Positions 1 to 64,000 of a DNA stretch of 64,000 bases are shown piece by piece. Below the pieces are notes generated by a model, which saw only the letters and a list, made by a program, of their open reading frames with translations, was not told the origin of the DNA and ran no database searches. The translations under genes and the position numbers were made by a program. Within the stretch, counting starts at the first letter, position 1. Every line of letters starts with the position of its first letter. The DNA comes from Akkermansia muciniphila (GTDB lineage: Bacteria; Verrucomicrobiota; Verrucomicrobiia; Limisphaerales; SIAT01). The stretch covers positions 624 through 64,623 of the forward strand of contig CAMASG010000003.1 in the NCBI GenBank assembly GCA_945860945.1, in the 5' to 3' direction.

Positions 1-765
1 ATCCAGGCACATGCCGAAAGGATTCACCTGTCCCCACGTGTGCTGCTCCACGCGCGAGCCGTCGCGGCGGAAGCGATACGTGTTGCCCGAGTTCAACGTG
101 ATGGTCGAGCCGTCCTTCGCATTGAAGGTCGAGGTGTTGTTGAAACCATGCGTCGCGTAAATCCAGCCATCGAAGCCGCGCCGGAAGCTCGCTTGGTTGC
201 CGTGCGTGTCTTTTTCAAAACCGAGCGGTCCAAAAAGCACCTCGCGCTTGTCGGACTTGCCGTCGCCGTCGGTGTCTTCCATCAACCAGATATTCGGGAT
301 GCTCCAGAAAACACACTTCCACGTCTGCGCAGGCTTGAGTCCGCGCGCGGCCGCATTGGTGAGCGATGACGGCGAGAGGAACGGATGCAGGCCGATGGGA
401 ATGTTGAGGCCCTCAGCGAAAATCTCCATCTTGCCCGCGCGACCTGTCTGCGCATCGAACTCCGAAAAGACGCGCACACTGTCACGCGCAGGCTCGCCCA
501 GCTTGGCGGCGAAAGGATACTCGCGCGACTCGGTGACCCACAGCCGGCCGGCGGCATCGAAGGCCATGTTCATCGGCTTGCGCAACTCTGGTTCGGCGGC
601 GATGAGCTGAATCTCAAACCCCGGCGGCAGCTTGAAGGTCTTCTGCTGCTCCGTCGGCGCGAGCGGCTCCGTCGTGCGCACGCCCGTGGCGAACGGATCG
701 GCAGCGAAGGCGTGGAGCGCGCAGGCAGCGAAGGCGGTGACGGCGAAGAAGTGTCGCGGGTTCAT
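1..765 (-). CDS. N-terminal part of a PVC-type putative membrane-bound dehydrogenase-domain protein (3' end lies beyond the window start)
   Basis: Absent from the ORF track because it runs off the left edge. Reading the reverse complement from ATG at 765-763 gives MNPRHFFAVTAFAACALHAFAADPFATG...TFKLPPGFEIQLIAAEPELRKPMNMAFDAAGRLWVTESREYP. That is a signal peptide plus the FxLPxGFxI..AxEP...GRLWV signature of this Planctomycetes/Verrucomicrobia domain. The frame stays open to position 1. Confidence 0.6.
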   Translation of the reverse strand, partial: MNPRHFFAVTAFAACALHAFAADPFATGVRTTEPLAPTEQQKTFKLPPGFEIQLIAAEPELRKPMNMAFDAAGRLWVTESREYPFAAKLGEPARDSVRVFSEFDAQTGRAGKMEIFAEGLNIPIGLHPFLSPSSLTNAAARGLKPAQTWKCVFWSIPNIWLMEDTDGDGKSDKREVLFGPLGFEKDTHGNQASFRRGFDGWIYATHGFNNTSTFNAKDGSTITLNSGNTYRFRRDGSRVEQHTWGQVNPFGMCLD

Positions 766-1087
766 TCTGCGTAGGAGAATAAAGACCCGTCACGCGACGA
801 CAAGGGGAAACAGCCGCAATCCTTTCGTCGCAACACCACGCCGAGCACGATTCGTTGAACGAAAGGGTTGAGCGGGGCGCGGCCGCAGGTTTGAAGTCAG
901 GATTCGTCCTCAAACCAACACGTCCATCTGTGGGTGCACTCCCAAACGCGCGCCACTATATCTAGTGGAGTCAGCCGGTTTTCGGGATTGACATGATTGG
1001 TAAGAATTGGTTCGATGAATGCAATTCGCGTGACCTTTTATCCAAGCCGCAGTGGCCGGTTGGGGCGCGTTGTGGAGAAAACAACCT

Positions 1088-2887
1088 ATGATTAGTGGAA
1101 TTAGCAACGAAGGGAGCGTCCCAAACGCCAAGCGCCTGTTGTGGGCGGGATTCATGGCGATTTTGGCCGCCGGTGTCGGCTTCGCCATCCGCGGCGGTAT
1201 CTTTGACAACTGGAGCAGGGAGTTCGGCTTCACCGGTGCGCAGCTCGGCGCGATTGGTGGCGCGGGTTTCACCGGCTTCTGCTTCGGCATCATCCTTGGC
1301 GGCTTGGTGGCCGACAAAATCGGCTACGGCAAGCTGATTATCGCGGCCTTCACGCTGCACATCCTGTCGGCGATCGTTACGTTCGCCGCTGTTCCGGGCG
1401 ACGGCGGTGCGATGGCCCAAGCGGCCGCCTATCAGTGCCTCGTCATTGGCATGTTCATCTTCGCCTTTGCCAACGGCGCATTGGAAGCGGTGGCGAATCC
1501 GTTGATCGCGACAATCTTCCCGAACAACCGCACGCATTATCTGAACATCCTCCACGCCTCTTGGCCTGCCGGCATGATCCTCGGCGCGTTCGCCGGCTGG
1601 TATTTGGACGACAAGATGGAGATCCACTGGAAGTATCAGCTCGCCCTCTATCTCATCCCGACTGTCGCTTACGGCCTGATGTTCCTCGGCCAGAAAATGC
1701 CGAAGAGCGAAGCCTCCGAGAAGGGTCTCGGCATCGGTGAGATGTTCAAGGACGTCGGCATCCTCGGTGCTCTCGTCGTCTGTTACCTGCTCGCGCTTTT
1801 CTCCAACAGCATCCTCGGCTTCGACATGCCGACATCCTACACCATCTCGGTCGTCCTGCTGCTCGCCGTCGGGTTTCTCACCCGTGCGCGCACGCAAGTG
1901 CCGATTGAATCGCTGGGCGCACTGGCCATCTGCACGCTCATCGCTGCTTACTTGCAGCAAGCGCTCGGGCTGCCCAAAGGCTCCACGCTCGTCATCGGCG
2001 GCGCGCTCCTCATCGGGCTCGGCAGCGTGCTTCGCTTCTCCATCGGCTCCGTCCTCCTCTTCATGCTCTTCCTCGCGCACGCGATGGTCGGCGCTGTCGA
2101 GCTCGGCACGGACGGCTGGATCCAGAACATCACCGGCAACCTCTTCAGTTCCGAGCAGGGCAAGTATCTCTTCCTCTGGACCTCGGCGATCATGTTCGGC
2201 CTCCGGTTCTGCGCCGATTTCATCGAGAAGAAACTCAACTTCTCGCCCGTCGCGTTGCTCTTCACGTGCGCGGTCTTGGCAGCAGTCGGACTGCAAATGG
2301 CCTCCGGCATGCAGACCTTCGGCGCTGCGTTGGTGGCCTTGGGCATCTACGCCGTCGGCAAGACGTTCTTCTGGCCGACCATGCTCGCGGTCGCCTCGGA
2401 TCGTTTCCCGCAGACCGGCGCCGTGGCCATTTCCATCATGGGCGGCATCGGCATGCTCTCGGCCGGCTTGATCGGCTCGTCGGGTCTCGGTTACGCGAAG
2501 GACCGCTTCTCCGGTGAAGCCCTGCAACAGGCCGATGCCAAGCTCTACACGGAGTACAAAGCCGCGGCCCCGAGCAAGTTCCTCATCTTCGCCGAGGCCA
2601 ACGGCCTGGATGGAAAGAAGCTTGGCGAAGTCAGCGGCAAGCTCGACAAGGAGCGCAAGGAGATCGAGAAAGCCGGCGGCGACATCACCAAAGCCATCGA
2701 GAAACTCACGCCGGACGAGAAGACGGTCCATACCGCCGGAATCGCTGGCGACCGCAAGACACTCAAGGCCGACTCGGCCATCCCCGTGGGCATGGCGGTC
2801 ATCTACCTGCTGCTGATGCTCTACTTCCGCAGCATCGGCGGCTACAAGGCCGTGCACATCACGGGCGGGTCTGAGCCGAAGCACTAA
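1088..2887 (+). CDS. MFS-type transporter with a hydrophilic C-terminal extension and an extra terminal helix
   Basis: ORF 1052..2887; I prefer the ATG at 1088 (MISGISNEG...). It has multiple hydrophobic helices and an MFS motif-A-like [13 protein letters not shown] hydrophilic segment of about 110 aa ([13 protein letters not shown]...DEKTVHTAG) precedes a last helix. A hairpin terminator follows. Confidence 0.75.
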
Positions 2888-2915
2888 ACTGCTTCCAAGA
2901 AACACTTCCGCAAAA

Positions 2916-2941
2916 GGCGGCCCGCAAGGGTCGCCTTTTTT
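2916..2941 (+). terminator. Rho-independent terminator after the MFS gene
   Basis: GGCGGCCC-GCAA-GGGTCGCC forms an 8-bp stem with one G-U pair and a GNRA loop, followed by TTTTTT. Confidence 0.6.
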
Positions 2942-3050
2942 GCTGCCCGCTGGGAGAGAGAGGTGATGGGGCTTGGGGCTTCGCTTACTTGAAGCTCAAG
3001 ACCGGTTTCTCGTGTGGAAGGGCCGGTCTAGTTGAGTAATAGATAGAGAG

Positions 3051-3620
3051 CTATTTCTTGCTATTCATTCTCGCCTCTGATTGAGCGCGAAAGGAATCTA
3101 CAAGCGTCTCATCCTTAAAGTCTCCCTCTGAACGATTATGATACAGATAAATATGAGTAGCTTCGTGAACTGGAACAGAGATATACCAAAGGCTTGCCGT
3201 CTTTACGTCAATATTATCTAGATGCCTGTTATTATAAGCGAATTTGAAATCGCTGCATCCCGTACTAGCGATGCGGAATTGGTCGTCAGAGTAATAGTCG
3301 TTCACCTCCTTCACGTTCGCTTTGACGTAAGCCCATCCTTGCGGGTCTTGCTTCTTCAACAGCTTGAACAGCCCGACAATCTTCTCTCCGCGAGCTTTGG
3401 TGCTGGTAACAATCTGGATGCCATCGAAAGACAACTCGCTCTTAACTACTGCCGGAGCCTTCGCCGCAGTGACGGTAGAGACACGAAGCGCGGTACGGGA
3501 GTTCTTCTTTACAATCTGACCCTGCACCACAGCAGACTTCTTCTGAAGGTTCGTGAGGTACGCGCTCTTCACATCCGCGTGAGCCATACCCGCCAGCAAA
3601 AAGATAATTAAGTATTTCAT
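3051..3620 (-). CDS. secreted hypothetical protein with an HEATH (HExxH-type) motif, in a low-GC islet
   Basis: 189-aa ORF with signal peptide MKYLIIFLLAGMAHA|D. The C-terminal part contains VPVHEATHIYLYH. Codon and GC usage is visibly AT-richer than in the flanking genes. Confidence 0.6.
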   Translation of the reverse strand: MKYLIIFLLAGMAHADVKSAYLTNLQKKSAVVQGQIVKKNSRTALRVSTVTAAKAPAVVKSELSFDGIQIVTSTKARGEKIVGLFKLLKKQDPQGWAYVKANVKEVNDYYSDDQFRIASTGCSDFKFAYNNRHLDNIDVKTASLWYISVPVHEATHIYLYHNRSEGDFKDETLVDSFRAQSEARMNSKK

Positions 3621-4124
3621 ATTTTTAGTTGGTGTCGGGCTTCTCCGCTACGATGGAGCCGAACCCGAAGTGGTGAGAGTATGACTGGTTGATTATTGTC
3701 TACCGTCGTCGAGCATCTCTGTTGGGTCAAGGGGGAGGTTCTCGTATTCCTCAATCTCCACCTGTGCGCTTGAACTGTTTATGCTTGTTACCCTTGCGGG
3801 TGCGTCTACTGGCGGCTAATTCGCCCTCGCTTCCCTACGCCTATCATCGCTAGTTCGGGCGGTTTCTTTCACCGGACGTCAGGTTATTTCATCGGCAATG
3901 GAGCCAACTTCTCCGATTCGCGCCTTTCCGACGGTGTTTTGGCTGTTTCCTCTAAAAACTCGTCCTTTGACTCGGGAGTCAAACGCTCTAACTCACGAGT
4001 CAGACGACCAAACTCTCCAGTGAAACGTCCTGACTCGCGGGTGAAAGGTCGAAATTCCTGGGTCAAAAGGCGAAACAGGAGACAAAACGGCTCAGTTTGA
4101 GGGGGGAGCGAGGCTGGGGTTGGA

Positions 4125-4640
4125 TTAACTGCTGCGCGGGGCGGTTTTTGAGCTGGGGATGGATTCTTCGGCGGCGTCGCGGCAGGCGTCGGCCATGAGG
4201 GAGAGGTGTTCGAGGAACCGTTCGCGGTCTTGCTCGGGGAGTACGGTGAGGATTTGCGATTGGAGCGTCACGGCGAGGGCGCGCAGTTCGGTGTATTTCC
4301 GGCGGCCGGCGGGCAGGAGGATCACGCGGCGCGCGCGTCGGTCGGTTTCATGGGGGCGGCGTTCCACCCAGCCGGCTTTCTCCATCCGTTCGAGGAGGGA
4401 GGTGACGGTGTTCGGGTCGCTGCTCATCAGGCGGGAGAGTTCGCCTTGGGTGAGTCCGGCGCGGTCGCCTTCGCGCAGGCAGCGGAGGGCGGTGAACTGG
4501 TCCGGCGTGGCGCCGGTGCGGGCGATGCGGCGGCGGAAGGCTTGGTTCAATCCATACCACGCGCGGCGCAGCAGGGGCGGCAGGCGGCGGCGGTCCGGCG
4601 CGTCAATCGGCAGCTCGGCTTTGGTTGAATGTGCGGGCAT
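4125..4640 (-). CDS. MarR-family transcriptional regulator
   Basis: 171 aa. The winged-helix region GLTQGELSRLMSSDPNTVTSLLERMEKAGWVERRPHETDRRARRVILLPAGR is a typical MarR signature. The gene is divergent from the downstream operon. Confidence 0.85.
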   Translation of the reverse strand: MPAHSTKAELPIDAPDRRRLPPLLRRAWYGLNQAFRRRIARTGATPDQFTALRCLREGDRAGLTQGELSRLMSSDPNTVTSLLERMEKAGWVERRPHETDRRARRVILLPAGRRKYTELRALAVTLQSQILTVLPEQDRERFLEHLSLMADACRDAAEESIPSSKTAPRSS

Positions 4641-4802
4641 GAGGGTGAGTCAACAGTCTTGCTAAATCATACGAGTGCGTATTATTTGGTTGCAAACCTT
4701 TTCTCACTGGCGAAAACTTTGCGCCGGTCTGCGAGCAACTTGGGGTTTTCCGCGCGCGGCCGGCCTGCTAAGACAGAGAGACAACAATCTCAAAGAGACA
4801 CG

Positions 4803-7127
4803 ATGAAACGCTCATTCCTCCGCGGCCTGCTCACCGTCACGCTGCTCGTCGCCACTCAACTTCCCGCCGCGCCTGCGAAGGGCTGGCTCTCGTGGCGCGG
4901 CCCGAACCAGAACGGTTCCTCCAACGAGAAGGGGCTGCCCTCCACGCTGGATCCGAAGGCGGCGTTGTGGACGGCGGATTTCCCCGGTCAATCCACGCCG
5001 GTGATTGCGGATGGCAAACTCTACATCGTCGGCTATCTCGGCGAGGGCGCGGAGCTGCAGGAGGGCGTGGCGTGCTTCGACGCGGAGACGGGCCGGAAGC
5101 TTTGGCAGCGGCTCGACAGCGATTATCTGAGCGACGTGATTTACAACCGTTACGCGACCTCGAGCCCAGTGATCGATCCCGAGACGGGCAACGTGTATGT
5201 GCAAGGAACGCAGGGGTTGCTGGGCGCGTTCACGCCGGACGGCAAGACGGTCTGGCAACATTCGCTGATGGAATCGCTCGGGCGCCTCACCTTCCCGAAC
5301 GGCCGCACGGCATCGCCGGCGGTGGATGGCGACCTGCTCATCACGCGCGGCATCATGGCGAACTGGGGCGCGCAAGGTCCGGCGGCGGATCGTTTCTACG
5401 CGTTCGATAAGAAGACGGGTCAACTGGTCTGGTCCTCGACGCCCGGCGACCGGCCGAAGGATAACTCCTATTCGTATCCGCATTTCATGTTCCTCAACGG
5501 CCGGCGCGTGTTCGTCGCCGCCAATGGCGACGGCAGCGTGACCGGCGCGAACGCGCGCACGGGCGAACCGCTCTGGCGCATCCCGCTCTTCCGCGCCGGC
5601 ATCAACGCGACCACCGTCGTCCACAACAACGACAAGATCATCGCTGTTTTCGGCACGCCGTATGAGCCCGGTCAGATGGTGGCGATGAAGCTCCCGACCG
5701 TCGTCCCGACCAGCGCGACGAACGCGCCGGTGGTGGTCGAGCGCGCCACGGTCGAGCTGTGGAGCAACGAGCTTTCGACCTCGGCGAGCCATCCGATTCT
5801 CGTCGGCGACCGGCTTTATCTCGTGGTGGAGAAGGGCGACCTCGCCTGCGTGGACGTGAACAACGGCAAGGTGCTTTGGAAGCTCAAGCTCGGCATCGAG
5901 CAGCGCAACGCCTCCCTCGTCGCCGCGGACGGAAAGCTTTACGTGCCGATTCTCGACAACCCCGCGGGCGGCAAAGTCGAGTCGGGCAGCGAGACCGGCA
6001 CGAAGGGCGGCTTCTACGTCATTCAGCCCAGCGATAAGGAAGGCAAGATTCTCTCGCACGTGGAGCTGGACGGGCGTTGCTACGGCACGCCCGTCGCCTA
6101 CAACGGTAAGGTGTATGTGCAGACCACGAAGAAGATTTATTGCTTCGGCACGAAAGGGAACAACCCCGGACTCGCCACTGTCACGCCCGAGAAATGGCCC
6201 GCCGCCGGCAAGCCCGCGCAGTTGCAAATGATCCCGAGCGAGGTGCTGATCAAGCCGGGTGAGAAGGCCGAGTTCCGCGTGCGTCTGCTCGATGCGAATG
6301 GCTTCACCGTCGGTGATGTGAAGGATCCGCAGGCTGTGAAATGGGCGAGCTACATCCCGCCCACGGCGAGGGTGCGCGCGACGATGAAGGGCGCGTTCAA
6401 CGATGAAGGCCAGCTCGTCGCCGCTATGGATCTCACGCCGAGCGCCGGGGCATTCATGGCGACGTATCAGGGTCTCACCGGCGTGATTCGCGGCCGCGTG
6501 TTGCCGGGTCTGCCGTTGAAGCAGGACTTCGAATCGTTCCAGATTACTGAGAAGCACGAGACCGAACCGGACACGCTGTTCGCGTATCCGCCGCTGCCGT
6601 GGATTGGCGCGCGGTTCAAGTTCGAGGTGCGCGAGAAAGACGGCAGCAAGGTGCTGGCGAAGACGATCGACAACAAATTCTTCCAGCGCGGATCGGTCTT
6701 CCTCGGCGAATCGACGATGAAGAGTTACACCGTGATGGTGGACGTGATGACCGACGGTAATCGGCGCAAGATGAGCGACGTCGGTGTCATCAACCAGCGC
6801 TACTACATCGTCCTCAAAGGCAACGAGCAGAAGCTCGAGATCAACTCGAACCAAGAACGCCTGCGCGTGCCGGCGGCCGATGAGCCGAGCAATTTCAAGT
6901 GGGCGCCCGCGACGTGGTATCGCCTCAAGAGCCGCGTGGATGTGAAGCCCGACGGCTCCGGCGTGGTCCGCGCGAAGGCGTGGAAACGCGACGAGTCCGA
7001 GCCGACCGCATGGACGCTCGAGGTGCCTGTGAAGCACGCGCACGCGGCGGGTTCGCCCGGCCTGTACGGCTTCGCGCCGCAGGAGATGCGCGTGTACATC
7101 GACAACATTCTCGTGACGCCGAACTGA
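4803..7127 (+). CDS. secreted PQQ-like beta-propeller repeat protein with an Ig-like segment and a C-terminal jelly-roll (LamG/DUF1080-like) domain
   Basis: ORF 4629..7127; the likely start is ATG 4803 (MKRSFLRGLLTVTLLVATQLPAAPA, a signal peptide). It has repeated W-x-x-x-x-G...(V/I)xxGxLY(V/I) propeller blades (WLSWRGPNQNGSS, DGKLYIVGY, GKVLWKLKLG, DGKLYVP, NGKVYVQ). An Ig-like stretch reads LIKPGEKAEFRVRLLDANG. The C-terminus ends ...SPGLYGFAPQEMRVYIDNILVTPN. Confidence 0.75.
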   Translation: MKRSFLRGLLTVTLLVATQLPAAPAKGWLSWRGPNQNGSSNEKGLPSTLDPKAALWTADFPGQSTPVIADGKLYIVGYLGEGAELQEGVACFDAETGRKLWQRLDSDYLSDVIYNRYATSSPVIDPETGNVYVQGTQGLLGAFTPDGKTVWQHSLMESLGRLTFPNGRTASPAVDGDLLITRGIMANWGAQGPAADRFYAFDKKTGQLVWSSTPGDRPKDNSYSYPHFMFLNGRRVFVAANGDGSVTGANARTGEPLWRIPLFRAGINATTVVHNNDKIIAVFGTPYEPGQMVAMKLPTVVPTSATNAPVVVERATVELWSNELSTSASHPILVGDRLYLVVEKGDLACVDVNNGKVLWKLKLGIEQRNASLVAADGKLYVPILDNPAGGKVESGSETGTKGGFYVIQPSDKEGKILSHVELDGRCYGTPVAYNGKVYVQTTKKIYCFGTKGNNPGLATVTPEKWPAAGKPAQLQMIPSEVLIKPGEKAEFRVRLLDANGFTVGDVKDPQAVKWASYIPPTARVRATMKGAFNDEGQLVAAMDLTPSAGAFMATYQGLTGVIRGRVLPGLPLKQDFESFQITEKHETEPDTLFAYPPLPWIGARFKFEVREKDGSKVLAKTIDNKFFQRGSVFLGESTMKSYTVMVDVMTDGNRRKMSDVGVINQRYYIVLKGNEQKLEINSNQERLRVPAADEPSNFKWAPATWYRLKSRVDVKPDGSGVVRAKAWKRDESEPTAWTLEVPVKHAHAAGSPGLYGFAPQEMRVYIDNILVTPN

Positions 7128-7150
7128 TCCAACCCAACCACCGAATTCTT

Positions 7151-8737
7151 ATGAACACGAACAACTCGCTCTTCGCCGCCGCGCTCGCGCTGGCGTTCGC
7201 ATCTACTGCCATCGCGCAGGATTGGCCGCAGTGGGGCGGCAACGATCCCGGCCGCAATATGTATTCGCCCGCGAAGGGTCTGCCCGACCGTTTCGAGCCG
7301 GGCAAGCTCAAGCGCGGCACCGAAGAGGTGGACCTCGCCACGACGAAGAACGTGAAGTGGGTCAGCAAGCTCGGCTCGCAGAGCTACGGCAACGTGACCA
7401 TCGCGAACGGCCGCGTGTACATCGGCACGAACAATGATTCGCCGCGCGACAAGGCGCATCAGGGCGACCGCTCCATCTTGATGTGCCTCGATGAGAAGAC
7501 CGGCGCGCTCCTCTGGCAGCTCGTCGTGCCGAAGCTCAAGTCCGGCAAAGTGAACGACTGGGAATCGCTCGGCCTGCTCGCTTCGCCGACCATTGAAGGC
7601 AACCGCGTGTATGTCGTCACCAGCCGTTGCGAAGTGCTTTGCCTCGATGTCGAAGGCATGACGAACGGCAACGATGGTTACAAAGACGAGGGCAAATACA
7701 TGGTGCTCGATGTCGTCGGCAAGGACGGCAAAGCGGTGCCGGCGGTCACGCCCGGCCCGAAGGACGCGGACATCATCTGGCGCTACGACATGATGGATGA
7801 GCTCGGCGTTTTCCCGCACAACGCTTCCAACAGCTCCGTGCTCATCGTGGGCGACACGCTGTACGTCTGCACTTCCAACGGACAGGACTGGACGCACTCG
7901 AACATTCCTTCGCCGAACTCGCCGAGCTTCGTCGCGTTGAACAAAAAGACCGGTAAGCTCGAGGGCGAGGACGACGCGGAAATCAGCAAGCGCATCTATC
8001 ACGGCCAGTGGAGTTCGCCCTCCACCGGCAAGGTGAACGGCAAGTCGCTCGTCTTCTTCGGTGGCGGCGACGGATGGTGCTACGCTTTCGATTCCGTGCC
8101 GAAGAAGGAAGGCGACTCGGCTTTCCTCAAGACGGTCTGGAAGTTCGATTGCAACCCGCCTGAGTACAAGAAGGACAAAGAGGGCAAGACGATCAAGTAT
8201 CCCGCCGCCGAAGGTCCGAGCGAAGTAAACGGCACGCCGGTCTTCTACAAGAACCGCGTGTACATCGCGACCGGTCAGGACCCCGAGCACGGCGAAGGCA
8301 TCGGCCGGCTCGTTTGCTTGGATGCCACCAAGACCGGCGACGTCACCAAGACCGCGCTCAAATGGGAATACCGCGGCATCAAGCGGAGCATCTCGACGGT
8401 CTCGATTGATCCGGCGACGGGCTTGCTCTTCGTCGGTGACTTCTCCGGCTTCGTCCATTGTCTCGATGCCGAGACCGGCAAACTCTACTGGGTGCACGAT
8501 ATGAAGGCGCACATGTGGAGCTCCACACTCGTGGCGGACGGCAAGGTGTATGTCGGTGACGAGGACGGTGATTTCGTGGTGCTCGCGGCGACGAAGGAGA
8601 AGAAGGTGTTGAGCGAGACGAATCTCGGCGCACCCGTTTACTCCACGCCTGTCGTGGCGAATGGCGTCATCTACATCGCCAGCAACACCCATCTCTTCGC
8701 GTTGCATGATGCCGCACGCGCGACCATCAAGCCGTAA
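7151..8737 (+). CDS. secreted PQQ-like beta-propeller repeat protein
   Basis: ORF 6899..8737; the likely start is ATG 7151 (MNTNNSLFAAALALAFASTAIAQDWPQWGGN, a signal peptide). It has repeated propeller-blade motifs (NGRVYIGT, GALLWQLVVP, GNRVYVVT, GDTLYVCT, NRVYIATG, GKLYWVHD, DGKVYVGD, NGVIYIAS). Confidence 0.8.
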   Translation: MNTNNSLFAAALALAFASTAIAQDWPQWGGNDPGRNMYSPAKGLPDRFEPGKLKRGTEEVDLATTKNVKWVSKLGSQSYGNVTIANGRVYIGTNNDSPRDKAHQGDRSILMCLDEKTGALLWQLVVPKLKSGKVNDWESLGLLASPTIEGNRVYVVTSRCEVLCLDVEGMTNGNDGYKDEGKYMVLDVVGKDGKAVPAVTPGPKDADIIWRYDMMDELGVFPHNASNSSVLIVGDTLYVCTSNGQDWTHSNIPSPNSPSFVALNKKTGKLEGEDDAEISKRIYHGQWSSPSTGKVNGKSLVFFGGGDGWCYAFDSVPKKEGDSAFLKTVWKFDCNPPEYKKDKEGKTIKYPAAEGPSEVNGTPVFYKNRVYIATGQDPEHGEGIGRLVCLDATKTGDVTKTALKWEYRGIKRSISTVSIDPATGLLFVGDFSGFVHCLDAETGKLYWVHDMKAHMWSSTLVADGKVYVGDEDGDFVVLAATKEKKVLSETNLGAPVYSTPVVANGVIYIASNTHLFALHDAARATIKP

Positions 8738-8808
8738 TCCAACATCCAATCCAACCTGTGACGCGGCCGTTTCCGTGTCGCGACACCCTGTTTTAACGAA
8801 CCAAATTT

Positions 8809-9888
8809 ATGTCCCTCAAATATCCCGCAAACCCCGCCGCCGCGCAGGCTGAACTCGACGCGCACGCGGTCGAGATGGTCAAGTGGCACTTCAGCCCCGA
8901 GACCGGCACGCCCTTCTGGCTCGACTGGGCGAAGAAGAACTTCGACCCGCGCACCGAGGTGAAGTGCTTCGCCGACATCATCACCAAGTTCCCGCATTTC
9001 CAGGATGAATGGCTGCGCGACCTGCAGCCCGAGGTCTGGGTGCCGGCCGCTTTCAAGGGACAGCCGTTCAACATTTTTGAGACCGGCGGCACGACCGGCA
9101 TGCCGAAGCAACGCATCGGCTGGAACGATTACAAGGTGGACTACAGCGAGTTTGCCGAGAAGATTTCCGACGAGCATTTTCCGCGGGATCATTACTGGCT
9201 GATGATGGGCCCGACCGGTCCGCGCCGCCTGCGCCTCGCCATTGAGCATCTCGCGAACGTCCGCGGCTGCGCCTGCTACTTCATCGATCTCGATCCGCGC
9301 TTCGTGAAAAAGGTCATCTCGAACAAGCAGTTCGACGTCGCCCGCGCCTACATGGATCACGTCGTGGACCAAGCCGTCATGCTGCTCAAGAACCGCAAGA
9401 TCAGCGGCCTCTTCACCACGCCGAAGCTGCTCGAGGCCCTCGCCGAGAAGGTGAACATCCACGAGGCCGGCATCCGCGGCGTCTTCTGCGGCGGCACCAC
9501 GATGACCCCGCAGTATGTCCGCTTCATCGTTGAGGAAGTGCTCGAGGGCAAGATTGGTTTCTATCCGACCTACGGCAACACGCTCATGGGTCTCGCCGCG
9601 AGCGTCCCGATCAAGCCGGAGGATAATTTCTCCATCACCTATTACTCGCCGCAGCCGCGCGCCGTGCTCCGCGTCGTGAAGCCGAACCAGACCGACACGC
9701 TCGTGAACCACGACGAATGGGGCCGTGTGGAGCTTACCACGCTCACGAAGGAATTCTTCATGCCGCGATTCCTTGAACGCGACGAGGCCCTCCGCCGCTC
9801 CGCCCGCGCGCCGTATCAGTGGGACGGCGTCGGCGACGTGCGCCCCTTCGGCGCGATGGAAAAGAACATCGTCGAAGGCGTGTACTAA
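8809..9888 (+). CDS. short ANL-superfamily adenylate-forming enzyme (PaaK / coenzyme F390 synthetase / LuxE-like size class)
   Basis: 359 aa. FETGGTTGMPK matches the (S/T)GGTTGxPK adenylation motif and PTYGNTLMG matches the YGxTE-type motif. It has no recognisable carrier or condensation domain. Confidence 0.7.
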   Translation: MSLKYPANPAAAQAELDAHAVEMVKWHFSPETGTPFWLDWAKKNFDPRTEVKCFADIITKFPHFQDEWLRDLQPEVWVPAAFKGQPFNIFETGGTTGMPKQRIGWNDYKVDYSEFAEKISDEHFPRDHYWLMMGPTGPRRLRLAIEHLANVRGCACYFIDLDPRFVKKVISNKQFDVARAYMDHVVDQAVMLLKNRKISGLFTTPKLLEALAEKVNIHEAGIRGVFCGGTTMTPQYVRFIVEEVLEGKIGFYPTYGNTLMGLAASVPIKPEDNFSITYYSPQPRAVLRVVKPNQTDTLVNHDEWGRVELTTLTKEFFMPRFLERDEALRRSARAPYQWDGVGDVRPFGAMEKNIVEGVY

Positions 9889-9900
9889 GCCGCGCCCCTG

Positions 9901-10203
9901 ATGAACAAGAGAGCTGTTGGCGTATTGTTCGGCCTGTTGGTGGCGGGCTTGTTGCTCGCTGGCTGCGCGCCATCCAATTGCACGCCTTCTAAATCCAAAG
10001 GGCCGGTTCTCGAGGGCGATATTCAGCTCTGCTTGCTTTGGGAGAGGCCGGTGCCGAGGCAGGGCGAGATTGGCAGTTCCGGTTCCACGACATTCACCTC
10101 GGGCCGCATCCAGATTTATGAGCACTTCATCTGCGTGGTTGAAACCAAGGGGATGAAGCACGTCGCGCCGCATGATTCGTTTTCAAACGTCCATTTCAAG
10201 TAA
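9901..10203 (+). CDS. small lipoprotein of unknown function
   Basis: 100 aa. MNKRAVGVLFGLLVAGLLLAGC carries a lipobox (LLAGC). The gene is wedged 12 nt after the adenylating enzyme and 5 nt before the ALDH-fold gene. Confidence 0.6.
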   Translation: MNKRAVGVLFGLLVAGLLLAGCAPSNCTPSKSKGPVLEGDIQLCLLWERPVPRQGEIGSSGSTTFTSGRIQIYEHFICVVETKGMKHVAPHDSFSNVHFK

Positions 10204-10208
10204 TCACC

Positions 10209-11639
10209 ATGAGCCTCCCACACATCCCCGTCCTGCGGCTTGGCCGCAGCTACGAAAGCCTCGACAAGGTCAACATCGCCAACTGTCGCAACGGCGAGAT
10301 CATCGCGCAGGTCAGCACCGTCAACGCTGGCATCCTGCGAAAGGATTTGCAGAAGGTCGCCGGCGCGCGCGCCTCGTTGAAGAAGTTCACCGTCGCGCAG
10401 TTGCTCGAGATCACCTCGAAGGCCGCCGATCTTTTCCTCACCGCCACGCTGCCGCTCGGCGACAAGGGCCACACGCAGTCGCCCGATGATTTCGTCAAGA
10501 CGCTCTCCAGCACCAGCGGTTTGCCGCACGTGATGGTGCGCCGCAACATGACGCGCATCCACGCCGCGATGAGCAATATGAAGACCGTGCTCAACGGCCT
10601 TACGCGCGGCATGGACCTCTCCATCCTCGACCGTGGCTTCGGCCAGACCGGCGGCACGGCGGTGAGCTTCTATCCCAACACGCAGGCGCTCGGTCTCGTG
10701 ATGCCGAGCAACTCGCCCGCAGTAAACTCGCTCTGGCTCCCCTCCATCGCGCTCAAGACACCGGTCATTCTCAAGCCCGGCCGCGAAGAACCGTGGACGC
10801 CGTATCGCCTCATGCAGGCCTTCATCGCTGCTGGCTGTCCGGCTGAGGCGTTTGGTTTTTATCCGACCGACCACGAGGGCGCGGGCGAGATTTTGAGAAG
10901 CTGCGGCCGCGCGCTTATCTTCGGCGATAAAGCCACCACCGCGCAGTACGCCAACAATCCCAGCATCAACGTCCACGGTCCCGGCTACAGCAAAGTGCTC
11001 ATCGGCGAAGACGAGATTGAGCGCTGGCCGGAGTTCATCGACCTCATCGCCGAATCCATTTCGGCGAACGGCGGCCGCAGTTGCCTCTGCGCTTCCGCTG
11101 TCGTCGTGCCGAAGTATGGCGCGGAGATCGCCGACGCGCTCGCGAAGAAAATCGGCCCGTACGCGCCGACTGCGCCGGATGACGAGACCGCCGTTCTCTC
11201 CGGCTTTGCCAACGCGAAGATGGCCGATTACATCGACGGCGCGATTGATGCCGATTTGAAAATGCCCGGCGCCACAGAAGCCACGGCCAAGTATCGTAAC
11301 GGCCCTCGCAAGACTGTGGTGGACGGCGGCATTTATCTGCGGCCGACCATCGTGCAGTGCGAGTCGTTCGCGCACCCGCTCGCGAACCGCGAGTTCCTTT
11401 TCGCGTACGCGAGCGTCGTCGAATGTCCGCAGTCCGAGATGCTCGGCAAGATCGGCTACTCGCTCGTCACCACCGCCATCACGAAGGACGAGGCGTGGAT
11501 TTCGCAACTCCTCGAGTGCCGGCATATCGACCGCCTCAACGTCGGCCCGATTTCCACGATGAAGATTTCGTGGGATCAGCCGCACGAAGGAAACATGTTC
11601 GAGTTCCTTTACAAACGGCGTTCATTCGAGCGTGCGTGA
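10209..11639 (+). CDS. aldehyde-dehydrogenase-fold enzyme, probably thioester reductase / acylating type
   Basis: 476 aa with ALDH-like architecture. A Cys-motif-like GGRSCLCA (C292) sits where G-(Q/E)-x-C-x-(A/C) is expected. The ELGGK-motif position reads VHGPGYSK (H256), so the general-base Glu is missing. This alignment was done by eye. Confidence 0.7.
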   Translation: MSLPHIPVLRLGRSYESLDKVNIANCRNGEIIAQVSTVNAGILRKDLQKVAGARASLKKFTVAQLLEITSKAADLFLTATLPLGDKGHTQSPDDFVKTLSSTSGLPHVMVRRNMTRIHAAMSNMKTVLNGLTRGMDLSILDRGFGQTGGTAVSFYPNTQALGLVMPSNSPAVNSLWLPSIALKTPVILKPGREEPWTPYRLMQAFIAAGCPAEAFGFYPTDHEGAGEILRSCGRALIFGDKATTAQYANNPSINVHGPGYSKVLIGEDEIERWPEFIDLIAESISANGGRSCLCASAVVVPKYGAEIADALAKKIGPYAPTAPDDETAVLSGFANAKMADYIDGAIDADLKMPGATEATAKYRNGPRKTVVDGGIYLRPTIVQCESFAHPLANREFLFAYASVVECPQSEMLGKIGYSLVTTAITKDEAWISQLLECRHIDRLNVGPISTMKISWDQPHEGNMFEFLYKRRSFERA

Positions 11640-11702
11640 TGGGGCAAGTGGGATTGAAACTAAAGTTGCCACTGCGCGTCTGAATCCGAATCGCAGACGC
11701 GA

Positions 11703-12857
11703 ATGAATTTGAATTCCTCACCCGCTGAACTGAGCAAGCGCACCGAGTTCGATGTCGAACTCCACCTCCGCCTCATCTTCGGCGCGGGAAGTATCGGTCG
11801 CGTGGGACAGATTGCGCGGGAAGTGGGCGGCAAACGCGCCTTGGTCGTCACCGATTCCGGCATCGTGAAAGCTGGTCACGCGGGCAAGGTCATCGGCCTG
11901 ATTGAAGCCGCGGGACTCGAAGCCGTCTGCTTCGATCGCGTCCGCGAAAATCCCGACACCACCGTCGTGGACGAATGCGTCGCCGCCGCGCGCGCCGCGA
12001 AAGCGGATCTCCTCATCGGCCTCGGCGGCGGCAGTTCGATGGACACCGCGAAGGGTTGCAATTTCATCCTCACCAACGGCGGCCGGATGCACGACTACTG
12101 GGGCGTCGGCAAAGCGACGAAGCCGATGCTGCCGCTCATCGCCATCCCCACCACTGCTGGCACCGGCAGCGAGTGCCAGTCATTCGCGCTCATCTCCGAT
12201 CCCATCACGCACCAGAAAATGGCCTGTGGCGACAAGAAGGCGATGGCGCGCGTGGCGATTCTCGATCCTGAATTGACCGTCTCGCAGCCACCACGCGTCA
12301 CGGCTTGCACCGGCATCGACGCCGTTGCGCACGCAGTGGAAACGGCAGTGACGAAGAAACGCAACGAGACTTCGCTCGCCTTTTCGCACGCGGCGTTCGC
12401 GTTACTTGCGGCGAACTTTGTCCGTGTTTTGGAAAACCCGCGAGACCTCGCCGCGCGCGGCGCGATGCTTCTCGGCGCGGCTTTCGCCGGGACCGCCATC
12501 GAGCACTCGATGCTTGGCGCAGCGCATTCGGCGGCGAACCCGCTCACCGCGCACTTCAGTATCATCCACGGCCAAGCTGTCGGCTTGATGCTGCCGCACG
12601 TCGTCCGCTTCAACGCCGTCGAACCTGAGACCGCGCGCGGCTACGAGGCGATTGCGGATTCGGCCGAGACGTTGGCGACGCAACTTGAAGCATTGTTGAA
12701 GCACGCCGGCCTCAATCGTTCGCTCACGGAACTCGGTGCGAATCGGGAGATGATTCTCGTGCTCGCCGAAGAAGCCTCGAAGCAGTGGACCGCGAGTTTC
12801 AATCCGCGCACGATTGCTGAGGCGGATTTCCGTGCGATGTACGCGGCTGCATTCTAG
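11703..12857 (+). CDS. iron-containing (group III) alcohol dehydrogenase
   Basis: 384 aa. It has GLGGGSSMDTAKG, the glycine-rich NAD motif of Fe-ADHs, and His-rich metal-site segments (GIDAVAHAVE, HSMLGAAHSAANPL...HG). Confidence 0.85.
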   Translation: MNLNSSPAELSKRTEFDVELHLRLIFGAGSIGRVGQIAREVGGKRALVVTDSGIVKAGHAGKVIGLIEAAGLEAVCFDRVRENPDTTVVDECVAAARAAKADLLIGLGGGSSMDTAKGCNFILTNGGRMHDYWGVGKATKPMLPLIAIPTTAGTGSECQSFALISDPITHQKMACGDKKAMARVAILDPELTVSQPPRVTACTGIDAVAHAVETAVTKKRNETSLAFSHAAFALLAANFVRVLENPRDLAARGAMLLGAAFAGTAIEHSMLGAAHSAANPLTAHFSIIHGQAVGLMLPHVVRFNAVEPETARGYEAIADSAETLATQLEALLKHAGLNRSLTELGANREMILVLAEEASKQWTASFNPRTIAEADFRAMYAAAF

Positions 12858-12893
12858 CAAAAAGAAAACCGCCGCCCGTTGCCGAGCGGCGGT
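12858..12893 (-). terminator. hairpin terminator shared by convergent genes (T-tract on the minus strand)
   Basis: A perfect 8-bp stem ACCGCCGC / GCGGCGGT (12868-12875 and 12886-12893) is present. The minus-strand reading is followed by TTTCTTTTTG. It lies between the Fe-ADH stop and the EF-hand gene stop. Confidence 0.5.
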
Positions 12894-12918
12894 CTGCAGA
12901 ATTCAATCTGAAGAGGGA

Positions 12919-13188
12919 TTACTTCTTGTCCTTCTTCTTGCCGGGTCCGAAACCGGGGAGCTTGGCGTCAGCGGCCTTCTTCTTGTCATCGTCGCTGATC
13001 TTGGCGCGCTCATCCTTGTCGAGCTTGCCGTCCTTGTTGGTGTCGTACTTCTCGGTGATTTCCTTCAAGGTCGTCTTCTGAGCCTCGGTGAGTTCGACCT
13101 TCTTCTTTTCCACCTTCTTCTCGTCGGCGGCGTTCACGGTCACGGCCACGGCGCACAGGGCGGCGGCAATCCACAGGGTGTTCTTCAT
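12919..13188 (-). CDS. small secreted lysine-rich protein with one canonical EF-hand loop
   Basis: ORF 12919..13230; the likely start is ATG 13188 (MKNTLWIAAALCAVAVTVNA, a signal peptide). DTNKDGKLDKDE fits the 12-residue EF-hand loop (D1, N3, D5, G6, L8, E12). Confidence 0.6.
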   Translation of the reverse strand: MKNTLWIAAALCAVAVTVNAADEKKVEKKKVELTEAQKTTLKEITEKYDTNKDGKLDKDERAKISDDDKKKAADAKLPGFGPGKKKDKK

Positions 13189-13343
13189 AGCAGGGGTTTT
13201 GTGTTGTTTGTGTTGTTTGGCGTATGCCAACTAAGCATACGATGGGACTAGACGGGCGAGATTGAAGCAAGGTTACAGCCACTTGGCAATGCCCGAGTCG
13301 TTCGCAGGCTTGCGGCGGGGAATGCTTTGGGATACCCAGAAGC

Positions 13344-14198
13344 GTGGTCACGAATGAATTCGCCGATGCCGCCCTCGTGCTCGTGGGCCACGGCTCGACG
13401 CTCAACGCCGAGTCTGCTGCGCCGACGTATCAGCACGCGGACGAGCTCCGCCAGCGCGGGACCTTCGCGCAAGTCGTCGAGACCTTTTGGAAGCAGGAGC
13501 CGTATCTCCCTGGCGTACTGCGCGGCGTGTTCGCCCCGCGCGTTTTCGTCGTGCCACTCTTCATCAGCGAGGGCTACTTCACCGAGGAGGTCATCCCGCG
13601 CGAACTGGGCTTCTGCGGCAAAGGTGAGAAGGAGTTTGCGAAGGTGCAACAGCGCGGCGCACAAACGCTTCATTACTGCGGGCCGATCGGCACGCACGAT
13701 TCGATGACCGACGTCCTGCTCGCCCGCGCCCGCGAAGTGGTGGAGAAGCACCCCTTCCCGTCCACGCCGAAACCAGCCGACACTGCCCTGTTCATCGCCG
13801 GCCACGGCACGGGGTTAAACGAGCGTTCCCGCGAAGCTATCGAGCGGCAGGTGGAGTTGATCCGCGCCAAGAATCTCTACGCCGAAGTTCACGCCGCATT
13901 CATGGAAGAGGAGCCGCGTATCGCCGCCTGCTGGCAAATGGCGCAGGCCAAGAACCTCGTGATGGTTCCGTTCTTCGTCAGCGACGGCCTGCACAGTTAC
14001 GAGGATATTCCCGTGATGCTCGGCGAACCGGAACCCGTGGTGCGCGAGCGCCTCGCGGCCGGCCAGCCGACATGGGGTAATCCGACCGAGCGCGAAGGGA
14101 AGCGCCTCTGGTATTCCGCCAGCATCGGCAACGAGCCGAAGATCGCGGACGTCATTCTCCAGCGCGTCCGTGAGGTGGCGATTCGAGCGCGGACGTAG
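13344..14198 (+). CDS. cbiX: sirohydrochlorin chelatase, long two-domain CbiX type
   Basis: 284 aa with two repeated halves, each carrying the (L/F)(V/I)xGHG(S/T) motif (LVLVGHGST, LFIAGHGTG) and acidic/His segments (PLFISEGYF, PFFVSDGLHSYEDIP). Confidence 0.7.
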   Translation: MVTNEFADAALVLVGHGSTLNAESAAPTYQHADELRQRGTFAQVVETFWKQEPYLPGVLRGVFAPRVFVVPLFISEGYFTEEVIPRELGFCGKGEKEFAKVQQRGAQTLHYCGPIGTHDSMTDVLLARAREVVEKHPFPSTPKPADTALFIAGHGTGLNERSREAIERQVELIRAKNLYAEVHAAFMEEEPRIAACWQMAQAKNLVMVPFFVSDGLHSYEDIPVMLGEPEPVVRERLAAGQPTWGNPTEREGKRLWYSASIGNEPKIADVILQRVREVAIRART

Positions 14199-14245
14199 TC
14201 CCCTCGCTTCTTGCCCCTCGGCCTCCGGCTGCTTACAGTCCCGCC

Positions 14246-15127
14246 GTGCAGTTTGAGAAAATCACCTTGGTCGGCGTCGGCCTGCTCGGTGGCTCGCTCG
14301 GTCTGGCCGTCCGCCAGCGCCGACTCGCCGGCCGCGTGGAAGGCTACGTCCGTCGCGCTGCCAGCGTGATCGAGTGCGAGAAAATCGGTGTGGTGGACCG
14401 CGCCACGGACGACCTCGCTGCTGCTGTCAAAGATGCCGACCTCGTGGTGCTCTGCACGCCGCTCGCGCAGATGCGCCGGTTGACTGAGCAATTTCTCCCG
14501 TCGCTCAAACGCGGCGCGATTGTTACGGACGTCGGCAGCGTGAAAGCTTCCGTCGTTGCTGAACTGGAATCGCTCGTCGCCTCCGCCGGCGCGCATTTTG
14601 TCGGTGGTCATCCGATGGCCGGTGCGGAGAAGGTCGGTTCCTCCGCCGCTCGTGCGGATCTTTTCGAAGACGCCGTTTGTGTCATCACGCCCACGGCGAA
14701 GTCGTCATCCGAAGCGGTTCGCCGCGTGGAAGAATTCTGGAAGTCGCTCGGCGCGCGTCCGCTGCGGCTCGCGCCCGAAGCGCACGATGATCTCGTCGCC
14801 CGCTCCAGCCACCTGCCGCACGTCGTCGCGGCTGAACTTGCGAACTATATTCTCAGTCCCGTGCATCCGAAGGAACAGGCGCAGCTCTGCGCCGGCGGTT
14901 TCCGCGATAGCACCCGCATCGCCTCGGGTTCGCCCGAGATGTGGCGCGACATCGCGCTCGCCAACCGCGTGAATCTCGACCGCGTGCTCGGTGTTTTCAT
15001 CGAGGATTTGCAGGAGTTCCAGCACGCGCTCGAGCATGGCGACGCGAAGGCGGTGGAAGAGTTTTTCGTGAAGGCCAAGCAGCGTCGAGACGCCTGGCGC
15101 GCGCCGAATTCTCACCCCGCCGAGTGA
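14246..15127 (+). CDS. tyrA: prephenate/arogenate dehydrogenase
   Basis: 293 aa with a GTG start. It has a Rossmann motif LVGVGLLGGSLGLA, then DVGSVK and FVGGHPMAG, which are typical of TyrA. It sits directly upstream of aroA. Confidence 0.85.
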   Translation: MQFEKITLVGVGLLGGSLGLAVRQRRLAGRVEGYVRRAASVIECEKIGVVDRATDDLAAAVKDADLVVLCTPLAQMRRLTEQFLPSLKRGAIVTDVGSVKASVVAELESLVASAGAHFVGGHPMAGAEKVGSSAARADLFEDAVCVITPTAKSSSEAVRRVEEFWKSLGARPLRLAPEAHDDLVARSSHLPHVVAAELANYILSPVHPKEQAQLCAGGFRDSTRIASGSPEMWRDIALANRVNLDRVLGVFIEDLQEFQHALEHGDAKAVEEFFVKAKQRRDAWRAPNSHPAE

Positions 15128-15130
15128 GCC

Positions 15131-16393
15131 ATGCCGCTGCCTGACCTCATCGAGATCATCCCGCTCGTGCAGTCGGTCCGCGCGGAGATCACCGTGCCCG
15201 GCTCGAAAAGCATCACCAATCGCGCCCTCATCCTCGCCGCGTTGTCGAATGGCGAGACCGTTCTGCGTGGCGCATTGTGGAGCGAAGACACGCAGGTGAT
15301 GACTGAGTGTCTGCGCGAGTTGGGCTTCCTCGTGAACGTGGCGGATGATTCTGATGAGCCGTGCAACCGCACCATCACAGTGTGCGGTCACGCCGGTAAA
15401 ATTCCGCGCGGAGGCACTGCGGAACAGCCGCTGGAATTGTTCGTCGGGAACGCCGGCACGGCGGCGCGCTTTCTCGCCGCGTTCCTCTGTCTCGGTGAAG
15501 GCGTGTATCGATTGCACGGTGTGCCACGGATGCATGAGCGTCCGCAGGCCGCACTCTTCACCGCGCTGCGCCAGCTCGGTTACCGGATTGATTCTGAGAA
15601 CGACAAGCTCCCCGCGCTCATCTGCGGCGGTGGACCCCGCGCCAGTTCCTGCCGCGTGAGCGTGGCGGAAAGCTCGCAGTTCGCTTCGGCCTTGTTGCTC
15701 GGCGCGCGCGTTGGCGGATGGACAGTGGAAGTGGAAGGCGCGAACGCGGACGAGTTGCCGTACGTGGAGATGACACGTGCCTTGGTGAAAGTGTTTCCGG
15801 CAAGCGGCGGAGAATTTCAAATCGAGCCGGACGCCTCGGGCGGCAGCTATTTCTGGGCGGCAACAATGTTCGCCCACGACGTGCGCGTGGCGCACTGGCC
15901 CGACTCTGGTTGGCAGATTGATGCCGAGTTCGCGAAATTCCAGCCGTTGCCCGAATCGATTTCCCGCCAGCGCGACTTGGGCGACAGCATCATGACGGCC
16001 ATTGTCCTCGGGCCGTTCGCCGAACGCCCCACTTGTTTCACCGCGCTCGGCCGGTTGCGAGTGCAGGAGTGCGAACGCGTCGCCGCGCTGCGCACCGAAC
16101 TGACCAAGTGCGGCGCGAAGGTTGTCGAGGAAGGTGACACGTTGACAGTGCATCCGTCGCCGCTCCACGGCGCGGAGATCGAGACCTACAACGATCACCG
16201 CATGGCGATGTGCTTCGCTGTTCTCGGGCTGAAGGTGCCCGGCATTCGCATCCGCAATCCAGCCTGCGTGAAGAAGACTTTCCCGAACTTTTTCCAGAAG
16301 TTCGCCGCGCCCACGCCGCACGGTTTGGGCGCAACGATTCTCGACGCACGTACACGTCAGTCGCTCAGTGGCGACGCGCTCTTCGCCGATTAA
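15131..16393 (+). CDS. aroA: 3-phosphoshikimate 1-carboxyvinyltransferase (EPSP synthase)
   Basis: 420 aa with PGSKSITNRALILAAL, LFVGNAGTAARFL and DHRMAMCFAVLG. Confidence 0.92.
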   Translation: MPLPDLIEIIPLVQSVRAEITVPGSKSITNRALILAALSNGETVLRGALWSEDTQVMTECLRELGFLVNVADDSDEPCNRTITVCGHAGKIPRGGTAEQPLELFVGNAGTAARFLAAFLCLGEGVYRLHGVPRMHERPQAALFTALRQLGYRIDSENDKLPALICGGGPRASSCRVSVAESSQFASALLLGARVGGWTVEVEGANADELPYVEMTRALVKVFPASGGEFQIEPDASGGSYFWAATMFAHDVRVAHWPDSGWQIDAEFAKFQPLPESISRQRDLGDSIMTAIVLGPFAERPTCFTALGRLRVQECERVAALRTELTKCGAKVVEEGDTLTVHPSPLHGAEIETYNDHRMAMCFAVLGLKVPGIRIRNPACVKKTFPNFFQKFAAPTPHGLGATILDARTRQSLSGDALFAD

Positions 16394-16409
16394 CTTGAAA
16401 CCCGAAACA

Positions 16410-17060
16410 GTGAACACGCCCATCGTTATCGCCATTGACGGTCCGAGTGCCAGCGGCAAGAGCACGAATTCTCGGCTCATCGCCAAGGGACTCGGCTACG
16501 CTTACGTAGATACCGGTGCGATGTTTCGCGCATTCGCGTGGTTCTGTTTGAAGCGCAGTGTGAACGTGCACGACTCGACTGCGGTGGCCGCCGAGTTGCG
16601 CGATTGGAACGCCACGCTCGAGTGTGTGGATGGCCAAGTGCGTTTGCTTGTGGACGGCTATTTTCCGGAGAAGGAAATCCGTACCGCGGAAACAAGCGCG
16701 GCCGTTTCACCCATCGCCGCGGTGCTCGAGGTGCGCATGTGGATGAAGGAGGCGCAGCGTTCGTGCGTGAAGTTCGGCAACCTCGTCATGGAAGGGCGCG
16801 ACATCGGCACTCACATTTTTCCTGAGACGCCGCTCAAGTTCTATCTCGACGCTTCTGCCGAGGAGCGCAGTCGCCGCCGTGAAGCGGAGGGAGTGAAGGA
16901 CGACCTCGCCGCGCGCGATCAACGGGACAGCACTCGCGCCACCGCGCCGTTGAAAATCGCGGCGGATGCCATCGTCATCAACAACGCTGGCGAAACGCCA
17001 CAGCAAACGAGCGAGCGGATGTTGACGGAGATTCGGCGTTTGATGGCGGAGCGGAAGTGA
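16410..17060 (+). CDS. cmk: cytidylate kinase
   Basis: ORF 16368..17060. Alternative in-frame starts are GTG 16368 (26-nt overlap with aroA), TTG 16395 and GTG 16410. It has the P-loop IAIDGPSASGKST and YVDTGAMFRA. Confidence 0.85.
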   Translation: MNTPIVIAIDGPSASGKSTNSRLIAKGLGYAYVDTGAMFRAFAWFCLKRSVNVHDSTAVAAELRDWNATLECVDGQVRLLVDGYFPEKEIRTAETSAAVSPIAAVLEVRMWMKEAQRSCVKFGNLVMEGRDIGTHIFPETPLKFYLDASAEERSRRREAEGVKDDLAARDQRDSTRATAPLKIAADAIVINNAGETPQQTSERMLTEIRRLMAERK

Positions 17061-17061
17061 A

Positions 17062-18168
17062 TCAACCGGCGATGCCGACGGCGTCGCGCAGGTTTTTCAA
17101 ACCGCGTTCGGCGAGTTTCTGCTGAAGACCGGCGACGATGTTCTTCGTGATGGCCGGTCCTTCGTACACGAGGCCGGTATAAACCTGCACCAAGCTTGCG
17201 CCAGCGGTGATTTTCTCCCACGCATGGTCGGCGTTGAAAATGCCGCCCACACCGATGATGGGCAAAGCGCCTTTGGCCTGCCGATAAATATGACGGATGA
17301 CCTCGGTGCTGCGGGCGCGGAGCGGAGCGCCGGAGAGGCCGCCGGTCTCGGTGTAAATGCGTCGGCAGGATTCGCTGGTCGCTTCGGGTCGAGCGATGGT
17401 GGTGTTGGTGGCGACGATGCCGGCGAGTTGGCGCGGGCCGACGAGTTCGAGAATCTCATCGAGCGCTTCGAAGGAAAGGTCCGGTGCGACTTTTACCAAG
17501 ATTGGTTTTGGCGCGCCGACTCCGTTCACATTGATTTGCTGAAGAGCGCAAAGAATTTCGTCCAGCGCGGATTTGTCCTGTAGTTGGCGGAGATTCGGAG
17601 TGTTGGGCGAGGAGACGTTGACAACGAAGAAATCGGCCAGTGAGCGAAGGGCGCGGAAGGAGTTGGCGTAGTCCTCCTCGGCGGCTTTTTCGAGCGACGT
17701 GATTTTCGATTTACCGAGATTGATGCCGACGGGGTGCGTTGGCCAGCGATCGGTGCGCTTCCATTCAGCCAATCGCGCGGCCATTGCTTCGGCACCGATG
17801 TTGTTAAAGCCCATGCGGTTTACCAGTGCGCCATCGGCTACGGCGCGGAACATGCGCGGCGCATCGTTGCCAAGCTGTGCATGCTGAGTGACTCCGCCCA
17901 ATTCGCTGAAGCCGAAACCGAGCGACTTCCACATCGGCACGGCTGCAGCGTGTTTGTCCATTCCAGCGGCGAGTCCGACGGGATTTGGAAAGCGCAGGCC
18001 GAAAAGTTCCACAGGCAGTTCCGGCGCGGCGTAAAAATCGGCGGTGATCCGGCGCAGTGCGTCGTGGTGACTGGCGTAGCCGAGCGCGGCGAGGGTGCTG
18101 TTGTGGATGCGCTCGGAATCCTGCGTGAAGAGGACGGGGCGGATGACGCGGCGGTAGAACCAACTCAC
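17062..18168 (-). CDS. pyrD: dihydroorotate dehydrogenase (quinone), class 2
   Basis: ORF 17062..18396. The first 76 codons translate AT-rich intergenic DNA, so the GTG at 18168 (VSWFYRRVIRPVLF...) is the likely start. It has GLAAGMDKHA, NVSSPNTPNLRQLQ and IIGVGGI. Confidence 0.85.
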   Translation of the reverse strand: MSWFYRRVIRPVLFTQDSERIHNSTLAALGYASHHDALRRITADFYAAPELPVELFGLRFPNPVGLAAGMDKHAAAVPMWKSLGFGFSELGGVTQHAQLGNDAPRMFRAVADGALVNRMGFNNIGAEAMAARLAEWKRTDRWPTHPVGINLGKSKITSLEKAAEEDYANSFRALRSLADFFVVNVSSPNTPNLRQLQDKSALDEILCALQQINVNGVGAPKPILVKVAPDLSFEALDEILELVGPRQLAGIVATNTTIARPEATSESCRRIYTETGGLSGAPLRARSTEVIRHIYRQAKGALPIIGVGGIFNADHAWEKITAGASLVQVYTGLVYEGPAITKNIVAGLQQKLAERGLKNLRDAVGIAG

Positions 18169-18211
18169 GCGTTTTACTTTCGGGAACTCACCTGCAGGTG
18201 TCGAGCGTTGA

Positions 18212-18661
<450 letters not shown>

Positions 18662-18702
18662 CGGACGGGGTGCTGCCGATCTTTTCAAGCTCAGAAGTGG
18701 AC

Positions 18703-18711
18703 TGTGAATAA
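18703..18711. promoter_or_regulatory. DnaA-box-like 9-mer upstream of dnaA
   Basis: TGTGAATAA is the reverse complement of TTATTCACA, which fits TTATNCACA. It is the only full-consensus match I found in the 360-bp AT-richer spacer. Confidence 0.35.
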
Positions 18712-19040
18712 GTCCTGAATAAGTGTTAACATATTCTACTCGTCGCAAGGGCGTCGGGGCAATAAACAGACAGCGCGAAAGTCTTCCGACGTTTCAAAGA
18801 AAACGCGGCGAACGTGTCGCTGGCCGCAGGGGCGGGAAATTAATTATTTTCAACCATCTGGTTTTCAGTTGGTTGCGGTTGTTGAAATGAAGCGCCGTTT
18901 TGTCGGGCGGTTTTGAATAGGAATCGTTTCGCGGCGGTAGCTCGCAGGTTGTTGATCCAGTCTGCGACGGGTTGTGAGTCACTGGAACGTGACGGCCCGC
19001 AAGTGAACAAGTTAAAGAGCCTTTGGGAGCTGTTGTGAAA

Positions 19041-20423
19041 ATGGTTACAATACAGAGTGCGGAAAAGATTTGGGCGCAAGCCCAGCAGCAGCTGAAGACG
19101 CTGAGTGCCGAAACGTACAACCTCTGGTTTGCCTCCATCCGAGCGGGTGCGCTGGAGCAGAACACGCTGCACCTCGAGGTAGCCAATGATTTTCACGAAG
19201 TCTGGCTGAAGGAGAATTACCTCACGCTGCTGCAGGATGCCGTGGCGCACGCCAGCGGTCGGCGGTTGCAGGTGAAGTTCAAGACGACCACCGGCCGCGG
19301 TGGAGAACTCTCGGCGCCCATCACCACCAAGACTGCGCGCGTGGCGGCGGCAGCGGCGGCTTCTGTGGTGGAGAAACCCGCGACCAACGGCAACGGCGAT
19401 TTCCATTTCAACCCGAAGTACACCTTCGACAGCTTTGTCGTCGGCAACAACAACAACTTCTCCCACGCTGCCGCGCTCGCGGTGGCGCAGGCGCCGGGCA
19501 AGTCGTACAACCCGCTCTTCTTTTACGGCGGCACCGGTCTCGGCAAGACGCATTTGCTGCACGCCATCGGCCAGTACGTCGCCAGCCAGCGCAAAGGCGC
19601 GCGCGTTTCCTGCGTCTCCTCCGAGAAGTTCACCAACGAATACATCGCGGCTATTCAGGACAGCTCACTCGCCAAGTTCCGCAAAAAATATCGTCAGTCC
19701 ACCGACGTGCTGCTGGTTGACGACATCCAGTTTCTCGCCGGCAAAGAGCGCATTCAGGAGGAGTTCTTCCATACTTTCAATGCGCTGCACGAGTCGCACA
19801 AGCAGGTCGTCCTCACGTGCGACCGGCCGGTCACCGAACTGCAGGGGCTCGAGCAGCGTCTCGTGACGCGTTTCGAGTGGGGTCTCACCACCGATCTTCA
19901 GCCGCCTGATGTCGAGACGCGCATGGCCATCCTTCAGAAGAAGGTCAAGGAGATGGGCGTGGTTCTTGCCGACGACATCGTCAGCTTTCTCGCCAATCGA
20001 ATCCGCACCAACATCCGCAGGCTTGAGGGCGCGCTCATCCGCGTCGCTTCCTTCGCTCAACTTACCGGTAAGAAGCTCACGCAGGAGACCGTCGAGAGCC
20101 TGTTGCGCGAAGTGCTGCAGGAAGAGGGTCGTACCAGCATCAGCATCGAGGTCATCCAGAAGCGCGTGGCCGAGTATTACGACATCCGCCTTGCCGACAT
20201 GAGCAGCAAGCGCCGTCCAGAGAACATTGCTTTCCCACGTCAGGTCGCGATGTATCTCGCGCGGCAGCTCACGGAGAGCTCGCTCAGCGCCATTGGCGAA
20301 ACCTTCGGTGGCCGTGATCACGGCACCGTGCTCCACGCGTGCCGTCTCGTGAAGAACCGGATGGAAGTGGACGCCAACGTCCGTCAGAAGGTCCAGTATC
20401 TCGAGAAACAGCTCACGCGCTGA
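19041..20423 (+). CDS. dnaA: chromosomal replication initiator protein DnaA
   Basis: ORF 19023..20423. In-frame starts are TTG 19023, GTG 19035 and ATG 19041. It has the Walker A motif GGTGLGKTHLLHAIG, the AAA+ box LLVDDIQFL, and the C-terminal DNA-binding region AFPRQVAMYLARQLT...GGRDHGTVLHA. Confidence 0.95.
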   Translation: MVTIQSAEKIWAQAQQQLKTLSAETYNLWFASIRAGALEQNTLHLEVANDFHEVWLKENYLTLLQDAVAHASGRRLQVKFKTTTGRGGELSAPITTKTARVAAAAAASVVEKPATNGNGDFHFNPKYTFDSFVVGNNNNFSHAAALAVAQAPGKSYNPLFFYGGTGLGKTHLLHAIGQYVASQRKGARVSCVSSEKFTNEYIAAIQDSSLAKFRKKYRQSTDVLLVDDIQFLAGKERIQEEFFHTFNALHESHKQVVLTCDRPVTELQGLEQRLVTRFEWGLTTDLQPPDVETRMAILQKKVKEMGVVLADDIVSFLANRIRTNIRRLEGALIRVASFAQLTGKKLTQETVESLLREVLQEEGRTSISIEVIQKRVAEYYDIRLADMSSKRRPENIAFPRQVAMYLARQLTESSLSAIGETFGGRDHGTVLHACRLVKNRMEVDANVRQKVQYLEKQLTR

Positions 20424-20504
20424 CGCGTCTGTGGTCAGCGGCCGGGCGCTCGAAGTGGGAGCGCTCCGGCTCCAGGATTGAATCTCCAACTTGGAACTTC
20501 CACG

Positions 20505-21494
20505 ATGCCGGTGATTCAAGTTAGCGGCCTCACCAAGGCCTTTCGCACCTACAAGAAGCAGCCCGGTTTTCTCGGCGCGGTGCGCGGCCTTGTCAGCCGC
20601 CGTTACGATACCACTCACGCCGTCCGCGACGTTTCCTTTTACGTTGAGGAAGGCGAGTTCGTCGGTTTCCTCGGCCCGAACGGCGCGGGGAAGACCACTA
20701 CGCTCAAGATGCTTTCCGGACTGCTTCATCCCACCGGCGGCACGGCCAGCGTGCTTGGTTACACGCCGTGGGAACGCAAGGACGGCTATCGCCGTCAGTT
20801 CGCTTTGTTGCTCGGCCAGAAGAACCAGCTTTGGTGGGATCTTCCCGCACGCGAGTCGCTCGCGCTCAACGCCAAAATCTACGGCATCGCGCAATCGCAG
20901 TTCGAGCGCACCGTCGCCGAGCTTTCCGAGTTGCTCTCCGTGCGCGAGAAGTTGGACGTGATGGTGCGCGAACTTTCGCTCGGCGAACGGATGAAGCTCG
21001 AGCTCATTGCCGCGCTGCTGCACCAGCCAAAGGTACTCTTCCTCGACGAGCCGACCATTGGGCTCGATGTCGTTTCGCAGAAAATCGTGCGCGACTTTCT
21101 GCGCGAGCACAACGCCACGCGCAAGACCACCATCCTTCTCACCAGCCATTACATGGCGGACATCCAGGAACTCTGCCAGCGCGTCATCATCGTTGACCGT
21201 GGCAGCATCTTTTTCGATGGTCGGCTCAGCGAGGTGATTGATCGTTTCGCCGATTTCAAACTCATCACCATTCGCCTCACGCCTGCAGCTTCGCCAGCGG
21301 CGGGTTGTGATCGCCAAAAGCTCGAATCCTACGGTGAGGTCGTGGAGCAGACCGCCGCCACCGCGAAGCTGAAGGTGAAGCGCGACCGTGTGATTCCTGT
21401 CTGCAAAGCGCTGCTCGACGAGTTGCCGGTGAGCGACATCGACATCGAGGAAGTGCCCATCGAAGAAATCATCCGCCAGCTTTTCGCCCGCTGA
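20505..21494 (+). CDS. ABC transporter ATP-binding protein (no adjacent permease)
   Basis: ORF 20478..21494; the likely start is ATG 20505 (MPVIQVSGLTKAF). It has Walker A GPNGAGKTT, signature LSLGERMK and Walker B VLFLDEPT, plus an extra C-terminal domain of about 90 aa. Confidence 0.85.
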   Translation: MPVIQVSGLTKAFRTYKKQPGFLGAVRGLVSRRYDTTHAVRDVSFYVEEGEFVGFLGPNGAGKTTTLKMLSGLLHPTGGTASVLGYTPWERKDGYRRQFALLLGQKNQLWWDLPARESLALNAKIYGIAQSQFERTVAELSELLSVREKLDVMVRELSLGERMKLELIAALLHQPKVLFLDEPTIGLDVVSQKIVRDFLREHNATRKTTILLTSHYMADIQELCQRVIIVDRGSIFFDGRLSEVIDRFADFKLITIRLTPAASPAAGCDRQKLESYGEVVEQTAATAKLKVKRDRVIPVCKALLDELPVSDIDIEEVPIEEIIRQLFAR

Positions 21495-21543
21495 CCGCGC
21501 GTTTTTTGGTGCGGTCAAATCTGGGTTTTGGCAAAGTCCCCGC

Positions 21544-22467
21544 ATGGAACAAGCCGCACGGACTGACGCCGATCAGGCGGCCCTGCGCTGGGCGATGCGC
21601 CTCTCGCTCGCCGCGGGCGTGTTGATGTTCCTCATGAAAGGCGCGGCCTATTACGTCACAGGTTCTTCGGCCATTCTCAGCGACGCCGCCGAGTCGGTTG
21701 TCCACCTCGTGGCCGTCGGTTTTGCAGCTTACAGCCTCCGCTTGAGTCACAAGCCCGCGGATGAGGATCATCTTTACGGCCACGCGAAGATCGGATTTTT
21801 CTCCGCCGGTTTTGAAGGGGCGATGATCGTCGCCGCCGCGCTCTACATCATCTACACCGCCATCAGCAAATGGCTCGGTGGATTGGAGCTGAACAATCTC
21901 GGTGCCGGCACTGCGCTGACGGCGGTCGCGGCGCTTATCAACGGTGCACTAGGCTGGTATCTCATCCGTACTGGTCGTAATCGGAAGTCACTCATCATCG
22001 AGGCCAACGGCCACCACGTGCTCACCGACTGCTGGACGAGCCTCGGCGTACTCGTCGGCCTCTCGCTCGCGATGCTCACCGACTGGCTTGCGTGGGATCC
22101 GATCTTCGCGCTGCTCGCCGCCGCGAACATTCTCGTCTCCGGCGTGCGGTTGATGCGCGCGAGTTTTCGTGGGTTGATGGACACGGCTGAACCCGAGACG
22201 CACCGGAAACTGCTGGAGATTCTCGACCGCGAATCCGCGCGTCACGCCATTCGTCATCATGGCCTGCGCCACCGAAATGTCGGCGACGCGCACTGGGTGG
22301 AGGTGCATTTACTTTTTCCGCGCGACCTGCGCATTCAGGATGCTCACCGCATCGCCACCGAGGTCGAACAGACGATCGAGGATTCGCTTCAGCCCCGCGC
22401 GTACGTCACTTCCCACCTCGAGTGCATCGAGGATCACGACGAGGCGCACGCGCGCCATCCGCACTGA
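21544..22467 (+). CDS. cation diffusion facilitator (CDF) family metal efflux transporter
   Basis: 307 aa. Six predicted helices carry the SDAAESVVH and HHVLTDCWTSLGV metal-site segments. A cytoplasmic C-terminal domain (HHGLRHRNVGDAHWVEVHLLF) follows. Confidence 0.8.
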   Translation: MEQAARTDADQAALRWAMRLSLAAGVLMFLMKGAAYYVTGSSAILSDAAESVVHLVAVGFAAYSLRLSHKPADEDHLYGHAKIGFFSAGFEGAMIVAAALYIIYTAISKWLGGLELNNLGAGTALTAVAALINGALGWYLIRTGRNRKSLIIEANGHHVLTDCWTSLGVLVGLSLAMLTDWLAWDPIFALLAAANILVSGVRLMRASFRGLMDTAEPETHRKLLEILDRESARHAIRHHGLRHRNVGDAHWVEVHLLFPRDLRIQDAHRIATEVEQTIEDSLQPRAYVTSHLECIEDHDEAHARHPH

Positions 22468-22507
22468 AAGTTTGCTTCTGTCCGCAGCGAGATGCTGAAA
22501 TGCCCTT

Positions 22508-23608
22508 GTGAATCTGCTCGCGCTCCACGAACTCCATCAGGCCTCGAACGCCACGTTCATTGAAGTGAACGGCGTTGAGGCCGTCGCGCATTACGGTGAT
22601 TGGCGTACCGAACACGCCGCGCTGCGCGAGACGGCTGGCGTGCTCGATCTTTCGTTTCGCAGCCGACTTTGTCTCGTCGGCGCCGACCGTGCCAAGTTTT
22701 TGCACGGGCAGGTGACCAACGACGTGAACGCTCTCGAGTCCGGCCACGGCTGTTACGCCGCGCTCGTGACCGCGAAGGGGCGGATGCAAAGCGATCTGCA
22801 CATTTGGAACCTTGCCGACGAACTGCTGCTCGACTTCGAGCCGAGCCTCGGTGCCTCGGTCGCCGCGCGATTGGAAAAGTTTCTCGTTTCCGACGACGTG
22901 CAGGTGGTGGACGCCGCGCCGCACTACGGACTGCTCAGCGTGCAGGGACCGAAAGCCGCCGAGGTTGTTGCTCAACTGGGATTGGGCGTTGAATTCCCGA
23001 AGCAGGAACTTCGCCTCGTCAGCGTAACTGACGTGACGCTCGGCCAAATGTATTTGATGCGTCAATCGCGCGCGGGCGCATCGGGCTTTGATTTGTTTGC
23101 GCCAATCGCATCGCTCGGCGCGGTGGCGGACAAGCTTATCGCCGCCGCGAAATCACTCGGTGGCCGCGCGTGTGGCTGGCAGTCGCTGGAGGCCGCGCGC
23201 ATCGAGGCGGGCATTCCGCGTTTCGGCACGGATATGGACGAAACGACGCTGCCGCCCGAGGCCGGCATCGAGGCGCGCGCGATGAGCTACCGAAAAGGTT
23301 GTTACATCGGGCAGGAAGTGTTGAATCGTTTGCACACGATGGGCCACGTGAATCGTGAGTTGCGCGGATTGCGGCTGGCCGCCGATTTGTCGGAGCTGCC
23401 GGCTCGTGGCGACAAGCTGTTCAAGGATGGCAAAGAGGTCGGACACATCACAAGCGCGACGGTTTCGCCCGCGTTGGCGGCGAGCATCGCGCTCGGTTAT
23501 GTGCGCCGCGAATGTTTTGCGGCAGGCACGGAGTTGACATTGGAAATGAAAAACGGCAGCTCGCGCGCGGTCGTCGCAGAACTGCCGTTCGTGAAAGCGG
23601 CGGTTTAG
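22508..23608 (+). CDS. ygfZ: folate-binding YgfZ / GcvT-like protein
   Basis: 366 aa with a GTG start. It has a GcvT-like N-terminus ([27 protein letters not shown]) and the YgfZ signature KGCYIGQE. Confidence 0.8.
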
Positions 23609-24627
23609 AAATCGAGCAGCTCGACTTCGAACACGAGCGTGGCGTTCGGCGGAATCGCGCCGCCCGCGCCGCGAGCGCCGTACGCGAGATCAGGAGGCAG
23701 CACGATGATGCGCTTCTCGCCCTTCTTCATATCGCTGAGCGCTTCGTCCCAACCCTTGATGACCTGACCGATGCCGACGGTGAACTCGAACGGCTCGTTG
23801 CGCTTCACGGAGCTGTCGAAGACTTGGCCGTCGAGCAACTTGCCGGTGTAGTGCGCCTTGATCTTGCGATCTTTGCCGGCCTTGTCGCCCTTGCCAGCGG
23901 CGAGCGTGACATACTTCATCCCGCTGGCGGTGGTGGTGATTTTACCGTGCGCTTTCTCAAGCGCGGTGAGGACATCTTTCTGGGCGTTCTCGGCCGCTTC
24001 GGTGACTCGCTTGCCGGCGCCTTTGCTCAACGCATCGAACGCGGCATCATCGGACTTGAAGGCTTCGGCCTTCTTGCCGACGCGAATGATTTTAACGGAG
24101 ACCAACTTGTCGCCGCCGGCGATTTTGTTGACGACGTCCTGCCCTTCGACAACGCGACCGAAGACCGAGTGCTTACCGTCCAGCCACGGCGTTTCCTTGT
24201 GGGTGATGAAGAACTGACTTCCGTTGGTGCCGGGGCCGGCGTTGGCCATCGAGAACACGCCGGGGCCATCGTGCTTGAGTGACGAATCAAATTCGTCGCC
24301 GAACTTGTAGCCGGGCCCCCCCCGGCCGCTGCCCTCGGGGTCGCCGCCTTGAATCATGAAATCGGGGATGACGCGATGGAACACGAGCCCGTCATAGAAC
24401 TTCGTGCCCTTGGGCTTGTTTGAAGTGCGCGTGCCTTCGGAGAGTCCGACGAAGTTCGCCACGGTGAGCGGCGTCTTTTCGAATTCGAGGCGGAGCACGA
24501 TTTTACCTTTGGAGGTGTTCATCTCGGCGTAAAGGCCGTCGGCGAGTGGCTTGTCAGCAGCGGTCATAGTGTGCGCAGCAACCAGCAGCAATCCGGCGGC
24601 CAGTGTGGGAATGAGGTTTGTTTTCAT
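23605..24627 (-). CDS. secreted dual peptidyl-prolyl isomerase (cyclophilin domain + FKBP domain)
   Basis: ORF 23605..25038; the likely start is ATG 24627 ([20 protein letters not shown], a signal peptide). The cyclophilin part reads [15 protein letters not shown]...[17 protein letters not shown]. The FKBP part reads [14 protein letters not shown]...[11 protein letters not shown]...[10 protein letters not shown]. Confidence 0.85.
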
Positions 24628-24711
24628 ACGAACGCCGCTAGTGAACCGACTCGGAGCGAATGTGGGAAGCTTTTTTCGTGACAACGCGCCGCGACCGCGC
24701 TTGATGGAGGC

Positions 24712-24915
24712 GTGACCGCGATATCGCTCGAAACTCTGGCGCAAGCCCTCGTTACTCTCGGCTGTCCCGCGGAGAAGTCGGCCGAGATGGCCGCGCAGCT
24801 CGATAAGCGCGCCCGGCAACTCGCCGAGGCGAAAGGGCGCAGCTACGAGGAAGCGCTCACGCACCTGCTCGCGCTGATGAAACAGGGATGGTCCGCGAAA
24901 GAGCGCGGGCTTTAA
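24712..24915 (+). CDS. small hypothetical helical protein
   Basis: 67 aa with a GTG start and balanced, non-shadow composition ([53 protein letters not shown]...). I recognise no family. Confidence 0.4.
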
Positions 24916-25037
24916 TAATTCGCCGTGCCGTTCATGGCGTTCGATACCGTTCAAGCGGCGCTTGCAATCCGTTCGGCGCATCCGCAAGCTTGGGTCACTT
25001 TTTGCTGGCACAGGTTTTGTGCCGATAACTGGACCCA

Positions 25038-26597
25038 ATGAGCAACGACTCGGAAATTAATTTGAACGACCTGAGCGGCGACTGGCAGTTTCTGCCGTCG
25101 TGGGCGCAGGAAACCCCGGCTGCTGAAAAGTACGCCCGTTACAGTGGCGGTGAGGGCGAACGCCCATCTTTCAGAGACTCGCGCGGCCCGGGCGGATTCG
25201 GTGGTGGCGGTGGTCGCGGCGGCGGACGCCCGCCGCAGCGCGGAGGTCCCGGAGGTCCGCCTCGCCGTGATGGTGGTCCGCAACGTGGAGGCCCGGGCGG
25301 TCCGCGTGGTGATTTTCGCCGCGACGATCGTGGCGGTCATGGTGGCCAAGGCCCGCGTGAGGGAGACCGTTTCGAGCGTCGCCCGGAGTTGCCGCCGTTG
25401 CCCGAGCTGAATGCCGTGTTCCGTCCGGACGCTCGAGGTCTCGAATCGCTCGCCCGCCAACTCAAGGTTTCCGCGCGCGCCTATCCGCTTTTCCAGATTG
25501 CGCAGATGATTCTAGAAAAGCCCGAGCGCCATTCGATTACGCTCAGTGTCGTGAAGGGGCAGGGCGGCGCGATTGTTCAGCCGCTCTTCCTTTGCGCGCT
25601 GGATGACACGCTTTGGCTTTCCGAGAAGGAAGTCGTCGCGTACGCGCTGGAGAAGCATTTCGCCACGTTCTATCAGGAGGAAAAGACGCCGTGCGATCCG
25701 CCGAAGGGCACGTACACCTTCGTCGCGCAGTGCGGCCTCAGCGGCGTCATTCTCGGCCCGCCGAACCACCACGATTATCAGAACAGCCTGCACCGCCTGC
25801 ACACGGAGCGGTTCGGCCGGATGTCGTTCGATGACTTCAAGGCGCGCGTGAAAATCGTGAAGGACGAGGCGGTGGTGAAGAAGTGGCTGGAAGATCTGAG
25901 CTTCAAGCTCGAATTCAACTGCTTGAACGTGGCGGAGCCGCTGAGGCTCGCCAGTCGCGACGATGTCGAAAAACATTTCCACCAAGTCCACGCCGCGAAC
26001 CTCGTCAAGCCGGTCGAGAGCCACACGATCGTTTCCGGCGCGAATCGCGCGATGCCGTGCCGCCCGCTCGCCACGCTGCTGCGCGTGCAGCTCGAGGATC
26101 AGAGGCGGTTCCCGCTGCAGCTCGCCACGCTGCTCAGCCAGCTTTTCGCATCGCACGGCCTCCAGTTCTTCAAGCGCGAGAAGACCATCACGCACGTCTG
26201 CGTCGCACGTCCGCATTACATCGACTTGGAAACCACGCCGGTTTCCGCTGGTGTGAAGCGCATCATCGAGTTCGTCAGCGCGACGCCGAAATGCACGCGT
26301 AAGATTCTCATCGATTCGCTCGCGCCAAGCGCTGCGCCGGTGGCACCTGTGGAAGGCGTGCCCGCCGAGAAGCCGCAGCCCACGGCGGAGCAATCCACGT
26401 TGCTCGCCGATTTGCACTGGGTGCTGCACCAAGGCCACGTGATCGAGTTTTCAAGTGGTCTGATGGAAACAGCGAAGCGGCCGTTGCCGAAGCTGGTGAA
26501 AGAGCCGAAGCCCGCGCCTGCTCCCCGCGCCCCACGCCCGCCGAAGGATGCCGGTTATCTGCCCGCGTTCAACATTGTCGCCGGGTTGGTTTACTAA
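25038..26597 (+). CDS. conserved-looking hypothetical protein with an N-terminal Arg/Gly-rich (RGG-like) low-complexity region
   Basis: 519 aa. Residues about 36-115 read [74 protein letters not shown]. These are followed by about 330 aa of ordinary globular sequence and a Pro/Lys-rich tail. Confidence 0.7.
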
Positions 26598-26603
26598 ACC
26601 GTC

Positions 26604-27056
26604 ATGTCCGAAATTGCCACGCCCGATCTCAAGCAGCGTCCGCCTCGCAGCGCGCGCGTCCGGCTCGGTGGCTTCGTGATCCTACCGCGCATGCTCGACA
26701 AAGGCCGCGCCGAGCTCGCCGGCAAGAACGGCGAGTACCATTACAACTGTCCGCTCGACCAGCATTGGGTGAAGTTCGCCGGTGTGAACCCCGATGCGTT
26801 GTTGGCTGAGTTGAAGATGGGGAAGGGCGACGGCGAGATTCTCGAATGGATCACCGCCAACTCCGCGCACACGCTGGCGGCGCATGAGATTCTCGCGTGG
26901 TCTGATTATCAAGATAAGCGCGGACCGACCGATCTCGAGCAGCGCGAGTTCTACTACGATCTTCACGCGCAGTTGGCTCCGCATCGGAAGGATCTCTCGA
27001 GCTGGTTCGACGTGCTCGACCTCGACGACTTCGTGAGCTACGGCGGCAAGGCCTGA
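26604..27056 (+). CDS. DUF5069-like protein
   Basis: 150 aa. PRSARVRLGGFVILPRMLDKGRAELAGKNGEYHYNCPLD matches my recollection of the DUF5069 N-terminal signature. Confidence 0.6.
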   Translation: MSEIATPDLKQRPPRSARVRLGGFVILPRMLDKGRAELAGKNGEYHYNCPLDQHWVKFAGVNPDALLAELKMGKGDGEILEWITANSAHTLAAHEILAWSDYQDKRGPTDLEQREFYYDLHAQLAPHRKDLSSWFDVLDLDDFVSYGGKA

Positions 27057-27095
27057 TTTTCCCGCAGCCGTTTTCCCATGGCGCAGTGGTGGCGT

Positions 27096-27401
27096 TTACT
27101 TCGCCGCGTTGGCCACCTGCCGCAGATAATCGAAGGAGAAAAGTCCCGTGCTGTGGCCGTCGCCCCAGACAGGTTGAAGAGCATAGCCGCCGACACGCCC
27201 GAGACGCGTGAGCTGAAACGATTGCGCGGTGAACGGCCGCGCAGGGCCGCGGTGAACATCGCCCATCACGTCAGTCTCCCCGCAGCAGCCCGCGCAGGGG
27301 CAGCGCTTTCGCAGCGTCTCGAGACGGACGAAACTTTCCACGCCATCGTCCCACTTGATCGCCAACTCTTCGCCAATCTGTTGAATGTCCAGCGGATGCA
27401 T
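27096..27401 (-). CDS. DUF971 (gamma-butyrobetaine hydroxylase N-terminal-like) protein
   Basis: ORF 27096..27443; the likely start is ATG 27401 (MHPLDIQQIGEELAIKWDDG). It has a Cys cluster CPCAGCCGE and a C-terminal GDGHSTGLFSFDYLR typical of DUF971. Confidence 0.65.
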   Translation of the reverse strand: MHPLDIQQIGEELAIKWDDGVESFVRLETLRKRCPCAGCCGETDVMGDVHRGPARPFTAQSFQLTRLGRVGGYALQPVWGDGHSTGLFSFDYLRQVANAAK

Positions 27402-27464
27402 ACGCTCACGGCAGGGTAAACCGCTCACCGGCGCAGCGTCCACCCCTTCCGTTGTCGGTTGTAA

Positions 27465-27483
27465 TTTTGTTTCGCAAACAAAA
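27465..27483. promoter_or_regulatory. 19-bp palindrome, candidate metal-repressor operator upstream of the metal ABC operon
   Basis: TTTTGTTT-CGC-AAACAAAA has perfect 8-bp arms. It lies 100 nt upstream of the substrate-binding-protein ATG, in the divergent intergenic region. Confidence 0.35.
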
Positions 27484-27582
27484 CATAGCCGAAGCTAACT
27501 TTTTATCTTGCCTCAAATACGGCCGCGCGTACTGTCCAGCCTCGTGCTGTGTATGGGTAGTTCGCGTTGGTTGGGAATTCTT

Positions 27583-28503
27583 ATGAAGAACATATCTGGA
27601 AAACTTTTGATGGCGGGTCTTGCCTTGATGGTCGGATCGGCTTGGCCGGCAGATGCGGCGGAGCGGAAGATTCGAGTGACCGCGACGGTCTCGATGGTGG
27701 CTGATTTGGTGAAGCAGGTCGGCGGCGACCGCGTGGAGGTCGTCGGGCTCATGGGCGCGGGCGTGGATCCGCATTTGTACAAGGCCACGGCGTCGGACGT
27801 GACGAAGCTGCAGCAGGCGGACCTGATTTTCTACAACGGCCTCGTGCTCGAAGGGAAGATGCAGGACATCCTCACCAAGCTCGCGCGTACGAAGAAGTTC
27901 GTCTATCCCGTGGCTGAGGCGATTCCCGAGAAGCAACTGCTCGAGCCGCCGCAGTTCGAGGGCCACTACGATCCGCACGTCTGGTTTGATGTGGAGCTGT
28001 GGGAGCTTTGCTCGCGCACGGTGGTGAAGGGGTTGAGCGAATTCTCGCCGAAAGACAAAGCCGGCTTCGAACAGCGGGGCAAAGAGGCGTCCGCCAAGCT
28101 GCGCGCGCTTCATGAGTGGTCGCTCAAGAAATCCGCCGAGTTGCCGAAGGAGCGGCGCATCGTCGTCACCAGCCACGACGCATACAACTACTTCGGCCGC
28201 GCGTATGGATTCCAAGTCGTCGCGCTGCAGGGCGTCTCGACCGTCACCGAGGCGGGGTTGGCCGACATGGCGAAGCTGGTGGATTACATCAAGAAAAACA
28301 AAGTGAAGGCGATCTTCGTCGAGACCAGCGTGTCGCCGGCGACCCTCCAGCGCATCAGCAAAGATGCCGGCGTGAAGATCGGCGGCGAACTGTTCAGCGA
28401 CGCGATGGGGACGCCCGGCCAGATGGAAAATGGCTACGACTTGGGCACCTACGAAGGGATGATCAAACACAACCTCACGACCATCGTCGAGGCGCTCAAG
28501 TAG
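27583..28503 (+). CDS. metal ABC transporter substrate-binding protein (TroA/ZnuA/MntC cluster)
   Basis: ORF 27508..28503; the likely start is ATG 27583 (MKNISGKLLMAGLALMVGSAWPADA, a signal peptide). It has VDPHLYKAT, DPHVWFD, VTSHDAYNYF and AIFVETSVSP motifs. Confidence 0.85.
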   Translation: MKNISGKLLMAGLALMVGSAWPADAAERKIRVTATVSMVADLVKQVGGDRVEVVGLMGAGVDPHLYKATASDVTKLQQADLIFYNGLVLEGKMQDILTKLARTKKFVYPVAEAIPEKQLLEPPQFEGHYDPHVWFDVELWELCSRTVVKGLSEFSPKDKAGFEQRGKEASAKLRALHEWSLKKSAELPKERRIVVTSHDAYNYFGRAYGFQVVALQGVSTVTEAGLADMAKLVDYIKKNKVKAIFVETSVSPATLQRISKDAGVKIGGELFSDAMGTPGQMENGYDLGTYEGMIKHNLTTIVEALK

Positions 28504-28546
28504 CCGCCCAACCACACACAATCAGAAACCAACGCACTCGAACCGC

Positions 28547-29413
28547 ATGAAACTCTCCCGCTCCATCGTCCTGTTGGCCGCTTCTTTCGCCGGCCTCCCC
28601 ACCGCGTTCGCCGCCGACGCGCCGCCGGATAAGTCGCAATACAATCTCTTCAAACCCACGCCGCGCCAGTGGCTGCGGGAGATGTCCACCGACCGGCCCG
28701 ACAAGACCGAGAGCCCTTACACTGTGGACGCCGGCCATTTCCAGATCGAGATGGACCTCGTCAGCTTCAGCTACGACAAATACAACACCGACCGCGACGG
28801 CACCGTCGTCCGCTCTTGGAACATCGCTCCGATGAACCTCAAGGTCGGCCTGCGCAACGACCTCGACATCCAGTTTATCGTGCAGCCGCAGACTTACGAA
28901 CGCACCTCGGACCCTGCCGCGGGCGTGTCCAAAAAGCGCGGGTTCAACGATTTCATCACCCGCGTGAAGTGGAACCTCTGGGGCAACGACGGCGGCACCA
29001 CCGCCTTCGCGCTCATGCCTTATGTCAAGCTGCCCACCAACCAGGACAACCTCGGCAACCGCTCCGTCGAGGGCGGCCTCATCGTGCCGCTCGCGGTGGA
29101 ACTCCCCGCCGGTTGGGGCATGGGCCTGATGACGCAGTTCGACATTGTTCGCGACGAGATCAGCAGCGGCTCACACCCGGAGTTTGTGAACACCGTCACC
29201 TTCGGCCACGACATCATCGGCGACCTCCGCGGCTACGTGGAATTCTACAGCAGCGTCAGCACCGAGCGTCGCTCGGACTGGGTCGGCACCGTGGACCTCG
29301 GCCTCACCTACGCCCTCACGAAGGACATCCAGCTCGACGCCGGCGTTAACATCGGCGTCACGCGCTCGGCGGACGACTGGAACCCGTTCGTCGGGGTGTC
29401 TTGGCGCTTCTGA
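28547..29413 (+). CDS. outer-membrane beta-barrel protein (transporter-like, family uncertain)
   Basis: 288 aa with signal peptide MKLSRSIVLLAASFAGLPTAFA|A. It shows alternating amphipathic strand patterns and ends ...NPFVGVSWRF with a terminal Phe, as in OMP C-terminal signatures. It resembles the so-called MetA-pathway/phenol-degradation barrel family from memory only. Confidence 0.6.
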   Translation: MKLSRSIVLLAASFAGLPTAFAADAPPDKSQYNLFKPTPRQWLREMSTDRPDKTESPYTVDAGHFQIEMDLVSFSYDKYNTDRDGTVVRSWNIAPMNLKVGLRNDLDIQFIVQPQTYERTSDPAAGVSKKRGFNDFITRVKWNLWGNDGGTTAFALMPYVKLPTNQDNLGNRSVEGGLIVPLAVELPAGWGMGLMTQFDIVRDEISSGSHPEFVNTVTFGHDIIGDLRGYVEFYSSVSTERRSDWVGTVDLGLTYALTKDIQLDAGVNIGVTRSADDWNPFVGVSWRF

Positions 29414-29422
29414 AGCAAGGAC

Positions 29423-29581
29423 AACCACGAATGGACACGAAGGGACACGAATTGATTGGCCGCGAAAGAACGCAGAGGACGGAAAGAATTTCTCTGGCCG
29501 ACATCCCTGTGGGTTCTCTGCATTCTTTCGCGGCCAATCCGTCCCCGCTTGATTCGTGTCCCTTCGTGTCCATTCGTGGTT
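29423..29581. repeat. 159-bp nested palindromic intergenic element (MITE/REP-like)
   Basis: There are perfect 30-bp terminal inverted repeats (29423-29452 and 29552-29581) plus perfect 17-bp inner inverted repeats (29454-29470 and 29523-29539). Each terminal arm contains CACGAA three times at exact 10-bp phasing. Confidence 0.8.
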
Positions 29582-29595
29582 AAACTCCTTCTCGC

Positions 29596-30357
29596 ATGAC
29601 TGACGCCCCGCCCCTCGAAATTCACGACCTCACAGTGGCATATCACAAGAAGCCGGTGCTGTGGGGCATCGATCTCGTCGTGCCGCGCGGAAAGCTCGTC
29701 GGCATTGTCGGCCCAAACGGCGCGGGCAAATCCACGCTCATCAAAGCCGCGATGGGGCTGATGCCCATCAGCAGCGGTTGGGTGAAAGTCTTCGGCGAAC
29801 CGGTAAAGAAAAATCTCACGCGAATCGGCTACGTGCCGCAGCGCGAATCGGTGGATTGGGATTTCCCCGTGAGCGTGATGGATGTCGTTCTGATGGGCCG
29901 CTACGGACACCTCGGCTTGCTCCGTCGGCCGAGCAAGCAGGACCGCGACATCGCCCGCGAGAGTCTCGACAAGGTGAAGATGCTGCCCTACGCGAACCGG
30001 CAGATCTCCAACCTCTCCGGCGGCCAGCAGCAGCGCGTCTTCCTCGCCCGCGCGCTTGCGCAGGAGAGCGATCTCTATTTCATGGACGAGCCGTTCGCCG
30101 GTGTGGATGCCGCCACCGAGGCCGCCATTGTCGAGCTGCTGCACGAGCTGAAGGCGCGCGGCAAGACGCTGATGATCGTGCATCACGACCTGCCCACCGC
30201 GCGCAGCTATTTCGATATGCTGCTGCTCCTGAACATGCGTGTCGTCGCGTTCGGCCCGACCAACGAGGTTTTCACCCACGACCTTCTGCAAAGCACCTAC
30301 GGCGGTCGGCTCACGATTTTGAGCGAAGTCGCCGAGGCCGTGCGGGAGAAGGGGTGA
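29596..30357 (+). CDS. metal ABC transporter ATP-binding protein
   Basis: 253 aa with Walker A GPNGAGKST, signature LSGGQQQR and Walker B LYFMDEP. It resembles ZnuC/MntB/TroB-type ATPases. Confidence 0.9.
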   Translation: MTDAPPLEIHDLTVAYHKKPVLWGIDLVVPRGKLVGIVGPNGAGKSTLIKAAMGLMPISSGWVKVFGEPVKKNLTRIGYVPQRESVDWDFPVSVMDVVLMGRYGHLGLLRRPSKQDRDIARESLDKVKMLPYANRQISNLSGGQQQRVFLARALAQESDLYFMDEPFAGVDAATEAAIVELLHELKARGKTLMIVHHDLPTARSYFDMLLLLNMRVVAFGPTNEVFTHDLLQSTYGGRLTILSEVAEAVREKG

Positions 30358-30367
30358 CTGGCGGCCG

Positions 30368-31834
30368 ATGAAACGTGGACTTCAACTCGCGCTCCTCTTT
30401 TTCGGAATCGCCTTGCCCGCGCTGACCGGCCACGCCGCGCGCATCGGCGATCTCTCGGAGACGAATATCGCGGAACAGGCGCTGCGGTTCTTCACCTTTC
30501 AGGATCCCGCGGTGCGTTACGCGCTGCTCGGCTCGATCCTGCTCGGAATCACCTGTGGCCTGCTCGGCGGCTTCATCGTCGTGCGCAAGATGGCGCTGGT
30601 CGGCGATGCGCTTTCGCACGCGGTGTTGCCCGGTGTCGCGCTCGGTTTCCTCTGGAACATGAGCAAGGATCCCCTCGCCATCTTCATCGGCGCGGTGCTC
30701 GCCGGATTGCTCGGGGCGGCGGCGGTGCATCTGATTAAGCACACCACGAGGCTGAAGGAGGACACCGCGCTCGGCCTCGTGCTCGCCTCGTTCTTCGCCG
30801 TCGGCATCTGCCTCGTGACGATGATCCAGCGTCTGCCGACCGGAAACAAAAGCGGCATCGACAAGTTCCTCTTCGGCCAAGCCGCCGCCATCGGCGCCGG
30901 TGACGTGCAGCTCATGGCCGTCGTGACCGGCCTCGCCGTGCTGGTGATTCTGCTCTTCTACAAAGAATTTCTCCTGACGAGTTTCGACGCTGGGTTCGCG
31001 CGTGCGGCGGGGTTTCCAGTTCAAGCCATTCATTACACACTGATGCTCCTGCTCGCGTTCGCGATCGTCATCGCGTTGCAGGCCGTGGGTGTCGTGCTCG
31101 TCTCGGCGATGCTCATCACGCCCGCGGCGGCGGCGTATCTGCTCACCGACCGGATGCACCGGTTGCTCGCGTTGGCGGCGATCTTCGGACTATTCGCGGG
31201 CGCACTCGGGGCGTTCCTCTCGTTCCTGCGACCGAACCTCCCGACCGGCCCGCTGATGGTGCTTGCGGCGACGACGATCTTCGTACTCGCCTTCCTGTTC
31301 GGCCCACGCCATGGCGTGTTGGCGCGTTGGTGGCGGCAACGTTCGAGCGCGGCGCGCATTCAACGCGAGAACACGCTCAAGGCCGTGTATCACGTTCTGG
31401 AAGCGCGCGAATTCAAGGGCGAAGGAGTCTCGCTGCGCGAACTCGCCGAGCGCCGTCGCGAGACAGTGAAGGACGCGCGGCAACAGGCCGGCGAGTTGCG
31501 CCGGCACGACTTCGCCTCGCTGCAGGAAGATGGTAACGCAATCTATCTCACGCCGGAGGGTTGGCAGCGCGCCTGCGCCATCGTGCGCAACCACCGGCTT
31601 TGGGAGCTTTACCTCACCAACGCCGCGCACATCGCCGCGGATCATGTGCACGAGGACGCCGAGAAGATCGAGCACGTGCTCGGTGAAGAGGTCGTGCGGC
31701 TGATCGAGAAGCGGCTCAACTACGCCACGCGCGATCCGCACGGACGCTCCATCCCCGGCCTCGCGGATTTACGTCGAGGCGCGTCGCCGGAATCGCCGGC
31801 GTCGGGCCCCACTGGTTACGGGAGGTCCGCATGA
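30368..31834 (+). CDS. metal ABC transporter permease fused to a complete C-terminal DtxR/MntR-family repressor domain (YtgC-YtgR-like)
   Basis: 488 aa. Residues 1 to about 315 form a polytopic ABC-3 permease (DALSHAVLPGVALGF). From about residue 325 the sequence aligns by eye to DtxR: a wHTH region, then NHRLWELYL...HVHEDAEKIEHVLGEEVVRLIEKRL...DPHGRSIPG. Confidence 0.8.
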   Translation: MKRGLQLALLFFGIALPALTGHAARIGDLSETNIAEQALRFFTFQDPAVRYALLGSILLGITCGLLGGFIVVRKMALVGDALSHAVLPGVALGFLWNMSKDPLAIFIGAVLAGLLGAAAVHLIKHTTRLKEDTALGLVLASFFAVGICLVTMIQRLPTGNKSGIDKFLFGQAAAIGAGDVQLMAVVTGLAVLVILLFYKEFLLTSFDAGFARAAGFPVQAIHYTLMLLLAFAIVIALQAVGVVLVSAMLITPAAAAYLLTDRMHRLLALAAIFGLFAGALGAFLSFLRPNLPTGPLMVLAATTIFVLAFLFGPRHGVLARWWRQRSSAARIQRENTLKAVYHVLEAREFKGEGVSLRELAERRRETVKDARQQAGELRRHDFASLQEDGNAIYLTPEGWQRACAIVRNHRLWELYLTNAAHIAADHVHEDAEKIEHVLGEEVVRLIEKRLNYATRDPHGRSIPGLADLRRGASPESPASGPTGYGRSA

Positions 31835-32796
31835 ACGTGCTCGTGCCCGACTTCGATTTCCACCGCGTCTTCATCGCGCCGTGGACGGAGAATCTCGCTA
31901 GCTTCGGCTGGATCACGTTGATGGGCTTCCTCGTCACGGCGACGTGCGGGTGGGTCGGCAATTTCCTCATTCTGCGCCGAATGGCGCTCGTGGGCGATGC
32001 CATCAGCCACAGCGTGCTGCCGGGGTTGGCGGTCGCCTTCCTTCTCTCGCAGAGCCGCGGCACGCTGCCGATGTTCCTCGGCGCGCTGGTCGCGGGCATT
32101 GTCGCTACCGTGCTGATTGAGTTGATTCACAAGAAATCGCGTGTGAAACAGGACGCCGCCATCGGCATCGCCTTCACGAGCCTCTTCGCGCTCGGCGTCA
32201 TCCTCATCAATCTTTACGCGGGCAAAGGCGGCGTGGACCTCGACCAGGAATGCGTGCTCTACGGCGAGATCGCCTTTGTACCTTTGGAGCCGATGGTGAT
32301 GGTTGGGGGGCAAATCCTCGGGCCGATACCCGTGGTGCGGATGGGGTTTGTCGCGCTCGCCACCGCCTTGCTCATCGCGCTTTTCTACAAAGAACTTCTC
32401 GTCAGTTCGTTCGATCCCGCGCTCGCGGTCTCGCTCGGCATCAGCGCCACGTTCGTGCACTACGCGCTGATGGGCTGGCTCTCGGTGGTGGTGGTGAGTG
32501 CGTTTGAATCGGTCGGCGCGATTCTCGTCATCGCCATGCTCATCCTGCCCGGCGCCACCGCCACGCTCCTCTCGCACCGGCTGCCGGTGATGCTCGGGTT
32601 GACGCTCCTGCACGCGGCCTTGAGCGCCGTGCTTGGCATACACCTCGCGCTCTGGCTCGATTGCTCTCCAGCCGGAGCGATGGTCGTGGCCGGCACGCTG
32701 ATTTTCGTAGCAGCGTGGATCTTCAGCCCCAGCGAAGGACTGCTCCGCCGCTGGTTCCGAGCGCGGCTGGAAGCACCCGCTGTCGGCTCCAGCTGA
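31831..32796 (+). CDS. metal ABC transporter permease (second ABC-3 subunit)
   Basis: 321 aa overlapping the previous gene by 4 nt. It has DAISHSVLPGLAVAF and multiple TM helices. Confidence 0.85.
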   Translation: MNVLVPDFDFHRVFIAPWTENLASFGWITLMGFLVTATCGWVGNFLILRRMALVGDAISHSVLPGLAVAFLLSQSRGTLPMFLGALVAGIVATVLIELIHKKSRVKQDAAIGIAFTSLFALGVILINLYAGKGGVDLDQECVLYGEIAFVPLEPMVMVGGQILGPIPVVRMGFVALATALLIALFYKELLVSSFDPALAVSLGISATFVHYALMGWLSVVVVSAFESVGAILVIAMLILPGATATLLSHRLPVMLGLTLLHAALSAVLGIHLALWLDCSPAGAMVVAGTLIFVAAWIFSPSEGLLRRWFRARLEAPAVGSS

Positions 32797-32817
32797 AGAC
32801 TGCGGATTTCAAGCGCG

Positions 32818-33876
32818 TCAGCGGGCGGAGATCTCGAGCATGCGCTCGATGGGCAGACGCGCGCGGTCGAGTGTGGCGCGGTCCATCTCGACGCGCGGGG
32901 CGAGCTTCAGCATGCAGTCGCGCAGCTTTTCGAGCGTGTTCATCTTCATGAATTTGCACTCGTTACAGCGGCAGCTGTCACCGGGCATGCGGTTCACGTC
33001 GTACACGGGAGCACAGAGGAATTCCTTGTCCGGACATTCCTTCTTCATCCGGTGGATAATCCCGGCCTCGGTGACGATGACGAACTGTCGCGCGGGGCTT
33101 TCTTTGCAGTAGGTGATCATCTTCTCAGTGGAGCAGACGGCGTCGGCGAGCGCGCGGACTTCGCGGAGACTCTCGGGGTGGACGATGATCTTGGCCGCTG
33201 GATAAGCCTGCTTGATGCGGAGAATATTCTCCTGCTGGAACTCGACGTGCGCGTAGCAGTTGCCTTTCCAAAGCGTCATCGGCCGGCCGGTCTGCTCCAT
33301 GACCCACGAGCCGAGGTTCTCGTCGGGAATGAAGAGAATATCTTTGTCTTTGGGAACGGCGTTGACGATTTTCACCGCGTTGCCGCTCGTGCAGATGACG
33401 TCCGAAAGCGCCTTCACGGCGGCGGAGCAGTTGATGTAGGTGACGGTGTAGAAGTTCGGGTTCGTGGCCTGAAGCGCGGCGAGTTTATCGGCGGGGCAAC
33501 TTTCCTCGAGCGAGCAGCCGGCGTCTTTGTCCGGCAGCACGACGATCTTGCCGGGGTTGAGAATCTTCGCCGTCTCGGCCATGAAATGAACGCCGCAGAA
33601 AACGATGACATCCGCGCTGGTCTTGGCGGCTTGCTGAGCGAGGCCGAGAGAATCGCCCACGTAATCGGCCACGTCCTGAATCTCCGGCACCTGATAATTG
33701 TGGGCGAGGATGACGGCGTTGAGCTTTTTCTTGAGCGCGAGAATCTCACGCGACAACGCGTCCGCCTGCGCGGGAGGCAGCGGCTTGCGGACACGGATGC
33801 GTTCGCCGGTGGCGAGCGGAAGCTCTGTGGTTTCAACCATACAAGAAACGGTATCGGCGGCCGGAGAGAGCGTCAA
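32818..33876 (-). CDS. nadA: quinolinate synthase
   Basis: 352 aa (alternative ATG at 33840). It has AHNYQVPEIQDVADYVGDSLGL, FCGVHFMAETAKIL and the conserved Cys-containing segments. Confidence 0.9.
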   Translation of the reverse strand: MTLSPAADTVSCMVETTELPLATGERIRVRKPLPPAQADALSREILALKKKLNAVILAHNYQVPEIQDVADYVGDSLGLAQQAAKTSADVIVFCGVHFMAETAKILNPGKIVVLPDKDAGCSLEESCPADKLAALQATNPNFYTVTYINCSAAVKALSDVICTSGNAVKIVNAVPKDKDILFIPDENLGSWVMEQTGRPMTLWKGNCYAHVEFQQENILRIKQAYPAAKIIVHPESLREVRALADAVCSTEKMITYCKESPARQFVIVTEAGIIHRMKKECPDKEFLCAPVYDVNRMPGDSCRCNECKFMKMNTLEKLRDCMLKLAPRVEMDRATLDRARLPIERMLEISAR

Positions 33877-33894
33877 TGAACCTGTCGGCGCGGG

Positions 33895-34551
33895 TCACGG
33901 TCGCTTCTTGGCGACGGCGTTGGTTTTCGCTTCACTCATCGGCGCAAACTTCTGCGCGCGCTGGCTGGCTTCGAAAATCTGGTCGGGCAACATCTGCAGC
34001 GAGACCTGTTCGCGCGCGTGGTGCGCGGTCTCGTGTCCCTGCCGGATGGCGAGCGTGAGCCAGAAGTAAGCGTCGGCGAGATCGGTCTTCACACCTTTTC
34101 CCTCGGCGGCGGCGAGGCCGGAGTTGAACTGAGCAACAACGTGTCCCTGCGCAGCGGCGCGGCGGAACCAGCGGACGGCTTCGGCGGCGTCCTGCTTCAC
34201 GCCGTGACCGTCGAGGTGGAGTGTACCGAGATTGATTTGCGCGCTGGCGGAACCTTGCTCGGCAGATTTGCGATACCACGCGGCGGCTTCGGCAAAATCC
34301 TGTTTCACGCCCAACCCTTTCTCGAGCGCGGCCGCGAGGTAGAACTGCGCTTCGGCGTGGTTTCGATCGGCGGCTTTGCGTAACCACTTGGCGGCTTCAG
34401 TGGGATTGGCGTTGCCGTTCGCGGCGCCCAAGTCGAACTGGGCTTGGAGATCGCCCTTCTGCGCGCGTCGCTCGAGTTTTTCCAACTCGGTTTTCGGACT
34501 GCAACCGACGAGGAGCGCGACCGCGACGAGAAGTGGAACAAGTTGTTTCAA
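33895..34551 (-). CDS. Sel1-repeat lipoprotein
   Basis: This is the 3' part of ORF 33895..34965. A TTG at 34551 gives MKQLVPLLVAVALLVGC (lipobox). Sel1 repeats follow (GDLQAQFDLG..., AEAQFYLAAALEKGLGVKQDFAEAAAWYRKSAEQG, ASAQINLGTLHLDGHGVKQDAAEAVRWFRRAAAQG). The upstream part of the long ORF overlaps the next gene in another frame. Confidence 0.7.
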   Translation of the reverse strand: MKQLVPLLVAVALLVGCSPKTELEKLERRAQKGDLQAQFDLGAANGNANPTEAAKWLRKAADRNHAEAQFYLAAALEKGLGVKQDFAEAAAWYRKSAEQGSASAQINLGTLHLDGHGVKQDAAEAVRWFRRAAAQGHVVAQFNSGLAAAEGKGVKTDLADAYFWLTLAIRQGHETAHHAREQVSLQMLPDQIFEASQRAQKFAPMSEAKTNAVAKKRP

Positions 34552-34561
34552 GGCCGAGGAA

Positions 34562-35266
34562 TCACTTCTTCGGCTCGACCCGCTTGGCCGGCGCGTTGGT
34601 CTTCGCCGGTTCGATGACGGGCTTGGAGACGTCCTTTGTGGCGGGGCTTTTGGTCTTATCGTTCTTGGGCGCGTCTTTTTTTGGCGCGTCCTTCTTCTTG
34701 CTCGGCGGCTTGGAAGAGACGGGCGTGAACTCGGAGGAGAGCCGCTGTGCTTCGGTGATTTGCACCGCGGACATGCTATTGGCAAGGATGTCGCGGGCGC
34801 GTTCAGCGGCGGTGTCGCCCGCGCTGGCGGCGAGGTTGAGCCATTTGTAAGCTTCGACCCAATTCTTGTTGCCGAGGCTGGTGTCGCGCAGAACGAGTCC
34901 GAGCTGAGCCTGCGCATCGGCGAGTCCCTGCTCGGCTGCGGCGGTGAGCCACTTCGCAGCGGCACCGGCGTCTTTGCCCACGCCGTCGCCTTTCGCGTAA
35001 AGCTTGCCGAGAGCGGACTGCGCGCGCGCGTTGTTCTGTTCAGCCGATTTGCGGAACCACTTGGCGGCCTCGACGCTGCTCTTCGCGGTACCTTGGCCGC
35101 CGAGATGCATGTTGCCGAGGATGAGCTGGGCGTTGACGTCGCCTTTATCAGCCAGCGATTTGACGGTGCCGAAATCGAGCTCGTCGGCGCGCGCTCCGGA
35201 GGCGGCGAGCGTGGCGATGCAAGTGAAGGCGAGGAGAATCCAACGGCAGGAACGGCGGCTGTTCAT
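34562..35266 (-). CDS. secreted Sel1-repeat protein with a Lys/Pro-rich tail
   Basis: ORF 34562..35302; the likely start is ATG 35266 (MNSRRSCRWILLAFTCIATLAASGARA). It has Sel1 repeats (GDVNAQLILGNMHLGGQGTAKSSVEAAKWFRKSAEQN, ARAQSALGKLYAKGDGVGKDAGAAAKWLTAAAEQG). The tail reads KPPSKKKDAPKKDAPKNDKTK. Confidence 0.75.
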   Translation of the reverse strand: MNSRRSCRWILLAFTCIATLAASGARADELDFGTVKSLADKGDVNAQLILGNMHLGGQGTAKSSVEAAKWFRKSAEQNNARAQSALGKLYAKGDGVGKDAGAAAKWLTAAAEQGLADAQAQLGLVLRDTSLGNKNWVEAYKWLNLAASAGDTAAERARDILANSMSAVQITEAQRLSSEFTPVSSKPPSKKKDAPKKDAPKNDKTKSPATKDVSKPVIEPAKTNAPAKRVEPKK

Positions 35267-35378
35267 GGTGTCAAGATTATGAATCGGCACGGCAAACATC
35301 AAGCCGCATCTGGCGGCAACGAGAGGTCAGACGCGCTGCGACCCGCAGCCGTTACGTTTGGTTTGCCGTGCGCGTGGT

Positions 35379-38300
35379 TCAGGATTCTTTGCTCAAGGCA
35401 CGGCGGCCGAGTGCGACGAGGAACGCGAGCAGTGCCACGTAGAAGGAACCCCAGAGGACGCGGTTGAACACGCCGGGCGTCTCGAGATTGGCGGCGGCGA
35501 AGGTGATGGTCATCGCTTTGCCGGTCTCGGTCTGAAGCGCTTGCGCGAAGCCGAACTGAAGGCCGCGCTGGGGCAGGTTCACGCGGAGCGGCGAGACTTT
35601 GCTGCTCGTGACTTCCTGCGCCTTGTGAACCATCGCGAGCTGTTGCTCGGCGGTTTCGTTGTCATACAACACGAACGGTTTGCCGCTGGCCTTCTCGCGC
35701 GAGAGCTCTTCATCGAGTTGGAGGGATTGCTGGCCCTGCTCAGTGGCGAGGCGCTGGCGGAGGTTGAACGAGTAGGTGTTCTGCGCATCGACCAAGTTGC
35801 GGGCTTGCGCTTTCCGGATGTCTTTCTCGAGCTTCTTCACTTCCTCGTTGTTTTTACCGAGGTCGAGGTCGTTGTTCGCGCGATAGGTTTGGCTGAGAGC
35901 TTTGTTCGCCTCCTCGATGTTTCCTTTCTTGAGGTTCTCTTGGACGAAGTTAATCGATGAGGTGACGTCGGATCGGCGCTTGGCGCGGTTCTCGTCTTCC
36001 ACCTGCGAATAATCGGTCTGCGAGAAGACGCGGACCACTTGCGCGGCTCTCCGAGCCTCGCGGCTCATCGTACCCTCGAACTTCGCGTAATCGTAGGCGG
36101 GCGGCAGGAAGAGATCCCAGCGGGCATTCTTGAGCGGCACATCGAGCGTCGGCGCGGCGAGGGCGACTTTGCCGTTCCGTTCCGGGAACTGCACGCGGCC
36201 GATGAAGGTGATGTCGATCGGGATGGTCGCGCCTTCGCCGGAACGCTCCAGCGGTAGCAGCAGCTTGCCGCCGCGGTTGGTGGGCCGCACTGGTTGACCG
36301 GCGACGAACGCCGACCAGACTTCGGTCTGCTTGTCGGGCAGGGTGAGCTTAAGGAATTGCTTACCGTTGTTGCGCACGTTGAGCGTCATCTGGGTCATCA
36401 TCTGGCCATCCTCGGTGATGACGGAGACGAGGCTCGCGCTATCCACCAACGCTTGCAATACCTCGGCGGGGTCGTGGCTACGGGCGCGCACGGCGAGTTC
36501 GTAACCGGGCCGTAGATAGCGATAGGCGAGCGTGGCGGTATCGGTCGCTACGCCGGCCCATTCGGGGACCTCGCGCGAATCGATGGGGATGAGGTCGGTG
36601 CCGGCCTTGTCTTCCGCGACCTGCAACGGCGCGCGGGCATTGAAGATCAGCATGCCGGTCTCGCGTTCCACCTTCGGATCCACGCCCTGCGCGACGATCG
36701 GCAGCACCTTGAACGCTTCGCCTTTGGTCGCGTCGAAAGGCTGCTCCCACGTGACGGTGATCGTGTAGGTGCCGCGTTTCTTGTTCTGCAATTCCACGCG
36801 CCAGAGGTCACCCTGCTGGTCGCGGCGGCGGATATCCGAGCAGTTGATTTCCACGTTCTTGAAGCCGGCAGGGATGCGGAGCTGGAACTCCTTCGTCGGC
36901 GCGTTCGCGATTTCGTATTTCACGATCGCGCGGCCGCTCACGAGCGTATCCTGCACGGTGAGGACGGTGGCGATCTCGGCGCGCACCCACGAATCAATGC
37001 GCTCGGTGGCGACGCTGAGTTTCCACGCCGGCTGCGCGGTTGGCTCACCTGTGATGAACTTGAAGGCGAGCGTGCCTGCGATCGGCAAGGACATCATCTG
37101 TTGTTTCGATTGCGCTATCGGCGCGGTGTTCTGCGCGATGGGAGCCGCCGGCAACGCGCTCACGGGGATCTCCGTGAGCCCGTCGAAGTTCTCCGTCTTC
37201 ACCTGCACGCCTTCCTCGGCGGAGACGGCGACGAAGCCGGTGAGCTTCTGCACGCCGATCGGGTGCGCGCCAACCGCGCTGACCGACTTCGGCACTTCCT
37301 TGATGAGGAGGGCGAGGTCCACGCGCAACGGATAATGGCCGAGCATGCGCTCGGTGAGCGTAACTTCGACGATGCGGTTCGTCCCCTCGGTTTTCTCAAC
37401 CCACTGCGCCAGGCGATCGCCGATCACGCGCTCGACGCGGTAGCCGGCCGGCAGGAGTTGGCGCAGGGTGAAGACGCCGACGCGCTTGATGGTGTAATCA
37501 ATCTGGCTGCTGGAAAGAAGCTGGTCGGTCGTGATGCGCAGGTGATGATGCGCGACCGCTTCGATCTGGGGCTGAACGGCCTCGACACGGCCGGCGAGTA
37601 CGATGCCCGGCTTCAGGAAACGCCACGCGGTGGTGGCGACGTCCGGCAGCGCGACGGCGCGCGTGAATTCAGAGGTATCCACCTTCTGCAAATCGCTCGT
37701 GGTGTCGGCGACGAAGCTGAGGTCGTCGCTGGTCTTGATGCCGATGAAACCGGTCTCGCGTTTCACATCGAGCGCCTGCGGCACGGCGACCTTCACCACG
37801 GCGGGCGGCACGGCGAGCGGTTGTTCGAGATCGAGAAACACGCGCCACGCGGTCGCGACGCCTTTGGCCAGCTCGACGGTGAGGATGTTCTCGCCCTTCT
37901 CATCCGCGCTGCGCCACGTGCGCACGTGATCGCCTTCCACGCGCATCAACTTCTGACCAACAGGCAGGCGGATGCGGGCGGAACGCAGCTCGCCTTGCGT
38001 GATTTGGTAATCCAGCGTCGCGCGGCTGCGGATGACGCCACCTTCGAAACTCACGAGCACGGCGTTTTGCACGAAGACGGTCGCGGAGGTTTCTTCGGCC
38101 TTCTTCACGCGCGGCGTCCACGCCAACTCGAGATGATCGGCCGCGCCGATTGTTCCATCCACACGCGTCTGCTGCGCGGCCGGCGTGGTCTTGAAAGTGA
38201 CAGCGGTGGGCAGATCCACCACGGCCTCGGGCTCGTTCAGCGTGATGGCGAGCGTGCTCGTGAGCGCGGGCGGAATGGCGAAGCTCAACTGGCGCTTCGC

Positions 38301-41300
38301 GGCATCGCCAGTGAGGCGCGTGTGGAACTTCACTTTCACTTTCGCCGCGCCGGCTTCGGCCAACCAAAGCACGAGGCCGCGACCTTCACGGAGCAACTTC
38401 GCATCCTTGGCCGTGCTGGTAAAACTTTCGACTGCGACGTCGTCGCCGAAGAGCGGGAAACGCTGGCCTGCCTTGAGCGCGGTGAAATCGAAGTCCGCCT
38501 CGACCTCGGCCACTTGCTCGCGCACGGCCGCGGTATAGGTGGCGGTGAGGAGCGTGATCGCGTTCGTGACGCTGCCGACGGCAACACCGCGGTCATCGAA
38601 TAGCTCGAAGCTGAGCTGGCGACCTTCGTGCCAGAGGACTTCCTTCGAGGGCTTTCCGTTGACGTGCCAGAAACGGGCCAGCCCATGCGGTTCGCCGGTG
38701 AGATACGTCATCTCGCGTTCGGGCTTGCCGCTGGCGTGCCACGCGCGGCTCGCGCCGTGGCGTTTGCCGGCGGCGAAAGCGATCTCCTCGCTCTTCTGAC
38801 CGTTGCGGAACCACGTGGCGGTCACGCCGTCCGCGAGGCCGAGTTTGTAACCGGCTTCACGCGCCTTCTGGCCGTTGTCGAACCAGTGCGTCTCGATGCC
38901 TTCGGATTTACCGTCTTTGTAATTCGCCTCAAACCGGCGCTGCTTGTTCTCGAAGAACCCGACGACCTTGCCGGTGTACGACACTTCCTGATTGATCTCG
39001 AACTTGGTGCCGTTGCGATCCTGCAACTGCAACTCGCGGATGACGCGCGGGCCGCCGGGCACTTCGAGCGGCGTCTCGGGCAGCACGATGATTTCAATCG
39101 GTCGAGCCAATGCAGGCAACGCGACTGGCTGCGCGACGGCGGTTTGTACGATGAAGAATCCGAGGGCGAGAACGACCGCGGCGGGGATGACGGGCGTTTC
39201 AGCAGACGGCGGCGCGGTGGGCGGCGACTTCTTACGATTGTGCCAGAGTTTCGTGATGAGCCGCGTGACTTGCCAGAGCACGACCGCGGCGGTGAGCAGC
39301 AGCGGCAGCGCGATGAGTGCGTCGCCGAGCAGACGCTGCGAGAGCAGGAAGTAAGCGATCGAACCGAGCACGAGCGCGAGACCACCCGTGATGCGGAAGG
39401 TATCGCGGTGCACCTGCTGATATTGTTTCCAGAGCAGGAACAGGCCGGCGAGGAACGCGGCGACCTGTGCGAGCGCGCGGAGGATGCTGAACTTTTGCGT
39501 CTCCATCGCGAGCGCTTCGATGCGGAGCGGTTCGCGGTTCACGTTGAGCGCCTTCGTGAAAACGATGCGTTGGCCGCTGCGCGGAATCTCGACGCGAATC
39601 GGCCGGATGCCGGCAGCCATCGCCGCGCCTTCGCCCTTGTCACCACCAGCGACAGAACCCCAACCGGCGCCGCCGCCGCCGCCCGCGCGGCCATCCACAC
39701 CGCGCACCGTGCCCATGCCGCCCTGCGGTTGGCTCGGCTGTTGGTTGCTCGGAAGAACGACGGCGGCGAGCGCACCGCCAGTGACGGAAGTGCCGGGGCC
39801 GCTCATGGGCGGCTGGGAACCTGGTGTTGCCGCCTGAGCCTGAGGCAGCGGCGGCGGTGATTTCTTAGCGGGGGAAACCCGCGAAGCGGTGGCGGAAGAA
39901 GAGGGCTGATCGCTTTCGCGCATGGGCTCCCCTTTTTGTCCGAGTTGCTGTTGCCTGTCGGCGGGCCTTTCGGCTGGTGAATTTGCATCGGGCAGGCGCT
40001 CGAAACGATCCATGCGATCGCCGTTCGCGACTTTGGCTTCGAGGCGCTCACCTTCTCCAGCGGCGGCGTCGTAGAGGTCGAGGCCTGTGGGATTGCTGAC
40101 TTCGCCGCTGGTTCTCGAGGCCGCGTATTTATAGCTGCTGAGCGTGGGCAGAAGCATTCCGGAAAGCACGAGCAAGACGAGTGCGGTGACGGCCACGCGC
40201 GCGGCGGCGCGCCAACCGCGTTGGACGGCGGTGATGATGCCGTACAGAACCACAGCGAGTGCGATGAGAACCGCAGCGAGCGCGATGAACTCGGAGGCGT
40301 GTCGGCGATAGTAGGCGCGGCACTCGTTCCACGCATCGCGCCAGCCGTAGGTGGTGCCGCGAGCGACAATCATATTGCCGTCGAAGGCGCCGAGGCGCTG
40401 GTTGGCGGGGATGTAAAGCTCCCACTCATTGTAGGTGTTGGGCACGTCGTTGGTCGGCGCGGCGAGAGCGACCTTCACGGGGAAGAAACCGGTGATGCCA
40501 CGGCGGTCGAGCGGTGTGGTGTTCTGCGCATAGACGAGATCCACGGCGATGGTCTCGTTGCGGTTCGCGCCGCGCGGCAGCGGCACGAGATACGTGTCGC
40601 CTTCTTTTTCAATCTTGGCCGGCTGGTTGTTCACGTAAGCGCTCCAGAAAACGGCGCCGGGCGGCAACGTGAAACGCTGGAATTGTTTGTCGTTATTTTT
40701 CACCATGAACGACGCCTGCGTGAGCATCTGGCCTTGCTCGGTGAGAACGGTCGTGAGCTGGGTGCGGTCGGCCACGGCGGCGAGCACGGGCAATTCGGTG
40801 AAGCGCGTGACGGCCACCGCGAGGTCGTATTTCGCGCCTTCGTATTGATAGGCGAGAAGCACGGGGCGGGCGATGAGCGCGCGGTCGTTGGCGGAAAGCT
40901 CGGCTTCATCCACGCGCCGGAGGGATTCCATTTTCAAGGGCTTCAGCTCGAGGTTGGCAGCGCTGGTGATGGCCACGGCACCGGCCTCGCGGTCCACGCC
41001 GAGCACGTGCACGCCGCCGACGGGCAGCGTGGCTTTGTGGGGATCGAACTGGGCGTCGTAAGTGATGACGAGCGTGTAACCGCCCCACGCTTTTTCCTGC
41101 AAACTGACGGTCCAATCAGCGCTGATGGTGTTCGTCCCGACAGCAGCGGATTCTTTGCGGCGGATGTTCGGGCCGGTGAACTCGACGTTCTTCCACGCGA
41201 GCGGGACACGCACCTTGAACTCCTGCACACCTTGATTGAGGATGCCGTAGCGGATGGTGGCGCTGCCACCGAGTAGGCCGTCGCCGATGGTGACGAGATT

Positions 41301-42902
41301 GAAAACCTCCGCCGTGACACGCGCGGGAAGCTTCTCCGCGCCGAGTTTGAGCGACCAATCGGGCTGCTCGGCGGTGTACGCGAGCGATTCACCCGCGCGC
41401 AGGCCGACGTTGCTGACGGGCACTTCCCGTGCGCCGATGAGCGCGCCGGTCTTGAGCTGGATGCCCGCGGCGGCAGCGGCGCCGATTTGCGAAGTCTCCT
41501 TCACCGCACCGGTGGCGCGAAGCGCGGTGACGGTGAAGGATTCGGGGAACGTTTTGAGCGCCTGCTCGAGCTGCACTTCAATCTGGCGACGGCCGAGCAC
41601 GCGGCGCGCGAAATTCACGGTGAGCTTACCGCCGACGGCCTTCCAATCCTCGATGCCTTCGCCGGTGACGCTGGCGACGACGAAGTTGGTCTGCGGCGCG
41701 AACTCGAGCGAGTAGATGCCGGCCTTCTCCACGTTGAGCCCGAGCGAATGCGAGACGAGCAGGCGCGATTCCTCGAGGCGCACGGAGGCGCGGTTGGCGA
41801 GATTCACGACGGGGTCGATCTTGCGGAGCTTGAGAGCGAGCGAAAGATTTTGGCGTCCGAAGAATTGCCACGCGGCCACAGCGCCCGCGGCGGCGTTCAT
41901 CTGGCGCAAACCGGTCGCGGTATCGGTCTCCACCAGTACATCCTCGGCGGTGACGGAGAGGGTGCCGTTCTCGCGTTCGGTCTCGAGCGGTTGCGCGGGG
42001 ACGATGGCGGCGGTCGCGCCTTCGATGGCTTGTTCGGTGAAGAGGGTGAGAGCGTAATTTTTCTCAACCGGCTTGATGAAATCGATGGTGAGCGTCTGCC
42101 GACCGTTCTCGGCTTTCACCCGCCAATCGCGGATTTGTTCGCCCTGTAATTTGATGATCGCCTGCGTGGACGGAAGCGCGACGGTGAGGTTCGTCAACTT
42201 GCCTTGCACGATTTCGTAGCGGAGCTGCGTGGTGTATTTCGCGACGCTCGGCGTGACGTGCACGCTCGCGGCGGTCTCGGCGATGAGCAGCGCTTTGCGC
42301 GCTTCCTCGGCCGCTTTGCTCTGCCAACGCAGCGAGACGAGCCGGTCCGCACCGAGAAAACCGCGCACGGTGGATTTATCGGCGGCGGGCTGCGTGGTGC
42401 CGGAGAGAAGCTGCACTTCCATTCCGCCGGCGGCCTTCGCCGTGATGGCCGCGATGGCGGAGGCAGGGCCCGTGAAACTCGCGGAGCGCCACGGCTCGAG
42501 CTTGGAAACCTTCGCGGCCAGTTCGAACTTGGCCTGATAACGGCCCGGCTTGCTGATGACGAGGTGGTATTCCTGGCCGGTGCGGATGAGGCGCAGGCCG
42601 TCGGGGAAGGCGCCCGGCGCGGCGAGCACGGCCACGTTGCCACTGAAAAGCGGCAGCACACGCTCGCGGGCGGCGGTGGACTCGACCTCGATGCTCGTGG
42701 CGAAACGGGCATCGCTCTCGCCGAGCGTCCCTTCGTAGCGCACGGAGTGGATGGTGACGACCTCGGCGGCAGCGGTGGCATTCGTGGCGCCGGCCGGCGC
42801 CGGCTGCGCGTACAATGGCGCGGCGAGAGATAATAACAGGAGCGCGGATGCAGCGAGGAGGGCGCGATGGATGGTTTTGCTGATGAGGTTGGATCGCTTC
42901 AT
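35379..42902 (-). CDS. giant (2507 aa) internally duplicated envelope/membrane protein with MORN-variant repeats; family unknown
   Basis: A single uninterrupted ORF with natural amino-acid composition. It has an N-terminal signal peptide (…LAAPLYA|QP). Two paralogous modules span residues about 40-865 and about 1440-2290. A central cluster of about 6 TM helices and a P/Q/G/S-rich linker separate them. MORN/YwqK-type repeats occupy residues about 1300-1432. It ends with a C-terminal coiled-coil-like charged region and a terminal TM helix. Confidence 0.85.
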   Translation of the reverse strand: MKRSNLISKTIHRALLAASALLLLSLAAPLYAQPAPAGATNATAAAEVVTIHSVRYEGTLGESDARFATSIEVESTAARERVLPLFSGNVAVLAAPGAFPDGLRLIRTGQEYHLVISKPGRYQAKFELAAKVSKLEPWRSASFTGPASAIAAITAKAAGGMEVQLLSGTTQPAADKSTVRGFLGADRLVSLRWQSKAAEEARKALLIAETAASVHVTPSVAKYTTQLRYEIVQGKLTNLTVALPSTQAIIKLQGEQIRDWRVKAENGRQTLTIDFIKPVEKNYALTLFTEQAIEGATAAIVPAQPLETERENGTLSVTAEDVLVETDTATGLRQMNAAAGAVAAWQFFGRQNLSLALKLRKIDPVVNLANRASVRLEESRLLVSHSLGLNVEKAGIYSLEFAPQTNFVVASVTGEGIEDWKAVGGKLTVNFARRVLGRRQIEVQLEQALKTFPESFTVTALRATGAVKETSQIGAAAAAGIQLKTGALIGAREVPVSNVGLRAGESLAYTAEQPDWSLKLGAEKLPARVTAEVFNLVTIGDGLLGGSATIRYGILNQGVQEFKVRVPLAWKNVEFTGPNIRRKESAAVGTNTISADWTVSLQEKAWGGYTLVITYDAQFDPHKATLPVGGVHVLGVDREAGAVAITSAANLELKPLKMESLRRVDEAELSANDRALIARPVLLAYQYEGAKYDLAVAVTRFTELPVLAAVADRTQLTTVLTEQGQMLTQASFMVKNNDKQFQRFTLPPGAVFWSAYVNNQPAKIEKEGDTYLVPLPRGANRNETIAVDLVYAQNTTPLDRRGITGFFPVKVALAAPTNDVPNTYNEWELYIPANQRLGAFDGNMIVARGTTYGWRDAWNECRAYYRRHASEFIALAAVLIALAVVLYGIITAVQRGWRAAARVAVTALVLLVLSGMLLPTLSSYKYAASRTSGEVSNPTGLDLYDAAAGEGERLEAKVANGDRMDRFERLPDANSPAERPADRQQQLGQKGEPMRESDQPSSSATASRVSPAKKSPPPLPQAQAATPGSQPPMSGPGTSVTGGALAAVVLPSNQQPSQPQGGMGTVRGVDGRAGGGGGAGWGSVAGGDKGEGAAMAAGIRPIRVEIPRSGQRIVFTKALNVNREPLRIEALAMETQKFSILRALAQVAAFLAGLFLLWKQYQQVHRDTFRITGGLALVLGSIAYFLLSQRLLGDALIALPLLLTAAVVLWQVTRLITKLWHNRKKSPPTAPPSAETPVIPAAVVLALGFFIVQTAVAQPVALPALARPIEIIVLPETPLEVPGGPRVIRELQLQDRNGTKFEINQEVSYTGKVVGFFENKQRRFEANYKDGKSEGIETHWFDNGQKAREAGYKLGLADGVTATWFRNGQKSEEIAFAAGKRHGASRAWHASGKPEREMTYLTGEPHGLARFWHVNGKPSKEVLWHEGRQLSFELFDDRGVAVGSVTNAITLLTATYTAAVREQVAEVEADFDFTALKAGQRFPLFGDDVAVESFTSTAKDAKLLREGRGLVLWLAEAGAAKVKVKFHTRLTGDAAKRQLSFAIPPALTSTLAITLNEPEAVVDLPTAVTFKTTPAAQQTRVDGTIGAADHLELAWTPRVKKAEETSATVFVQNAVLVSFEGGVIRSRATLDYQITQGELRSARIRLPVGQKLMRVEGDHVRTWRSADEKGENILTVELAKGVATAWRVFLDLEQPLAVPPAVVKVAVPQALDVKRETGFIGIKTSDDLSFVADTTSDLQKVDTSEFTRAVALPDVATTAWRFLKPGIVLAGRVEAVQPQIEAVAHHHLRITTDQLLSSSQIDYTIKRVGVFTLRQLLPAGYRVERVIGDRLAQWVEKTEGTNRIVEVTLTERMLGHYPLRVDLALLIKEVPKSVSAVGAHPIGVQKLTGFVAVSAEEGVQVKTENFDGLTEIPVSALPAAPIAQNTAPIAQSKQQMMSLPIAGTLAFKFITGEPTAQPAWKLSVATERIDSWVRAEIATVLTVQDTLVSGRAIVKYEIANAPTKEFQLRIPAGFKNVEINCSDIRRRDQQGDLWRVELQNKKRGTYTITVTWEQPFDATKGEAFKVLPIVAQGVDPKVERETGMLIFNARAPLQVAEDKAGTDLIPIDSREVPEWAGVATDTATLAYRYLRPGYELAVRARSHDPAEVLQALVDSASLVSVITEDGQMMTQMTLNVRNNGKQFLKLTLPDKQTEVWSAFVAGQPVRPTNRGGKLLLPLERSGEGATIPIDITFIGRVQFPERNGKVALAAPTLDVPLKNARWDLFLPPAYDYAKFEGTMSREARRAAQVVRVFSQTDYSQVEDENRAKRRSDVTSSINFVQENLKKGNIEEANKALSQTYRANNDLDLGKNNEEVKKLEKDIRKAQARNLVDAQNTYSFNLRQRLATEQGQQSLQLDEELSREKASGKPFVLYDNETAEQQLAMVHKAQEVTSSKVSPLRVNLPQRGLQFGFAQALQTETGKAMTITFAAANLETPGVFNRVLWGSFYVALLAFLVALGRRALSKES

Positions 42903-43129
42903 AAAGGGGTTGGGTAAATCAATCCGCGCTTCCGGTCAGCAGGGGCGCGATGGATGGGCTTTTTATCAGTTCAACTTCCGTTTGCCAGTTCAAAGTGGCC
43001 GCGAGAAATCCCTTCCGGCCAAACGTGAGACGGCACGCCGCCCGCGAAAACTCCCACGGATATTTCCGCCGCGCGAGGGAAAGGCTGGATTCTTCGGCGC
43101 GTCCGGCTAAGCTCGATGAATCTGACTTT

Positions 43130-43756
43130 GTGACCGGACTGGATGAGAACGCATTGATTACGCGCTGCCTGCGGGGTGAGGCGGCGGCGTGGGATGAGGT
43201 GTTCGACCGCCATTACTCGGCGACCGGCCGCTTCGTGCTGCAGCTCGCGCCGAGTTTCACGCCCGAGGATGCCGAGGAAGTTTGCCAAGAAGCCTTCCTC
43301 TCCGTCATCAAGCACCTCGCTAATTTCAACCGCCGCAGCCAGCTTCAGACGTGGATCTTCCGCATCGCTGCAAACAAAGCGCGCGATTACCGTTCCAAAC
43401 AATCCGCCGAGAAACGCGGCGGTGGCCAGACGCTACTCTCGCTCCATCCTGAGCCGGGCGAAGACACGCCAGCCATCGACCCCGCTAGCCCGCTCCCCTC
43501 GCCGGATGTCGCGCTGCTCCGCGCCGAGCAGTGGAAATTCGTCGGGCAGGCGCTCGAGGAATTGGGCGGTCCGTGTCAGGAAATTCTCGAGCTCCGCTAC
43601 TTCGCCGACCTTGATTACAAAGAGATCAGCGTCGCGCTCGATTTGAACGAGAAGACAGTCAGTTCGCGCCTCAGCAAATGCCGCGACAAATTCGAGGCCG
43701 CGCTGCGCCGCGTTTTTTTGCGGGAGAAAATCGACGGTTTGCCGTCCAACCGATAG
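43130..43756 (+). CDS. ECF-type RNA polymerase sigma-70 family factor
   Basis: ORF 42950..43756. The first 60 codons look non-coding, so I prefer GTG 43130. Region 2 reads EAFLSVIKHLANFNRRSQLQTWIFRIAANKARDY. Region 4 reads ILELRYFADLDYKEISVALDLNEKTVSSRLSKCRDKF. Confidence 0.8.
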   Translation: MTGLDENALITRCLRGEAAAWDEVFDRHYSATGRFVLQLAPSFTPEDAEEVCQEAFLSVIKHLANFNRRSQLQTWIFRIAANKARDYRSKQSAEKRGGGQTLLSLHPEPGEDTPAIDPASPLPSPDVALLRAEQWKFVGQALEELGGPCQEILELRYFADLDYKEISVALDLNEKTVSSRLSKCRDKFEAALRRVFLREKIDGLPSNR

Positions 43757-43762
43757 CTGGAG

Positions 43763-45262
43763 ATGACTAACGAACCTCAAAATCAGGGTGAACAGTGGCT
43801 CAAAGCCTACGCGCAACAGCGCCGAGCCGAGGCTGCGCAGAGCAAGCCCGAGCTGCATCCCGCCACGCGCCGCCTGCTGCAGTCCGAAGTTGCGCGCACC
43901 CACCTTGCGAAGGACGCCGCCTTCGCCACTTCCACCGCGAGCGCCGCGGTGCCAATGGAGAGCGGCGGGTTGTTTGGTCGATGGGCATTCAACGCGCTTG
44001 CGCTGGCTGCGGTGGGGGTTGTCGCCGCCGTGCTCGGTGTCATTATCAGTGACGCGCCGCGCACCAAGCCTGCCCAGTTTGCTGGCACACCGAAGCCTGT
44101 TGGTGAGATTTTAAAATTGGAGAAATCTTCGGAAACCGAGAGCGTTCTCACGTGGACTATTCCGACGCGGAAAGCGGCCGGTGAATCCACACTCGCCAAC
44201 ACCGTCGCGACTGCGACACCAGCGGCTAACGCGCCGATCGCTCCGACTGCGCCGCCGAAACTGGATGGCGTGGCCTCCGCGGGAGCGGGCGGTGGCGCCG
44301 CGTCCAGTTTGGCAAAAGCGTCCGCGCAGCCAACCGAGTCCGCATCTGCCCCGGCGCCGGCCGACAGCAGTTCCACCAGTAATCCGAAGGTGCGTCTGAC
44401 GAGTCGCGCCGCTATGCGCAGCGCGACCGGCGAACCGCTCGCGACTGCTTCGGGTAAATTGGATAAAGCACCGTCGGCCGTTGCGACTTCGGTGGCCGTC
44501 AAAGAAAAAGAAAGCGCGACGAAGGCGGACGCACTCATTGAGCCGAACAAAAATTTGATGGCCGCGAAGAAAGCCGCTGCGCTGGGCGGATCGATTACGC
44601 CGGTTGCGCCGGCAGCGTCCAGTCCGGTTCAGGCGGGTCTTGTCGCGGGCCTCGCGGAGTCGAAACAGAAGTTGGGGGAGGCGAACGCAGAGGGGCAGGC
44701 GATGTCGCGCTTGCAACAGAATTTCTCGCAGTCAGCCCCGCGGGATCAGGCTTATCGGCGCAACCTGAACGCGCCGGGCGAGCCGCGTGTGCTAGTGAAT
44801 TTTCAACTCGAGCGCGAAGGTAATGTGGTGCGCGTAGTGGATGGAGATGGCTCGATCTATCTCGGCAACGTGGCTGGTGAGGTGGGGCGCAAGCTCGCGC
44901 CCGACACTCGGCGCAAAGATGTTCAGAATGTGCCGGCCAAACGCGAGGAGTTGGATCGCGCGTTGCAGTTGGACCAAGAGCAGGCCAAGTCGTTGAACGA
45001 CGGGTTCAATTTCCAAGTCGTCGGAACGAACCGCAGCCTGCGCCAGCGCGTGGTGTTCGAGGGGAATTATCAGAATTATCAAACCCAGGGGCTGGAGCTG
45101 AAAGGCGCGGCGTTCAAGGACACGACGAATCAGTTGTCGCGTTCAAACAAAGATGCCAAGCAGCAATCGCAGCAATCGCCTGTGGGCGCGCCGCGAGTGC
45201 AGGGGCGTGCGGTGATTGGCGGCAATCGCATCGAGGTGGACGCCGTGCCGGTCAGCAAGTAA
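43763..45262 (+). CDS. single-pass membrane protein in anti-sigma position (non-zinc type), with a large extracytoplasmic region
   Basis: 499 aa starting 7 nt after the sigma stop. A short N-terminal cytoplasmic segment is followed by one TM helix (WAFNALALAAVGVVAAVLGVIIS). An Ala/Ser/Pro-rich stretch of about 250 aa comes next. A structured C-terminal part follows (VLVNFQLEREGNVVRVVDGDGSIYLGNV...FNFQVVGTN...VQGRAVIGGNRIEVDAVPVSK). There is no HxxxCxxC motif. Confidence 0.6.
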   Translation: MTNEPQNQGEQWLKAYAQQRRAEAAQSKPELHPATRRLLQSEVARTHLAKDAAFATSTASAAVPMESGGLFGRWAFNALALAAVGVVAAVLGVIISDAPRTKPAQFAGTPKPVGEILKLEKSSETESVLTWTIPTRKAAGESTLANTVATATPAANAPIAPTAPPKLDGVASAGAGGGAASSLAKASAQPTESASAPAPADSSSTSNPKVRLTSRAAMRSATGEPLATASGKLDKAPSAVATSVAVKEKESATKADALIEPNKNLMAAKKAAALGGSITPVAPAASSPVQAGLVAGLAESKQKLGEANAEGQAMSRLQQNFSQSAPRDQAYRRNLNAPGEPRVLVNFQLEREGNVVRVVDGDGSIYLGNVAGEVGRKLAPDTRRKDVQNVPAKREELDRALQLDQEQAKSLNDGFNFQVVGTNRSLRQRVVFEGNYQNYQTQGLELKGAAFKDTTNQLSRSNKDAKQQSQQSPVGAPRVQGRAVIGGNRIEVDAVPVSK

Positions 45263-46430
45263 CGGCGGTCGTCTGCAGGTGTTTCAAAATCTTCCGATGC
45301 GCACTGGTGAAGGCCAGCGCGTGCAACTCTTCCACGGTCAGCCAGCGTCCGGCATTTTTCGCCGCGTTACTTTTCCCTGTCCATCGTGCGCGGTGCGCCT
45401 CGAGTGTGATGCGGTAGCGCGTGATTGAGTGGCGCATGGTGATGAGCGGCGCGAAATTCGTGAGAGGGAGACCGAGTTGTTCGCGGGCGAATTGCGCGAG
45501 TGAATCACGAGAGTCGGCGTGCGTGATGGCGGCGGGATTGTGGCCGACTTCGGCGTTCGGGAATTCCCAGAGATGTGCGTTCACCGCGGCAGTCGGGCGC
45601 TGTCGGACGAGAAGCCGGCCGTTGTGTTCGATGACGAAGGCGATGACTCGCCGCGCTGTGGCTTTCGTGCGCGGACGGAGGTTCGGTAACTCTGCGGCGC
45701 GACCTGCGCGGTGCGCGGCACAGTCGAGTTGCACGGGACATTCCCCACAATGCGGGTTCTGCGGCGTGCAAATGAGCGCGCCCAATTCCATGAGCGATTG
45801 GTTCAAGTGCGAGCAACGCGGCAGGTTGTCTGCGCACTGTTCTGGAAGGTTGTGAGCTGTTTCGACGAGTTCGCGCGCGAGCGTCCAGAGTTGTTCGTTG
45901 ACTGCTTTTTTCTTCGGGTTCGCGGCGATGTCGAAGAGGCGTGTGATGACGCGGATGACGTTGCCATCGAGAATCGGTGCGGGTTGATTGAAGGCGATGC
46001 TGCTGATGGCGCCAGCGGTGTAGCGACCCACGCCAGGCAGGGTGAGAATGGCGTCGAAGGTTTCTGGGAAACGGCCGTTGTGTTGCGTCGTGATCAACTG
46101 CGCAGCGCGTTGCAGGTTCCTCGCGCGAGTGTAGTAGCCGAGGCCTTCCCAGAGTTTGAGCACCGTTTGAGGCGCGGCCGCGGCGAGGGATTTCACGTTC
46201 GGTAGCGCTGTCATCCAGCGGTTCCAATACGGGATGACGGTTTTCACCTGCGTCTGCTGGAGCATGATTTCGGAAATCCAAATGGCGTACGGATCGCGGG
46301 TGCGGCGCCACGGGAGATCGCGCGCGCTGGTGGCGAACCACGCGAGCAACGCGGAGACCAGTCGCTGACTCTTAGATTTACTGGGCGAGGCGGTCGCTGG
46401 TGTGACTCCGCCTGTTTTTCCACTGCGCAC
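45252..46430 (-). CDS. mutY: A/G-specific adenine DNA glycosylase
   Basis: 392 aa. It has YAIWISEIMLQQTQV, the HhH-GPD motif LPGVGRYTAGAISSIAF, and a 4Fe-4S cluster C-x6-C-x2-C-x5-C (CTPQNPHCGECPVQLDC). A C-terminal NUDIX-like domain is present. Confidence 0.9.
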   Translation of the reverse strand: MRSGKTGGVTPATASPSKSKSQRLVSALLAWFATSARDLPWRRTRDPYAIWISEIMLQQTQVKTVIPYWNRWMTALPNVKSLAAAAPQTVLKLWEGLGYYTRARNLQRAAQLITTQHNGRFPETFDAILTLPGVGRYTAGAISSIAFNQPAPILDGNVIRVITRLFDIAANPKKKAVNEQLWTLARELVETAHNLPEQCADNLPRCSHLNQSLMELGALICTPQNPHCGECPVQLDCAAHRAGRAAELPNLRPRTKATARRVIAFVIEHNGRLLVRQRPTAAVNAHLWEFPNAEVGHNPAAITHADSRDSLAQFAREQLGLPLTNFAPLITMRHSITRYRITLEAHRARWTGKSNAAKNAGRWLTVEELHALAFTSAHRKILKHLQTTAVTC

Positions 46431-46473
46431 GGTTGCGGAGAATAGGGGAAGCGCCTACGATGGCACGCACTTT

Positions 46474-47439
46474 GTGAAACCGCTGACTTTATACACAGGC
46501 AAGCTGACGGACGCCCAAGCGGGCGAGTTGGAGGCGCTGCTGCGCGATCGCGGTTGGGAGTTTCGCGCGATGCCGTATGCGCGGTTCGCCGCGAAGAAGG
46601 ATGGGGTGGGCGTGGTCTTTTACGAGAGCGGCAAGCTGGTGGCGCAGGGGAAGGGGACGGCTGAGTTTATCGAATTCACGTTGGAGCCGGAGATCCTCAA
46701 GCGCGCGGAGTTGGGCTACGAGGAGGTGTTGCATCCGGAGATGTTCACGCCGCGTATCGGTGTGGATGAATCGGGCAAGGGCGATTTCTTCGGGCCGCTG
46801 TGCGTCGCTGCTGTGTATGTGAACGAGGCGGTGGTGCGGGCGTGGAAGGACGCGGGTATCCAGGATTCGAAGAACATCGGGAGCGACCGGCGCATCGCGG
46901 AGTTGGCGGAGCTGATCCGCGACACGCCCGGCTGCGAATGCGAGGTGCTGGCGCTGGGCGGGACGAATTACAACCAGCGTTACGCCGAGGAGCGCAGTTT
47001 GAATCCACTTCTGGCGAAAGGCCACGTCAGCTCCATCCTCGGTCTGCTCGGGCCTTCACGCCGATTGGTGCCGCCGCCGGAGCATGCGATTGTTGACCAG
47101 TTCGCCGCGACGGAGACGACGATTGCACGCGCGGCGAAGGCGCGTGGGGTCAAGCTGAAGATTATCCAACGGCACAAGGCGGAGAGTGACGTGGCAGTAG
47201 CGGCGGCGTCGATTTTGGCTCGGAACGAGTTTGTTATGGGATTGGCGAAGCTGAAGAAGGAGTACGGGGTGGAATTCCCGAAAGGAGCGTCGGCTGCGGT
47301 GGACGCGGCGGCGAAAGCATTCTTCGAGCGTCATGGCGCGTCGGTTTTGGCTCGCGTGGGGAAGATGCACTTTCGCACCGCGCTCCGAGCGCAGGGATTG
47401 CCGGAGCCGCCCAAAGTGGAGTGGAAGGGCAAGCGTTGA
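46474..47439 (+). CDS. rnhC: ribonuclease HIII
   Basis: ORF 46402..47439, whose GTG 46402 would overlap the divergent mutY start; I prefer GTG 46474. It has an N-terminal TBP-like domain (YARFAAKKDGVGVVFYESGKLVAQGKG) and the RNase HII/HIII catalytic GVDESGKGDFFGP and IQDSKN. Confidence 0.8.
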   Translation: MKPLTLYTGKLTDAQAGELEALLRDRGWEFRAMPYARFAAKKDGVGVVFYESGKLVAQGKGTAEFIEFTLEPEILKRAELGYEEVLHPEMFTPRIGVDESGKGDFFGPLCVAAVYVNEAVVRAWKDAGIQDSKNIGSDRRIAELAELIRDTPGCECEVLALGGTNYNQRYAEERSLNPLLAKGHVSSILGLLGPSRRLVPPPEHAIVDQFAATETTIARAAKARGVKLKIIQRHKAESDVAVAAASILARNEFVMGLAKLKKEYGVEFPKGASAAVDAAAKAFFERHGASVLARVGKMHFRTALRAQGLPEPPKVEWKGKR

Positions 47440-47460
47440 ACACTTTTCTTAAAAAAGATA

Positions 47461-47488
47461 TTGACGGCGGTAGCCGACCAGCTAATTT
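47461..47488 (+). promoter_or_regulatory. candidate sigma-70 promoter for the tRNA-Thr/tuf transcription unit
   Basis: TTGACG, a 16-nt spacer, then TAATTT, preceded by an A-rich tract (CTTAAAAAAGATA). It lies about 135 nt upstream of tRNA-Thr. Confidence 0.35.
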
Positions 47489-47621
47489 CACGCCCGTCAG
47501 TTGTAGTGCGTAGCGCGGTAGAAAATTAAAAAGAACCTCGGGTCTGTGGTCTTCGAAAAAAGAAGATGAGCGGGCCTTCGGGGTTTTTTGTCCCTTTGAA
47601 AAGGGATTGAAATTAGCCGAT

Positions 47622-47694
47622 GCCCATGTAGCTCAGTTGGTAGAGCACGTCCTTGGTAAGGACGAGGTCATCAGTTCAAGCCTGATCATGGGCT
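47622..47694 (+). tRNA. tRNA-Thr (anticodon GGT)
   Basis: Manual cloverleaf: acceptor GCCCATG/CATGGGC, D-arm GCTC-AGTTGGTA-GAGC, anticodon arm CGTCC-TTGGTAA-GGACG, T-arm ATCAG-TTCAAGC-CTGAT. CCA is encoded at 47695-47697. Confidence 0.9.
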
Positions 47695-47749
47695 CCATTT
47701 GTGTAGTGGTGAGATAGAAAACAACAAAACTAGGAAATAGGAAAACGTC

Positions 47750-48940
<1,191 letters not shown>

Positions 48941-48958
48941 TTCAAGGAAAAATTGTTC

Positions 48959-48993
48959 GGGCGCGGAGGCGCGAAACCTCCGCCCCGATTTTT
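48959..48993 (+). terminator. Rho-independent terminator/attenuator after tuf
   Basis: GC-rich imperfect hairpin GGGCGCGGAGG-CGCGAAA-CCTCCGCCCCG followed by ATTTTT. Confidence 0.5.
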
Positions 48994-49045
48994 CGTCTAA
49001 AACAAACAGACACGAAACCAACAGGACCTCCGTCAGTGACAGGCA

Positions 49046-49118
49046 ACGGCGTTAGCTCAATTGGCAGAGTAGCGGTCTCCAAAACCGTTGGTTGGGGGTT
49101 CGACTCCCTCACGCCGTG
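49046..49118 (+). tRNA. tRNA-Trp (anticodon CCA)
   Basis: Manual cloverleaf: acceptor ACGGCGT/ACGCCGT, anticodon arm GCGGT-CTCCAAA-ACCGT, T-arm GGGGG-TTCGACT-CCCTC. CCA is encoded at 49119-49121. This is the classical position between tuf and secE. Confidence 0.85.
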
Positions 49119-49137
49119 CCAATCACAATTCACCCAC

Positions 49138-49224
49138 GGAGGGGTGGCAGAGTGGTCTAATGCGGCGGTCTTGAAAACCGCTGTGGGCTAACGCTCACCG
49201 GGGGTTCGAATCCCTCCCCCTCCG
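49138..49224 (+). tRNA. tRNA-Ser (anticodon TGA), class II with a long variable arm
   Basis: Acceptor GGAGGGG/CCCCTCC, anticodon arm GCGGT-CTTGAAA-ACCGC, variable stem GTGGGC/GCTCAC, T-arm GGGGG-TTCGAAT-CCCTC. CCA is encoded at 49225-49227. Confidence 0.8.
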
Positions 49225-49236
49225 CCAAACGCGAAA

Positions 49237-49515
49237 ATGGAAACGCTTAGCAAATACAGCACGTACCTCTGGGTCGCGGCACTCGCGACCGGGTTCGGAA
49301 TTCTTTGGCGGATGGGTTATCTCACCCGCGTGCGCGACTTCGTGCTCGAAACCCGTGAAGAGCTTCGCAAGTGCTCGTGGCCGACGATGGAAGAACTGAA
49401 GGACCACACTGTCGTCGTACTATTCACCATCCTGCTCCTCGGTGCTTTCACCGTGCTGGCCGACCTACTCGTGCGCTTCGGCGTGTGGGATTTGTTGCTC
49501 GGCGCTAACCTTTGA
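49237..49515 (+). CDS. secE: preprotein translocase subunit SecE
   Basis: 92 aa. It has the conserved R-x-E-L-x-K-x-x-W-P segment (TREELRKCSWPTMEEL) followed by a TM helix, and sits directly upstream of nusG. Confidence 0.85.
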   Translation: METLSKYSTYLWVAALATGFGILWRMGYLTRVRDFVLETREELRKCSWPTMEELKDHTVVVLFTILLLGAFTVLADLLVRFGVWDLLLGANL

Positions 49516-49529
49516 CCGCACCCATTCCT

Positions 49530-50078
49530 ATGCATAGCCAATGGTTTGTCATTCACACGCTTGCCGGTCAGGAGCAGAAGGTCAAAGACAGCATCGAGAA
49601 GCGTCTCAAGGCTGAGGAGATGGGCGAGTACATCAAGGAAGTCCTCGTGCCGATGGAGAAGGTGGCCGAGGTGCGTGCCGGCAAAAAGACCGTCACCAAC
49701 CGCAAACTTTATCCGGGTTACGTTTTCATCGACATCGCGCTGCTGGACGAGAACAAGCGCATCATCGAGAAGCCGTGGTATTTTATTCGCGAGACGCAGG
49801 GCATCATCGGTTTCGTCGGTGGCGACCGTCCTTCTCCGACATCGGAAGATGAGATGGCCAGCATCAAGGCGCAGATCGCCGAGAGCGATGAGGGCGAGAA
49901 GCCCAAGATGCATTTTGCTGTGGGCGAAAACGTCAAGATCAACGACGGCCCCTTCATCAGTTTCAGCGGCCTCATCGAGGAGATCGATCCCGAGAAGGGC
50001 AAGCTCAAGGTTTCAGTCAACATTTTCGGCCGCAATACGCCGGTCGAGCTCGAGTACTGGCAGATCGAGAAAGCTTAA
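49530..50078 (+). CDS. nusG: transcription termination/antitermination factor NusG
   Basis: ORF 49512..50078 (TTG start). ATG 49530 gives MHSQWFVIHTLAGQEQKVK, the typical NusG N-terminus. A KOW motif lies near the C-terminus (GENVKINDGPFISFSGLIEEID). Confidence 0.92.
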   Translation: MHSQWFVIHTLAGQEQKVKDSIEKRLKAEEMGEYIKEVLVPMEKVAEVRAGKKTVTNRKLYPGYVFIDIALLDENKRIIEKPWYFIRETQGIIGFVGGDRPSPTSEDEMASIKAQIAESDEGEKPKMHFAVGENVKINDGPFISFSGLIEEIDPEKGKLKVSVNIFGRNTPVELEYWQIEKA

Positions 50079-50090
50079 GGAAACGTTGTT

Positions 50091-50516
50091 ATGGCTAAGA
50101 AGAAAATCGGCGAAATCAAACTTCAGATCCCAGCTGGGCAGGCGAACCCCGCCCCGCCGGTCGGCCCCGCGCTCGGTCAGCACGGCGTCAACATCATGGC
50201 GTTCTGCAAAGAGTTCAATGCCCGCACGAAGGATCAGGCTGGCCTGATCATCCCGGCCGTTATCTCTGTCTATCAGGACAAGTCCTTCACCTTCATCACC
50301 AAGAGCCCGCCGGCAGCGGTTTTGCTCAAGAAAGCCGCGGGCATTGCTTCCGGCTCCAAGACGCCGAACAAGGAAAAGGTCGGCACGGTGACCCGCAAGC
50401 AGGTGCTCGACATCGTCAAGATCAAGCTCGCGGACATGAATTCCACGAACGAGGAGGCCGCCTTCCGCGTCATCTCCGGCACCGCCCGCAGCATGGGCAT
50501 CGTAGTTCTCGACTAG
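50091..50516 (+). CDS. rplK: 50S ribosomal protein L11
   Basis: 141 aa with [35 protein letters not shown]. Confidence 0.97.
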
Positions 50517-50574
50517 TAAGTAAACAAAACCGCGGGAGGGCCGTCAAAAAGCCCGATTGCACCGCACCCATACA

Positions 50575-51267
50575 ATGCCAAGCAAACGCTACAAAAAAGC
50601 CCTCGAGTTGGTGGACAGCTCGAAGCACTATCCGATTACCGACGCCGTCGCCCTGCTCGGCAAGTTCCCGAAGACGAAATTCAACGAGACCGTTGACCTC
50701 GCCTTCCGTCTCGGCGTGGACCCGAAGCACTCGGACCAGATGGTCCGCGGCACCGTTCCGCTCCCTCACGGCAGCGGCAAGAACGTGCGCGTGCTCGTCT
50801 TCGCGAAAGCTGCAGCAGCGGATGCCGCCACGGCCGCCGGCGCTGAATTCGTCGGCTTCGAGGACATGATCAAGAAGTGCGCCGACGGCTGGACTGATTT
50901 TGATATCGCCATCGCCACGCCCGACGCGATGGTCGAGGTGCGTAAACTCGGCAAGGTGCTCGGACCTCGCGGTCTGATGCCCAACCCGAAGACCGGCACC
51001 GTGACCGAAGACACCGCCAAGGCTGTGAGAGAAGTTAAGGCCGGCCGCGTTGAATTCAAGGTGGACAAGGCCGGCAACATCCACGTGCCCGTCGGCAAGG
51101 TCAGCTTCACCCCCGTGCAAATCGAGGAGAACGCGCTCGCGGTGATCGAGGCCATTGCCAAAGCCCGTCCCTCGAGCGTCAAGGGCGTGTTCATCAGGAA
51201 CTGCGCCATCTCGGCCACGATGAGCCCCGCCGTTCGCGTGGACACGCGCGCGTACCAAACCACTTAA
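50575..51267 (+). CDS. rplA: 50S ribosomal protein L1
   Basis: ORF 50557..51267; ATG 50575 gives MPSKRYKKALELVD. It has FNETVDLAFRLGVDP and GPRGLMPNPKTGTV. Confidence 0.95.
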   Translation: MPSKRYKKALELVDSSKHYPITDAVALLGKFPKTKFNETVDLAFRLGVDPKHSDQMVRGTVPLPHGSGKNVRVLVFAKAAAADAATAAGAEFVGFEDMIKKCADGWTDFDIAIATPDAMVEVRKLGKVLGPRGLMPNPKTGTVTEDTAKAVREVKAGRVEFKVDKAGNIHVPVGKVSFTPVQIEENALAVIEAIAKARPSSVKGVFIRNCAISATMSPAVRVDTRAYQTT

Positions 51268-51287
51268 TCCGAACTGGAGACACTCTC

Positions 51288-51773
51288 ATGCGCGCCGAAA
51301 AGAAACTCATCACCACCGAATACGTCGCCCGGCTTAATGCCTCGCCGTTTTTCATCATCACCGATTACACCGGCCTGACGGTCGGCCAGTTCACCGAGCT
51401 TCGCAAACGCCTCATCAAGGCTGGTGCTGAAGTTCACGTCGTGAAGAATTCCATCTTCCGCGTGGCCGCCAAAGAGGCGGGCATTGGTGAATTGAATGAC
51501 TCTCTCGCCGGCCAGGTTGCCGTCGTCACCGGCAAGAAGGATTTCTTCGCTGCCGCGAAGGCCGTCAAGACCTTCCAATCCGAGTTCGATAAGCCGAAGA
51601 TCAAGTTCGGTTATCTCGGTAACCAGCGCCTCGAACAGCCGGAGGTTATCGCTTACGCTGATCTCCCCACCCTCGATCAGCTTCGCGGCAAGCTGCTGGG
51701 TCTCTTTCAGGCTCCCGCTGCCCAGCTCGCCCGCGTGCTACAGGCCCGCGTGGACAAAGAGCCGGCGCAGTAA
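51288..51773 (+). CDS. rplJ: 50S ribosomal protein L10
   Basis: 161 aa. A typical L10 N-terminal domain ([21 protein letters not shown]) in the position between rplA and rplL. Confidence 0.9.
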
Positions 51774-51904
51774 ACCAAACCAATTTCGGGACTGCCTTGG
51801 ATGGCGGTGTCGGAGAAACCAAACAACAACAAACAGTAAATCGTCGGTCCACGGGCAGTGGACCAATTCGCCGCGGCCGCGGTGACGACGAGACGAAAGA
51901 TAAT

Positions 51905-52279
51905 ATGTCTGACATCGCAAAACTGGTAGAAGAACTGAGCAAGTTGACCGTCCTCGAGACCGTGGACTTGGTGAAACAGCTTGAGACAAAGTGGGGCGTT
52001 TCCGCCGCTGCGCCGGTCGCTGCCGCCGCCGCTGGTGCCGCCGCTCCTGCCGCTGAAGTCAAGGACACGTTCGACGTGATTCTCGTCTCTGTGCCGGCGG
52101 ACAAGAAGATTTCCGTAATCAAAGCCGTCCGCGAGGTCAAGGCCGGACTCGGTCTTGCCGAGGCGAAAGCCCTCGTCGAGGGCGCGCCCAAGCCGATCCT
52201 CGAAGGCGCGAAGAAGGACGAATCCGACGCCGCCAAGAAGAAGCTCGAGGAAGCGGGCGCGAAGGTCGAACTCAAGTAG
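51905..52279 (+). CDS. rplL: 50S ribosomal protein L7/L12
   Basis: ORF 51797..52279; ATG 51905 gives [18 protein letters not shown]. It has an Ala-rich hinge and [25 protein letters not shown]. Confidence 0.95.
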
Positions 52280-52295
52280 TTTTGGAGTGAAGGCT

Positions 52296-52324
52296 GGGTG
52301 GCGGGCGTCTTGCGCCCGCCACCC
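52296..52324 (+). promoter_or_regulatory. stable hairpin between rplL and rpoB (attenuator-like, no U-tract)
   Basis: A perfect 12-bp stem GGGTGGCGGGCG / CGCCCGCCACCC with loop TCTTG, 17 nt after the rplL stop. It is positionally analogous to the rplL-rpoB attenuator known in E. coli. Confidence 0.4.
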
Positions 52325-52496
52325 GGAACTTCCTCGCCGTTTGCGAGGAGGGGGAACGGCCAAGAGCGTTCCTGTGTTTTAGAAAATTTGTTTTGGCGGT
52401 GACTGTTCTGGAAGGAAGCCGGAACAGCAGCCGTCTTGTCGACTGTAGAAAAGAGAGCCCGGCAGGTGGCCGAGCGGGAGCCCGAAAAAGGTCAAT

Positions 52497-55400
52497 ATGT
52501 CATCGAAAACTGTTGAGCGGATTAACTTCGGCAAGATCAAGGAACCGATTGCCCCCCCGAACATGATCGAGTTGCAGACCAACTCGTACCGTGATTTTCT
52601 CCAACTCGATACCCCTCCTTCCCGCCGCAAGAACCTCGGCCTGCAGGCCGTGTTCACCGAGGTTTTTCCCATCGAGAGTTACGATGGCAAGACCACGCTT
52701 AATTTTGCCAGCTACGAAATCGGCGCGCCCAAGTTCGACTGGCTCGAATCGATTCGCGAGGATGTGACTTACGGCGCGCCGCTCTATGTGACCTTCCAGC
52801 TCAAGGAGCCGCGTGGCATCAAAGAAGAGAAGGTGTTCATGGGCGAACTGCCGCTGATGACCCCGCAGGGCACGTTCGTCATCAACGGCGCCGAGCGTGT
52901 CATCGTCAGCCAGCTTCACCGTTCGCCCGGTCTCGCTTTCGAGGCCACGCAGCATCCGAACGGCAAGATGCTTCACAGCTTCCGCATTATCCCCGACCGC
53001 GGCTCGTGGTACGAGGCGCAGTTCGACACGAGCGACTTGCTCTACGTGTATCTGGATCGCAAGAAGCGCCGCCGCAAATTTCTCACGACGACCTTGTTCC
53101 GCGCGCTGAGCTTCCTCGACGACGGCAAAGGCACGGACGCTGAGGTCCTCAAACTTTTCTACACCGTCGAAGAGCTCTCCCTCAAGCAGGCTGAGCAACT
53201 CGAGAGCATCCAGAACAAAGTGCTCATCGAGGACGCGGTGGATAAGGAGAAGAACCTCGTCGTCGCTCGCGCTTTCGAGCCGCTTTCCAAGGCTGTGCTC
53301 AAGCAGATCGGGGAGTTGGGCGTGAACAAGATTCGTGTCGTGGACACTTCGGTGGACGACGGCATCATCATCAAGTGCCTCAAGAAAGATCCGACCAAGA
53401 ACGAGGACGAGGCCCTCAAGGATATTTACCGCCGTCTGCGCCCGGGTGATCCGCCGACTGCAGCGAACGCGCGCGCGCTCATCAAGCGTCTCTTCTTTGA
53501 TCCGAAGCGTTACGACCTCGGTCGTGTCGGCCGTTACAAGATCGGCCAGAAGCTCGGTTATCATGACAAGACCGAAGCCCGCGTTCTGACCAAGCAGGAT
53601 CTCGTCGAGGCCACCAAGTATCTGCTCAAGCTCAAAAAGGGCACCGGCAGCGTGGATGACATTGATCACCTCGGCAGCCGCCGCATCCGCACCGTGGGCG
53701 AATTGCTCGCCAACCAGTGCCGTGTCGGCCTCGCCCGCACCGAACGCCTCGTCAAGGAGCGCATGACGCTCTTCGATCAAGAGGTCGATACGATGACGCC
53801 CGCAAAGCTCATCAATCCCAAAGCGCTCTCGGCCGTGGTCCGCGATTTCTTCGGACGCAGCCAGTTGAGCCAGTTCATGGACCAGATTAACCCACTCGCC
53901 GAGCTAACCCACAAACGCCGCTTGTCGGCGCTTGGACCTGGGGGTCTCTCTCGCGACCGTGCCGGCTTCGAAGTCCGCGACGTGCATCCGTCTCACTACG
54001 GCCGCATCTGCCCCATTGAAACGCCGGAAGGCCCGAACATCGGCCTCATCGCATCGCTGGCGACTTTCGCCCGCGTGAACGATTTCGGCTTCATCGAGAC
54101 GCCGTATCGCAAAGTCGAGAAGGGCCGTGTCACGGCGCATATCGATTATCTCACCGGCGATCGCGAAGAGAACTTCACCGTCGCCCAGGCCAATGCGGCC
54201 ATTGATGACAAGGGTAACTTCACGACCGACCGCGTCACCTGCCGCCGCAAGGGCGACTTCGTGGACGTTGATCCGAAGGAAGTGGATTACATGGACGTCT
54301 CGCCGAAGCAGCTCGTTTCCGTGGCTGCCGGTCTGATTCCGTTCCTCGAGCACGATGACGCGAACCGCGCGTTGATGGGCTCAAACATGCAGCGCCAAGC
54401 TGTGCCGTTGCTCATCAGCGAAGCACCGCTCGTCGCCACCGGTCTCGAAGCCCGCGTCGCTCGCGATTCCCGCGCTGTGCTCGTGGCCGATGAGGCTGGC
54501 AAGGTCGCTTCCGTCACCGGCAACCAGATCATCATCACCAAGGACGGCCACCTGCCCGAGGGCAAAAAGAAAATCAAGCACGATCCCGAGAACGACGTGT
54601 GGATCTATCCGGTGCGCAAATTCATGCGTTCCAACGCGGCCACCTGCATCAACCAGAAGATTCTGGTTGCGAAGGGCGACCACGTGAAGAAGGGCCAGAT
54701 CATCGCCGACGGACCCTCCACGCAGGACGGCGAGCTCGCGCTCGGCCGCAACGTGCTCGTCGCGTTCATGCCGTGGAACGGTTACAACTTCGAGGACGCC
54801 ATCCTCATCAGCCAACGTGTGTCGAAGGAAGATATCTTCACCTCGATTCACATCGATGAGTTCGATTGCGGCGCCCGCGATACCAAGCTCGGGCCCGAGG
54901 AAATCACTCGCGACATCCCGAACCTCGGCGAAGAGGCTCTCAAAAACCTCGGACCTGACGGCGTGATTCGCATCGGTGCTGAAGTGAAGCCCGGCGACAT
55001 CCTCGTCGGCAAAATCACCCCGAAGTCGGAGACGGAACTCGCGCCGGAAGAGCGCTTGCTCCGCGCCATCTTCGGCGAGAAAGCCGCCGACGTGAAAGAT
55101 ACGTCGCTCAAGGTTCCCTCCGGCACTTACGGCATCGTGATGGACGTCAAGGTTTCCGCCAAGAAGGAGACCGAGAAAGAGACCAAGTCCTCCGTCGACA
55201 AGAAGCACAAGAAGCACGTTGACGAAGAACACCAGAAGAAGCTCGGCGACTTACAGGAGCAGCTCACTGAAGCTCTCTCGAACATCCTGCTAGGGGAGAA
55301 GATCCCGCTCGACGTCGTGAACAGCGAGTCCGGCGAGGTCATCATCCCCGCCAACCGCAAGATCACCAAGACGCTCCTGCGCAAGCTCGCCAGCGTTTAT

Positions 55401-56330
55401 GACCGCATCGCGATTGATCCTTCGCCGATCCGTAACAAGATCAACGAGATCATCGGCACCTTCAAAAAGAAGTTCGACGAACTTCAAATGCACTACGCCG
55501 AAGAGGTCGAACGCGCCCAGGCCGGCGATGAAGTCGACCCCGGCATCATCAAGCAGGTCAAGGTCTACATCGCCTCCAAGCGCAAGCTCTCGGTCGGCGA
55601 TAAGATGGCCGGCCGCCACGGCAACAAGGGCGTCGTCGCCAAGATCGTTGCTGAGGAAGACATGCCGTTCCTCCCGGACGGCACTCCTGTGGACATCGTG
55701 CTGAACCCGCTCGGCGTGCCTTCGCGCATGAACGTCGGTCAGGTGCTCGAGACTCACCTCGGCTGGGCGGCTAAGCTGCTCGGTCTGCGCTTCGCGACGC
55801 CAGTCTTTGACGGCATCAAGGAGAAGGAAATCCGCGGCTACCTCAAGGAAGCCAAGCTGCCGGAAAACGCCAAAGCCATCCTGCACGACGGCCGTACAGG
55901 CGACGCGTTCGACCAGGAAATCGTCGTCGGCTACATCTATATGATGAAGCTCGGCCACTTGGTTGCGGACAAGATTCACGCCCGCGCCGTCGGTCCGTAC
56001 TCGCTCGTCACGCAGCAACCGCTGGGCGGCAAAGCCCAGTACGGCGGCCAGCGCTTCGGCGAAATGGAAGTGTGGGCGATGCAGGCTTACGGCGCTGCGT
56101 ACACGCTGCAGGAGCTCCTCACCGTCAAGTCCGACGACGTGCAGGGCCGCACCCGCATCTACGAGAGCATCGTCAAGGGCGACAACTCTCTCGAGGCCGG
56201 TGTGCCTGAGTCCTTCAACGTGCTCGTGAAGGAAATGCAATCACTTGGTCTCGATGTGAAGGTCGGCTATGCCGGCCCAGTCGATGGAACCGTCGCTGCT
56301 GCGCCCGAGGCGCACAGTCTGCTCGGCTGA
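52497..56330 (+). CDS. rpoB: DNA-directed RNA polymerase subunit beta
   Basis: 1277 aa. It has [14 protein letters not shown], the [19 protein letters not shown] motif, and overall beta-subunit colinearity. Confidence 0.98.
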
Positions 56331-56375
56331 ACTCTGGTCAACTGAACTTTGGTGCTGAACTTGGAATAAAACCAA

Positions 56376-60509
<4,134 letters not shown>

Positions 60510-60548
60510 CAAAAAGCAGATTCGCAGCGAAAAAGTTTTAGAAAATTG

Positions 60549-60576
60549 TTGCCACTGAGAATGCCTTTGTTATTAT
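60549..60576 (+). promoter_or_regulatory. candidate sigma-70 promoter for the rpsL-rpsG-fusA (str) operon
   Basis: TTGCCA, a 16-nt spacer, then TATTAT, in the AT-richer 127-bp rpoC-rpsL spacer. Confidence 0.4.
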
Positions 60577-60636
60577 CCGCGTCCCGTTTGTCGGGAAATG
60601 CAGAAAAGACGGGGCGAATTTAAGGCAAAACGAAAA

Positions 60637-61020
60637 ATGCCGACTATTAATCAACTGGTCCGAAAAGGCCGGAACAAACTGAAGTACAAGTCGAAGGCGC
60701 CCGCGCTGGAGAATGCGCCGTTCCGTCGTGGCGTCTGCTTGCAGGTCATGACCCGCACGCCGAAGAAGCCGAACTCGGCGATGCGTAAGGTCGCCAAGAT
60801 TCGTCTCACGAATGGATACGAGATCATCGCGTACATTCCCGACGAAGGCCACAATCTGCAGGAGCACTCAATCGTGCTCGTGCGCGGCGGCCGCGTGAAA
60901 GATTTGCCCGGCGTCCGTTATCACATCGTGCGCGGCACGCTCGACGCCGCCGGCGTAGAGAAGCGCCGCGTGAGTCGCTCCAAGTACGGCGTGAAACGCC
61001 CGAAGGCGGCTAAGAAGTAA
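60637..61020 (+). CDS. rpsL: 30S ribosomal protein S12
   Basis: ORF 60598..61020; ATG 60637 gives [12 protein letters not shown]. It has [18 protein letters not shown]. Confidence 0.97.
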
Positions 61021-61034
61021 TTTTGAACTGACCT

Positions 61035-61508
61035 ATGTCACGTCGTCGTCAAGCAGTCAAACGTCAGGTCCGGCCAGATGGCAAGTACGCTAGCGTGCTC
61101 GTCGGTCGGCTCATCGGCACGATCATGAAGGGTGGCAAGCGCAGCCTCGCGCAGCGCATCGTGTACGGCTCCTTCGAAACTCTCGCGGAGAAGCATCCCG
61201 GATCCATCCCGCTGGAAATTTTGCAGAAGGCCGTGGACAACGCCAAGCCTCGTCTCGAGGTGAAAGCCCGCCGCGTCGGTGGTGCCACCTATCAGGTGCC
61301 GCTCGAAGTTCCCTCCGACCGTCAGGCCTCGCTCGCGCTTCGCTGGCTCGTGGATTTCGCCGATGCGCGCAAAGGCATTCCGATGAAGGACGCCCTCGCC
61401 GCGGAAATCATGGACGCCTATCAAGGGCAGGGCAACGCGATCCGCAAGCGGGACGAAGTGCATAAGACGGCACAGGCTAACAAGGCATTCGCACATTTCC
61501 GCTGGTAA
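61035..61508 (+). CDS. rpsG: 30S ribosomal protein S7
   Basis: 157 aa with MSRRRQAVKRQVRPD...GGATYQVPLEV...AFAHFRW. Confidence 0.97.
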   Translation: MSRRRQAVKRQVRPDGKYASVLVGRLIGTIMKGGKRSLAQRIVYGSFETLAEKHPGSIPLEILQKAVDNAKPRLEVKARRVGGATYQVPLEVPSDRQASLALRWLVDFADARKGIPMKDALAAEIMDAYQGQGNAIRKRDEVHKTAQANKAFAHFRW

Positions 61509-61529
61509 TAAAACGTTTTAAAGAGAATC

Positions 61530-61559
61530 GCCCCGAGGTCAGTTTGCTCGGGGCCTTTT
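61530..61559 (+). terminator. terminator-like hairpin between rpsG and fusA
   Basis: A perfect 8-bp stem GCCCCGAG / CTCGGGGC with a 9-nt loop, followed by CTTTTA. It may be an internal attenuator of the str operon. Confidence 0.4.
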
Positions 61560-61579
61560 AGTCTAAATTTGAAATTGTA

Positions 61580-63763
61580 ATGGAAGTAGCAGCAACAACT
61601 AAATCGGTGAACTCGCCCAACCGGCAATACACGCTGGAGCGGACGCGGAACATCGGCATTGCTGCGCACATTGACGCCGGCAAGACGACGACCACTGAGC
61701 GTATTCTTTTTTACACCGGCCTCATCCACAAGATCGGCGACGTGGACGACGGCAACACGGTGACCGACTGGATGGAGCAGGAGAGGGAGCGTGGTATTAC
61801 CATCACCTCTGCAGCTGTGACTTGCTACTGGACTCAGAAGCCCGAAGAAGGTCTGTATAAGACCTTCTCTGGTCTCGCCAATCGCATCAACATCATTGAT
61901 ACCCCCGGCCACGTAGATTTCACCGCCGAGGTGGAGCGCTCCATGCGCGTGCTGGACGGCGCGGTCGCAGTGTTCTGCGCCGTGGCGGGTGTGCAACCGC
62001 AGTCCGAGACAGTTTGGCGTCAGGCGACGAAGTATAACGTTCCGCGTATCGCGTTCATCAACAAGATGGACCGCACTGGTGCGAACTTCGATAATGCGCT
62101 TAACGACCTGCGCAAGAAGCTCGGCGCGTATGCATTCCCGATTTTCCTTCCCATCGGTGCCGCGGAGGAATTTTCTGGCGTCGTTGATATCGTGAACCAG
62201 AAGGTCATCGTCTGGGGTCCTGGCGATGTTTCTAACGAAGGTCTCAAGTACGAAATCTCAGAAATTCCGGCCGAGTTGAAAGAAAAGGCCAAGACCGCGC
62301 TCGCTGATTTGATTGACGCCGTCTCCAACAAGGATGACGTGGTTGCCGAGATGATTCTCGAGGAGAAGCCGATTGACATCGTGACCCTCAAGGCCGCCAT
62401 TCGCCGCCTGACCTGCAAGATTGAGTTTATTCCCGTGCTCTGCGGTTCTGCCTTCAAGAAAAAAGGCGTGCAAGTGCTCGTGGACGCAGTCATCGATTAT
62501 CTTCCGTCGCCGCTGGACATTCCCGCCGCGCAGGGGCACGAGCCGGGCGCTGATACCAAGGTGGAAGTCCCGAGCGACGACAACCAGAAGTTCTGCTCGC
62601 TCGCGTTCAAGCTCTGGACCGATCCGTTCGTCGGCAAGCTCGTTTTCTTCCGCGTTTATTCCGGCAAGCTTAAGAAGGGCGACACGATTTACAACCCCCG
62701 CACACGCCGACGCGAGCGCGTGAGTCGCGTCCTGATTATTCAGGGCAGCGAGCGCAAAGACGTGGAGACGACTTACGCCGGCGACATCGCCGCGCTGGTG
62801 GGCCTGCGCAACATCACCACGGGTGACACTCTTTGCGACGAAGATTTCGACGTGATGCTCGAGCCGCCGACCTTCCCCGAGCCGGTTATCTCGATGGCCA
62901 TCGAGCCGAAGACCAAGGGTGACCGCGAGAAGATGTCCGAAGGTCTGCAGCGCTTGGCTGAAGAAGATCCGACTTTCCGCTGCTTCACCAACGAGGATAC
63001 CGGCCAGTTGATCATCGCCGGCATGGGCGAGCTGCACCTCGAGATTATCCGCGACCGTCTTTTCCGCGAGTTCAGCGTTCAAGCGAACGCCGGCGCGCCG
63101 CAGATCGCTTACCGCGAGACGATTACCGCCGAGGCTGAAGGCGAAGGCAAGTTCATCCGCCAATCCGGTGGCCGTGGTCAATATGGCCACGCCTGCGTCA
63201 CCGTCGAACCGAACGAAAAGGGCAAAGGCGTCGAGGTCAAGAACGCCATCGTCGGCGGCGCGATTCCGAAGGAATACGTCCCGGCCGTTATTGACGGCAT
63301 CGAAGAGGCGATCAAGGGCGGCGTGTATGCCGGCTATCAGATGATCGATATCAAGGTTTCCGTTGTGGACGGCTCGTTCCACGAAGTTGACTCGAATGAG
63401 TTGGCGTTCAAGATGGCCGGCATCTTCGCGTTGAAAGACGCGGTGAGGAAAGCCAGTCCCATCCTGCTCGAGCCGATCATGAAGGTCGAGGTCACGACGC
63501 CTGACGAATATCAGGGCGACTTGATGGGCGATCTCAACCGCCGCCGTGGCAAGATTCAAGGTATGGAATCGAAGAACGGTCAGACGATCATCAATTCCGA
63601 GGTGCCGCTGGCCGAGATGTTTGGCTATGCCACCGCGTGCCGCTCCCTCTCTAAGGGGCGTGCCTCCTACTCGATGGAGCCGAAAACATTCGAGCAAGTT
63701 CCTAACGGCGTGTTGAACACCATTCTGGATCTCGCCAAATCGAAACCCGCCGCCCGCACCTAA
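61580..63763 (+). CDS. fusA: elongation factor G
   Basis: 727 aa with [17 protein letters not shown] and NKMDR. Confidence 0.97.
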
Positions 63764-63784
63764 ACACACTAATCCCTTTTTGAT

Positions 63785-64000
63785 ATGGCAGCACAACGCA
63801 TTCGCATCCGTTTGAAAGCTTACGACCACCGCGTGGTGGATCAGTCGGTCCGTGACATCGTGGATACCGTGGTTCGTACCGGCGCCCGTGTGGCCGGTCC
63901 GATTCCGCTGCCCACCAAGACCGAGCGCTACACCGTGCAGCGTTCGCCGCACTGCGACAAGAAATCGCAGGAAACATTTGAGCAGCGCACGCACAAGCGT
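63785..64000 (+). CDS. rpsJ: 30S ribosomal protein S10 (3' end beyond the window)
   Basis: Not in the ORF track because it runs off the right edge. Reading from ATG 63785 gives [45 protein letters not shown], the S10 N-terminus. Confidence 0.9.

Follow-up and report, generated by a model that had tools for sequence, protein, structure and literature searches.

The ANL adenylating enzyme and the ALDH-fold protein encoded in this verrucomicrobial gene cluster are, by their sequence homologies, a two-component carboxylate reductase of the GriC/GriD (EhpF/EhpG) type. The kind of enzyme is known; what is new is the setting, next to a MarR gene and two secreted beta-propellers in a cluster that recurs in many species. 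On balance, we cautiously favor the reading that the locus is MarR repressed and serves the uptake and reduction of a carboxylic acid. To the observed homologies, catalytic-residue pattern, synteny, and operator conservation, this proposal adds a direction of reaction, an uptake step, a role for the propellers, and a substrate, which we infer.

Layout and conservation of the gene cluster

ORF calling in the window, the 64,000-nucleotide stretch of DNA that was analyzed, gave a divergent MarR gene and then six genes on one strand. The features are as follows.

4125-4640, minus strand: MarR-family regulator, 171 aa (Pfam MarR, 52 bits; MarR_2, 45 bits)
4666-4685, no strand: probable MarR operator, an imperfect palindrome (motif conservation among loci)
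4803-7127, plus strand: secreted beta-propeller 1, 774 aa (PQQ_2, 99.8 bits); the start is an internal ATG of ORF 4629-7127
7151-8737, plus strand: secreted beta-propeller 2, 528 aa (PQQ_2, 78 bits; AlphaFold model)
8809-9888, plus strand: ANL adenylating enzyme, EhpF/GriC type, 359 aa (end-to-end EhpF alignment)
9901-10203, plus strand: 100-aa ORF with a lipobox (lineage-specific insert by tblastn)
10209-11639, plus strand: EhpG/GriD-type ALDH-fold reductase, 476 aa (BLASTP against EhpG)
11703-12857, plus strand: iron-type (group III) alcohol dehydrogenase (Fe-ADH), 384 aa (Pfam Fe-ADH, 172 bits; ADH_Fe_C, 99 bits)
12866-12895, minus strand: GC-rich hairpin with a 13-bp stem (T-tract on the minus strand)

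The intergenic gaps in the six-gene run, recomputed from the ORFs, are 23, 71, 12, 5, and 63 nt, and both these sizes and the layout of a MarR gene with six same-strand genes are identical to those given in an earlier, sequence-only reading of this DNA. The same-strand gaps are short, terminator-like sites inside the run are no more frequent than chance would give, and the genes are probably co-transcribed. The earlier reading had also closed the operon at a hairpin. The hairpin does mark the 3′ boundary of the operon, but its T-run lies on the minus strand, with no plus-strand T-run after it; it therefore belongs, as terminator, to the convergent gene at 12919 to 13230.

The gene arrangement is far beyond chance, because it recurs in many species. 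Neighborhood conservation, proposed as a check in the sequence-only reading, extends far outside the source genome, to at least 593 verrucomicrobial species in which the ANL enzyme is 77 to 94% identical. Across sampled species, whose record titles name several orders, identity is 81% for the ANL enzyme (median in 80 species), 69% for propeller 2, and 69% for the ALDH-fold protein; in 80 metagenome loci, propeller 2 is 71 to 93% identical. Judged in this way, the locus proteins are far more conserved than expected of an accessory pathway. In a few Chthoniobacterales (4 to 6 loci), the cluster is extended by a HemN-like radical SAM protein, an FAD halogenase/QhpG-like enzyme, extra propellers, and a GT4 glycosyltransferase.

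The tightest unit is a MarR gene divergent from two propeller genes, which are followed by the ANL gene with or without a monocarboxylate transporter gene before it. Propeller 1 is upstream of propeller 2 in all 55 of 55 loci. The ALDH and Fe-ADH genes adjoin the ANL gene in about 25 to 40% of loci (8 or 9 of the 32 loci anchored on a propeller and 25 of the 63 anchored on the ANL gene), and Fe-ADH follows ALDH in most ALDH-containing loci. The six-gene operon described earlier is thus present here but is not the conserved unit, whose core is the two propellers and the ANL enzyme; the lipoprotein gene is an insert, a monocarboxylate transporter gene that is usual elsewhere is absent from this cluster, and ALDH and Fe-ADH adjoin the ANL gene in a minority of genomes.

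The propeller and reductase genes could be unrelated neighbors under a shared regulator, with the ANL enzyme in a general role, a reading that we consider distinctly unlikely. In 15 of 46 genomes, the ANL gene has neither propellers nor an ALDH gene within 10 kb and is found beside serS, plsX, gcvT, clpS, proB, and similar genes. Since ANL genes often lack these partners nearby, the enzyme may act independently of any partner, or the modules may merely be dispersed. However, the link on the propeller side is near-obligate, where the ANL gene follows propeller 2 in 37 of 41 loci. Order and strand are constant, often with a transporter gene in between; the order is kept even where propeller 1 is just 45 to 60% identical, and one conserved operator lies upstream.

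The variable ALDH linkage would also fit an ANL enzyme that is an acyl-AMP-forming ligase with another acceptor, namely, a protein (as for LuxE), an amine, or a thiol, the ALDH and ADH being an optional side branch. Indeed, in 7 loci Fe-ADH directly follows the ANL gene and no ALDH gene lies between them. No recurrent alternative acceptor gene occurs downstream, however, and the ALDH-fold protein is itself 64 to 92% conserved. Moreover, the ANL gene adjoins in all four ALDH-anchored loci, each of which has the full set of a divergent MarR gene and then propeller 1, propeller 2, DUF3311, SSF, ANL, ALDH, and Fe-ADH genes. We therefore regard a different acceptor as quite improbable.

The 100-aa ORF between the ANL and ALDH genes does carry a lipobox (LLAGC), as expected of the lipoprotein that the sequence-only reading had listed, but it is a lineage-specific insert and was rejected as a member of the conserved system. 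It was found by tblastn only in the window and in the identical contig L003, and it is absent even from the closest relatives (L004, L089, and L090), whose ANL enzymes are 91 to 94% identical and whose ANL-ALDH gap is about 9 nt. The insertion spot is variable, other genomes having toxin-antitoxin or unknown ORFs there, and profile searches gave no family match for the 100-aa ORF.

A conserved, probable MarR operator

The regulator has a MarR winged-helix domain, and the region between the divergent genes contains a conserved inverted repeat, the predicted operator. Among propeller-2-anchored loci with enough upstream sequence, 47 of 51 have a MarR ortholog in the same divergent position. The 20-bp palindrome, ATCATAC-N6-GTATTAT (family consensus ATAATACGTRTAGGTATTAT), occurs with at most two mismatches in 62 of 72 MarR/propeller 1 intergenic regions. 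None of the shuffled regions had fewer than three mismatches; a mean of 0.6 of 72 had three, and the remainder had four or more. A promoter-like site for marR (4695 to 4666, minus strand) overlaps the palindrome. The conservation of this element between marR and propeller 1 supports the putative MarR control put forward earlier.

The ANL and ALDH-fold proteins

Residues 11 to 359 of the ANL enzyme align with residues 14 to 366 of EhpF (PDB 3L2K/3HGU; E = 1.4e-37; ∼32% identity). The Pfam AMP-binding score is 26.7 bits, under the gathering score, and no AMP-binding_C match was found with Pfam, which leaves the N-terminal domain only. The motifs ETGGTTGMPK and TYGNT, which the sequence-only reading had listed, are both read in the sequence. 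Family-invariant motifs are GGT(T/V)GxPK, YG(N/S)T, ERDxAxR, and a C-terminal EG(V/I)Y, and G93, G94, T95, G97, P99, Y255, G256, and T258 do not vary among the verrucomicrobial sequences and five outgroups. Zn-ADH-ANL and aminotransferase-ANL fusions exist. By this homology, the ANL enzyme is of the EhpF/GriC type, the component that activates the acid in a two-component carboxylate reductase.

The ALDH-fold gene lies 320 nt downstream of the ANL gene in the window, with the small inserted ORF alone between them. Its product matches EhpG (BLASTP E = 5e-33; ∼25% identity) and a haloarchaeal partner protein (BLASTP E = 4e-31); the best match to canonical ALDHs in the PDB has an E value of 4e-7, and Pfam Aldedh scores 38.5 bits. 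The protein retains the catalytic Cys292 (RSCLC) and the oxyanion Asn168 (PSNSP), and the Glu of the ELGGK motif of canonical ALDHs aligns with a His (VHGPGYSK), which bears out its earlier description as Glu-less. In seven aligned family members, N168 and C292 are invariant, and the Glu position is H, Q, Y, L, or R throughout. For Fe-ADH, the N- and C-terminal domains both score above threshold, and no specific equivalog was found; the nearest NCBIfam models, ErcA, GbsB, and lactaldehyde reductase, score far under their cutoffs.

Comparison with known carboxylate reductases

EhpF and EhpG are encoded in the D-alanylgriseoluteic acid phenazine cluster of Pantoea agglomerans, where we take them to be tailoring enzymes for phenazine-1,6-dicarboxylate. 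Their genes lie side by side in the order seen here, the 359-aa ANL enzyme aligns end to end with EhpF (366 aa), and EhpG shows the same pattern of retained Cys and Asn with the Glu absent. They are plasmid-borne, whereas members of the verrucomicrobial clade are chromosomally encoded, occur throughout the phylum, and are about 80% conserved. This homology supports the logic that the sequence-only reading had seen in the trio, in which an adenylating enzyme, a Glu-less thioester reductase, and an ADH would take an acid to an aldehyde and then to an alcohol.

In the grixazone pathway of Streptomyces griseus, as summarized in PMC10179220, the pair has the same architecture, with no carrier protein and no CoA; the AMP-binding GriC forms the acyl-AMP, and its reduction to the aldehyde falls to GriD (PMC10179220, citing Suzuki 2007). 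The kinship to GriC/GriD is drawn via EhpF/EhpG and via Streptomyces homologs annotated as arylcarboxylate reductase (31 to 33% identity). Some members of the EhpF/EhpG-type family carry that annotation, and a literature search on arylcarboxylate reductase and related enzymes found nothing. The biosynthetic cluster with GriC/GriD makes its own acid, whereas the verrucomicrobial cluster lacks acid-forming genes and has two secreted propellers, a MarR regulator, Fe-ADH, and, in relatives, importers.

Of 10 contexts examined outside the Verrucomicrobiota, 8 have the ANL and ALDH genes side by side (Pantoea, Burkholderia, Streptomyces, two haloarchaea, and three metagenome lineages), and several of these pairs are adjoined by an SDR or ADH. 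The haloarchaeal modules (Halalkalicoccus jeotgali plasmid 2 and a Halomarina sp. PSR21 plasmid) have the same DUF3311-SSF-ANL-ALDH order. Their ANL enzymes, at 35% identity, are among the closest relatives in the plasmid database, and the SSF proteins are 28% identical (E = 8e-45). Unlike the verrucomicrobial cluster, these modules lack propellers and Fe-ADH, with an SDR nearby in one. Their regulators also differ from MarR; one module has IclR, and the other is flanked by a divergent HTH+ThiN (ThiR-like) regulator, the sole hint of thiamine that we observed.

These contexts bear on a further explanation, that the cluster is a biosynthetic tailoring module in which an internally made acid is converted to the aldehyde or alcohol for a secreted metabolite or cofactor, the propellers using the product outside. 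All family members with a reported or proposed role (GriC/GriD and EhpF/EhpG), and most of the other contexts, are in chorismate-derived aryl-acid clusters, and the few Chthoniobacterales clusters that continue with radical SAM, FAD halogenase/QhpG-like, propeller, and GT4 genes would also fit. We nevertheless consider tailoring unlikely. No acid-forming biosynthetic genes lie in or beside the verrucomicrobial cluster, its in-cluster transporters are of uptake families (SSF Na+ symporters and acid/H+ MFS), its phylum-wide occurrence at about 80% identity is unlike that of a secondary-metabolite gene, and the Chthoniobacterales extension is limited to 4 to 6 loci.

Other acyl-activating systems fit less well. 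The profile comparisons with LuxE, LuxC, and PaaK/F390 synthetase that the sequence-only reading had suggested gave no membership; the two proteins fall instead with EhpF/EhpG, in a family already named and partly characterized that the sequence-only reading had not mentioned. Coenzyme F390 synthetase (F390_ftsA) scores 25.6 bits (cutoff, 458.7), with the match confined to the N-terminal 100 residues, and PaaK gave no match. The ANL and ALDH-fold proteins do not match LuxE (PF04443) or LuxC (PF05893) at E values up to 10; EhpG gives a subthreshold LuxC match of 18.5 bits. The earlier comparison with LuxE/LuxC holds for the chemical logic only, a short ANL-clan acyl-activating enzyme with an ALDH-superfamily thioester reductase, but not for family membership, and there is no LuxD-like transferase here. 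NRPS-like CARs (Car/Npt) share the ATP- and NADPH-dependent conversion of acid to aldehyde via an acyl-adenylate. However, each is one polypeptide of ∼1,170 aa that includes a carrier domain and an R domain of the SDR type and has a phosphopantetheinyl transferase as its partner; none of these features occurs here. Pfam found no PCP or terminal reductase domain in any of the seven proteins, consistent with the earlier remark that no carrier protein is present.

The secreted propellers

The N termini of both propellers are hydrophobic and signal-like (MKRSFLRGLLTVTLLVATQLPAAPA and MNTNNSLFAAALALAFASTAIA), and the PQQ_2 scores are 100 and 78 bits (Pfam), as anticipated for the signal-peptide PQQ-like propellers of the sequence-only reading. 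The AlphaFold model of propeller 2 (pLDDT 88; pTM 0.89) has an eight-bladed BamB/PQQ-like fold with large insertions. Its best Foldseek matches are BamB, tetrathionate hydrolase, and XoxF, all generic eight-bladed propellers, and sequence profile and Foldseek searches gave no recognizable catalytic homolog for the propellers. Propeller 2 shares the blade repeat motif with BamB and PQQ dehydrogenases, with a Foldseek TM score of 0.75 to 0.8 normalized to BamB, but it is ∼150 aa larger, lacks a lipobox, and has its own set of many invariant polar residues (e.g., H223 N224, H249 N251, H284, and Q376-D-P-E-H380).

Membership in either family was rejected, the scores of both propellers being far under the cutoffs. 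For BamB, the scores are 66 and 52 bits against cutoffs of 285 and 423, and neither signal peptide has a Cys. For the PQQ-dependent dehydrogenases, the scores are 36 and 29 bits against 480 (TIGR03075) and 23 and 14 bits against 833 (TIGR03074), and the matches cover generic blades only. The C-terminal region of propeller 1, about 340 aa and all-beta, has no PDB match in a profile search and no Pfam or PDB sequence match; a weak Pfam Polysacc_lyase match in this region of 7 of 29 orthologs is the sole hint there, and the single-sequence AlphaFold model is of low confidence (pLDDT 37). The Ig-like and jelly-roll domains that the sequence-only reading had given propeller 1 are therefore at most putative. 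The two propellers would be distant paralogs and possibly form a heterodimer.

Transporters and proposed pathway

A transporter gene lies between propeller 2 and the ANL gene in 30 of 74 genomes, encoding either a DUF3311+SSF symporter, MctP/PanF type, or an organic-acid/H+ MFS. The best model for the cluster MFS of relatives is the aromatic-acid/H+ symporter family, and the cluster SSF resembles PanF and MctP; a DUF3311+SSF pair is the MctP arrangement (PMC9100948). The window cluster has no transporter gene at this position, and no SSF or MFS ortholog of the relatives' transporters was found anywhere in the 64-kb window. An upstream MFS (1052 to 2887) has no kinship to the MFS of the relatives' clusters and was rejected as the transporter that this cluster lacks.

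In the pathway that we propose for uptake and reduction, MarR would bind the palindrome between marR and propeller 1 until released by an effector. The two secreted propellers might bind an external precursor or convert it to a monocarboxylic acid, which is the weakest step, and in relatives the acid would enter through the transporter whose gene separates propeller 2 from the ANL gene. By homology, the ANL enzyme, which lacks the C-terminal domain, would adenylate the acid with ATP in the cytoplasm, and the catalytic Cys of the ALDH-fold partner would attack the acyl-AMP to form a thioester. Because the water-activating Glu is missing, the thioester would not be hydrolyzed but reduced by NAD(P)H to the aldehyde, which Fe-ADH would convert to the alcohol. 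Family precedent makes an aromatic or heteroaromatic acid most likely. It counts against this reading that importing an acid and then spending ATP and two NAD(P)H on its reduction has no obvious physiological rationale. So do the frequent separation of ALDH and Fe-ADH from the ANL gene, the propellers' want of a recognizable catalytic homolog, and the missing transporter gene in this cluster.

AMP-forming ligases can operate in reverse in some anaerobes, and an oxidative, energy-conserving trio would run from alcohol to aldehyde, acyl-enzyme thioester, acyl-AMP, and finally acid plus ATP (from AMP and PPi). Thermodynamic plausibility and the missing hydrolytic Glu are all that speak for this direction, and we hold it to be highly improbable. 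The linked transporters are of the acid-uptake type and not exporters, no pyrophosphate-related gene is linked, and the family precedent, in the account cited above, is reductive (PMC10179220).

The uptake and reduction of an acid may, tentatively, belong to an undescribed phylum-wide assimilation or salvage pathway, in which the propellers release or capture a specific acid from the environment, which is imported and reduced, the alcohol being the useful compound. One concrete candidate, a low-probability lead, is salvage of an oxidized vitamin, with thiamine-derived pyrimidine-carboxylic acid going to HMP or thiazole-acetic acid to HET. An Rfam search found no TPP riboswitch in the window, three verrucomicrobial loci, or one haloarchaeal locus, and a cruder TPP motif search of the collected loci gave one match, inside a coding sequence.

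Biological significance

Verrucomicrobiota abound in soil and fresh water, and to our knowledge functions have been assigned to few of their conserved gene clusters. Here, a type of enzyme known until now only from the tailoring of antibiotics and pigments has been recruited into apparent core physiology. The reductase is tied to a pair of secreted propellers whose family, currently annotated as BamB or PQQ-binding-like, is very large and functionally blank. The conserved MarR operator, together with the MarR protein, offers a direct handle for a ligand screen. The substrate, once found, would give the propeller family its first function and show what CoA-independent two-component carboxylate reductases do physiologically beyond secondary metabolism, and it might also yield compact, carrier-free carboxylate reductases for biocatalysis.

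Gene map of the cluster

The ORF map returned the same intergenic gaps of 23, 71, 12, 5, and 63 nt as the sequence-only reading, the motifs cited there were found in the sequence, and its family-level assignments of the cluster genes were upheld by Pfam and NCBIfam.

Features of the cluster and its downstream flank (ORF map)
4125-4640, minus strand, MarR gene
4803-7127, plus strand, propeller 1 (internal ATG preceding the signal peptide)
7151-8737, plus strand, propeller 2
8809-9888, plus strand, ANL-type adenylating protein, 359 aa
9901-10203, plus strand, 100-aa ORF with a lipobox
10209-11639, plus strand, ALDH-fold protein, 476 aa
11703-12857, plus strand, Fe-ADH
12866-12895, hairpin, T-tract on the minus strand
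12919-13230, minus strand, Lys-rich secreted protein, 103 aa, with a sub-threshold EF-hand match
13344-14198, CbiX-type chelatase, downstream neighbor
14246-15127, prephenate dehydrogenase, downstream neighbor

The hairpin had been taken for the end of the operon, but the plus strand has no T-rich run after it. Because its T-tract lies on the other strand, we assign it as the terminator of the convergent gene at 12919-13230. Internal terminator-like sites in the cluster are at chance level, which makes co-transcription of its genes plausible. None of the three downstream genes recurs beside the cluster in other genomes. Upstream, the GC fraction drops to 0.49 at 3001-4000, compared with about 0.61 to 0.65 in the flanks, and this stretch may be a foreign insertion. 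A minus-strand ORF at 3051-3620, between an MFS gene (1052-2887) and marR, encodes a 189-aa protein with a signal peptide and without a Pfam family. The sole Rfam matches in the window are three tRNA genes (47622-47694, 49046-49118, and 49138-49224).

Identity of the ANL and ALDH-fold pair

The ANL aligned over its full length with EhpF of Pantoea agglomerans (PDB 3L2K/3HGU; E 1.4e-37), and on Pantoea plasmids ehpG, annotated as an "aldehyde dehydrogenase family protein," lies directly after ehpF. The EhpF structure paper reportedly describes an atypical ANL enzyme without the C-terminal domain. The ALDH-fold protein matched EhpG (E 5e-33) and a haloarchaeal counterpart (E 4e-31), whereas its best match among canonical ALDHs of known structure reached only E 4e-7. 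It had been described as lacking the ALDH glutamate, and alignment to canonical ALDHs bore this out: the glutamate of ELGGK corresponds to the His of VHGPGYSK, with the catalytic Cys and the oxyanion Asn retained. Across seven aligned ALDH-fold partners, N168 and C292 are invariant, and the general-base position is H, Q, Y, L, or R in all seven. The verrucomicrobial ANLs and five outgroups likewise have in common the P-loop, YGxT, ERDxAxR, and a C-terminal EG(V/I)Y.

The idea of adenylation followed by reduction on an ALDH fold thus stood. Membership in the LuxE/LuxC family was rejected, since neither protein of the window matched the LuxE or LuxC Pfam models and the homologs are EhpF and EhpG. 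Scores for a PaaK or F390-synthetase identity of the ANL were negligible, and that candidate was rejected. Judged from sequence, the pair belongs to an already known, partly characterized family, to which LuxE/LuxC is an analogy. A passage in PMC10179220, citing Suzuki et al. 2007, describes the GriC/GriD pair: 3-amino-4-hydroxybenzoate is converted to its acyl-AMP by an AMP-binding protein, and the second partner then reduces this intermediate to the aldehyde. Some Streptomyces homologs are annotated "arylcarboxylate reductase," and the ANL and ALDH genes were adjacent in 8 of the 10 nonverrucomicrobial contexts examined (Pantoea, Burkholderia, Streptomyces, two haloarchaea, and three metagenomic lineages). 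Two natural fusions join an EhpF-type ANL to an N-terminal class III aminotransferase (P0309, a Streptomyces protein of 824 aa) or to an N-terminal Zn-dependent alcohol dehydrogenase (P0360, a metagenomic protein of 725 aa), as would be expected if the ANL supplies an aldehyde to the next enzyme. We consider it probable that the window pair is a GriC/GriD-type reductase.

One "arylcarboxylate reductase" homolog, on Streptomyces angustmyceticus plasmid p1 (L084, 5826-12047), lies within futalosine-pathway genes (1,4-dihydroxy-6-naphthoate synthase, mqnE, and mqnC), with no ALDH partner listed adjacent to it. This context hints at naphthoate reduction in a secondary-metabolite cluster.

Distribution and gene linkage

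The conservation of the cluster beyond its own genome was confirmed. It recurs in relatives, and at least 593 species carried the ANL locus when each was scanned through a single genome. The best-matching 80 of these species' loci were retained for analysis, and the record labels of those 80 are almost all Verrucomicrobiota (Pedosphaera/Limisphaerales, Chthoniobacterales, and Verrucomicrobiales). Close relatives of the ANL fill more than 8,000 clusters at 90% identity, the best 120 all being at least 79% identical. With public proteins collapsed at 50% identity, the whole family comprises only 199 representatives at E <1e-30, many of them fragments, and the verrucomicrobial ANLs are therefore one tight, populous branch of a sparse family. 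Propeller 2 and the ALDH-fold protein are distributed like the ANL. Over the best 80 genome loci, median identity to the window is 81% for the ANL, 69% for propeller 2 and for the ALDH, 62% for the Fe-ADH, 60% for MarR, and 56% for propeller 1. Some metagenome-assembled genomes with the cluster carry implausible labels, namely, Akkermansia muciniphila (L004 and L073), Bifidobacterium (L006 and L007), Limnocylindria (L041), and Saccharimonadales (P0437); these assemblies are likely mis-binned or mislabeled.

Linkage depended on the gene used as the anchor. With the ANL as anchor in 80 genomes, propeller 2 was upstream in 33 of the 53 loci having enough flank, and the ALDH and Fe-ADH were downstream in 25 and 22 of 63, respectively. 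Propeller 2 and the ALDH were both present in 15 of 46 loci, and in another 15 of the 46 neither was present, the ANL there standing among housekeeping genes. A rival explanation in which the ANL is a ligase serving another acceptor has to be weighed here, and a weak point of the reductase mechanism is that the ALDH and ADH are not consistently linked to the ANL. With propeller 2 as anchor in 80 metagenome loci, propeller 1 was upstream in 55 of 55, MarR divergent in 47 of 51, and the ANL downstream in 37 of 41; just 12 of 32 had an ALDH or Fe-ADH after the ANL. The four long contigs anchored on the ALDH all had the order MarR / propeller 1-propeller 2-DUF3311-SSF-ANL-(small inserts)-ALDH-Fe-ADH. 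The loci in which the ANL lacks both neighbors favor the rival explanation that propellers and reductase genes are unrelated neighbors, and the near-constant linkage seen from propeller 2 argues against it.

The 100-aa lipoprotein ORF, counted as a cluster member in the sequence-only reading, dropped out: it was found only in the window and one identical contig and was absent where the ANL is 91 to 94% identical. Elsewhere the ANL/ALDH junction holds a ParE-type toxin with a partner, a WapI-domain ORF, or unknown ORFs of 178 to 205 aa (relatives' loci L169, 8057-10004; L170, 9464-9945; L172, 8825-10004; and L001, 11691-12260; compare 9901-10203 in the window). Because different genomes hold different ORFs there, the junction is an insertion hot spot.

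Past the Fe-ADH, loci mostly labeled Chthoniobacter or Chthoniobacterales continue with another PQQ_2 propeller and then genes for a HemN/HutW-like radical SAM protein, a halogenase/QhpG/LodB-type FAD enzyme, one more propeller, and a GT4 glycosyltransferase (L023, 11160-17900; L051, 13752-20900; L064, 4479-11516; and L068, 14600-21000). These genes may extend the system or form an operon of their own.

Transporters and a thiamine lead

In 30 of 74 genomes a transporter gene lies between propeller 2 and the ANL. One kind is an MFS protein that scores best against the model of the aromatic-acid/H+ symporter family, followed by models of the sialate and MhpT/PcaK types. The other is an SSF protein of the PanF/PutP/MctP type with a DUF3311 gene just before it, as found for the MctP monocarboxylate or pyruvate permease (PMC9100948). 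Haloarchaeal plasmid modules share the order DUF3311-SSF-ANL-ALDH with the verrucomicrobial clusters. The window itself has no SSF or MFS transporter of these in-cluster kinds. On balance, we lean toward the acid being imported.

At one locus only, on a Halomarina sp. PSR21 plasmid (L173), the module at 4267-8434 (a small DUF3311-like ORF, SSF, ANL, and ALDH) is divergent from a minus-strand gene at 3353-4267 encoding HTH and ThiN domains, which we take to be the domain combination of ThiR. ThiR regulates the biosynthesis and uptake-related transport of thiamine in archaea (PMC12029414). Salvage of oxidized thiamine moieties would need conversion of an acid to an alcohol, and a role for the cluster in such salvage is, by this analogy, a speculative suggestion. 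The bacterial loci examined gave no thiamine indications in riboswitch scans or neighboring genes.

Secreted propellers

Both propellers have signal peptides, as first described, and neither has a lipobox. The C-terminal region of propeller 1, at first read as Ig-like and jelly-roll domains, gave no Pfam or PDB match. They are 22 to 26% identical to each other, and sequence and profile searches with both found only the generic blades of BamB, designer propellers, and PQQ enzymes. Identity as BamB or a PQQ dehydrogenase was rejected, the family cut-offs being missed by an order of magnitude. The AlphaFold model of propeller 2 is a confident 8-bladed propeller (pLDDT 88) with BamB, tetrathionate hydrolase, and XoxF as Foldseek neighbors; the model yields a predicted fold, not a function. 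Unusually many polar residues of propeller 2 are invariant (several His, Asp, Asn, and Glu, with Q-D-P-E-H at 376-380), and these look like an active or metal site. We have low confidence in any specific role assigned to the propellers.

The Pfam model Beta-prop_ACSF4 matched at 7151-8737 in the window and at 13752-14888 in L051. This propeller is presumably fused to an ANL adenylation domain in the eukaryotic beta-alanine-activating enzyme. If so, a fused form of this pairing of an ANL with a PQQ-like propeller would exist in eukaryotes, although the propellers of the window are secreted.

Regulatory region

The intergenic region between marR and propeller 1 contains a 20-bp palindrome (ATCATAC-GAGTGC-GTATTAT at 4666-4685 in the window; family consensus ATAATACGTRTAGGTATTAT) that overlaps a promoter-like site for marR. 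Of 72 loci, 62 had it with 2 mismatches or fewer; the shuffled versions all had at least 3, and nearly all had 4 or more. Rfam scans of the window and of four related loci detected no riboswitch.

Proposed pathway

In the pathway that we propose, MarR would sense the substrate or a related compound, the propellers, outside the cytoplasm, would handle either the acid or a precursor of it, and a monocarboxylate transporter would import the acid. After adenylation by the ANL, the acyl group would move to the Cys of the ALDH-fold protein and be reduced with NAD(P)H to an aldehyde, which the Fe-ADH would convert to an alcohol. Importing an acid in order to reduce it has no evident physiological rationale, which is a further weak point; two rival explanations give the genes another purpose, one as a biosynthetic tailoring module and the other as a trio working oxidatively and conserving energy. 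Our literature searches did not find the reductase pair in a setting of propellers, importer, and MarR. What is new to us in the proposed reductive pathway is this setting, phylum-wide, highly conserved, and MarR-controlled, in which the pair is coupled to two secreted propellers and a monocarboxylate importer.

Follow-up and report, generated by a model that had tools for sequence, protein, structure and literature searches.

A verrucomicrobial ABC-3 permease fused to a DtxR/MntR-type metalloregulator, counterpart of the chlamydial YtgC-YtgR

The closest described system is that of Chlamydia trachomatis, where YtgCR (CT069/CTL0325), a product of the ytgABCD operon, is likewise encoded by one ORF, with an ABC-3 permease as its N-terminal and a DtxR-like regulator as its C-terminal part. 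Both the cleavage of YtgCR and its autorepression have been documented, and the release of a fragment, in Chlamydia a product reported at approximately 28-30 kDa, was seen by immunoblot both there and in E. coli (PMC5599777, PMC7755916). Permease-repressor fusions are, in fact, common and had previously been reported beyond Chlamydia: according to Thompson et al. 2012, as quoted in the review PMC5599777, orthologous fusions are found in 11 bacterial phyla, and such fusions are already named 'permease subunit/Mn-dependent DtxR family transcriptional regulator' by JGI. The novelty outside Chlamydiae that a first-pass annotation of the locus had implied is therefore lost, and the picture of widespread fusions, stated in 2012, is left unchanged by the present work.

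A gene of this kind lies in the 64-kb stretch of DNA analyzed here (the window; features in Table 1). Its host is a Verrucomicrobium, in agreement with the PVC-type genome that had been supposed, and is one of soil or freshwater. Pfam recognizes both halves in a single ORF, namely an ABC-3 domain (PF00950) and, at residues 395-463, an Fe_dep_repr_C domain (PF02742, E 7.7e-22), with neither a stop nor a frameshift between them, so that the proposed permease-regulator fusion stands as described. The AlphaFold2 model of the whole protein reached a pLDDT of 88.9 and a pTM of 0.80. When compared by BLASTP with the chlamydial YtgCR sequences (those of PMC7755916 Supplementary Data 5), the window protein aligned end to end at 30-34% identity (E 1e-62 to 1e-73), for instance with Simkania YtgCR over residues 37-463 (34%, E 1e-73) and with that of C. 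trachomatis L2 over residues 44-463 (30%, E 3e-64). The fusion is thus a real gene and the verrucomicrobial counterpart of chlamydial YtgC-YtgR. Close relatives were counted in at least 291 GTDB species. Of the 150 proteins that most resemble the regulator domain, nearly all are fusions or pieces of fusions, and the named distant fusion clusters are those of Bacteroidota/Ignavibacteriota and of Deltaproteobacteria/'bacterium HR37'. A crude NJ tree, calculated without bootstrapping from 63 fusions and the unfused permease 2 as outgroup (64 sequences in all, none of them a free regulator), was star-like, did not place the chlamydial clade as sister of the window clade, and is not evidence of origin.

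Table 1. Coordinates of the operon, its leader and the parts of the fusion within the window.
Feature	Position	Strand	Basis or detail
Candidate operator, DtxR-box-like palindrome AAACATAGCCGAAGCTAACTTT	27481..27502	.	core TAG-N6-CTA at 27486-27497
Predicted promoter	27508..27535	+	-35 TTGCCT 27508-27513, 16-nt spacer, -10 TACTGT 27530-27535
TroA-like periplasmic metal-binding protein, YtgA/TroA equivalent	27583..28503	+	Pfam ZnuA, E 6.3e-77
Outer-membrane beta-barrel gene within operon	28547..29413	+	Phenol_MetA_deg PF13557, E 2e-23
ABC ATPase, YtgB/TroB equivalent	29596..30357	+	Pfam ABC_tran, E 1.9e-26
Permease-regulator fusion gene	30368..31834	+	488 aa, single uninterrupted ORF
N-terminal extension, residues 1-46	30368..30505	+	hydrophobic helix residues 4-20, then conserved A-R-I-G-D motif
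ABC-3 permease domain, residues 47-311, YtgC/TroC equivalent	30506..31300	+	PF00950, E 1.5e-73
Permease C-terminal tail and junction, residues 312-333, GPRHGVLARWWRQRSSAARIQR	31301..31366	+	within one continuous modeled helix 317-346
DtxR/MntR-type two-domain regulator, residues 334-463	31367..31756	+	profiles, PDB alignments, model, conservation
Disordered, poorly conserved C-terminal tail, residues 464-488 and stop	31757..31834	+	low pLDDT, low identity
Unfused second ABC-3 permease, YtgD/TroD equivalent	31831..32796	+	PF00950, E 5.2e-50

The operon runs in the order TroA-like protein, outer-membrane barrel, ATPase, fusion and unfused permease, which is TroABCD/YtgABCD-like, and it is conserved in 80 verrucomicrobial loci, and many relatives have the barrel gene in this position. 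The binding protein, whose true start is the ATG at 27583, followed by a signal peptide, has its best PDB match in T. pallidum TroA (1toa, E 7.6e-69), and alignment to this structure shows that the motifs with the four reported ligands of TroA (His68, His133, His199 and Asp279) are kept. The ATPase is 76-94% identical in all relatives. The second, unfused permease that had been claimed downstream is indeed there; its start overlaps the fusion stop (ATGA), and all related loci of sufficient extent show it after the fusion. A divergent DUF971 gene lies on the other side of the operon leader. As for the permease half of the fusion, Foldseek superimposes it on PsaC (7kyp) with a TM-score of 0.92, normalized to the target, at 39% identity, and none of D80, H84, P88 and G89 varies among 71 diverse fusions, whose identity to the window protein is 29-88%. 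The ABC-3 fold, the Asp/His motif, the ZnuA-family protein and the ATPase place the locus among the cluster A-I (Tro/Psa/Mnt/Znu) importers. The N-terminal extension is found in many fusion representatives, its helix 4-20 being modeled with a pLDDT of about 65, and an N-out, C-in topology is our reading by the positive-inside rule alone.

The regulator half begins with a helix 1 bearing E334 and N335, continues with a wHTH region (residues 356-395) and ends in a dimerization and metal domain (residues 396-463). While Pfam recovers the latter, its wHTH model, PF01325, found no match on the C-terminal 175 residues even at E<=10, and it matches, weakly, only 3 of the 71 fusion relatives, so that the expectation of finding both Pfam domains held for one of them. 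The assignment of the wHTH therefore rests instead on whole-protein profiles and fold, by which the predicted DtxR-family wHTH is supported. The NCBIfam DtxR and MntR models align residues 334/352-471 with model positions 11/21-145, and the PDB sequences 5zr4, DtxR, IdeR and SloR align residues ~344-475 with DtxR residues 12-144, wHTH included. The AlphaFold2 model, which places helices at 356-363 and 367-379 followed by a two-strand wing, superposes by Foldseek, wHTH included, on DR2539 (a Mn repressor), on IdeR and on DtxR, with an rmsd of 1.8-2.3 A for ~137 residues. The similarity along the whole of DtxR that had been proposed extends to domains 1 and 2 but not to the SH3-like third domain of the DtxR/IdeR subclass, in whose place the model shows ~25 disordered residues after the DPHG motif, and the protein is accordingly grouped with the two-domain subclass (TroR, MntR, DR2539). 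The C-terminal tail has a pLDDT below 50 for residues 474-488 and a mean identity of 0.40 across the 80 loci. No second DtxR-like gene was found within the 64-kb window.

The metal residues had been numbered correctly by the first-pass annotation: H409, E413, H428, E435 and H436, together with D456, P457 and H458, are invariant in the 71 fusions, and E432 nearly so, and the regulator retains every predicted metal ligand. The DtxR segment given at that time as CPHGNPIPG reads SPFGNPIPG in the alignment. Mean identity amounts to 0.83 in the metal and dimerization domain, 0.62 in the HTH and 0.44 in the wing. Within the HTH, conservation is strong in helix 2 and along one face of helix 3; conserved among 80 orthologs are the stretch LRELAERRRET, in and just past helix 356-363, and T366, A370, Q373 and L377. 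The wHTH is under purifying selection. The metal specificity is ambiguous: Asn335 and Glu432, which replace Met10 and Cys102 of DtxR, are Mn-like, and the TroA-like binding protein suggests Zn or Mn; for YtgR, which shares this Glu, a response to Fe has been reported.

The operon leader contains a candidate operator of the form AAAnTTAG-N6-CTAAnTTT. Its core, TAG-N6-CTA, is present in 49 of 63 leaders of the binding-protein gene in relatives, and 65 boxes were counted in 23.9 kb of leaders versus 75 in all 680 kb of related loci, an enrichment of about 180-fold; in the window, where 0.05 chance matches are expected, the box occurs once. The boxes of relatives align to the consensus aAA.tTAG.c..g.CTAAcTTT, and their spacing to a conserved -35 (TTGAC) downstream is constant. 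The promoter of the window, a consensus-style prediction, aligns in its positions with the conserved TTGAC...TAccTT of relatives and was not called by a generic sigma-70 scan. The palindrome initially put forward as operator, TTTTGTTTCGCAAACAAAA at 27465-27483, does exist, as a perfect 8+3+8 repeat, but it is not conserved, being found with <=3 mismatches at the homologous position in just 1 of 80 related loci (the closest, L002), where it is degenerate; the conserved box adjoins it. In the clade of the window, the box precedes the predicted transcription start by ~46-59 bp and sits just 5' of the -35, an atypical position for a repressor that counts against autorepression, whereas in Chthoniobacterales and Terrimicrobiaceae relatives it overlaps the predicted -10, a classical repression geometry that speaks for it. 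Where the box takes the variant form TGTAGC..GCTACA, residue 374 in the recognition helix is L/V instead of A/S, a co-variation resting on essentially one phylogenetic event.

These observations are best explained by a model, to which we assign a probability of roughly 70%, in which the permease of a Mn, Zn or Fe importer carries an appended metalloregulator for the metal-dependent autorepression of the uptake operon, as a counterpart of YtgC-YtgR. In this model, divalent metals would be taken up by an ABC importer of the TroABCD/YtgABCD type whose first permease is the fusion, with the two-domain DtxR/MntR-family regulator joined directly to the cytoplasmic C-terminal tail of that permease. 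Imported metal that builds up in the cytoplasm would occupy the regulator's conserved His/Glu/Asp sites, two regulator domains would then dimerize, and the dimer would bind the TTAG-N6-CTAA box and switch off transcription of the uptake operon, possibly repressing the divergent DUF971 gene through the same box. In each transporter, the fusion is predicted to pair with the unfused permease as a heterodimer, so that only one regulator domain would be present; dimerization would thus most plausibly require proteolytic release, as reported for YtgCR, cleavage of the window protein, for which the first-pass annotation proposed a fragment of ~18 kDa, being assumed purely by analogy with Chlamydia. 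Architecture, homology and fold are thus observed, as is the conservation of ligands, operon and box, whereas the identity of the metal, binding to DNA, repression and cleavage are inferred.

The junction between both halves is modeled as a rigid, continuous helix spanning residues 317-346, and the distance from G316 to E334 is identical in the window fusion and in C. trachomatis YtgCR. Such a rigid helix of conserved length would not be the floppy linker that invites cleavage, which counts against release. The P-x-x-G-x-L-x-R-W motif of this region also closes the unfused permease 2. A conserved internal start that would provide a free regulator is unlikely, given that position 332 may hold I, V, T or M and that residues 312-334 contain no conserved Met. 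The regulator could instead stay tethered to the membrane and never be cleaved, its domains being paired by two transporters or by a fusion homodimer that binds the operator at the membrane. This would fit a short conserved helix modeled as continuous with the permease tail and a linker length that is identical from Verrucomicrobiota to Chlamydia, and the review PMC5599777 itself raises repression by full-length YtgC, by comparison with a membrane-anchored LacI. However, the operon always has an unfused second permease, so that one domain per transporter would be expected, and the released fragment seen in Chlamydia and E. coli (PMC5599777, PMC7755916) also argues against it; we regard permanent tethering as unlikely.

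A related and improbable variant is that the unreleased domain, on its rigid helix of conserved length beside the ATPase, acts as a cytoplasmic metal gauge, combining trans-inhibition with capture of the operator at the membrane when transporters pair; if this were true, a single protein would directly couple transport activity and transcription. It is likewise improbable that the domain is a cis-acting metal sensor and not a transcription factor, which brakes its own transporter by trans-inhibition and whose DNA binding is vestigial. The model does place the domain rigidly fixed beside the ATPase-facing side of the permease, the metal and dimerization domain is the best conserved part, and the Pfam wHTH model does not recognize the fusion family. 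Against this stand the conserved palindrome with DtxR-type half-sites in the operon leader of most relatives, the strong conservation of the HTH described above, and the finding that YtgR represses promoters (PMC5599777). Finally, an artefactual fusion, in which separate permease and regulator genes were joined through the loss of a stop or through a frameshift introduced in sequencing or assembly, was rejected on comparative data as having practically no chance of being true, as it finds no support beyond a few short database entries (e.g. P0127, P0139) that begin at the regulator domain and look like fragmentary gene calls, while the uninterrupted architecture is present in all of the best 120 matches, in 80 independent genome loci, in 59 full-length proteins that represent distant clusters, and also in Chlamydiae.

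The fusion has been studied in Chlamydia only, that is, in obligate intracellular bacteria that are genetically hard to manipulate. A very large free-living verrucomicrobial family with the same architecture, whose candidate operator is clean and conserved and whose domain is well conserved, would offer an accessible setting for the questions posed by YtgCR: which protease acts, whether cleavage is needed, what metal the regulator senses, and why its ratio to the transporter is fixed.

The YtgC-YtgR-type architecture claimed for the window is upheld by full-length homology, an equal junction length and a ytgABCD-like order. Indeed, binding protein, ATPase, fused permease and unfused permease follow each other equally in ytgABCD, and the metal pattern H..E, H...E..EH, DPH is common to both fusions. 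The window operon differs in its extra outer-membrane barrel gene, and its fusion in the 46-residue hydrophobic N-terminal extension, absent from chlamydial YtgCR, and in lacking the WWW motif of the latter. The chlamydial wHTH is far more divergent than that of the window and contains an insertion, which explains why YtgR gives the window regulator no higher score (48-69 bits) than free DtxR does (69 bits). Only for Chlamydia have cleavage, regulation of trp and a response to Fe been shown.

Among the systems in which transporter and regulator are separate, Treponema pallidum TroABCD-TroR includes, in TroA, the nearest relative of the binding protein with a solved structure, and also has two permease genes; TroR is a two-domain DtxR-family regulator without the SH3-like domain, encoded by a separate gene at the operon end and not fused to the first permease. 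The Mn importer PsaBC(A) of Streptococcus pneumoniae shares the permease fold and the transmembrane Asp/His motif GDAxSHAxLPG; PsaC, however, forms a homodimer and is not known to carry a regulator domain, its regulator PsaR being a separate protein. The metal ligands of DR2539, MntR and DtxR/IdeR are conserved in the window regulator, yet all of these are free cytoplasmic proteins, and DtxR and IdeR add the SH3-like third domain and two sulfur ligands at the positions of Asn335 and Glu432. The TTAG/CTAA half-sites with N6 spacing also occur twice, overlapping, inside TTAGGTTAGCCTAACCTAA, the consensus for DtxR, whose known sites are tabulated in PMC524172. The box of the window is a single palindrome of 14-22 bp compared to the 19-bp double site of DtxR.

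The permease and DtxR-like regulator proposed by the first-pass annotation are indeed encoded by one uninterrupted reading frame, in which Pfam places ABC-3 at residues 47-311 (E 1.5e-73) and Fe_dep_repr_C, the DtxR-family dimerisation and metal domain, at residues 395-463 (E 7.7e-22). The profile searches suggested there for the C-terminal region gave a divided answer: the NCBIfam whole-protein DtxR and MntR models align, from position 11 or 21 to 145, with residues 334 or 352 to 471, while the stretch between the two Pfam domains did not match the winged helix-turn-helix (wHTH) model PF01325, which matches only 3 of the 71 fusions in a diverse alignment set, and weakly. The PDB sequences 5zr4, DtxR, IdeR and SloR cover residues ~344-475 (DtxR residues 12-144). 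An AlphaFold2 model built from the 71 fusions was confident (pLDDT 88.9, pTM 0.80); the Mn permease PsaC overlays its first half (TM-score 0.92, normalised to target; 39% identity), and DR2539 (a two-domain Mn repressor), IdeR, DtxR and SloR overlay its second half, including the wHTH, with an rmsd of ~2 Å over ~137 residues. Because of these profile, PDB-sequence and model matches, the fusion carries DtxR domains 1 and 2 without the SH3-like third domain, and not, as had been thought, the whole of DtxR.

The metal-ligand numbering had been correctly assigned: among fusions with 29-88% identity to the window protein, His409, Glu413, His428, Glu435 and His436 are invariant, as are Asp456, Pro457 and His458, while Glu432, Glu334 and Asn335 are nearly so. 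The DtxR segment given earlier as CPHGNPIPG is in fact SPFGNPIPG. Asn335 and Glu432 stand in place of the DtxR sulphur ligands, an Mn-like feature, and the TroA-like binding protein described below points to Zn or Mn; YtgR, which also has this Glu, has been reported to be Fe-responsive. At the N-terminus, a hydrophobic helix (residues 4-20), which could be a signal or an anchor ending GHA|A, is followed by a conserved A-R-I-G/S-D/E motif; both occur in many fusion clusters and are absent from YtgCR, the chlamydial YtgC-YtgR fusion. Since the positive-inside rule puts the ABC-3 core N-out, this helix may form a tenth transmembrane span or be cleaved off as a signal peptide.

The fusion sits within a compact operon encoding a binding protein, an outer-membrane barrel, an ABC ATPase, the fusion and, as previously noticed, a second, unfused ABC-3 permease, whose start codon overlaps the fusion stop. 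Among solved structures, the binding protein comes nearest to T. pallidum TroA (E 7.6e-69), and all four motifs with the reported TroA metal ligands, three His and one Asp, are kept; on these sequence grounds, the metal-uptake system is Tro/Ytg-like. The barrel gene keeps its place between binding protein and ATPase in many verrucomicrobial relatives, and its product may let the metal in across the outer membrane. In many relatives, the neighbouring DUF971 and DUF5069 genes stay syntenic with the operon, and the former may be co-regulated with it, because a conserved box lies in the intergenic region between the DUF971 gene and the operon. Downstream of the operon lie two ORFs with repeated motifs, Sel1/TPR-like by eye, and a 2507-aa ORF in which membrane segments are predicted and the middle is Pro/Gly-rich and of low complexity.

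Features of the metal-uptake locus and its surroundings (window coordinates)
Feature	Coordinates	Strand	Remarks
DUF5069 gene	26604-27056	+	beside DUF971 gene
GBBH-like_N/DUF971 gene	27096-27443	-	divergent from operon; Cys-rich CPCAGCCGE motif
Palindrome	27465-27483		TTTTGTTTCGCAAACAAAA
Candidate operator box	27481-27502		AAACATAGCCGAAGCTAACTTT
Binding protein	27583 (true start, ATG)	+
Outer-membrane beta-barrel gene	28547-29413	+	Pfam Phenol_MetA_deg, E 2e-23
Permease-regulator fusion	30368-31834	+	488 aa
Fusion residues 1-46	30368-30505	+	N-terminal extension
Downstream ORFs	33895-35302 and 35379-42902	-	two ORFs with repeated motifs and one of 2507 aa

Alignment of the leaders of related operons revealed a conserved element, AAAnTTAGnCnnGnCTAAcTTT, followed by a fixed 5 nt, TTGAC (-35), ~16-17 nt and TAccTT (-10). 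Of 63 related leaders, 49 contain its core, TAG-N6-CTA, with 65 boxes in 23.9 kb of leaders versus 75 in all 680 kb fetched, and the window box is the sole match in 64 kb (0.05 expected). Several relatives present two or three boxes across -35 and -10, and an overlap between the box and the predicted -10 is seen in Chthoniobacterales and Terrimicrobiaceae. At five loci (L025, L027, L030, L034 and L040), three consecutive boxes, with start-to-start spacing of 19 and 28 nt, sit ~80-150 nt upstream of the binding-protein gene; in the middle box, the N6 spacer is the -35 hexamer TTGACA, and the third box is close to -10, an arrangement suggesting that several dimers repress cooperatively in those species. 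The DtxR consensus TTAGGTTAGCCTAACCTAA contains the same half-sites at the same spacing, TTAG-N6-CTAA, in two copies that overlap by 5 bp and can be read as the two dimer sites of the DtxR-DNA structures. Known DtxR sites are listed in PMC524172. A clade with a variant box (TGTAGC..GCTACA) also differs at recognition-helix residue 374 (A/S to L/V), a suggestive co-change with essentially one evolutionary event behind it. Across 80 orthologues, conservation is strong on one face of HTH helix 3 and in LRELAERRRET, a stretch that lies in helix 356-363 and immediately beyond it. Taken together, the conservation and position of the box, its DtxR-like half-sites, the co-change at 374 and the HTH conservation argue that the regulator domain would bind DNA and autoregulate the operon.

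The adjoining AT-rich palindrome, previously put forward as the operator, is a perfect 8+3+8 repeat that abuts the box; it was rejected as a conserved operator, since only the closest relative (L002) retains it, and weakly. It may serve another factor in this lineage or belong to the divergent gene's promoter.

A model can be proposed in which imported metal would occupy the conserved sites of the regulator, whose metal-filled form would dimerise and repress the operon at the box. The fusion is paired with an unfused permease in every locus; therefore, each transporter would contain one regulator domain, which favours, by analogy, regulator release by proteolysis. Such release is documented for YtgCR, with a product of ~28-30 kDa, larger than the domain itself (PMC5599777 and PMC7755916). 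However, weighing against an easy analogy are a rigid, conserved, helical junction (one continuous helix, residues 317-346, in the AlphaFold2 model) and the position of the box, just upstream of -35 in the window's own clade. That the regulator works while tethered to the permease, as such a junction might allow, is less likely given the single domain expected per transporter, and that the domain is a cis metal gauge acting on the transporter is more doubtful still beside the evidence for DNA binding. Proteolytic release remains the favoured reading.

The idea that the fusion extends beyond Chlamydiae is correct but not new, since the review PMC5599777 credits Thompson et al. 2012 with orthologous permease-repressor fusions in 11 phyla; no study of the fusion outside Chlamydia was found in the literature searched. 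All of the best 120 database matches have the same two-domain architecture (470-540 aa), the named ones being Verrucomicrobiota, and many bear the JGI label 'permease subunit/Mn-dependent DtxR family transcriptional regulator'. A set of six narrow peptide patterns was enough to recover at least 291 GTDB species representatives, the best 80 of which (65-92% identity) are all Verrucomicrobiota, from Pedosphaera/Limisphaerales, Chthoniobacterales, Terrimicrobiaceae and Methylacidiphilales. With the regulator part as query, an exhaustive HMMER search of a database clustered at 50% identity returned 651 clusters (E<1e-10); among the best 150, 59 are full-length fusions and the remainder almost all fragments retaining the permease tail. 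Named distant fusions include Bacteroidota/Ignavibacteriota and Deltaproteobacteria. Some distant relatives, P0224 (612 aa), P0228 and P0248 (513-531 aa), have the regulator domain mid-protein or an extra ~90-residue region C-terminal to it. Some MAG records with clearly verrucomicrobial operons (L015, L026, L002, L004, L006 and L030 among them) carry titles such as Klebsiella, Akkermansia muciniphila, Chitinophaga pinensis or Methylomirabilota; the taxon labels of these deposited MAGs are probably placeholders or incorrect.

The window protein is truly a permease-repressor fusion of YtgCR/Tro type, well conserved and encoded by a verrucomicrobial bacterium, of a kind already known and widely distributed; the new elements are the conserved candidate operator, which corrects the earlier choice, the recognition of the system as Tro-like, and how large a free-living fusion family is open to experiments. 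It differs from YtgCR of Chlamydia in its 46-residue N-terminal hydrophobic extension, in missing the WWW motif and in its wHTH, that of the chlamydial proteins being much more divergent; its regulator domain alone scores no higher against YtgR (48-69 bits) than against free DtxR (69 bits). The YtgC-YtgR-type assignment held: against the sequences in Supplementary Data 5 of PMC7755916, the protein aligns end to end with YtgCR from Simkania (34% identity, residues 37-463, E 1e-73) and C. trachomatis L2 (30%, residues 44-463, E 3e-64), whereas the unfused permease gives much poorer matches (E 1e-15 to 3e-23). Both fusions have the same permease tail motif, P-x-x-G-x-[LIV]-x-R, at an identical distance from the first regulator helix, and, because the unfused permease ends in this motif too, the regulator is taken to be joined directly onto the permease's natural C-terminal tail.

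Follow-up and report, generated by a model that had tools for sequence, protein, structure and literature searches.

A single gene in the window analysed here (the whole stretch of 64,000 nucleotides, from a Pedosphaera-like bacterium) encodes one polytopic inner-membrane protein that is built from two ancient paralogous units, and the repeated unit corresponds, judging by its sequence, to an entire ancestral protein, with signal peptide, module, linker, membrane-adjacent β-hairpin and TM anchor. The ORF, of 2507 aa, occupies 35379..42902 on the minus strand (stop codon included), and its product is among the longest proteins in Pedosphaerales/Limisphaerales genomes. Considering all of the observations jointly, the explanation that we favour, and hold to be rather probable, is that this fused two-unit protein is a periplasmic scaffold or defence protein that is ECF-induced and non-enzymatic. 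What was a ‘hypothetical protein’ acquires a domain map, a membrane topology, a gene-fusion history and a candidate promoter motif that ties it to an ECF sigma factor and to further large periplasmic proteins.

The continuity of the ORF, which had been claimed from the sequence, holds: its 2507 codons are open throughout, and an independent Lake Baikal MAG (L001) contains the same ORF with the same neighbours (module A is 88% identical). A database protein, P0001, is identical to the giant protein, and relatives with 75–79% identity are 2491–2525 residues long; these matches, along with L001, argue that the single ORF is not an assembly accident. It might be supposed that two genes were joined by an assembly or sequencing error, since an internal signal-peptide-like segment and relatives with unfused units both exist (see below). 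We consider this to be vanishingly improbable, bearing in mind that there are 7.5 kb without a stop or frame change, that the ORF is continuous in the 120 listed homologues, from independent samples, and that 57 ORFs of more than 2000 aa are found among 80 related loci (those retained from a scan that found a relative encoded in 201 stretches).

When residues 1–1000 are compared with residues 1301–2507 by BLASTP, a single alignment is obtained, of residues 49–844 with 1449–2279 (280 bits, E 8e-83, identities 245/858, 29%); 100 shuffled module B sequences reach no more than 25.8 bits, and the self-alignment of the two regions is thus significant. The module limits given by the sequence-only reading (~40–865 and ~1440–2290) prove correct within ~10 residues. 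Its constant offset of 1442–1444 applies to the first blocks (1444 for E561/E2005; 1442 for LAYQYEG 683/2125 and for K735/R2177) and fails at the last block, where the offset is 1435 (KVALAAPT 810/2245, WELYIP 827/2262). Both modules, in the same order, are present in all 120 listed homologues (the identical P0001 plus 119 other full-length proteins from Verrucomicrobiota, Pedosphaerales/Limisphaerales), which bears out the proposed fusion of two paralogous modules. Identity among these homologues is ~57% from A to A and ~28% from A to B, and so the duplication must be old.

The first unit (all coordinates in this and the next paragraph refer to the minus strand) opens with a signal peptide that we read from the sequence (residues 1–32, LYA↓QP, 42807..42902; hydrophobic segment 14–32). 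It is followed by module A (residues 49–844, 40371..42758), for which self-alignment and an AF2 model describe five β-sandwich domains (d1 45–200, d2 201–340, d3 341–505, d4 506–675, d5 676–835). Next come a TM hairpin (TM1 872–890 and TM2 903–921; 40140..40289), a low-complexity linker rich in G, A, P and S (residues 922–1095, 39618..40139) and a membrane-adjacent tail motif 1 (IRPIRVEIPRSGQRIVFTKALNVNREPL...; residues 1099–1133, 39504..39608). The junction between the units is formed by TM3–TM5 (residues 1139–1209, 39276..39488) and an internal signal-peptide-like element (39135..39242), in which an n-region (HNRKK, 1221–1225) precedes an h-region that is also TM6 (1238–1256) and a putative signal peptidase site, AVA↓QP, at 1257/1258.

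Between this element and module B there is a putative MORN_2 repeat insertion (residues ~1309–1429, 38616..38978; PF07661, 29.4 bits against a gathering cut-off of 29.6, E 5.9e-7). The insertion is specific to the window's clade: precomputed annotation places PF07661 only in P0001–P0004 among the homologues, and in the others module B begins a median of 8.5 residues past the internal h-region. Module B itself (residues 1449–2279, 36066..38558), delimited by self-alignment as the paralogue of A, has the same five domains (1445–1602, 1603–1755, 1756–1943, 1944–2118 and 2118–2270). A long α-helical, coiled-coil-like linker (residues 2295–2431, 35610..36020; AF2 model me67ace700798) then leads to tail motif 2 (SPLRVNLPQRGLQFGFAQALQTETGKAM...; residues 2437–2471, 35490..35594), modelled as a β-hairpin, and to the C-terminal TM anchor, TM7 (residues 2478–2506, 35385..35471). 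The two tail motifs match each other when family profiles are compared by hhalign (probability 95.9%, E 5e-9). There are thus seven hydrophobic segments, and the predicted cytoplasmic loops carry positive charges; since this seven-TM topology obeys the positive-inside rule, both modules are expected to be periplasmic, in keeping with the envelope location that had been suggested for the protein.

An instructive view of how the two units came together is provided by GC-rich, probably planctomycetal relatives in which they are adjacent separate genes (L083, L084, L086), an arrangement that had been put forward as a check on the fusion. In L083, the adjacent genes encode 1532 and 1453 aa and are 25% identical over 947 columns; in L084/L085, the two genes (1594 and 1457 aa) have a signal peptide each; in L086, the end of unit 1 is present and unit 2 is separate from it. 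The second gene of the unfused relatives starts with a normal signal peptide, at the position of the internal element. We infer that the giant gene originated by fusion of two adjacent paralogous genes, rather than the separate genes by fission, and that the fusion kept the second signal peptide as an internal TM segment. Counting against this account is L082, where a single-module gene is complete and no partner is visible. Most short family members are not single-module proteins; they are fragments that begin or end inside a module (P0198 starts 53 nt from the end of a contig, up to which its frame stays open, and P0168 has no start codon), and only P0254, P0260, P0270 and P0278 prove to be complete.

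The retained internal segment may still be a substrate for signal peptidase I. If so, the fusion could be one of genes only: cleavage after the internal AVA (1257/1258) would release two membrane proteins in a 1:1 ratio, which would form a heterodimer as in the unfused relatives. An n-region, a short h-region and an AXA-type c-region are found at the equivalent position in 115 of the 120 homologues, the N-terminal and internal sites of the window protein both read A↓QP, and gene 2 of the unfused relatives has its ordinary signal peptide at this very place. The rule by which the sites were called is, on the other hand, a permissive one, and internal signal-anchors that are preceded by other TM helices often remain uncleaved. 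We regard processing into two proteins as a genuine contender, albeit with the balance tilted somewhat against it, and continue to describe the product as one polytopic protein. Even were the regulon described below not to be real, the gene would still represent a clean case of duplication and fusion in which an internal signal peptide has been retained.

The giant protein is no one-off: on sequence similarity, it belongs to a PVC family that is very large and uncharacterised, and that is represented by 8126 clusters among 50%-identity representatives at E≤1e-3 and by 2897 at E≤1e-30. This large family has so far been without a Pfam or NCBIfam model and without a solved sequence relative. The modules have no match in Pfam (hmmscan of the whole protein, E≤1) or NCBIfam (E≤0.1), hmmscan of four relatives likewise places nothing from either collection on them, and PDB sequences, searched both with the protein and with an A+B profile of 13 sequences, have no match on the modules; the assignment to no known family is therefore sustained. 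Literature searches covering DUF1559 in Verrucomicrobia, together with the ECF reclassification paper, revealed nothing about this giant-protein family. Enzyme families in Pfam and NCBIfam also show no match to the giant protein, whose periplasmic role we would picture as one of structure, scaffolding or binding, with no catalytic domain.

The suggestion that the fold is unknown has not survived. AF2 predictions, based on 33-sequence alignments, give five β-sandwich domains per module, of which three, d2, d3 and d4, are homologous to one another (hhalign E 1e-16 to 1e-19), i.e., one domain of ~150 residues repeated three times. Module A is modelled as all-β with a pLDDT of 83.7; the C-terminal model (79.4) adds the hairpin and TM helix, and d5 of module B is modelled with pLDDT >90. 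The arrangement of the domains relative to each other is not fixed by the model, since its pTM is 0.41. Structure prediction followed by Foldseek, as had been proposed, yields strings of β-sandwiches with matches at the level of fold only: the best of these are Ost1/ribophorin I, integrin alpha legs and the M1 aminopeptidase N-domain, and as the TM-scores are ≤0.33, the similarity is that of generic β-sandwiches.

Ost1/ribophorin I is the top match for both models (8b6l_O, E 3.5e-9; 6ezn_A, E 3e-7), and it shares with the giant protein a signal peptide, tandem non-cytoplasmic β-sandwiches and a TM anchor, along with, probably, a non-catalytic scaffold role. However, its identity to the window protein is 8–11% with TM-scores of 0.17–0.33, the giant protein has no Pfam match to Ribophorin_I (PF04597), and Ost1 is a eukaryotic protein with two domains, as compared to the five of each module here; the resemblance is confined to the fold. 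Ost1 acts in a glycosylation complex, and nothing speaks for such a complex here. The M1 aminopeptidase N-domain (LTA4H, ERAP1/2, APN) aligns with d5 over 150–190 columns with an rmsd of 3–5 Å, and integrin alpha leg domains align along the entire module, but at identities of 6–18% that reflect generic sandwich topology; furthermore, the giant protein lacks the zinc-peptidase domain of the M1 aminopeptidases. Kinship with DUF4139 (PF13598) was also considered, from the strand–loop pattern and because L012, L016 and L025 have DUF4139 neighbours, and was ruled out: there is no hmmscan match, and hhalign of the module and of each domain against 12 DUF4139 ORFs gives a probability <1%.

Another key to this protein lies next to its gene. 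Divergent from it, on the plus strand, is a predicted ECF sigma factor (43130..43756, from a putative GTG start at 43130; the ORF as listed begins at 42950), in which we find both sigma regions 2 and 4 (Sigma70_r2, 45.7 bits; r4_2, 37.8 bits) and TIGR02937 (94.3 bits, cut-off 42.9). The gene that follows on the same strand (43763..45262) encodes 499 aa. Its location, its one TM helix and the fact that 25 loci have it together with the ECF gene lead us to infer a putative single-pass anti-sigma factor. ECF/anti-sigma envelope modules have this layout, in which a single-pass membrane protein comes after a sigma factor with regions 2 and 4; unlike in those, the candidate anti-sigma factor has no Pfam or NCBIfam match and hence no recognised anti-sigma domain. 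In 24 of 60 related loci, an ECF orthologue (54–63% identity) and the giant gene are divergently arranged, and the adjacent pair is absent from the other 36; over the 80 loci, the ECF gene recurs in 22 by ORF clustering and in 29 by tblastn.

The family shares a motif, GGAGCATT-N12-CCGTCT, that resembles an ECF-type promoter. Of the 29 matches to a strict pattern in 1.4 Mb, ~24 lie directly upstream of the giant gene; a relaxed pattern, whose background frequency is 0.03 per 1.1 kb, precedes this gene in 44 of 73 loci. The start codon is 7–8 nt past the −10 element in 36 of the 44 motif-bearing loci, a spacing that fits a leaderless transcript in most relatives. In the window, the promoter-like copy (GGAGTTTT-N13-CCGTCT; 43028..43054, minus strand) has two mismatches in its −35 part and is 126 nt upstream of the giant ATG. 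Typical ECF promoters have an AAC −35 element with a T-tract and a CGTC −10 element (PMC5758882); the promoter-like motif likewise has a T-tract after the −35 element and a CGTC −10, but its −35 core is AGC and not AAC. The classical GAAC-N14-19-CGTC pattern, accordingly, has almost no matches. Enriched upstream k-mer words (GTCTGGGGCAA and others) were also examined as a regulatory element, but they belong to the coding region for an N-terminal LamG extension that some relatives have.

A second copy of the motif (GGAGAAAA-N11-CCGTCC; 43723..43747, plus strand) is situated 16 nt before the anti-sigma ATG, and the anti-sigma gene has a motif in the same placement in L029, L031 and L062. Its transcription from the same candidate motif would give negative feedback. 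This organisation differs from that of ECF/anti-sigma modules in that the motif precedes the anti-sigma gene rather than the sigma gene, and in that the giant-gene target is apparently leaderless in most relatives. The earlier description of a dedicated ECF pair has stronger support than a reading of the sequence could give it: the conserved motif precedes both the giant and the anti-sigma genes. One correction is that the pair is adjacent in just 24 of 60 loci. In relatives, the motif also heads VIT-vWA, DUF4139 and alpha-2-macroglobulin-like (MG2-domain) genes.

The motif immediately precedes the giant gene in the sense orientation and is found before unrelated envelope genes too, which gives the giant gene the signature of a regulon member; it is most likely transcribed by the divergent ECF sigma factor from the candidate GGAGCATT-N12-CCGTCT promoter. 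The opposite direction of signalling, in which the giant protein is a sensor that feeds the ECF/anti-sigma pair rather than its target, has some attraction in view of the divergent gene order in 24 of 60 loci and of large periplasmic domains that could bind ligands. We judge it to be quite improbable, given this regulon signature and the absence of the adjacent pair from most loci, while noting that sensor and target roles can coexist. If the regulon of which we take the giant gene to be a target is real, it would be among the first defined envelope-stress circuits in Verrucomicrobiota, and an example of mostly leaderless ECF targets.

ORF clustering over the 80 loci identifies as recurrent neighbours only the ECF gene and, in subsets, a MoxR trio (10–11 loci), VIT-vWA (~5–6) and DUF4139 (3). 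The moxR, VIT-vWA and DUF4139 genes are absent from the 64-kb window, which of these neighbours has just the ECF pair. The order (ECF pair)–giant gene–moxR–duf58–transglutaminase/DUF4129, with gaps of 17–135 nt, is seen in 11 of 55 related loci. The bifidobacterial PFNA cluster, organised as pkb2–fn3–moxR–duf58–tgm (PMC8430577), is an analogue, and these giant-gene loci follow the logic of its regulator–fn3–moxR–duf58–tgm order; BatD, in the Bat aerotolerance operon, is similarly a large β-sandwich membrane protein beside moxR–duf58 genes. Unlike these, the giant protein has no Pfam match to BatD (PF13584) or fn3 (PF00041) at E≤1, and the window is missing the moxR trio.

The motif shared with VIT-vWA, DUF4139 and alpha-2-macroglobulin-like genes, taken with the downstream moxR–duf58–transglutaminase genes, suggests that the giant protein belongs to an ECF-induced set for envelope maintenance or defence. 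Its two arms are likely to lie side by side, paired into a pseudo-heterodimer. A more ambitious version of this proposal, which we offer as speculation and rate as unlikely, has the arms as an obligate pseudo-heterodimeric wall or rod across the periplasm, the core of a PVC-specific, ECF-induced apparatus for envelope defence or repair (with largely leaderless transcripts) that would be assembled with the VIT-vWA, DUF4139, alpha-2-macroglobulin-like and MoxR–DUF58–transglutaminase proteins. Long tandem arrays of β-sandwiches could also serve as the stalks of a cell-surface or secreted adhesin for external substrates, like giant repeat adhesins; some relatives have an N-terminal LamG/concanavalin-like lectin domain, and a leptospiral adhesin model matches weakly via the MORN repeats. 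Yet seven TM segments and a C-terminal anchor suit an inner-membrane protein, no conserved secretion genes adjoin the giant gene, and Pfam and NCBIfam gave just MORN_2 and weak sub-threshold matches, and so no known outer-membrane, sorting or secretion domain. An adhesin is to us a distinctly poor prospect compared to the periplasmic scaffold or defence protein.

Also of interest is an element that varies within the family. Directly after module A, most relatives have a pilin-like TM helix and then a small DUF1559/H-X9-DG pseudopilin-like domain with the signature LLPALSKAK...NNLKQIGLA...VLFADGHV. DUF1559 scores 28.1 bits in P0057 (cut-off 23.3), the GspG and HX9DG models are under their cut-offs in relatives, and the relatives inspected do not have an intact prepilin cleavage motif (G↓FTLIE). 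The window protein, which has no DUF1559 match, has lost the small domain that follows TM2 in relatives and is left with just the helix: on sequence grounds, TM2 is a remnant of it. The DUF1559/H-X9-DG prepilin-like proteins of Planctomycetes and Verrucomicrobia resemble this insert and not the repeated module.

The minus-strand open reading frame at 35379-42902 is uninterrupted over 2507 codons. When the first 1000 residues of its product were compared with residues 1301-2507 (BLASTP), a single long alignment paired residues 49-844 (module A) with residues 1449-2279 (module B): 280 bits, E 8e-83, and 29% identity over 858 columns. The highest score among 100 shuffles of module B was 25.8 bits. 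The duplication is real, and it bears out the sequence-only reading of two paralogous modules joined head-to-tail, an interpretation that holds apart from its description of the fold. The alignment blocks that had been quoted for it lie at the residues assigned to them. Three offsets are 1444, 1442 and 1442; that of the final block, 1435, departs from the constant value claimed. The proposals that the module belongs to no known family and carries no recognised catalytic motif also stand: the modules had no match in Pfam, NCBIfam or PDB sequences, and no catalytic family was matched.

What did not survive was the label ‘unknown fold’. The AlphaFold2 model of module A (mean pLDDT 83.7, pTM 0.41; the alignments held only 33 sequences) has about 60 strands and helix is nearly absent; as modelled, the module is a string of beta-sandwich domains, the relative placement of which the model does not fix. 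We cut the combined alignment of A and B at the low-confidence linkers and compared the pieces (d1 to d5, N- to C-terminal) by hhalign: d2, d3 and d4 are mutually homologous (E 1e-16 to 1e-19, probability 98.6-99.2%), a weak relationship links d5 to d3 (probability 83%), and d1 showed no relation to the other domains. Among PDB structures, Foldseek matched module A to Ost1/ribophorin I (E 3.5e-9 to 1e-7), integrin alpha legs and mu-homology domains, at TM-scores of 0.1-0.3 and identities of 7-12%. A C-terminal model (residues 2090-2507; pLDDT 79.4) contains module B d5 (pLDDT >90), long helices, a conserved tail motif as a beta-hairpin, and a TM helix; here Ost1 was again the best Foldseek match; next came the beta domain at the N-terminus of M1 aminopeptidases, which resembles the model over 150-190 columns with an rmsd down to 3-5 A. 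Together, the models and matches point to an ordinary fold of a common class. Kinship of the module with DUF4139 was also considered, and hhalign found no relation.

The repeat extends past the modules. The tail motif, P-[LI]-R-[VI]-x-[LI]-P-x-x-G...F-[TA]-[KQ]-x-L, is present in two copies, one ahead of TM3 (residues 1099-1133) and one ahead of the last TM helix (residues 2437-2471), and family profiles of the two copies match each other (hhalign probability 95.9%, E 5e-9). Furthermore, the segment directly ahead of module B is built like a signal peptide, with a basic n-region, a short h-region and an AXA-type c-region: it reads HNRKK...VIPAAVVLALGFFIVQTAVA/QP, with a candidate site at 1257/1258, and the N-terminal signal peptide likewise ends LYA/QP. 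Under a permissive rule, this internal segment is found in 115 of 120 homologues, and in most relatives module B begins shortly after it (median 8.5 residues). Judged from these sequence features, the repeated unit is a complete ancestral protein (signal peptide, module, linker, tail hairpin and TM anchor) and not the module alone. Accessory domains vary around this plan. Most relatives have a pilin-like helix after module A, followed by a small DUF1559/H-X9-DG pseudopilin-like domain that the window protein has lost; in the window's clade (P0001-P0004), about 185 residues of inserted MORN_2 repeats precede module B. We also noted a subfamily (P0009, P0054 and P0055; loci L004, L012, L016, L025 and others) in which module A is preceded by some 250 extra N-terminal residues that include a LamG/concanavalin-like lectin domain (PF13385); with LamG ahead of module A and MORN ahead of module B, the accessory domains sit at N-terminal module tips both times.

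Relatives that encode the halves as adjacent separate genes, a check set beforehand, were found. In L083 (GC 73%), two neighbouring same-strand genes encode 1532 and 1453 aa; the module profile picks up both (E 4e-87 and 2e-207), and their products share 25% identity over 947 columns. The genes of L084/L085 (GC 71%) encode 1594 and 1457 aa; both products begin with a signal peptide of their own, and the first has a C-terminal tail motif and TM helix. In L086, a MAG labelled Planctomycetes, a separate unit-2 gene (1363 aa) lies downstream of ORFs with a pilin-like TM hairpin, a coiled coil, a tail motif and TM helices, features that together mark the end of unit 1. L082 has a complete single-module gene (1231 aa) with no visible partner. 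The simplest reading is that two adjacent paralogous genes fused; alternatively, the unfused clade may have undergone fission. Between the unfused paralogues of L084 lies a 1.1-kb spacer (8940-10001) with a direct duplication: a called 353-aa Arg/Pro-rich ORF in which a stretch of about 85 residues is repeated twice, and which is probably not a real gene.

A search of a 5.8-billion-protein collection returned an identical protein and 433 relatives. The best 120 of these, of 2144-2710 residues each, all have an A-type and a B-type module in unchanged order; A modules of orthologues are about 57% identical, against about 28% for A and B inside one protein, so the duplication is older than the spread of the family. 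Scanning one genome per species gave 201 stretches encoding a relative, of which the best 80 are from Verrucomicrobiota (labelled Pedosphaera, Limisphaerales or subdivision 3); gene calls at these loci rest on ORFs. In L001, a Lake Baikal Pedosphaera MAG, module A is 88% identical and synteny with the window is kept. A two-module profile run against 1.84 billion representatives recovered 8126 clusters at E<=1e-3, 2897 of them at E<=1e-30, and two-module proteins of 2100-2600 residues make up most of the top 150. Short members were considered as single-module proteins; those inspected are fragments at contig ends. MAGs labelled Planctomycetota likewise encode fused forms, 2100-2500 aa long, MAG taxon labels being unreliable. 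The giant protein thus belongs to a large, unannotated PVC family and is not a unique system. Several MAG contigs with a Verrucomicrobiota-type giant gene also bear the labels Bifidobacterium, Klebsiella, Haliangiales, Proteobacteria and Akkermansia muciniphila (e.g., L010, L021, L033, L069, L073, L025); such labels in public assemblies are probably wrong.

Hydrophobic segments lie at residues 14-32, 872-890, 903-921, 1139-1157, 1169-1187, 1191-1209, 1238-1256 and ~2478-2506. With the signal peptide removed, only one arrangement puts the basic loops (QRGWR, WKQYQQVHRDTFR, KLWHNRKK and C-terminal GRRALSK) inside, and all other parts would then be outside: the two modules, the two tail hairpins and the two linkers (one G/A/P/S-rich, one helical). 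By analogy with real pseudopilins, the relatives' DUF1559/H-X9-DG domain would be outside too.

The divergent neighbour of the giant gene encodes an ECF sigma factor (likely start GTG 43130), and is followed by a gene for a 499-aa single-pass protein without a family match, the presumed anti-sigma factor. Sigma orthologues (54-63% identical) are divergent from the giant gene in 24 of the 60 loci whose upstream sequence extends 3.5 kb or more. The region ahead of the giant gene carries a conserved motif on the sense strand, GGAGCATT-N12-CCGTCT: the strict pattern has 29 matches in 1.4 Mb, of which about 24 are in this position, and a relaxed form (<=2 mismatches) occurs no more than 1.1 kb upstream of the gene in 44 of 73 loci, against a background of 0.03 per 1.1 kb (78 matches in real sequence, 36 in shuffled). 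ECF promoters typically have a CGTC -10, a T-tract next to the -35 and AAC in the -35 (PMC5758882); our motif shares the first two features and differs in its -35 AGC. Linkage and motif type lead us to infer that the adjacent sigma factor reads it. In the window, one copy (43054-43028, minus strand) lies 126 nt before the giant gene's ATG, which would put the leader at about 118 nt for this clade (L001 is the same), and another (43723-43747, plus strand) lies 16 nt before the anti-sigma ATG, a placement repeated in L029, L031 and L062. In relatives, the motif also precedes VIT-vWA genes (34 nt before the start; L002, L029, L036), DUF4139 genes (L012, L016) and, in L002, an MG2-domain (alpha-2-macroglobulin-like) gene. 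An ATG or GTG lies 7-8 nt past the -10 hexamer in 36 of the 44 motif-bearing loci, as expected of leaderless or nearly leaderless mRNA; this spacing suggests that the putative regulon has leaderless transcripts. Examples are L018 9679-9713, L039 9916-9950 and L051 9907-9941, and VIT-vWA genes have the same spacing. The four copies in L002 (7419, 9656, 16809 and 20581, plus strand) precede a 178-aa and 447-aa gene pair without a Pfam match, the giant gene, the VIT-vWA gene and the MG2-domain gene, an arrangement suggestive of a regulon in which genes for large periplasmic proteins are clustered.

We consider it fairly probable that the giant protein is an ECF-controlled, non-enzymatic, two-armed periplasmic element: the structural and evolutionary part of this proposal is near certain, and the functional part is weak. 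The protein would be anchored in the inner membrane, its two arms probably pairing as a pseudo-heterodimer; that the paralogues are always adjacent or fused suggests a 1:1 partnership. The internal signal peptide may still be cut, yielding two chains. Expression would probably be under the ECF sigma factor, alongside other large periplasmic binding or inhibitor-like proteins, with a possible role in envelope maintenance or defence. The value of the giant protein lies in a clean fusion history and a candidate ECF regulon.

In 11 of the 55 loci with enough sequence downstream, moxR (AAA_3), duf58 and a transglutaminase/DUF4129 gene come after the giant gene, with moxR starting 17-135 nt past the giant gene's stop (measured in L044, L051, L045 and L032). 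This order resembles Bat-type operons, and also the bifidobacterial PFNA cluster, pkb2-fn3-moxR-duf58-tgm (PMC8430577). None of these three genes lies within the window, where the giant gene is directly followed by two minus-strand Sel1-repeat ORFs (33895-34965 and 34562-35302) and then nadA. The Sel1 ORFs overlap by about 400 nt in different frames, a pattern also seen in L001 (tblastn matches 10786-11499 and 11376-12167); they are either two adjacent genes, the second starting near 34540, or one frameshifted gene. Elsewhere in the window, an ABC-3 (Mn/Zn-type) permease (30368-31834, plus strand) carries a C-terminal iron-dependent-repressor metal-binding/dimerisation domain (Fe_dep_repr_C, 77.5 bits), an unusual joining of a transporter subunit to a DtxR-type sensor domain, and a second ABC-3 permease follows at 31831-32796. 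At the right end (47750-63763, plus strand), EF-Tu, confirmed by Pfam, is followed by same-strand ORFs including ones of 1277 and 1377 aa; by ORF sizes and order, EF-Tu excepted, these look like an ordinary secE-nusG, ribosomal protein, rpoB-rpoC, rpsL-rpsG-fusA cluster.

Follow-up and report, generated by a model that had tools for sequence, protein, structure and literature searches.

A candidate internal signal peptide in the hinge between two paralogous units of a giant verrucomicrobial envelope protein

Results

Two related units in one open reading frame

The reverse strand of the window, the whole 64,000-nucleotide stretch of DNA analysed here, carries an open reading frame of 2507 codons (35379..42902 (-)) for an envelope protein of a Pedosphaera-like Verrucomicrobium. 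Residue n of the encoded protein begins at nucleotide 42902-3(n-1), so that the region of interest, 38607..40298, corresponds to residues about 869-1432, which form the hinge between two large modules (Table 1). Both halves of the protein follow the same order: a signal peptide, a beta-sandwich body (~800 aa), a linker, a conserved tail motif, which we name the tail cassette, and a transmembrane (TM) anchor. Modules A and B are 28.6% identical (self-BLAST, E 3e-81). The AlphaFold2 model of module A is all-beta (pLDDT 87), and its Foldseek matches are generic, including ribophorin I/OST1, integrin alpha legs and alpha-2-macroglobulin (A2M) domains. This fold is a generic string of beta-sandwiches matched at low TM-scores and therefore gives no clue to function. 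The B-tail profile, built from the tail cassette at the C-terminus, found the same cassette behind module A (residues about 1093-1157, 28.3 bits, i-E 8e-9). Unit A therefore likewise ends in a tail, a TM anchor and a Pro-rich, predicted cytoplasmic tail. At the sequence level, the likeness of the two modules together with the two copies of the tail cassette demonstrates a duplication of the whole unit.

The only tandem DNA repeats were a CCG run of 6.7 copies, which encodes a poly-Gly stretch, and a 21-nt duplication inside TM1. RNA elements were searched for as well, and no Rfam family matched.

Table 1. Features of the 2507-residue protein and its hinge (↓, cleavage position, putative in this protein)
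Feature	Residues	Nucleotides	Strand	Basis
N-terminal type I signal peptide, unit A (...LAAPLYA↓QP)	1-33	42804..42902	(-)	Translation, hydropathy; AxA-type N-termini in all family members
Module A body, beta-sandwich domain string	49-844	40371..42758	(-)	Self-BLAST, AlphaFold2, Foldseek
TM1, periplasm to cytoplasm (predicted)	872-893	40224..40289	(-)	Hydropathy 2.94; AlphaFold2 helix 861-895
Short cytoplasmic loop (predicted), Q894-R-G-W-R-A-A-A-R902	894-902	40197..40223	(-)	Aligns with prepilin leader and cleavage motif RKG↓F
TM2 (...SGMLLPTLSS), cytoplasm to periplasm (predicted)	903-921	40140..40196	(-)	Pilin-like profile; orthologue alignment
Disordered linker, 177 aa, G/A/S/P/Q-rich	922-1098	39609..40139	(-)	Composition, pLDDT, alignment
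Tail cassette A (IRPIRVEIPRSGQRIVFTKALNV...)	1099-1137	39492..39608	(-)	B-tail profile; strong conservation in orthologues
TM3, TM4, TM5	1138-1158, 1169-1187, 1190-1217	39252..39491	(-)	Hydropathy; AlphaFold2; single-unit relatives
Basic, Pro-rich spacer, cytoplasmic (predicted) (KLWHNRKKSPPTAPPSAETP)	1218-1237	39192..39251	(-)	Sequence; single-unit relatives with the same R/K- and Pro-rich tail
Candidate internal signal peptide (VIPAAVVLALGFFIVQTAVA↓QP)	1238-1258	39129..39191	(-)	Sequence, hydropathy, orthologues; AxA/lipobox enrichment versus control TM segments
MORN_2 (YwqK-type) domain with conserved N-terminal lead-in, 5-6 repeats	about 1283-1440	38583..39056	(-)	Pfam, AlphaFold2, Foldseek
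Module B body	1449-2279	36066..38558	(-)	Self-BLAST, module HMM
Charged coiled-coil-like linker; tail cassette B; C-terminal TM anchor	2290-2440; 2441-2477; 2478-2500	35403..36035	(-)	Sequence, hydropathy, B-tail profile

The fusion is ancient and family-wide

A phmmer search against 1.8 billion cluster representatives returned 4151 matches, of which nearly all complete ones measured 2070-2690 aa and contained two matched stretches. The protein thus belongs to a large family without a Pfam model, whose members as a rule combine both modules. The fusion is ancient: a single open frame of about 2300-2700 aa encodes both modules in no fewer than 16 genomes, which come from different families within the same order. 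The first-pass annotation of this DNA had named, as an outcome that would count against its reading, a conserved fusion that lacks a signal-peptide-like segment. The fusion is indeed conserved, but the segment accompanies it in every orthologue examined (17 complete ORFs of the same order, 122 distinct family members and representatives of 34 named species), and no orthologue lacking a hydrophobic segment before module B was found.

Naturally split genes were also considered, but none of the shorter homologues that we checked proved to be genuine: P0021 and P0032 are fragments that begin in the middle of the hinge, P0208 lies on a frameshift-ridden nanopore contig and P0200 at a contig edge. 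Single-unit relatives of 1128-1171 aa do exist as separate genes, whose products consist of a signal peptide, a single module, 3-4 TM helices and a tail rich in Pro. These genes, together with the tail cassette behind module A, uphold the earlier suggestion that module B derives from a separately exported unit.

Helices and predicted topology of the hinge

Hydropathy analysis delineated hydrophobic segments at residues 867-897, 898-924, 1138-1158, 1169-1187, 1190-1217 and 1233-1262. AlphaFold2, applied to residues 860-1450, placed helices at 861-895, 897-922, 1135-1162, 1168-1188 and 1192-1225 and a short helix at 1242-1252. Both methods agree with the two TM helices at residues about 872-921 and the three further helices at about 1140-1213 that had been proposed from the sequence. 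The three C-terminal helices of the single-unit relatives are the counterpart of TM3-5. The K+R counts obey the positive-inside rule for a topology in which modules A and B are both periplasmic, which is thus predicted from this rule and from hydropathy. The spacer at residues 1218-1237 appears to be the old C-terminal tail of unit A, and would now serve as the n-region of the internal signal peptide.

A pilin-derived domain and its linker

Residues 922-1098, previously described as low-complexity, bear the marks of a disordered linker: P, Q, G and S together make up 44% of this stretch versus 23% of the whole protein, hydrophobic residues 15% versus 31%, and the AlphaFold2 pLDDT stays below 50 over residues 917-1136. 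The helix directly preceding it, TM2, has a feature that the earlier reading did not notice. An iterated profile of the pilin-like family matched residues about 886-935, which comprise R895-G896-W897, TM2 and L917-LPTLSS, with 44.7 bits (E 6e-14). A basic leader that ends in Gly and is followed by a hydrophobic helix of ~20 aa, as is typical of prepilins, is present here as QRG↓W-RAAARVAVTALVLLVLSGMLLP, and the family profile aligns RRG with the RKG↓F of geopilin and GspG. RG[WF] is limited to 30/122 hinges, including those with the pilin-like helix. Glu at +5 is absent from the studied protein (+1 to +6 read W-R-A-A-A-R) and is present in a few relatives, e.g. P0161 and P0044. Residues 895-1101 matched no Pfam or NCBIfam model, including the curated N-terminal methylation and pseudopilin models.

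The hinge domain of orthologues contains RRG, a hydrophobic helix, LLPALSKAKxKAQRI..NLKQIG and ...ADGSV. In 13/22 members of the orthologue set this domain matched PF07596 (DUF1559) at E <= 0.01 (best E 3e-10), and one individually scored orthologue segment reached 32.8 bits at a cut-off of 23.3. The corresponding profile also matches GspG (PDB 5wda, E 4e-8) and several pilins, and these similarities establish the pilin ancestry of the hinge domain. TM2 is accordingly annotated here as a pseudopilin-type N-terminal helix. The DUF1559/H-X9-DG head (NLKQIG, ...ADGSV, PF07596) is absent from the studied protein, which has the low-complexity linker in its place. TM2 and the linker probably represent the remains of a captured DUF1559 (GspG-like) domain that is intact in most close orthologues, a relationship that is newly described here. 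For the genus of the studied protein, the best explanation of the 177-aa stretch is that it is what remains of the captured pseudopilin head, which would make it a tangible example of how a folded pilin head decays to a disordered linker.

A MORN block in front of module B

The repeats behind the signal-like segment had been assigned to the YwqK type from sequence, and this assignment is well founded. On the whole protein, PF07661 (MORN_2) scored 29.4 bits, just under the cut-off of 29.6, and on the isolated stretch (38550-39200) it scored 47.2 bits (E 1e-12), above the gathering cut-off of 29.6. AlphaFold2 predicts tandem beta-hairpins at residues 1311-1435 (pLDDT 76-94), and Foldseek matched this model to SET7/9, TbMORN1, TgMORN1, radial-spoke MORN proteins and junctophilin-2 (E from 5e-6, probability 1.00), which firmly identifies the predicted structure as a MORN fold. 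Precomputed PF07661 matches exist for orthologues, and the block is restricted to one sub-clade. It is an insert, newly recognized here, and lies where mature unit B is predicted to begin.

The segment preceding unit B resembles a signal peptide

The hydrophobic segment V1238-IPAAVVLALGFFIVQTAVA↓QP (nt 39129-39191) is present as described earlier and echoes the end of the N-terminal signal peptide. It contains an h-region and, behind it, a c-region whose -3 and -1 positions are occupied by small residues, and +1 is not Pro (AAVVLALGFFIV-QTAVA↓QP). Its location is internal rather than N-terminal, as it begins at residue 1238. The nearest basic cluster, NRKK, sits 17 residues N-terminal to the h-region with the Pro-rich spacer in between, a distance that is atypical for the n-region of a signal peptide; distant members have RR/KK immediately next to the h-region. 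Between TM5 and the h-region, including the spacer, there is no in-frame ATG, GTG or TTG, and unit B can therefore not be translated alone with this signal. Independent translation of unit B is thereby ruled out; nor is a Met conserved there across the family. A lipobox, L-[AS]-[GA]-C, is likewise absent from the end of the h-region, where the studied protein has no Cys. All 15 relatives that were searched, among them both congeneric genomes, encode signal peptidase I. The signal peptidase I models detected no gene in the present assembly, which is 94% complete and fragmented, and this is probably an assembly gap, given the incompleteness and the presence of the gene in both congeners.

In 57% of the 122 distinct hinges, AxA occurs in the hydrophobic segment that immediately precedes module B. 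The share is 27% among the remaining hinge TM segments, 22% among the C-terminal anchors and 48% among the true N-terminal signal peptides (Fisher p 2e-10, which overstates independence because the hinges are mutually related). The AxA rule is weak in such Ala-rich sequences, as the 27% of passing control TM segments illustrates. A lipobox-like ..[GAS]C is found in 18% of the internal segments (22/122 members, all of them distant), in 3% and 1% of the two TM control sets and in 7% of the N-terminal signal peptides. The enrichment has a p of 6e-9, again overstating independence among related sequences, and the overall Cys frequency is 0.4%. Segment lengths barely differ, with medians of 17 aa for internal and 18 aa for control TM segments. 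An internal segment that mostly ends in an AxA-type c-region also occurs in the 34 named species representatives, all of them Verrucomicrobiota. Although the segment sequence is not alignable, its n-h-c organisation is kept in every member seen, and within the family its c-region type switches between AxA and lipobox.

Discussion

Our data establish the anatomy of the hinge, the conservation of the fusion and, family-wide, the signal-peptide-like character of the internal segment. They are best explained if two paralogous envelope units, each exported by Sec, fused in frame long ago and the hinge is the joint that has been conserved since. From the segment and its setting we infer, with moderate confidence, that a functional internal signal peptide restarts export at this joint and is probably cleaved by signal peptidase I. 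Module A would be exported by the N-terminal signal peptide, and TM1 would bring the chain back to the cytoplasm. Past the basic R895-G896-W897 loop, the pseudopilin-type TM2 would send the chain outward again, which would leave the linker and tail cassette A in the periplasm. TM3, TM4 and TM5 would then finish in the cytoplasm with the basic Pro-rich spacer. Residues 1238-1258 would act as the internal signal peptide and restart Sec translocation of the 1250-aa unit B, and signal peptidase I would most likely cut after A1258 (AVA↓QP). The giant protein is thus probably cut in two after membrane insertion, as its sequence features suggest. The products would be two inner-membrane-anchored periplasmic proteins in a 1:1 ratio from one gene, with the MORN_2 block near the new N-terminus of unit B.

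The strongest competitor of this cleavage model, possible but clearly less probable, holds that residues 1238-1258 form an uncleaved sixth hinge helix, which acts only as a start-transfer or signal-anchor segment and leaves one polytopic chain of 2507 aa with both modules tethered. An even number of membrane crossings is required whether or not the chain is cut, the uncharged stretch I1239-A1258 (~20 aa) is long enough to span the bilayer, the internal segments resemble other hinge TM segments in length, and AxA arises by chance in 27% of the latter. The AlphaFold2 helix, however, comprises just 11 residues at this site, and the enrichment of AxA and lipobox matches the level in real N-terminal signal peptides. 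A plain TM helix moreover has no reason to keep a lipobox, which those 22 members carry right at the start of module B.

Processing into three parts appears improbable. A prepilin peptidase would cut at R895-G896↓W897 on the cytoplasmic face in addition to the signal peptidase cut, and would release unit A with TM1, a pilin-like membrane protein with the linker, tail cassette A and TM3-5, and unit B. We regard it as similarly doubtful that the protein is a polyprotein cut by two classes of signal peptidase, namely prepilin peptidase at R895-G896↓W897 and signal peptidase I at A1258↓Q1259, which would yield unit A on a single TM anchor, a pilin-derived membrane adaptor and unit B. Equally speculative is its extension to the lipobox homologues, in which signal peptidase II and lipidation would take over at the second site. 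Such processing would fit the alignment of RRG with the RKG↓F prepilin site, the Gly that is nearly invariant in the pilin-bearing clade, the I-E-L-L-V-V-I-A-I or Glu at +5 that some members retain, and a Peptidase_A24 gene in this genome. Yet Glu5 is missing from the studied protein and most members, ~900 residues and a TM helix precede the site, unlike in any known prepilin leader, and the protein's own sequence matches neither N_methyl nor TIGR02532.

The first-pass annotation took the AxA-QP segment for a relic, which would make it the signal peptide of a formerly separate protein that is decaying and without function. This view is very hard to maintain: the duplicated unit architecture and the single-unit relatives do show independent export of the ancestor of unit B, but the n-h-c order persists in every member of an ancient, family-wide fusion, the c-region even switches between AxA and lipobox, and module B would stay cytoplasmic without the segment. 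Retention of the segment together with its AxA and lipobox enrichment therefore argues for selection for function and not for decay.

The family is large and unannotated, with thousands of clusters, mainly in Verrucomicrobiota. Its internal signal peptide is conserved family-wide, switches between type I and lipoprotein type and lies, in one clade, downstream of an embedded prepilin-like module. If cleavage does occur, bacteria would use polyproteins processed by signal peptidase to make paired envelope proteins at a fixed 1:1 ratio, Lgt and Lsp would act on internal lipoboxes, and annotators and signal-peptide predictors would have to search beyond N-termini.

Comparison with known systems

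A literature search on bacterial internal signal peptides, fbcH and DUF1559 pilins yielded nothing usable. To our knowledge, very few bacterial proteins have an internal signal peptide that is cleaved. The classic example is FbcH, the cytochrome b/c1 precursor of Bradyrhizobium japonicum, which is said to give rise to two membrane proteins from one gene. An internal signal peptide after the last TM helix of the first protein reportedly exports the second and was found in experiments to be cleaved by signal peptidase. Our protein shares with FbcH the single gene for two membrane proteins and the putative internal signal peptide behind the last TM helix, whose cleavage is here a prediction. The families are unrelated, however, the halves of FbcH are not paralogues, and some members of the present family carry a lipobox at the internal site.

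The hinge domain of the orthologues resembles the DUF1559/H-X9-DG prepilin-like proteins of Planctomycetota and Verrucomicrobiota (PF07596, TIGR04294) and GspG (TIGR01710, PDB 5wda). In contrast to these, it is internal behind a TM helix instead of N-terminal and mostly lacks Glu5, and the studied protein keeps only the RGW loop and the helix, with the head replaced by the disordered linker. With MORN_2/YwqK proteins (PF07661) the block before module B has in common 5-6 tandem beta-hairpin repeats and a predicted fold that matches solved MORN proteins. It is not a small stand-alone protein, however, but a predicted periplasmic insert between the internal signal peptide and a beta-sandwich module of 1000 aa.

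Viral polyproteins, e.g. those of flaviviruses, are the textbook example of internal signal sequences, which the host signal peptidase cuts. The alternation of stop-transfer and signal segments with signal peptidase cuts on the luminal side is the feature that the proposed processing would share with them. Here, by contrast, the protein is a cellular, bacterial one with one, possibly two, candidate sites, and the likeness implies no evolutionary relationship.

Results

Two modules of the giant minus-strand envelope protein, A (residues 49-844) and B (1449-2279), share 28.6% identity (E 3e-81) and are joined by a hinge, flagged by the first-pass annotation at 38607..40298 (residues about 869-1432; residue n starts at nt 42902-3(n-1)). 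Its hinge anatomy of transmembrane (TM) helices, linker, signal-peptide-like segment and MORN repeats was confirmed in full, with exact positions for the linker (nt 39609-40139) and the segment (nt 39129-39191). An AlphaFold2 model of residues 860-1450, with input built on six orthologues, agrees with the hydropathy segments (helices at 861-895, 897-922, 1135-1162, 1168-1188 and 1192-1225); the internal segment forms just an 11-residue helix (1242-1252), and pLDDT is <50 across 917-1136 and 1225-1300. The linker (922-1098) is rich in P+Q+G+S (44% vs 23% overall) and poor in hydrophobic residues (15% vs 31%). The coding sequence of TM1 contains a 21-nt tandem duplication (window 40246-40288, two copies, 90% match; …IALAAVLIALAVV…).

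Features of the giant protein
Feature	Position	Strand	Basis or size
Giant protein ORF	35379..42902	minus	2507 aa encoded
N-terminal signal peptide (LYA|QP)	residues 10-33		hydropathy
TM1	residues 867-897		hydropathy
TM2	residues 898-924		hydropathy
TM3	residues 1138-1158		hydropathy
TM4	residues 1169-1187		hydropathy
TM5	residues 1190-1217		hydropathy
Signal-peptide-like segment (AVA|QP)	residues 1233-1262		hydropathy
C-terminal anchor	residues 2478-2500		hydropathy

At least 16 genomes, from the same order but from different families within it, encode the two modules in a single open frame of about 2300-2700 aa. Among 1.8 billion cluster representatives, phmmer identified 4151 relatives; of the complete proteins in the best 150, nearly all are 2070-2690 aa long with two matched stretches. 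Pedosphaera sp. Baikal-deep-G214, at 79% identity, is the nearest relative with a name, and the remainder are Limisphaerales and Verrucomicrobiota MAGs. The shorter family proteins that were checked proved to be fragments or assembly artefacts. Many orthologues (P0005, P0006, P0013, P0161, L018, L020 and others) carry before module A an extra N-terminal domain of ~220 aa (QTLINVDFG...TNDFWN), one copy of which matches Pfam Laminin_G_3; the window's protein is without it, and distant members (L021-L031) have instead part of a third module copy, covering positions about 170-350. Five loci (L044, L045, L049, L052, L076) bear a Verrucomicrobiota-type giant gene (about 52-56% identity) on contigs labelled Haliangiales, Bifidobacteriaceae/Bifidobacterium or Akkermansia muciniphila MAGs, and are probably mislabelled or contaminated bins.

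A hydrophobic segment stands immediately ahead of module B in all 17 full orthologous ORFs extracted, and a small-x-small c-region ends it in nearly all of 122 distinct family members and 34 named species representatives. Against control segments taken from these proteins, it is enriched in AxA (Fisher p 2e-10) and in lipobox-like motifs (p 6e-9), p-values that are indicative only, the sequences being mutually related.

AxA and lipobox-like motifs in hydrophobic segments of family members
Segment	AxA	Lipobox-like ..[GAS]C
Internal, before module B	57%	18% (22/122)
Other hinge TM segments	27%	3%
C-terminal anchors	22%	1%
True N-terminal signal peptides	48%	7%

All 22 members with a lipobox are distant ones; they carry the motif (for example LLPSGC, MLPLGC, MLLSGC) right where module B begins, at an overall Cys frequency of 0.4%. 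A plain TM helix would have no use for a lipobox, and it is the recurrence of the motif at this position that argues most strongly for recognition of the segment as a signal peptide. No start codon lies in frame between TM5 and the h-region of the window, so separate synthesis of unit B with this signal is impossible.

The K+R counts (three each in the QRGWRAAAR loop, the TM3-TM4 loop and the C-terminal tail, five after TM5) fit the positive-inside rule for a topology in which module A would lie outside, TM1 would lead in and TM2 out, the linker and first tail cassette would be outside and TM3-5 would end inside; the internal signal peptide would lead out again, and the MORN block, module B, coiled coil and second cassette would stay outside, and the final TM helix would lead in. 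The internal segment would, at minimum, have to restart translocation. It may do so as an uncleaved sixth helix, the main rival reading, which we consider rather unlikely and to which the recurrent lipobox is opposed. We favour as fairly probable, judging from sequence, that signal peptidase I cleaves after A1258. This enzyme was found in 15/15 relatives; it was not detected (TIGR02227, PF10502) in the window's own assembly, which is 94% complete, and both same-genus genomes have it, so that its absence is probably an assembly gap.

A tail profile, built from the last 85 residues (tail cassette and anchor) of 122 family members, also matches after module A (residues about 1093-1157; 28.3 bits, i-E 8e-9). 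Each unit thus consists of signal peptide, body, linker, P-[IL]-R-V-x-[IL]-P-x-x-G cassette and TM anchor. The distant single-unit relatives P0237, P0238 and P0240 (1128-1171 aa) are encoded by separate genes, each immediately preceding a giant gene with two modules. They start with a signal peptide, contain one module and finish with 3-4 TM helices and a C-terminal tail that is basic and Pro-rich; unit A ends (TM3-5, then KLWHNRKKSPPTAPPSAETP) exactly like them. The duplicated cassette and these separate genes support the earlier proposal of an independently exported ancestor for unit B; the predicted old gene boundary is at about residue 1237. The arrangement of these genes, a 1+2 module operon, occurs in distant lineages (L081:1851-12631 and L082:6696-18211; upstream member 1128 or 1171 aa), where the downstream giants also have an internal signal-peptide-like segment (…CLAPGHARA|EE, …VAATAFA|EE). 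The module is predicted as a string of beta-sandwiches (pLDDT 87), with structural matches that are only generic and of low TM-score (ribophorin I/OST1, integrin alpha legs, alpha-2-macroglobulin domains); by their fold, such arrays suggest a possible periplasmic scaffold.

At the linker position, most close orthologues have a folded domain of ~110 aa (consensus RRG[WF]xG-(hydrophobic helix)-MLLPALSKAKxKAQRI..NLKQIGLA...LLADGSV). Pfam DUF1559 is matched by 13/22 such segments at E <= 0.01 (best 3e-10; one scored individually, 32.8 bits, cut-off 23.3), NCBIfam gives weak GspG and H-X9-DG matches, and several orthologues are named 'pseudopilin PulG' or 'H-X9-DG protein' by JGI. A profile of the segments retrieves geopilins, several PilA/PilE pilins and the pseudopilin GspG of known structure (5wda, E 4e-8), with the RRG aligned to the prepilin RKG|F site. 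These domains and matches point to a pseudopilin captured behind TM1, which would put the pseudopilin's leader on the cytoplasmic side, where that of a genuine prepilin lies. The full domain is kept in 24/122 hinges and 27/34 named species representatives, and the leader-like RGW plus helix alone in about 17 further hinges, including the window's (44.7 bits, E 6e-14 against the pilin-like profile); RG[WF] is limited to 30/122 hinges, the pilin-helix clade among them. The head domain itself has, in the genus to which the window belongs, decayed into a fast-evolving G/S/P/Q-rich linker, which keeps a poly-Gly run. The window's genome has a prepilin peptidase gene; an extra cleavage at RG|W would be interesting, if of low probability.

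The MORN repeats score 47.2 bits (E 1e-12) against MORN_2 on the isolated stretch and 29.4 bits, marginally below the 29.6 cut-off, when the whole protein is scored; beta-hairpins are confident at 1311-1435 (pLDDT 76-94), and Foldseek matches the array to solved MORN proteins. With its conserved lead-in (PGGPRVIRELQLQDRNGT...), the block occurs only in a sub-clade (window, P0002, P0153-P0156, P0051) and is absent from other orthologues, where module B begins 0-30 residues past the internal signal peptide. This distribution marks it as an insertion where unit B is predicted to have its mature N-terminus.

Upstream, two genes face the giant gene (window 42950-45262, plus strand), one for a divergent ECF sigma factor and one for a membrane protein of 499 aa without Pfam match; tblastn finds them upstream of the orthologous giant gene in 10/49 and 7/49 related loci, respectively. 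Downstream, two overlapping ORFs in different frames (33895-35302, minus strand; 356 and 246 aa) both match Sel1 repeats and are conserved only in the same-genus relative L032.

Discussion

The view of the first-pass annotation that unit B was once exported separately is supported; its view of the segment as a relic is contradicted by the conservation of both fusion and internal signal peptide across the family. Internal signal peptides of the FbcH type are a known, rare principle. The hinge element appears to be a variant of it, with cleavage here predicted from sequence, and the principle would thereby extend to a large uncharacterised family.
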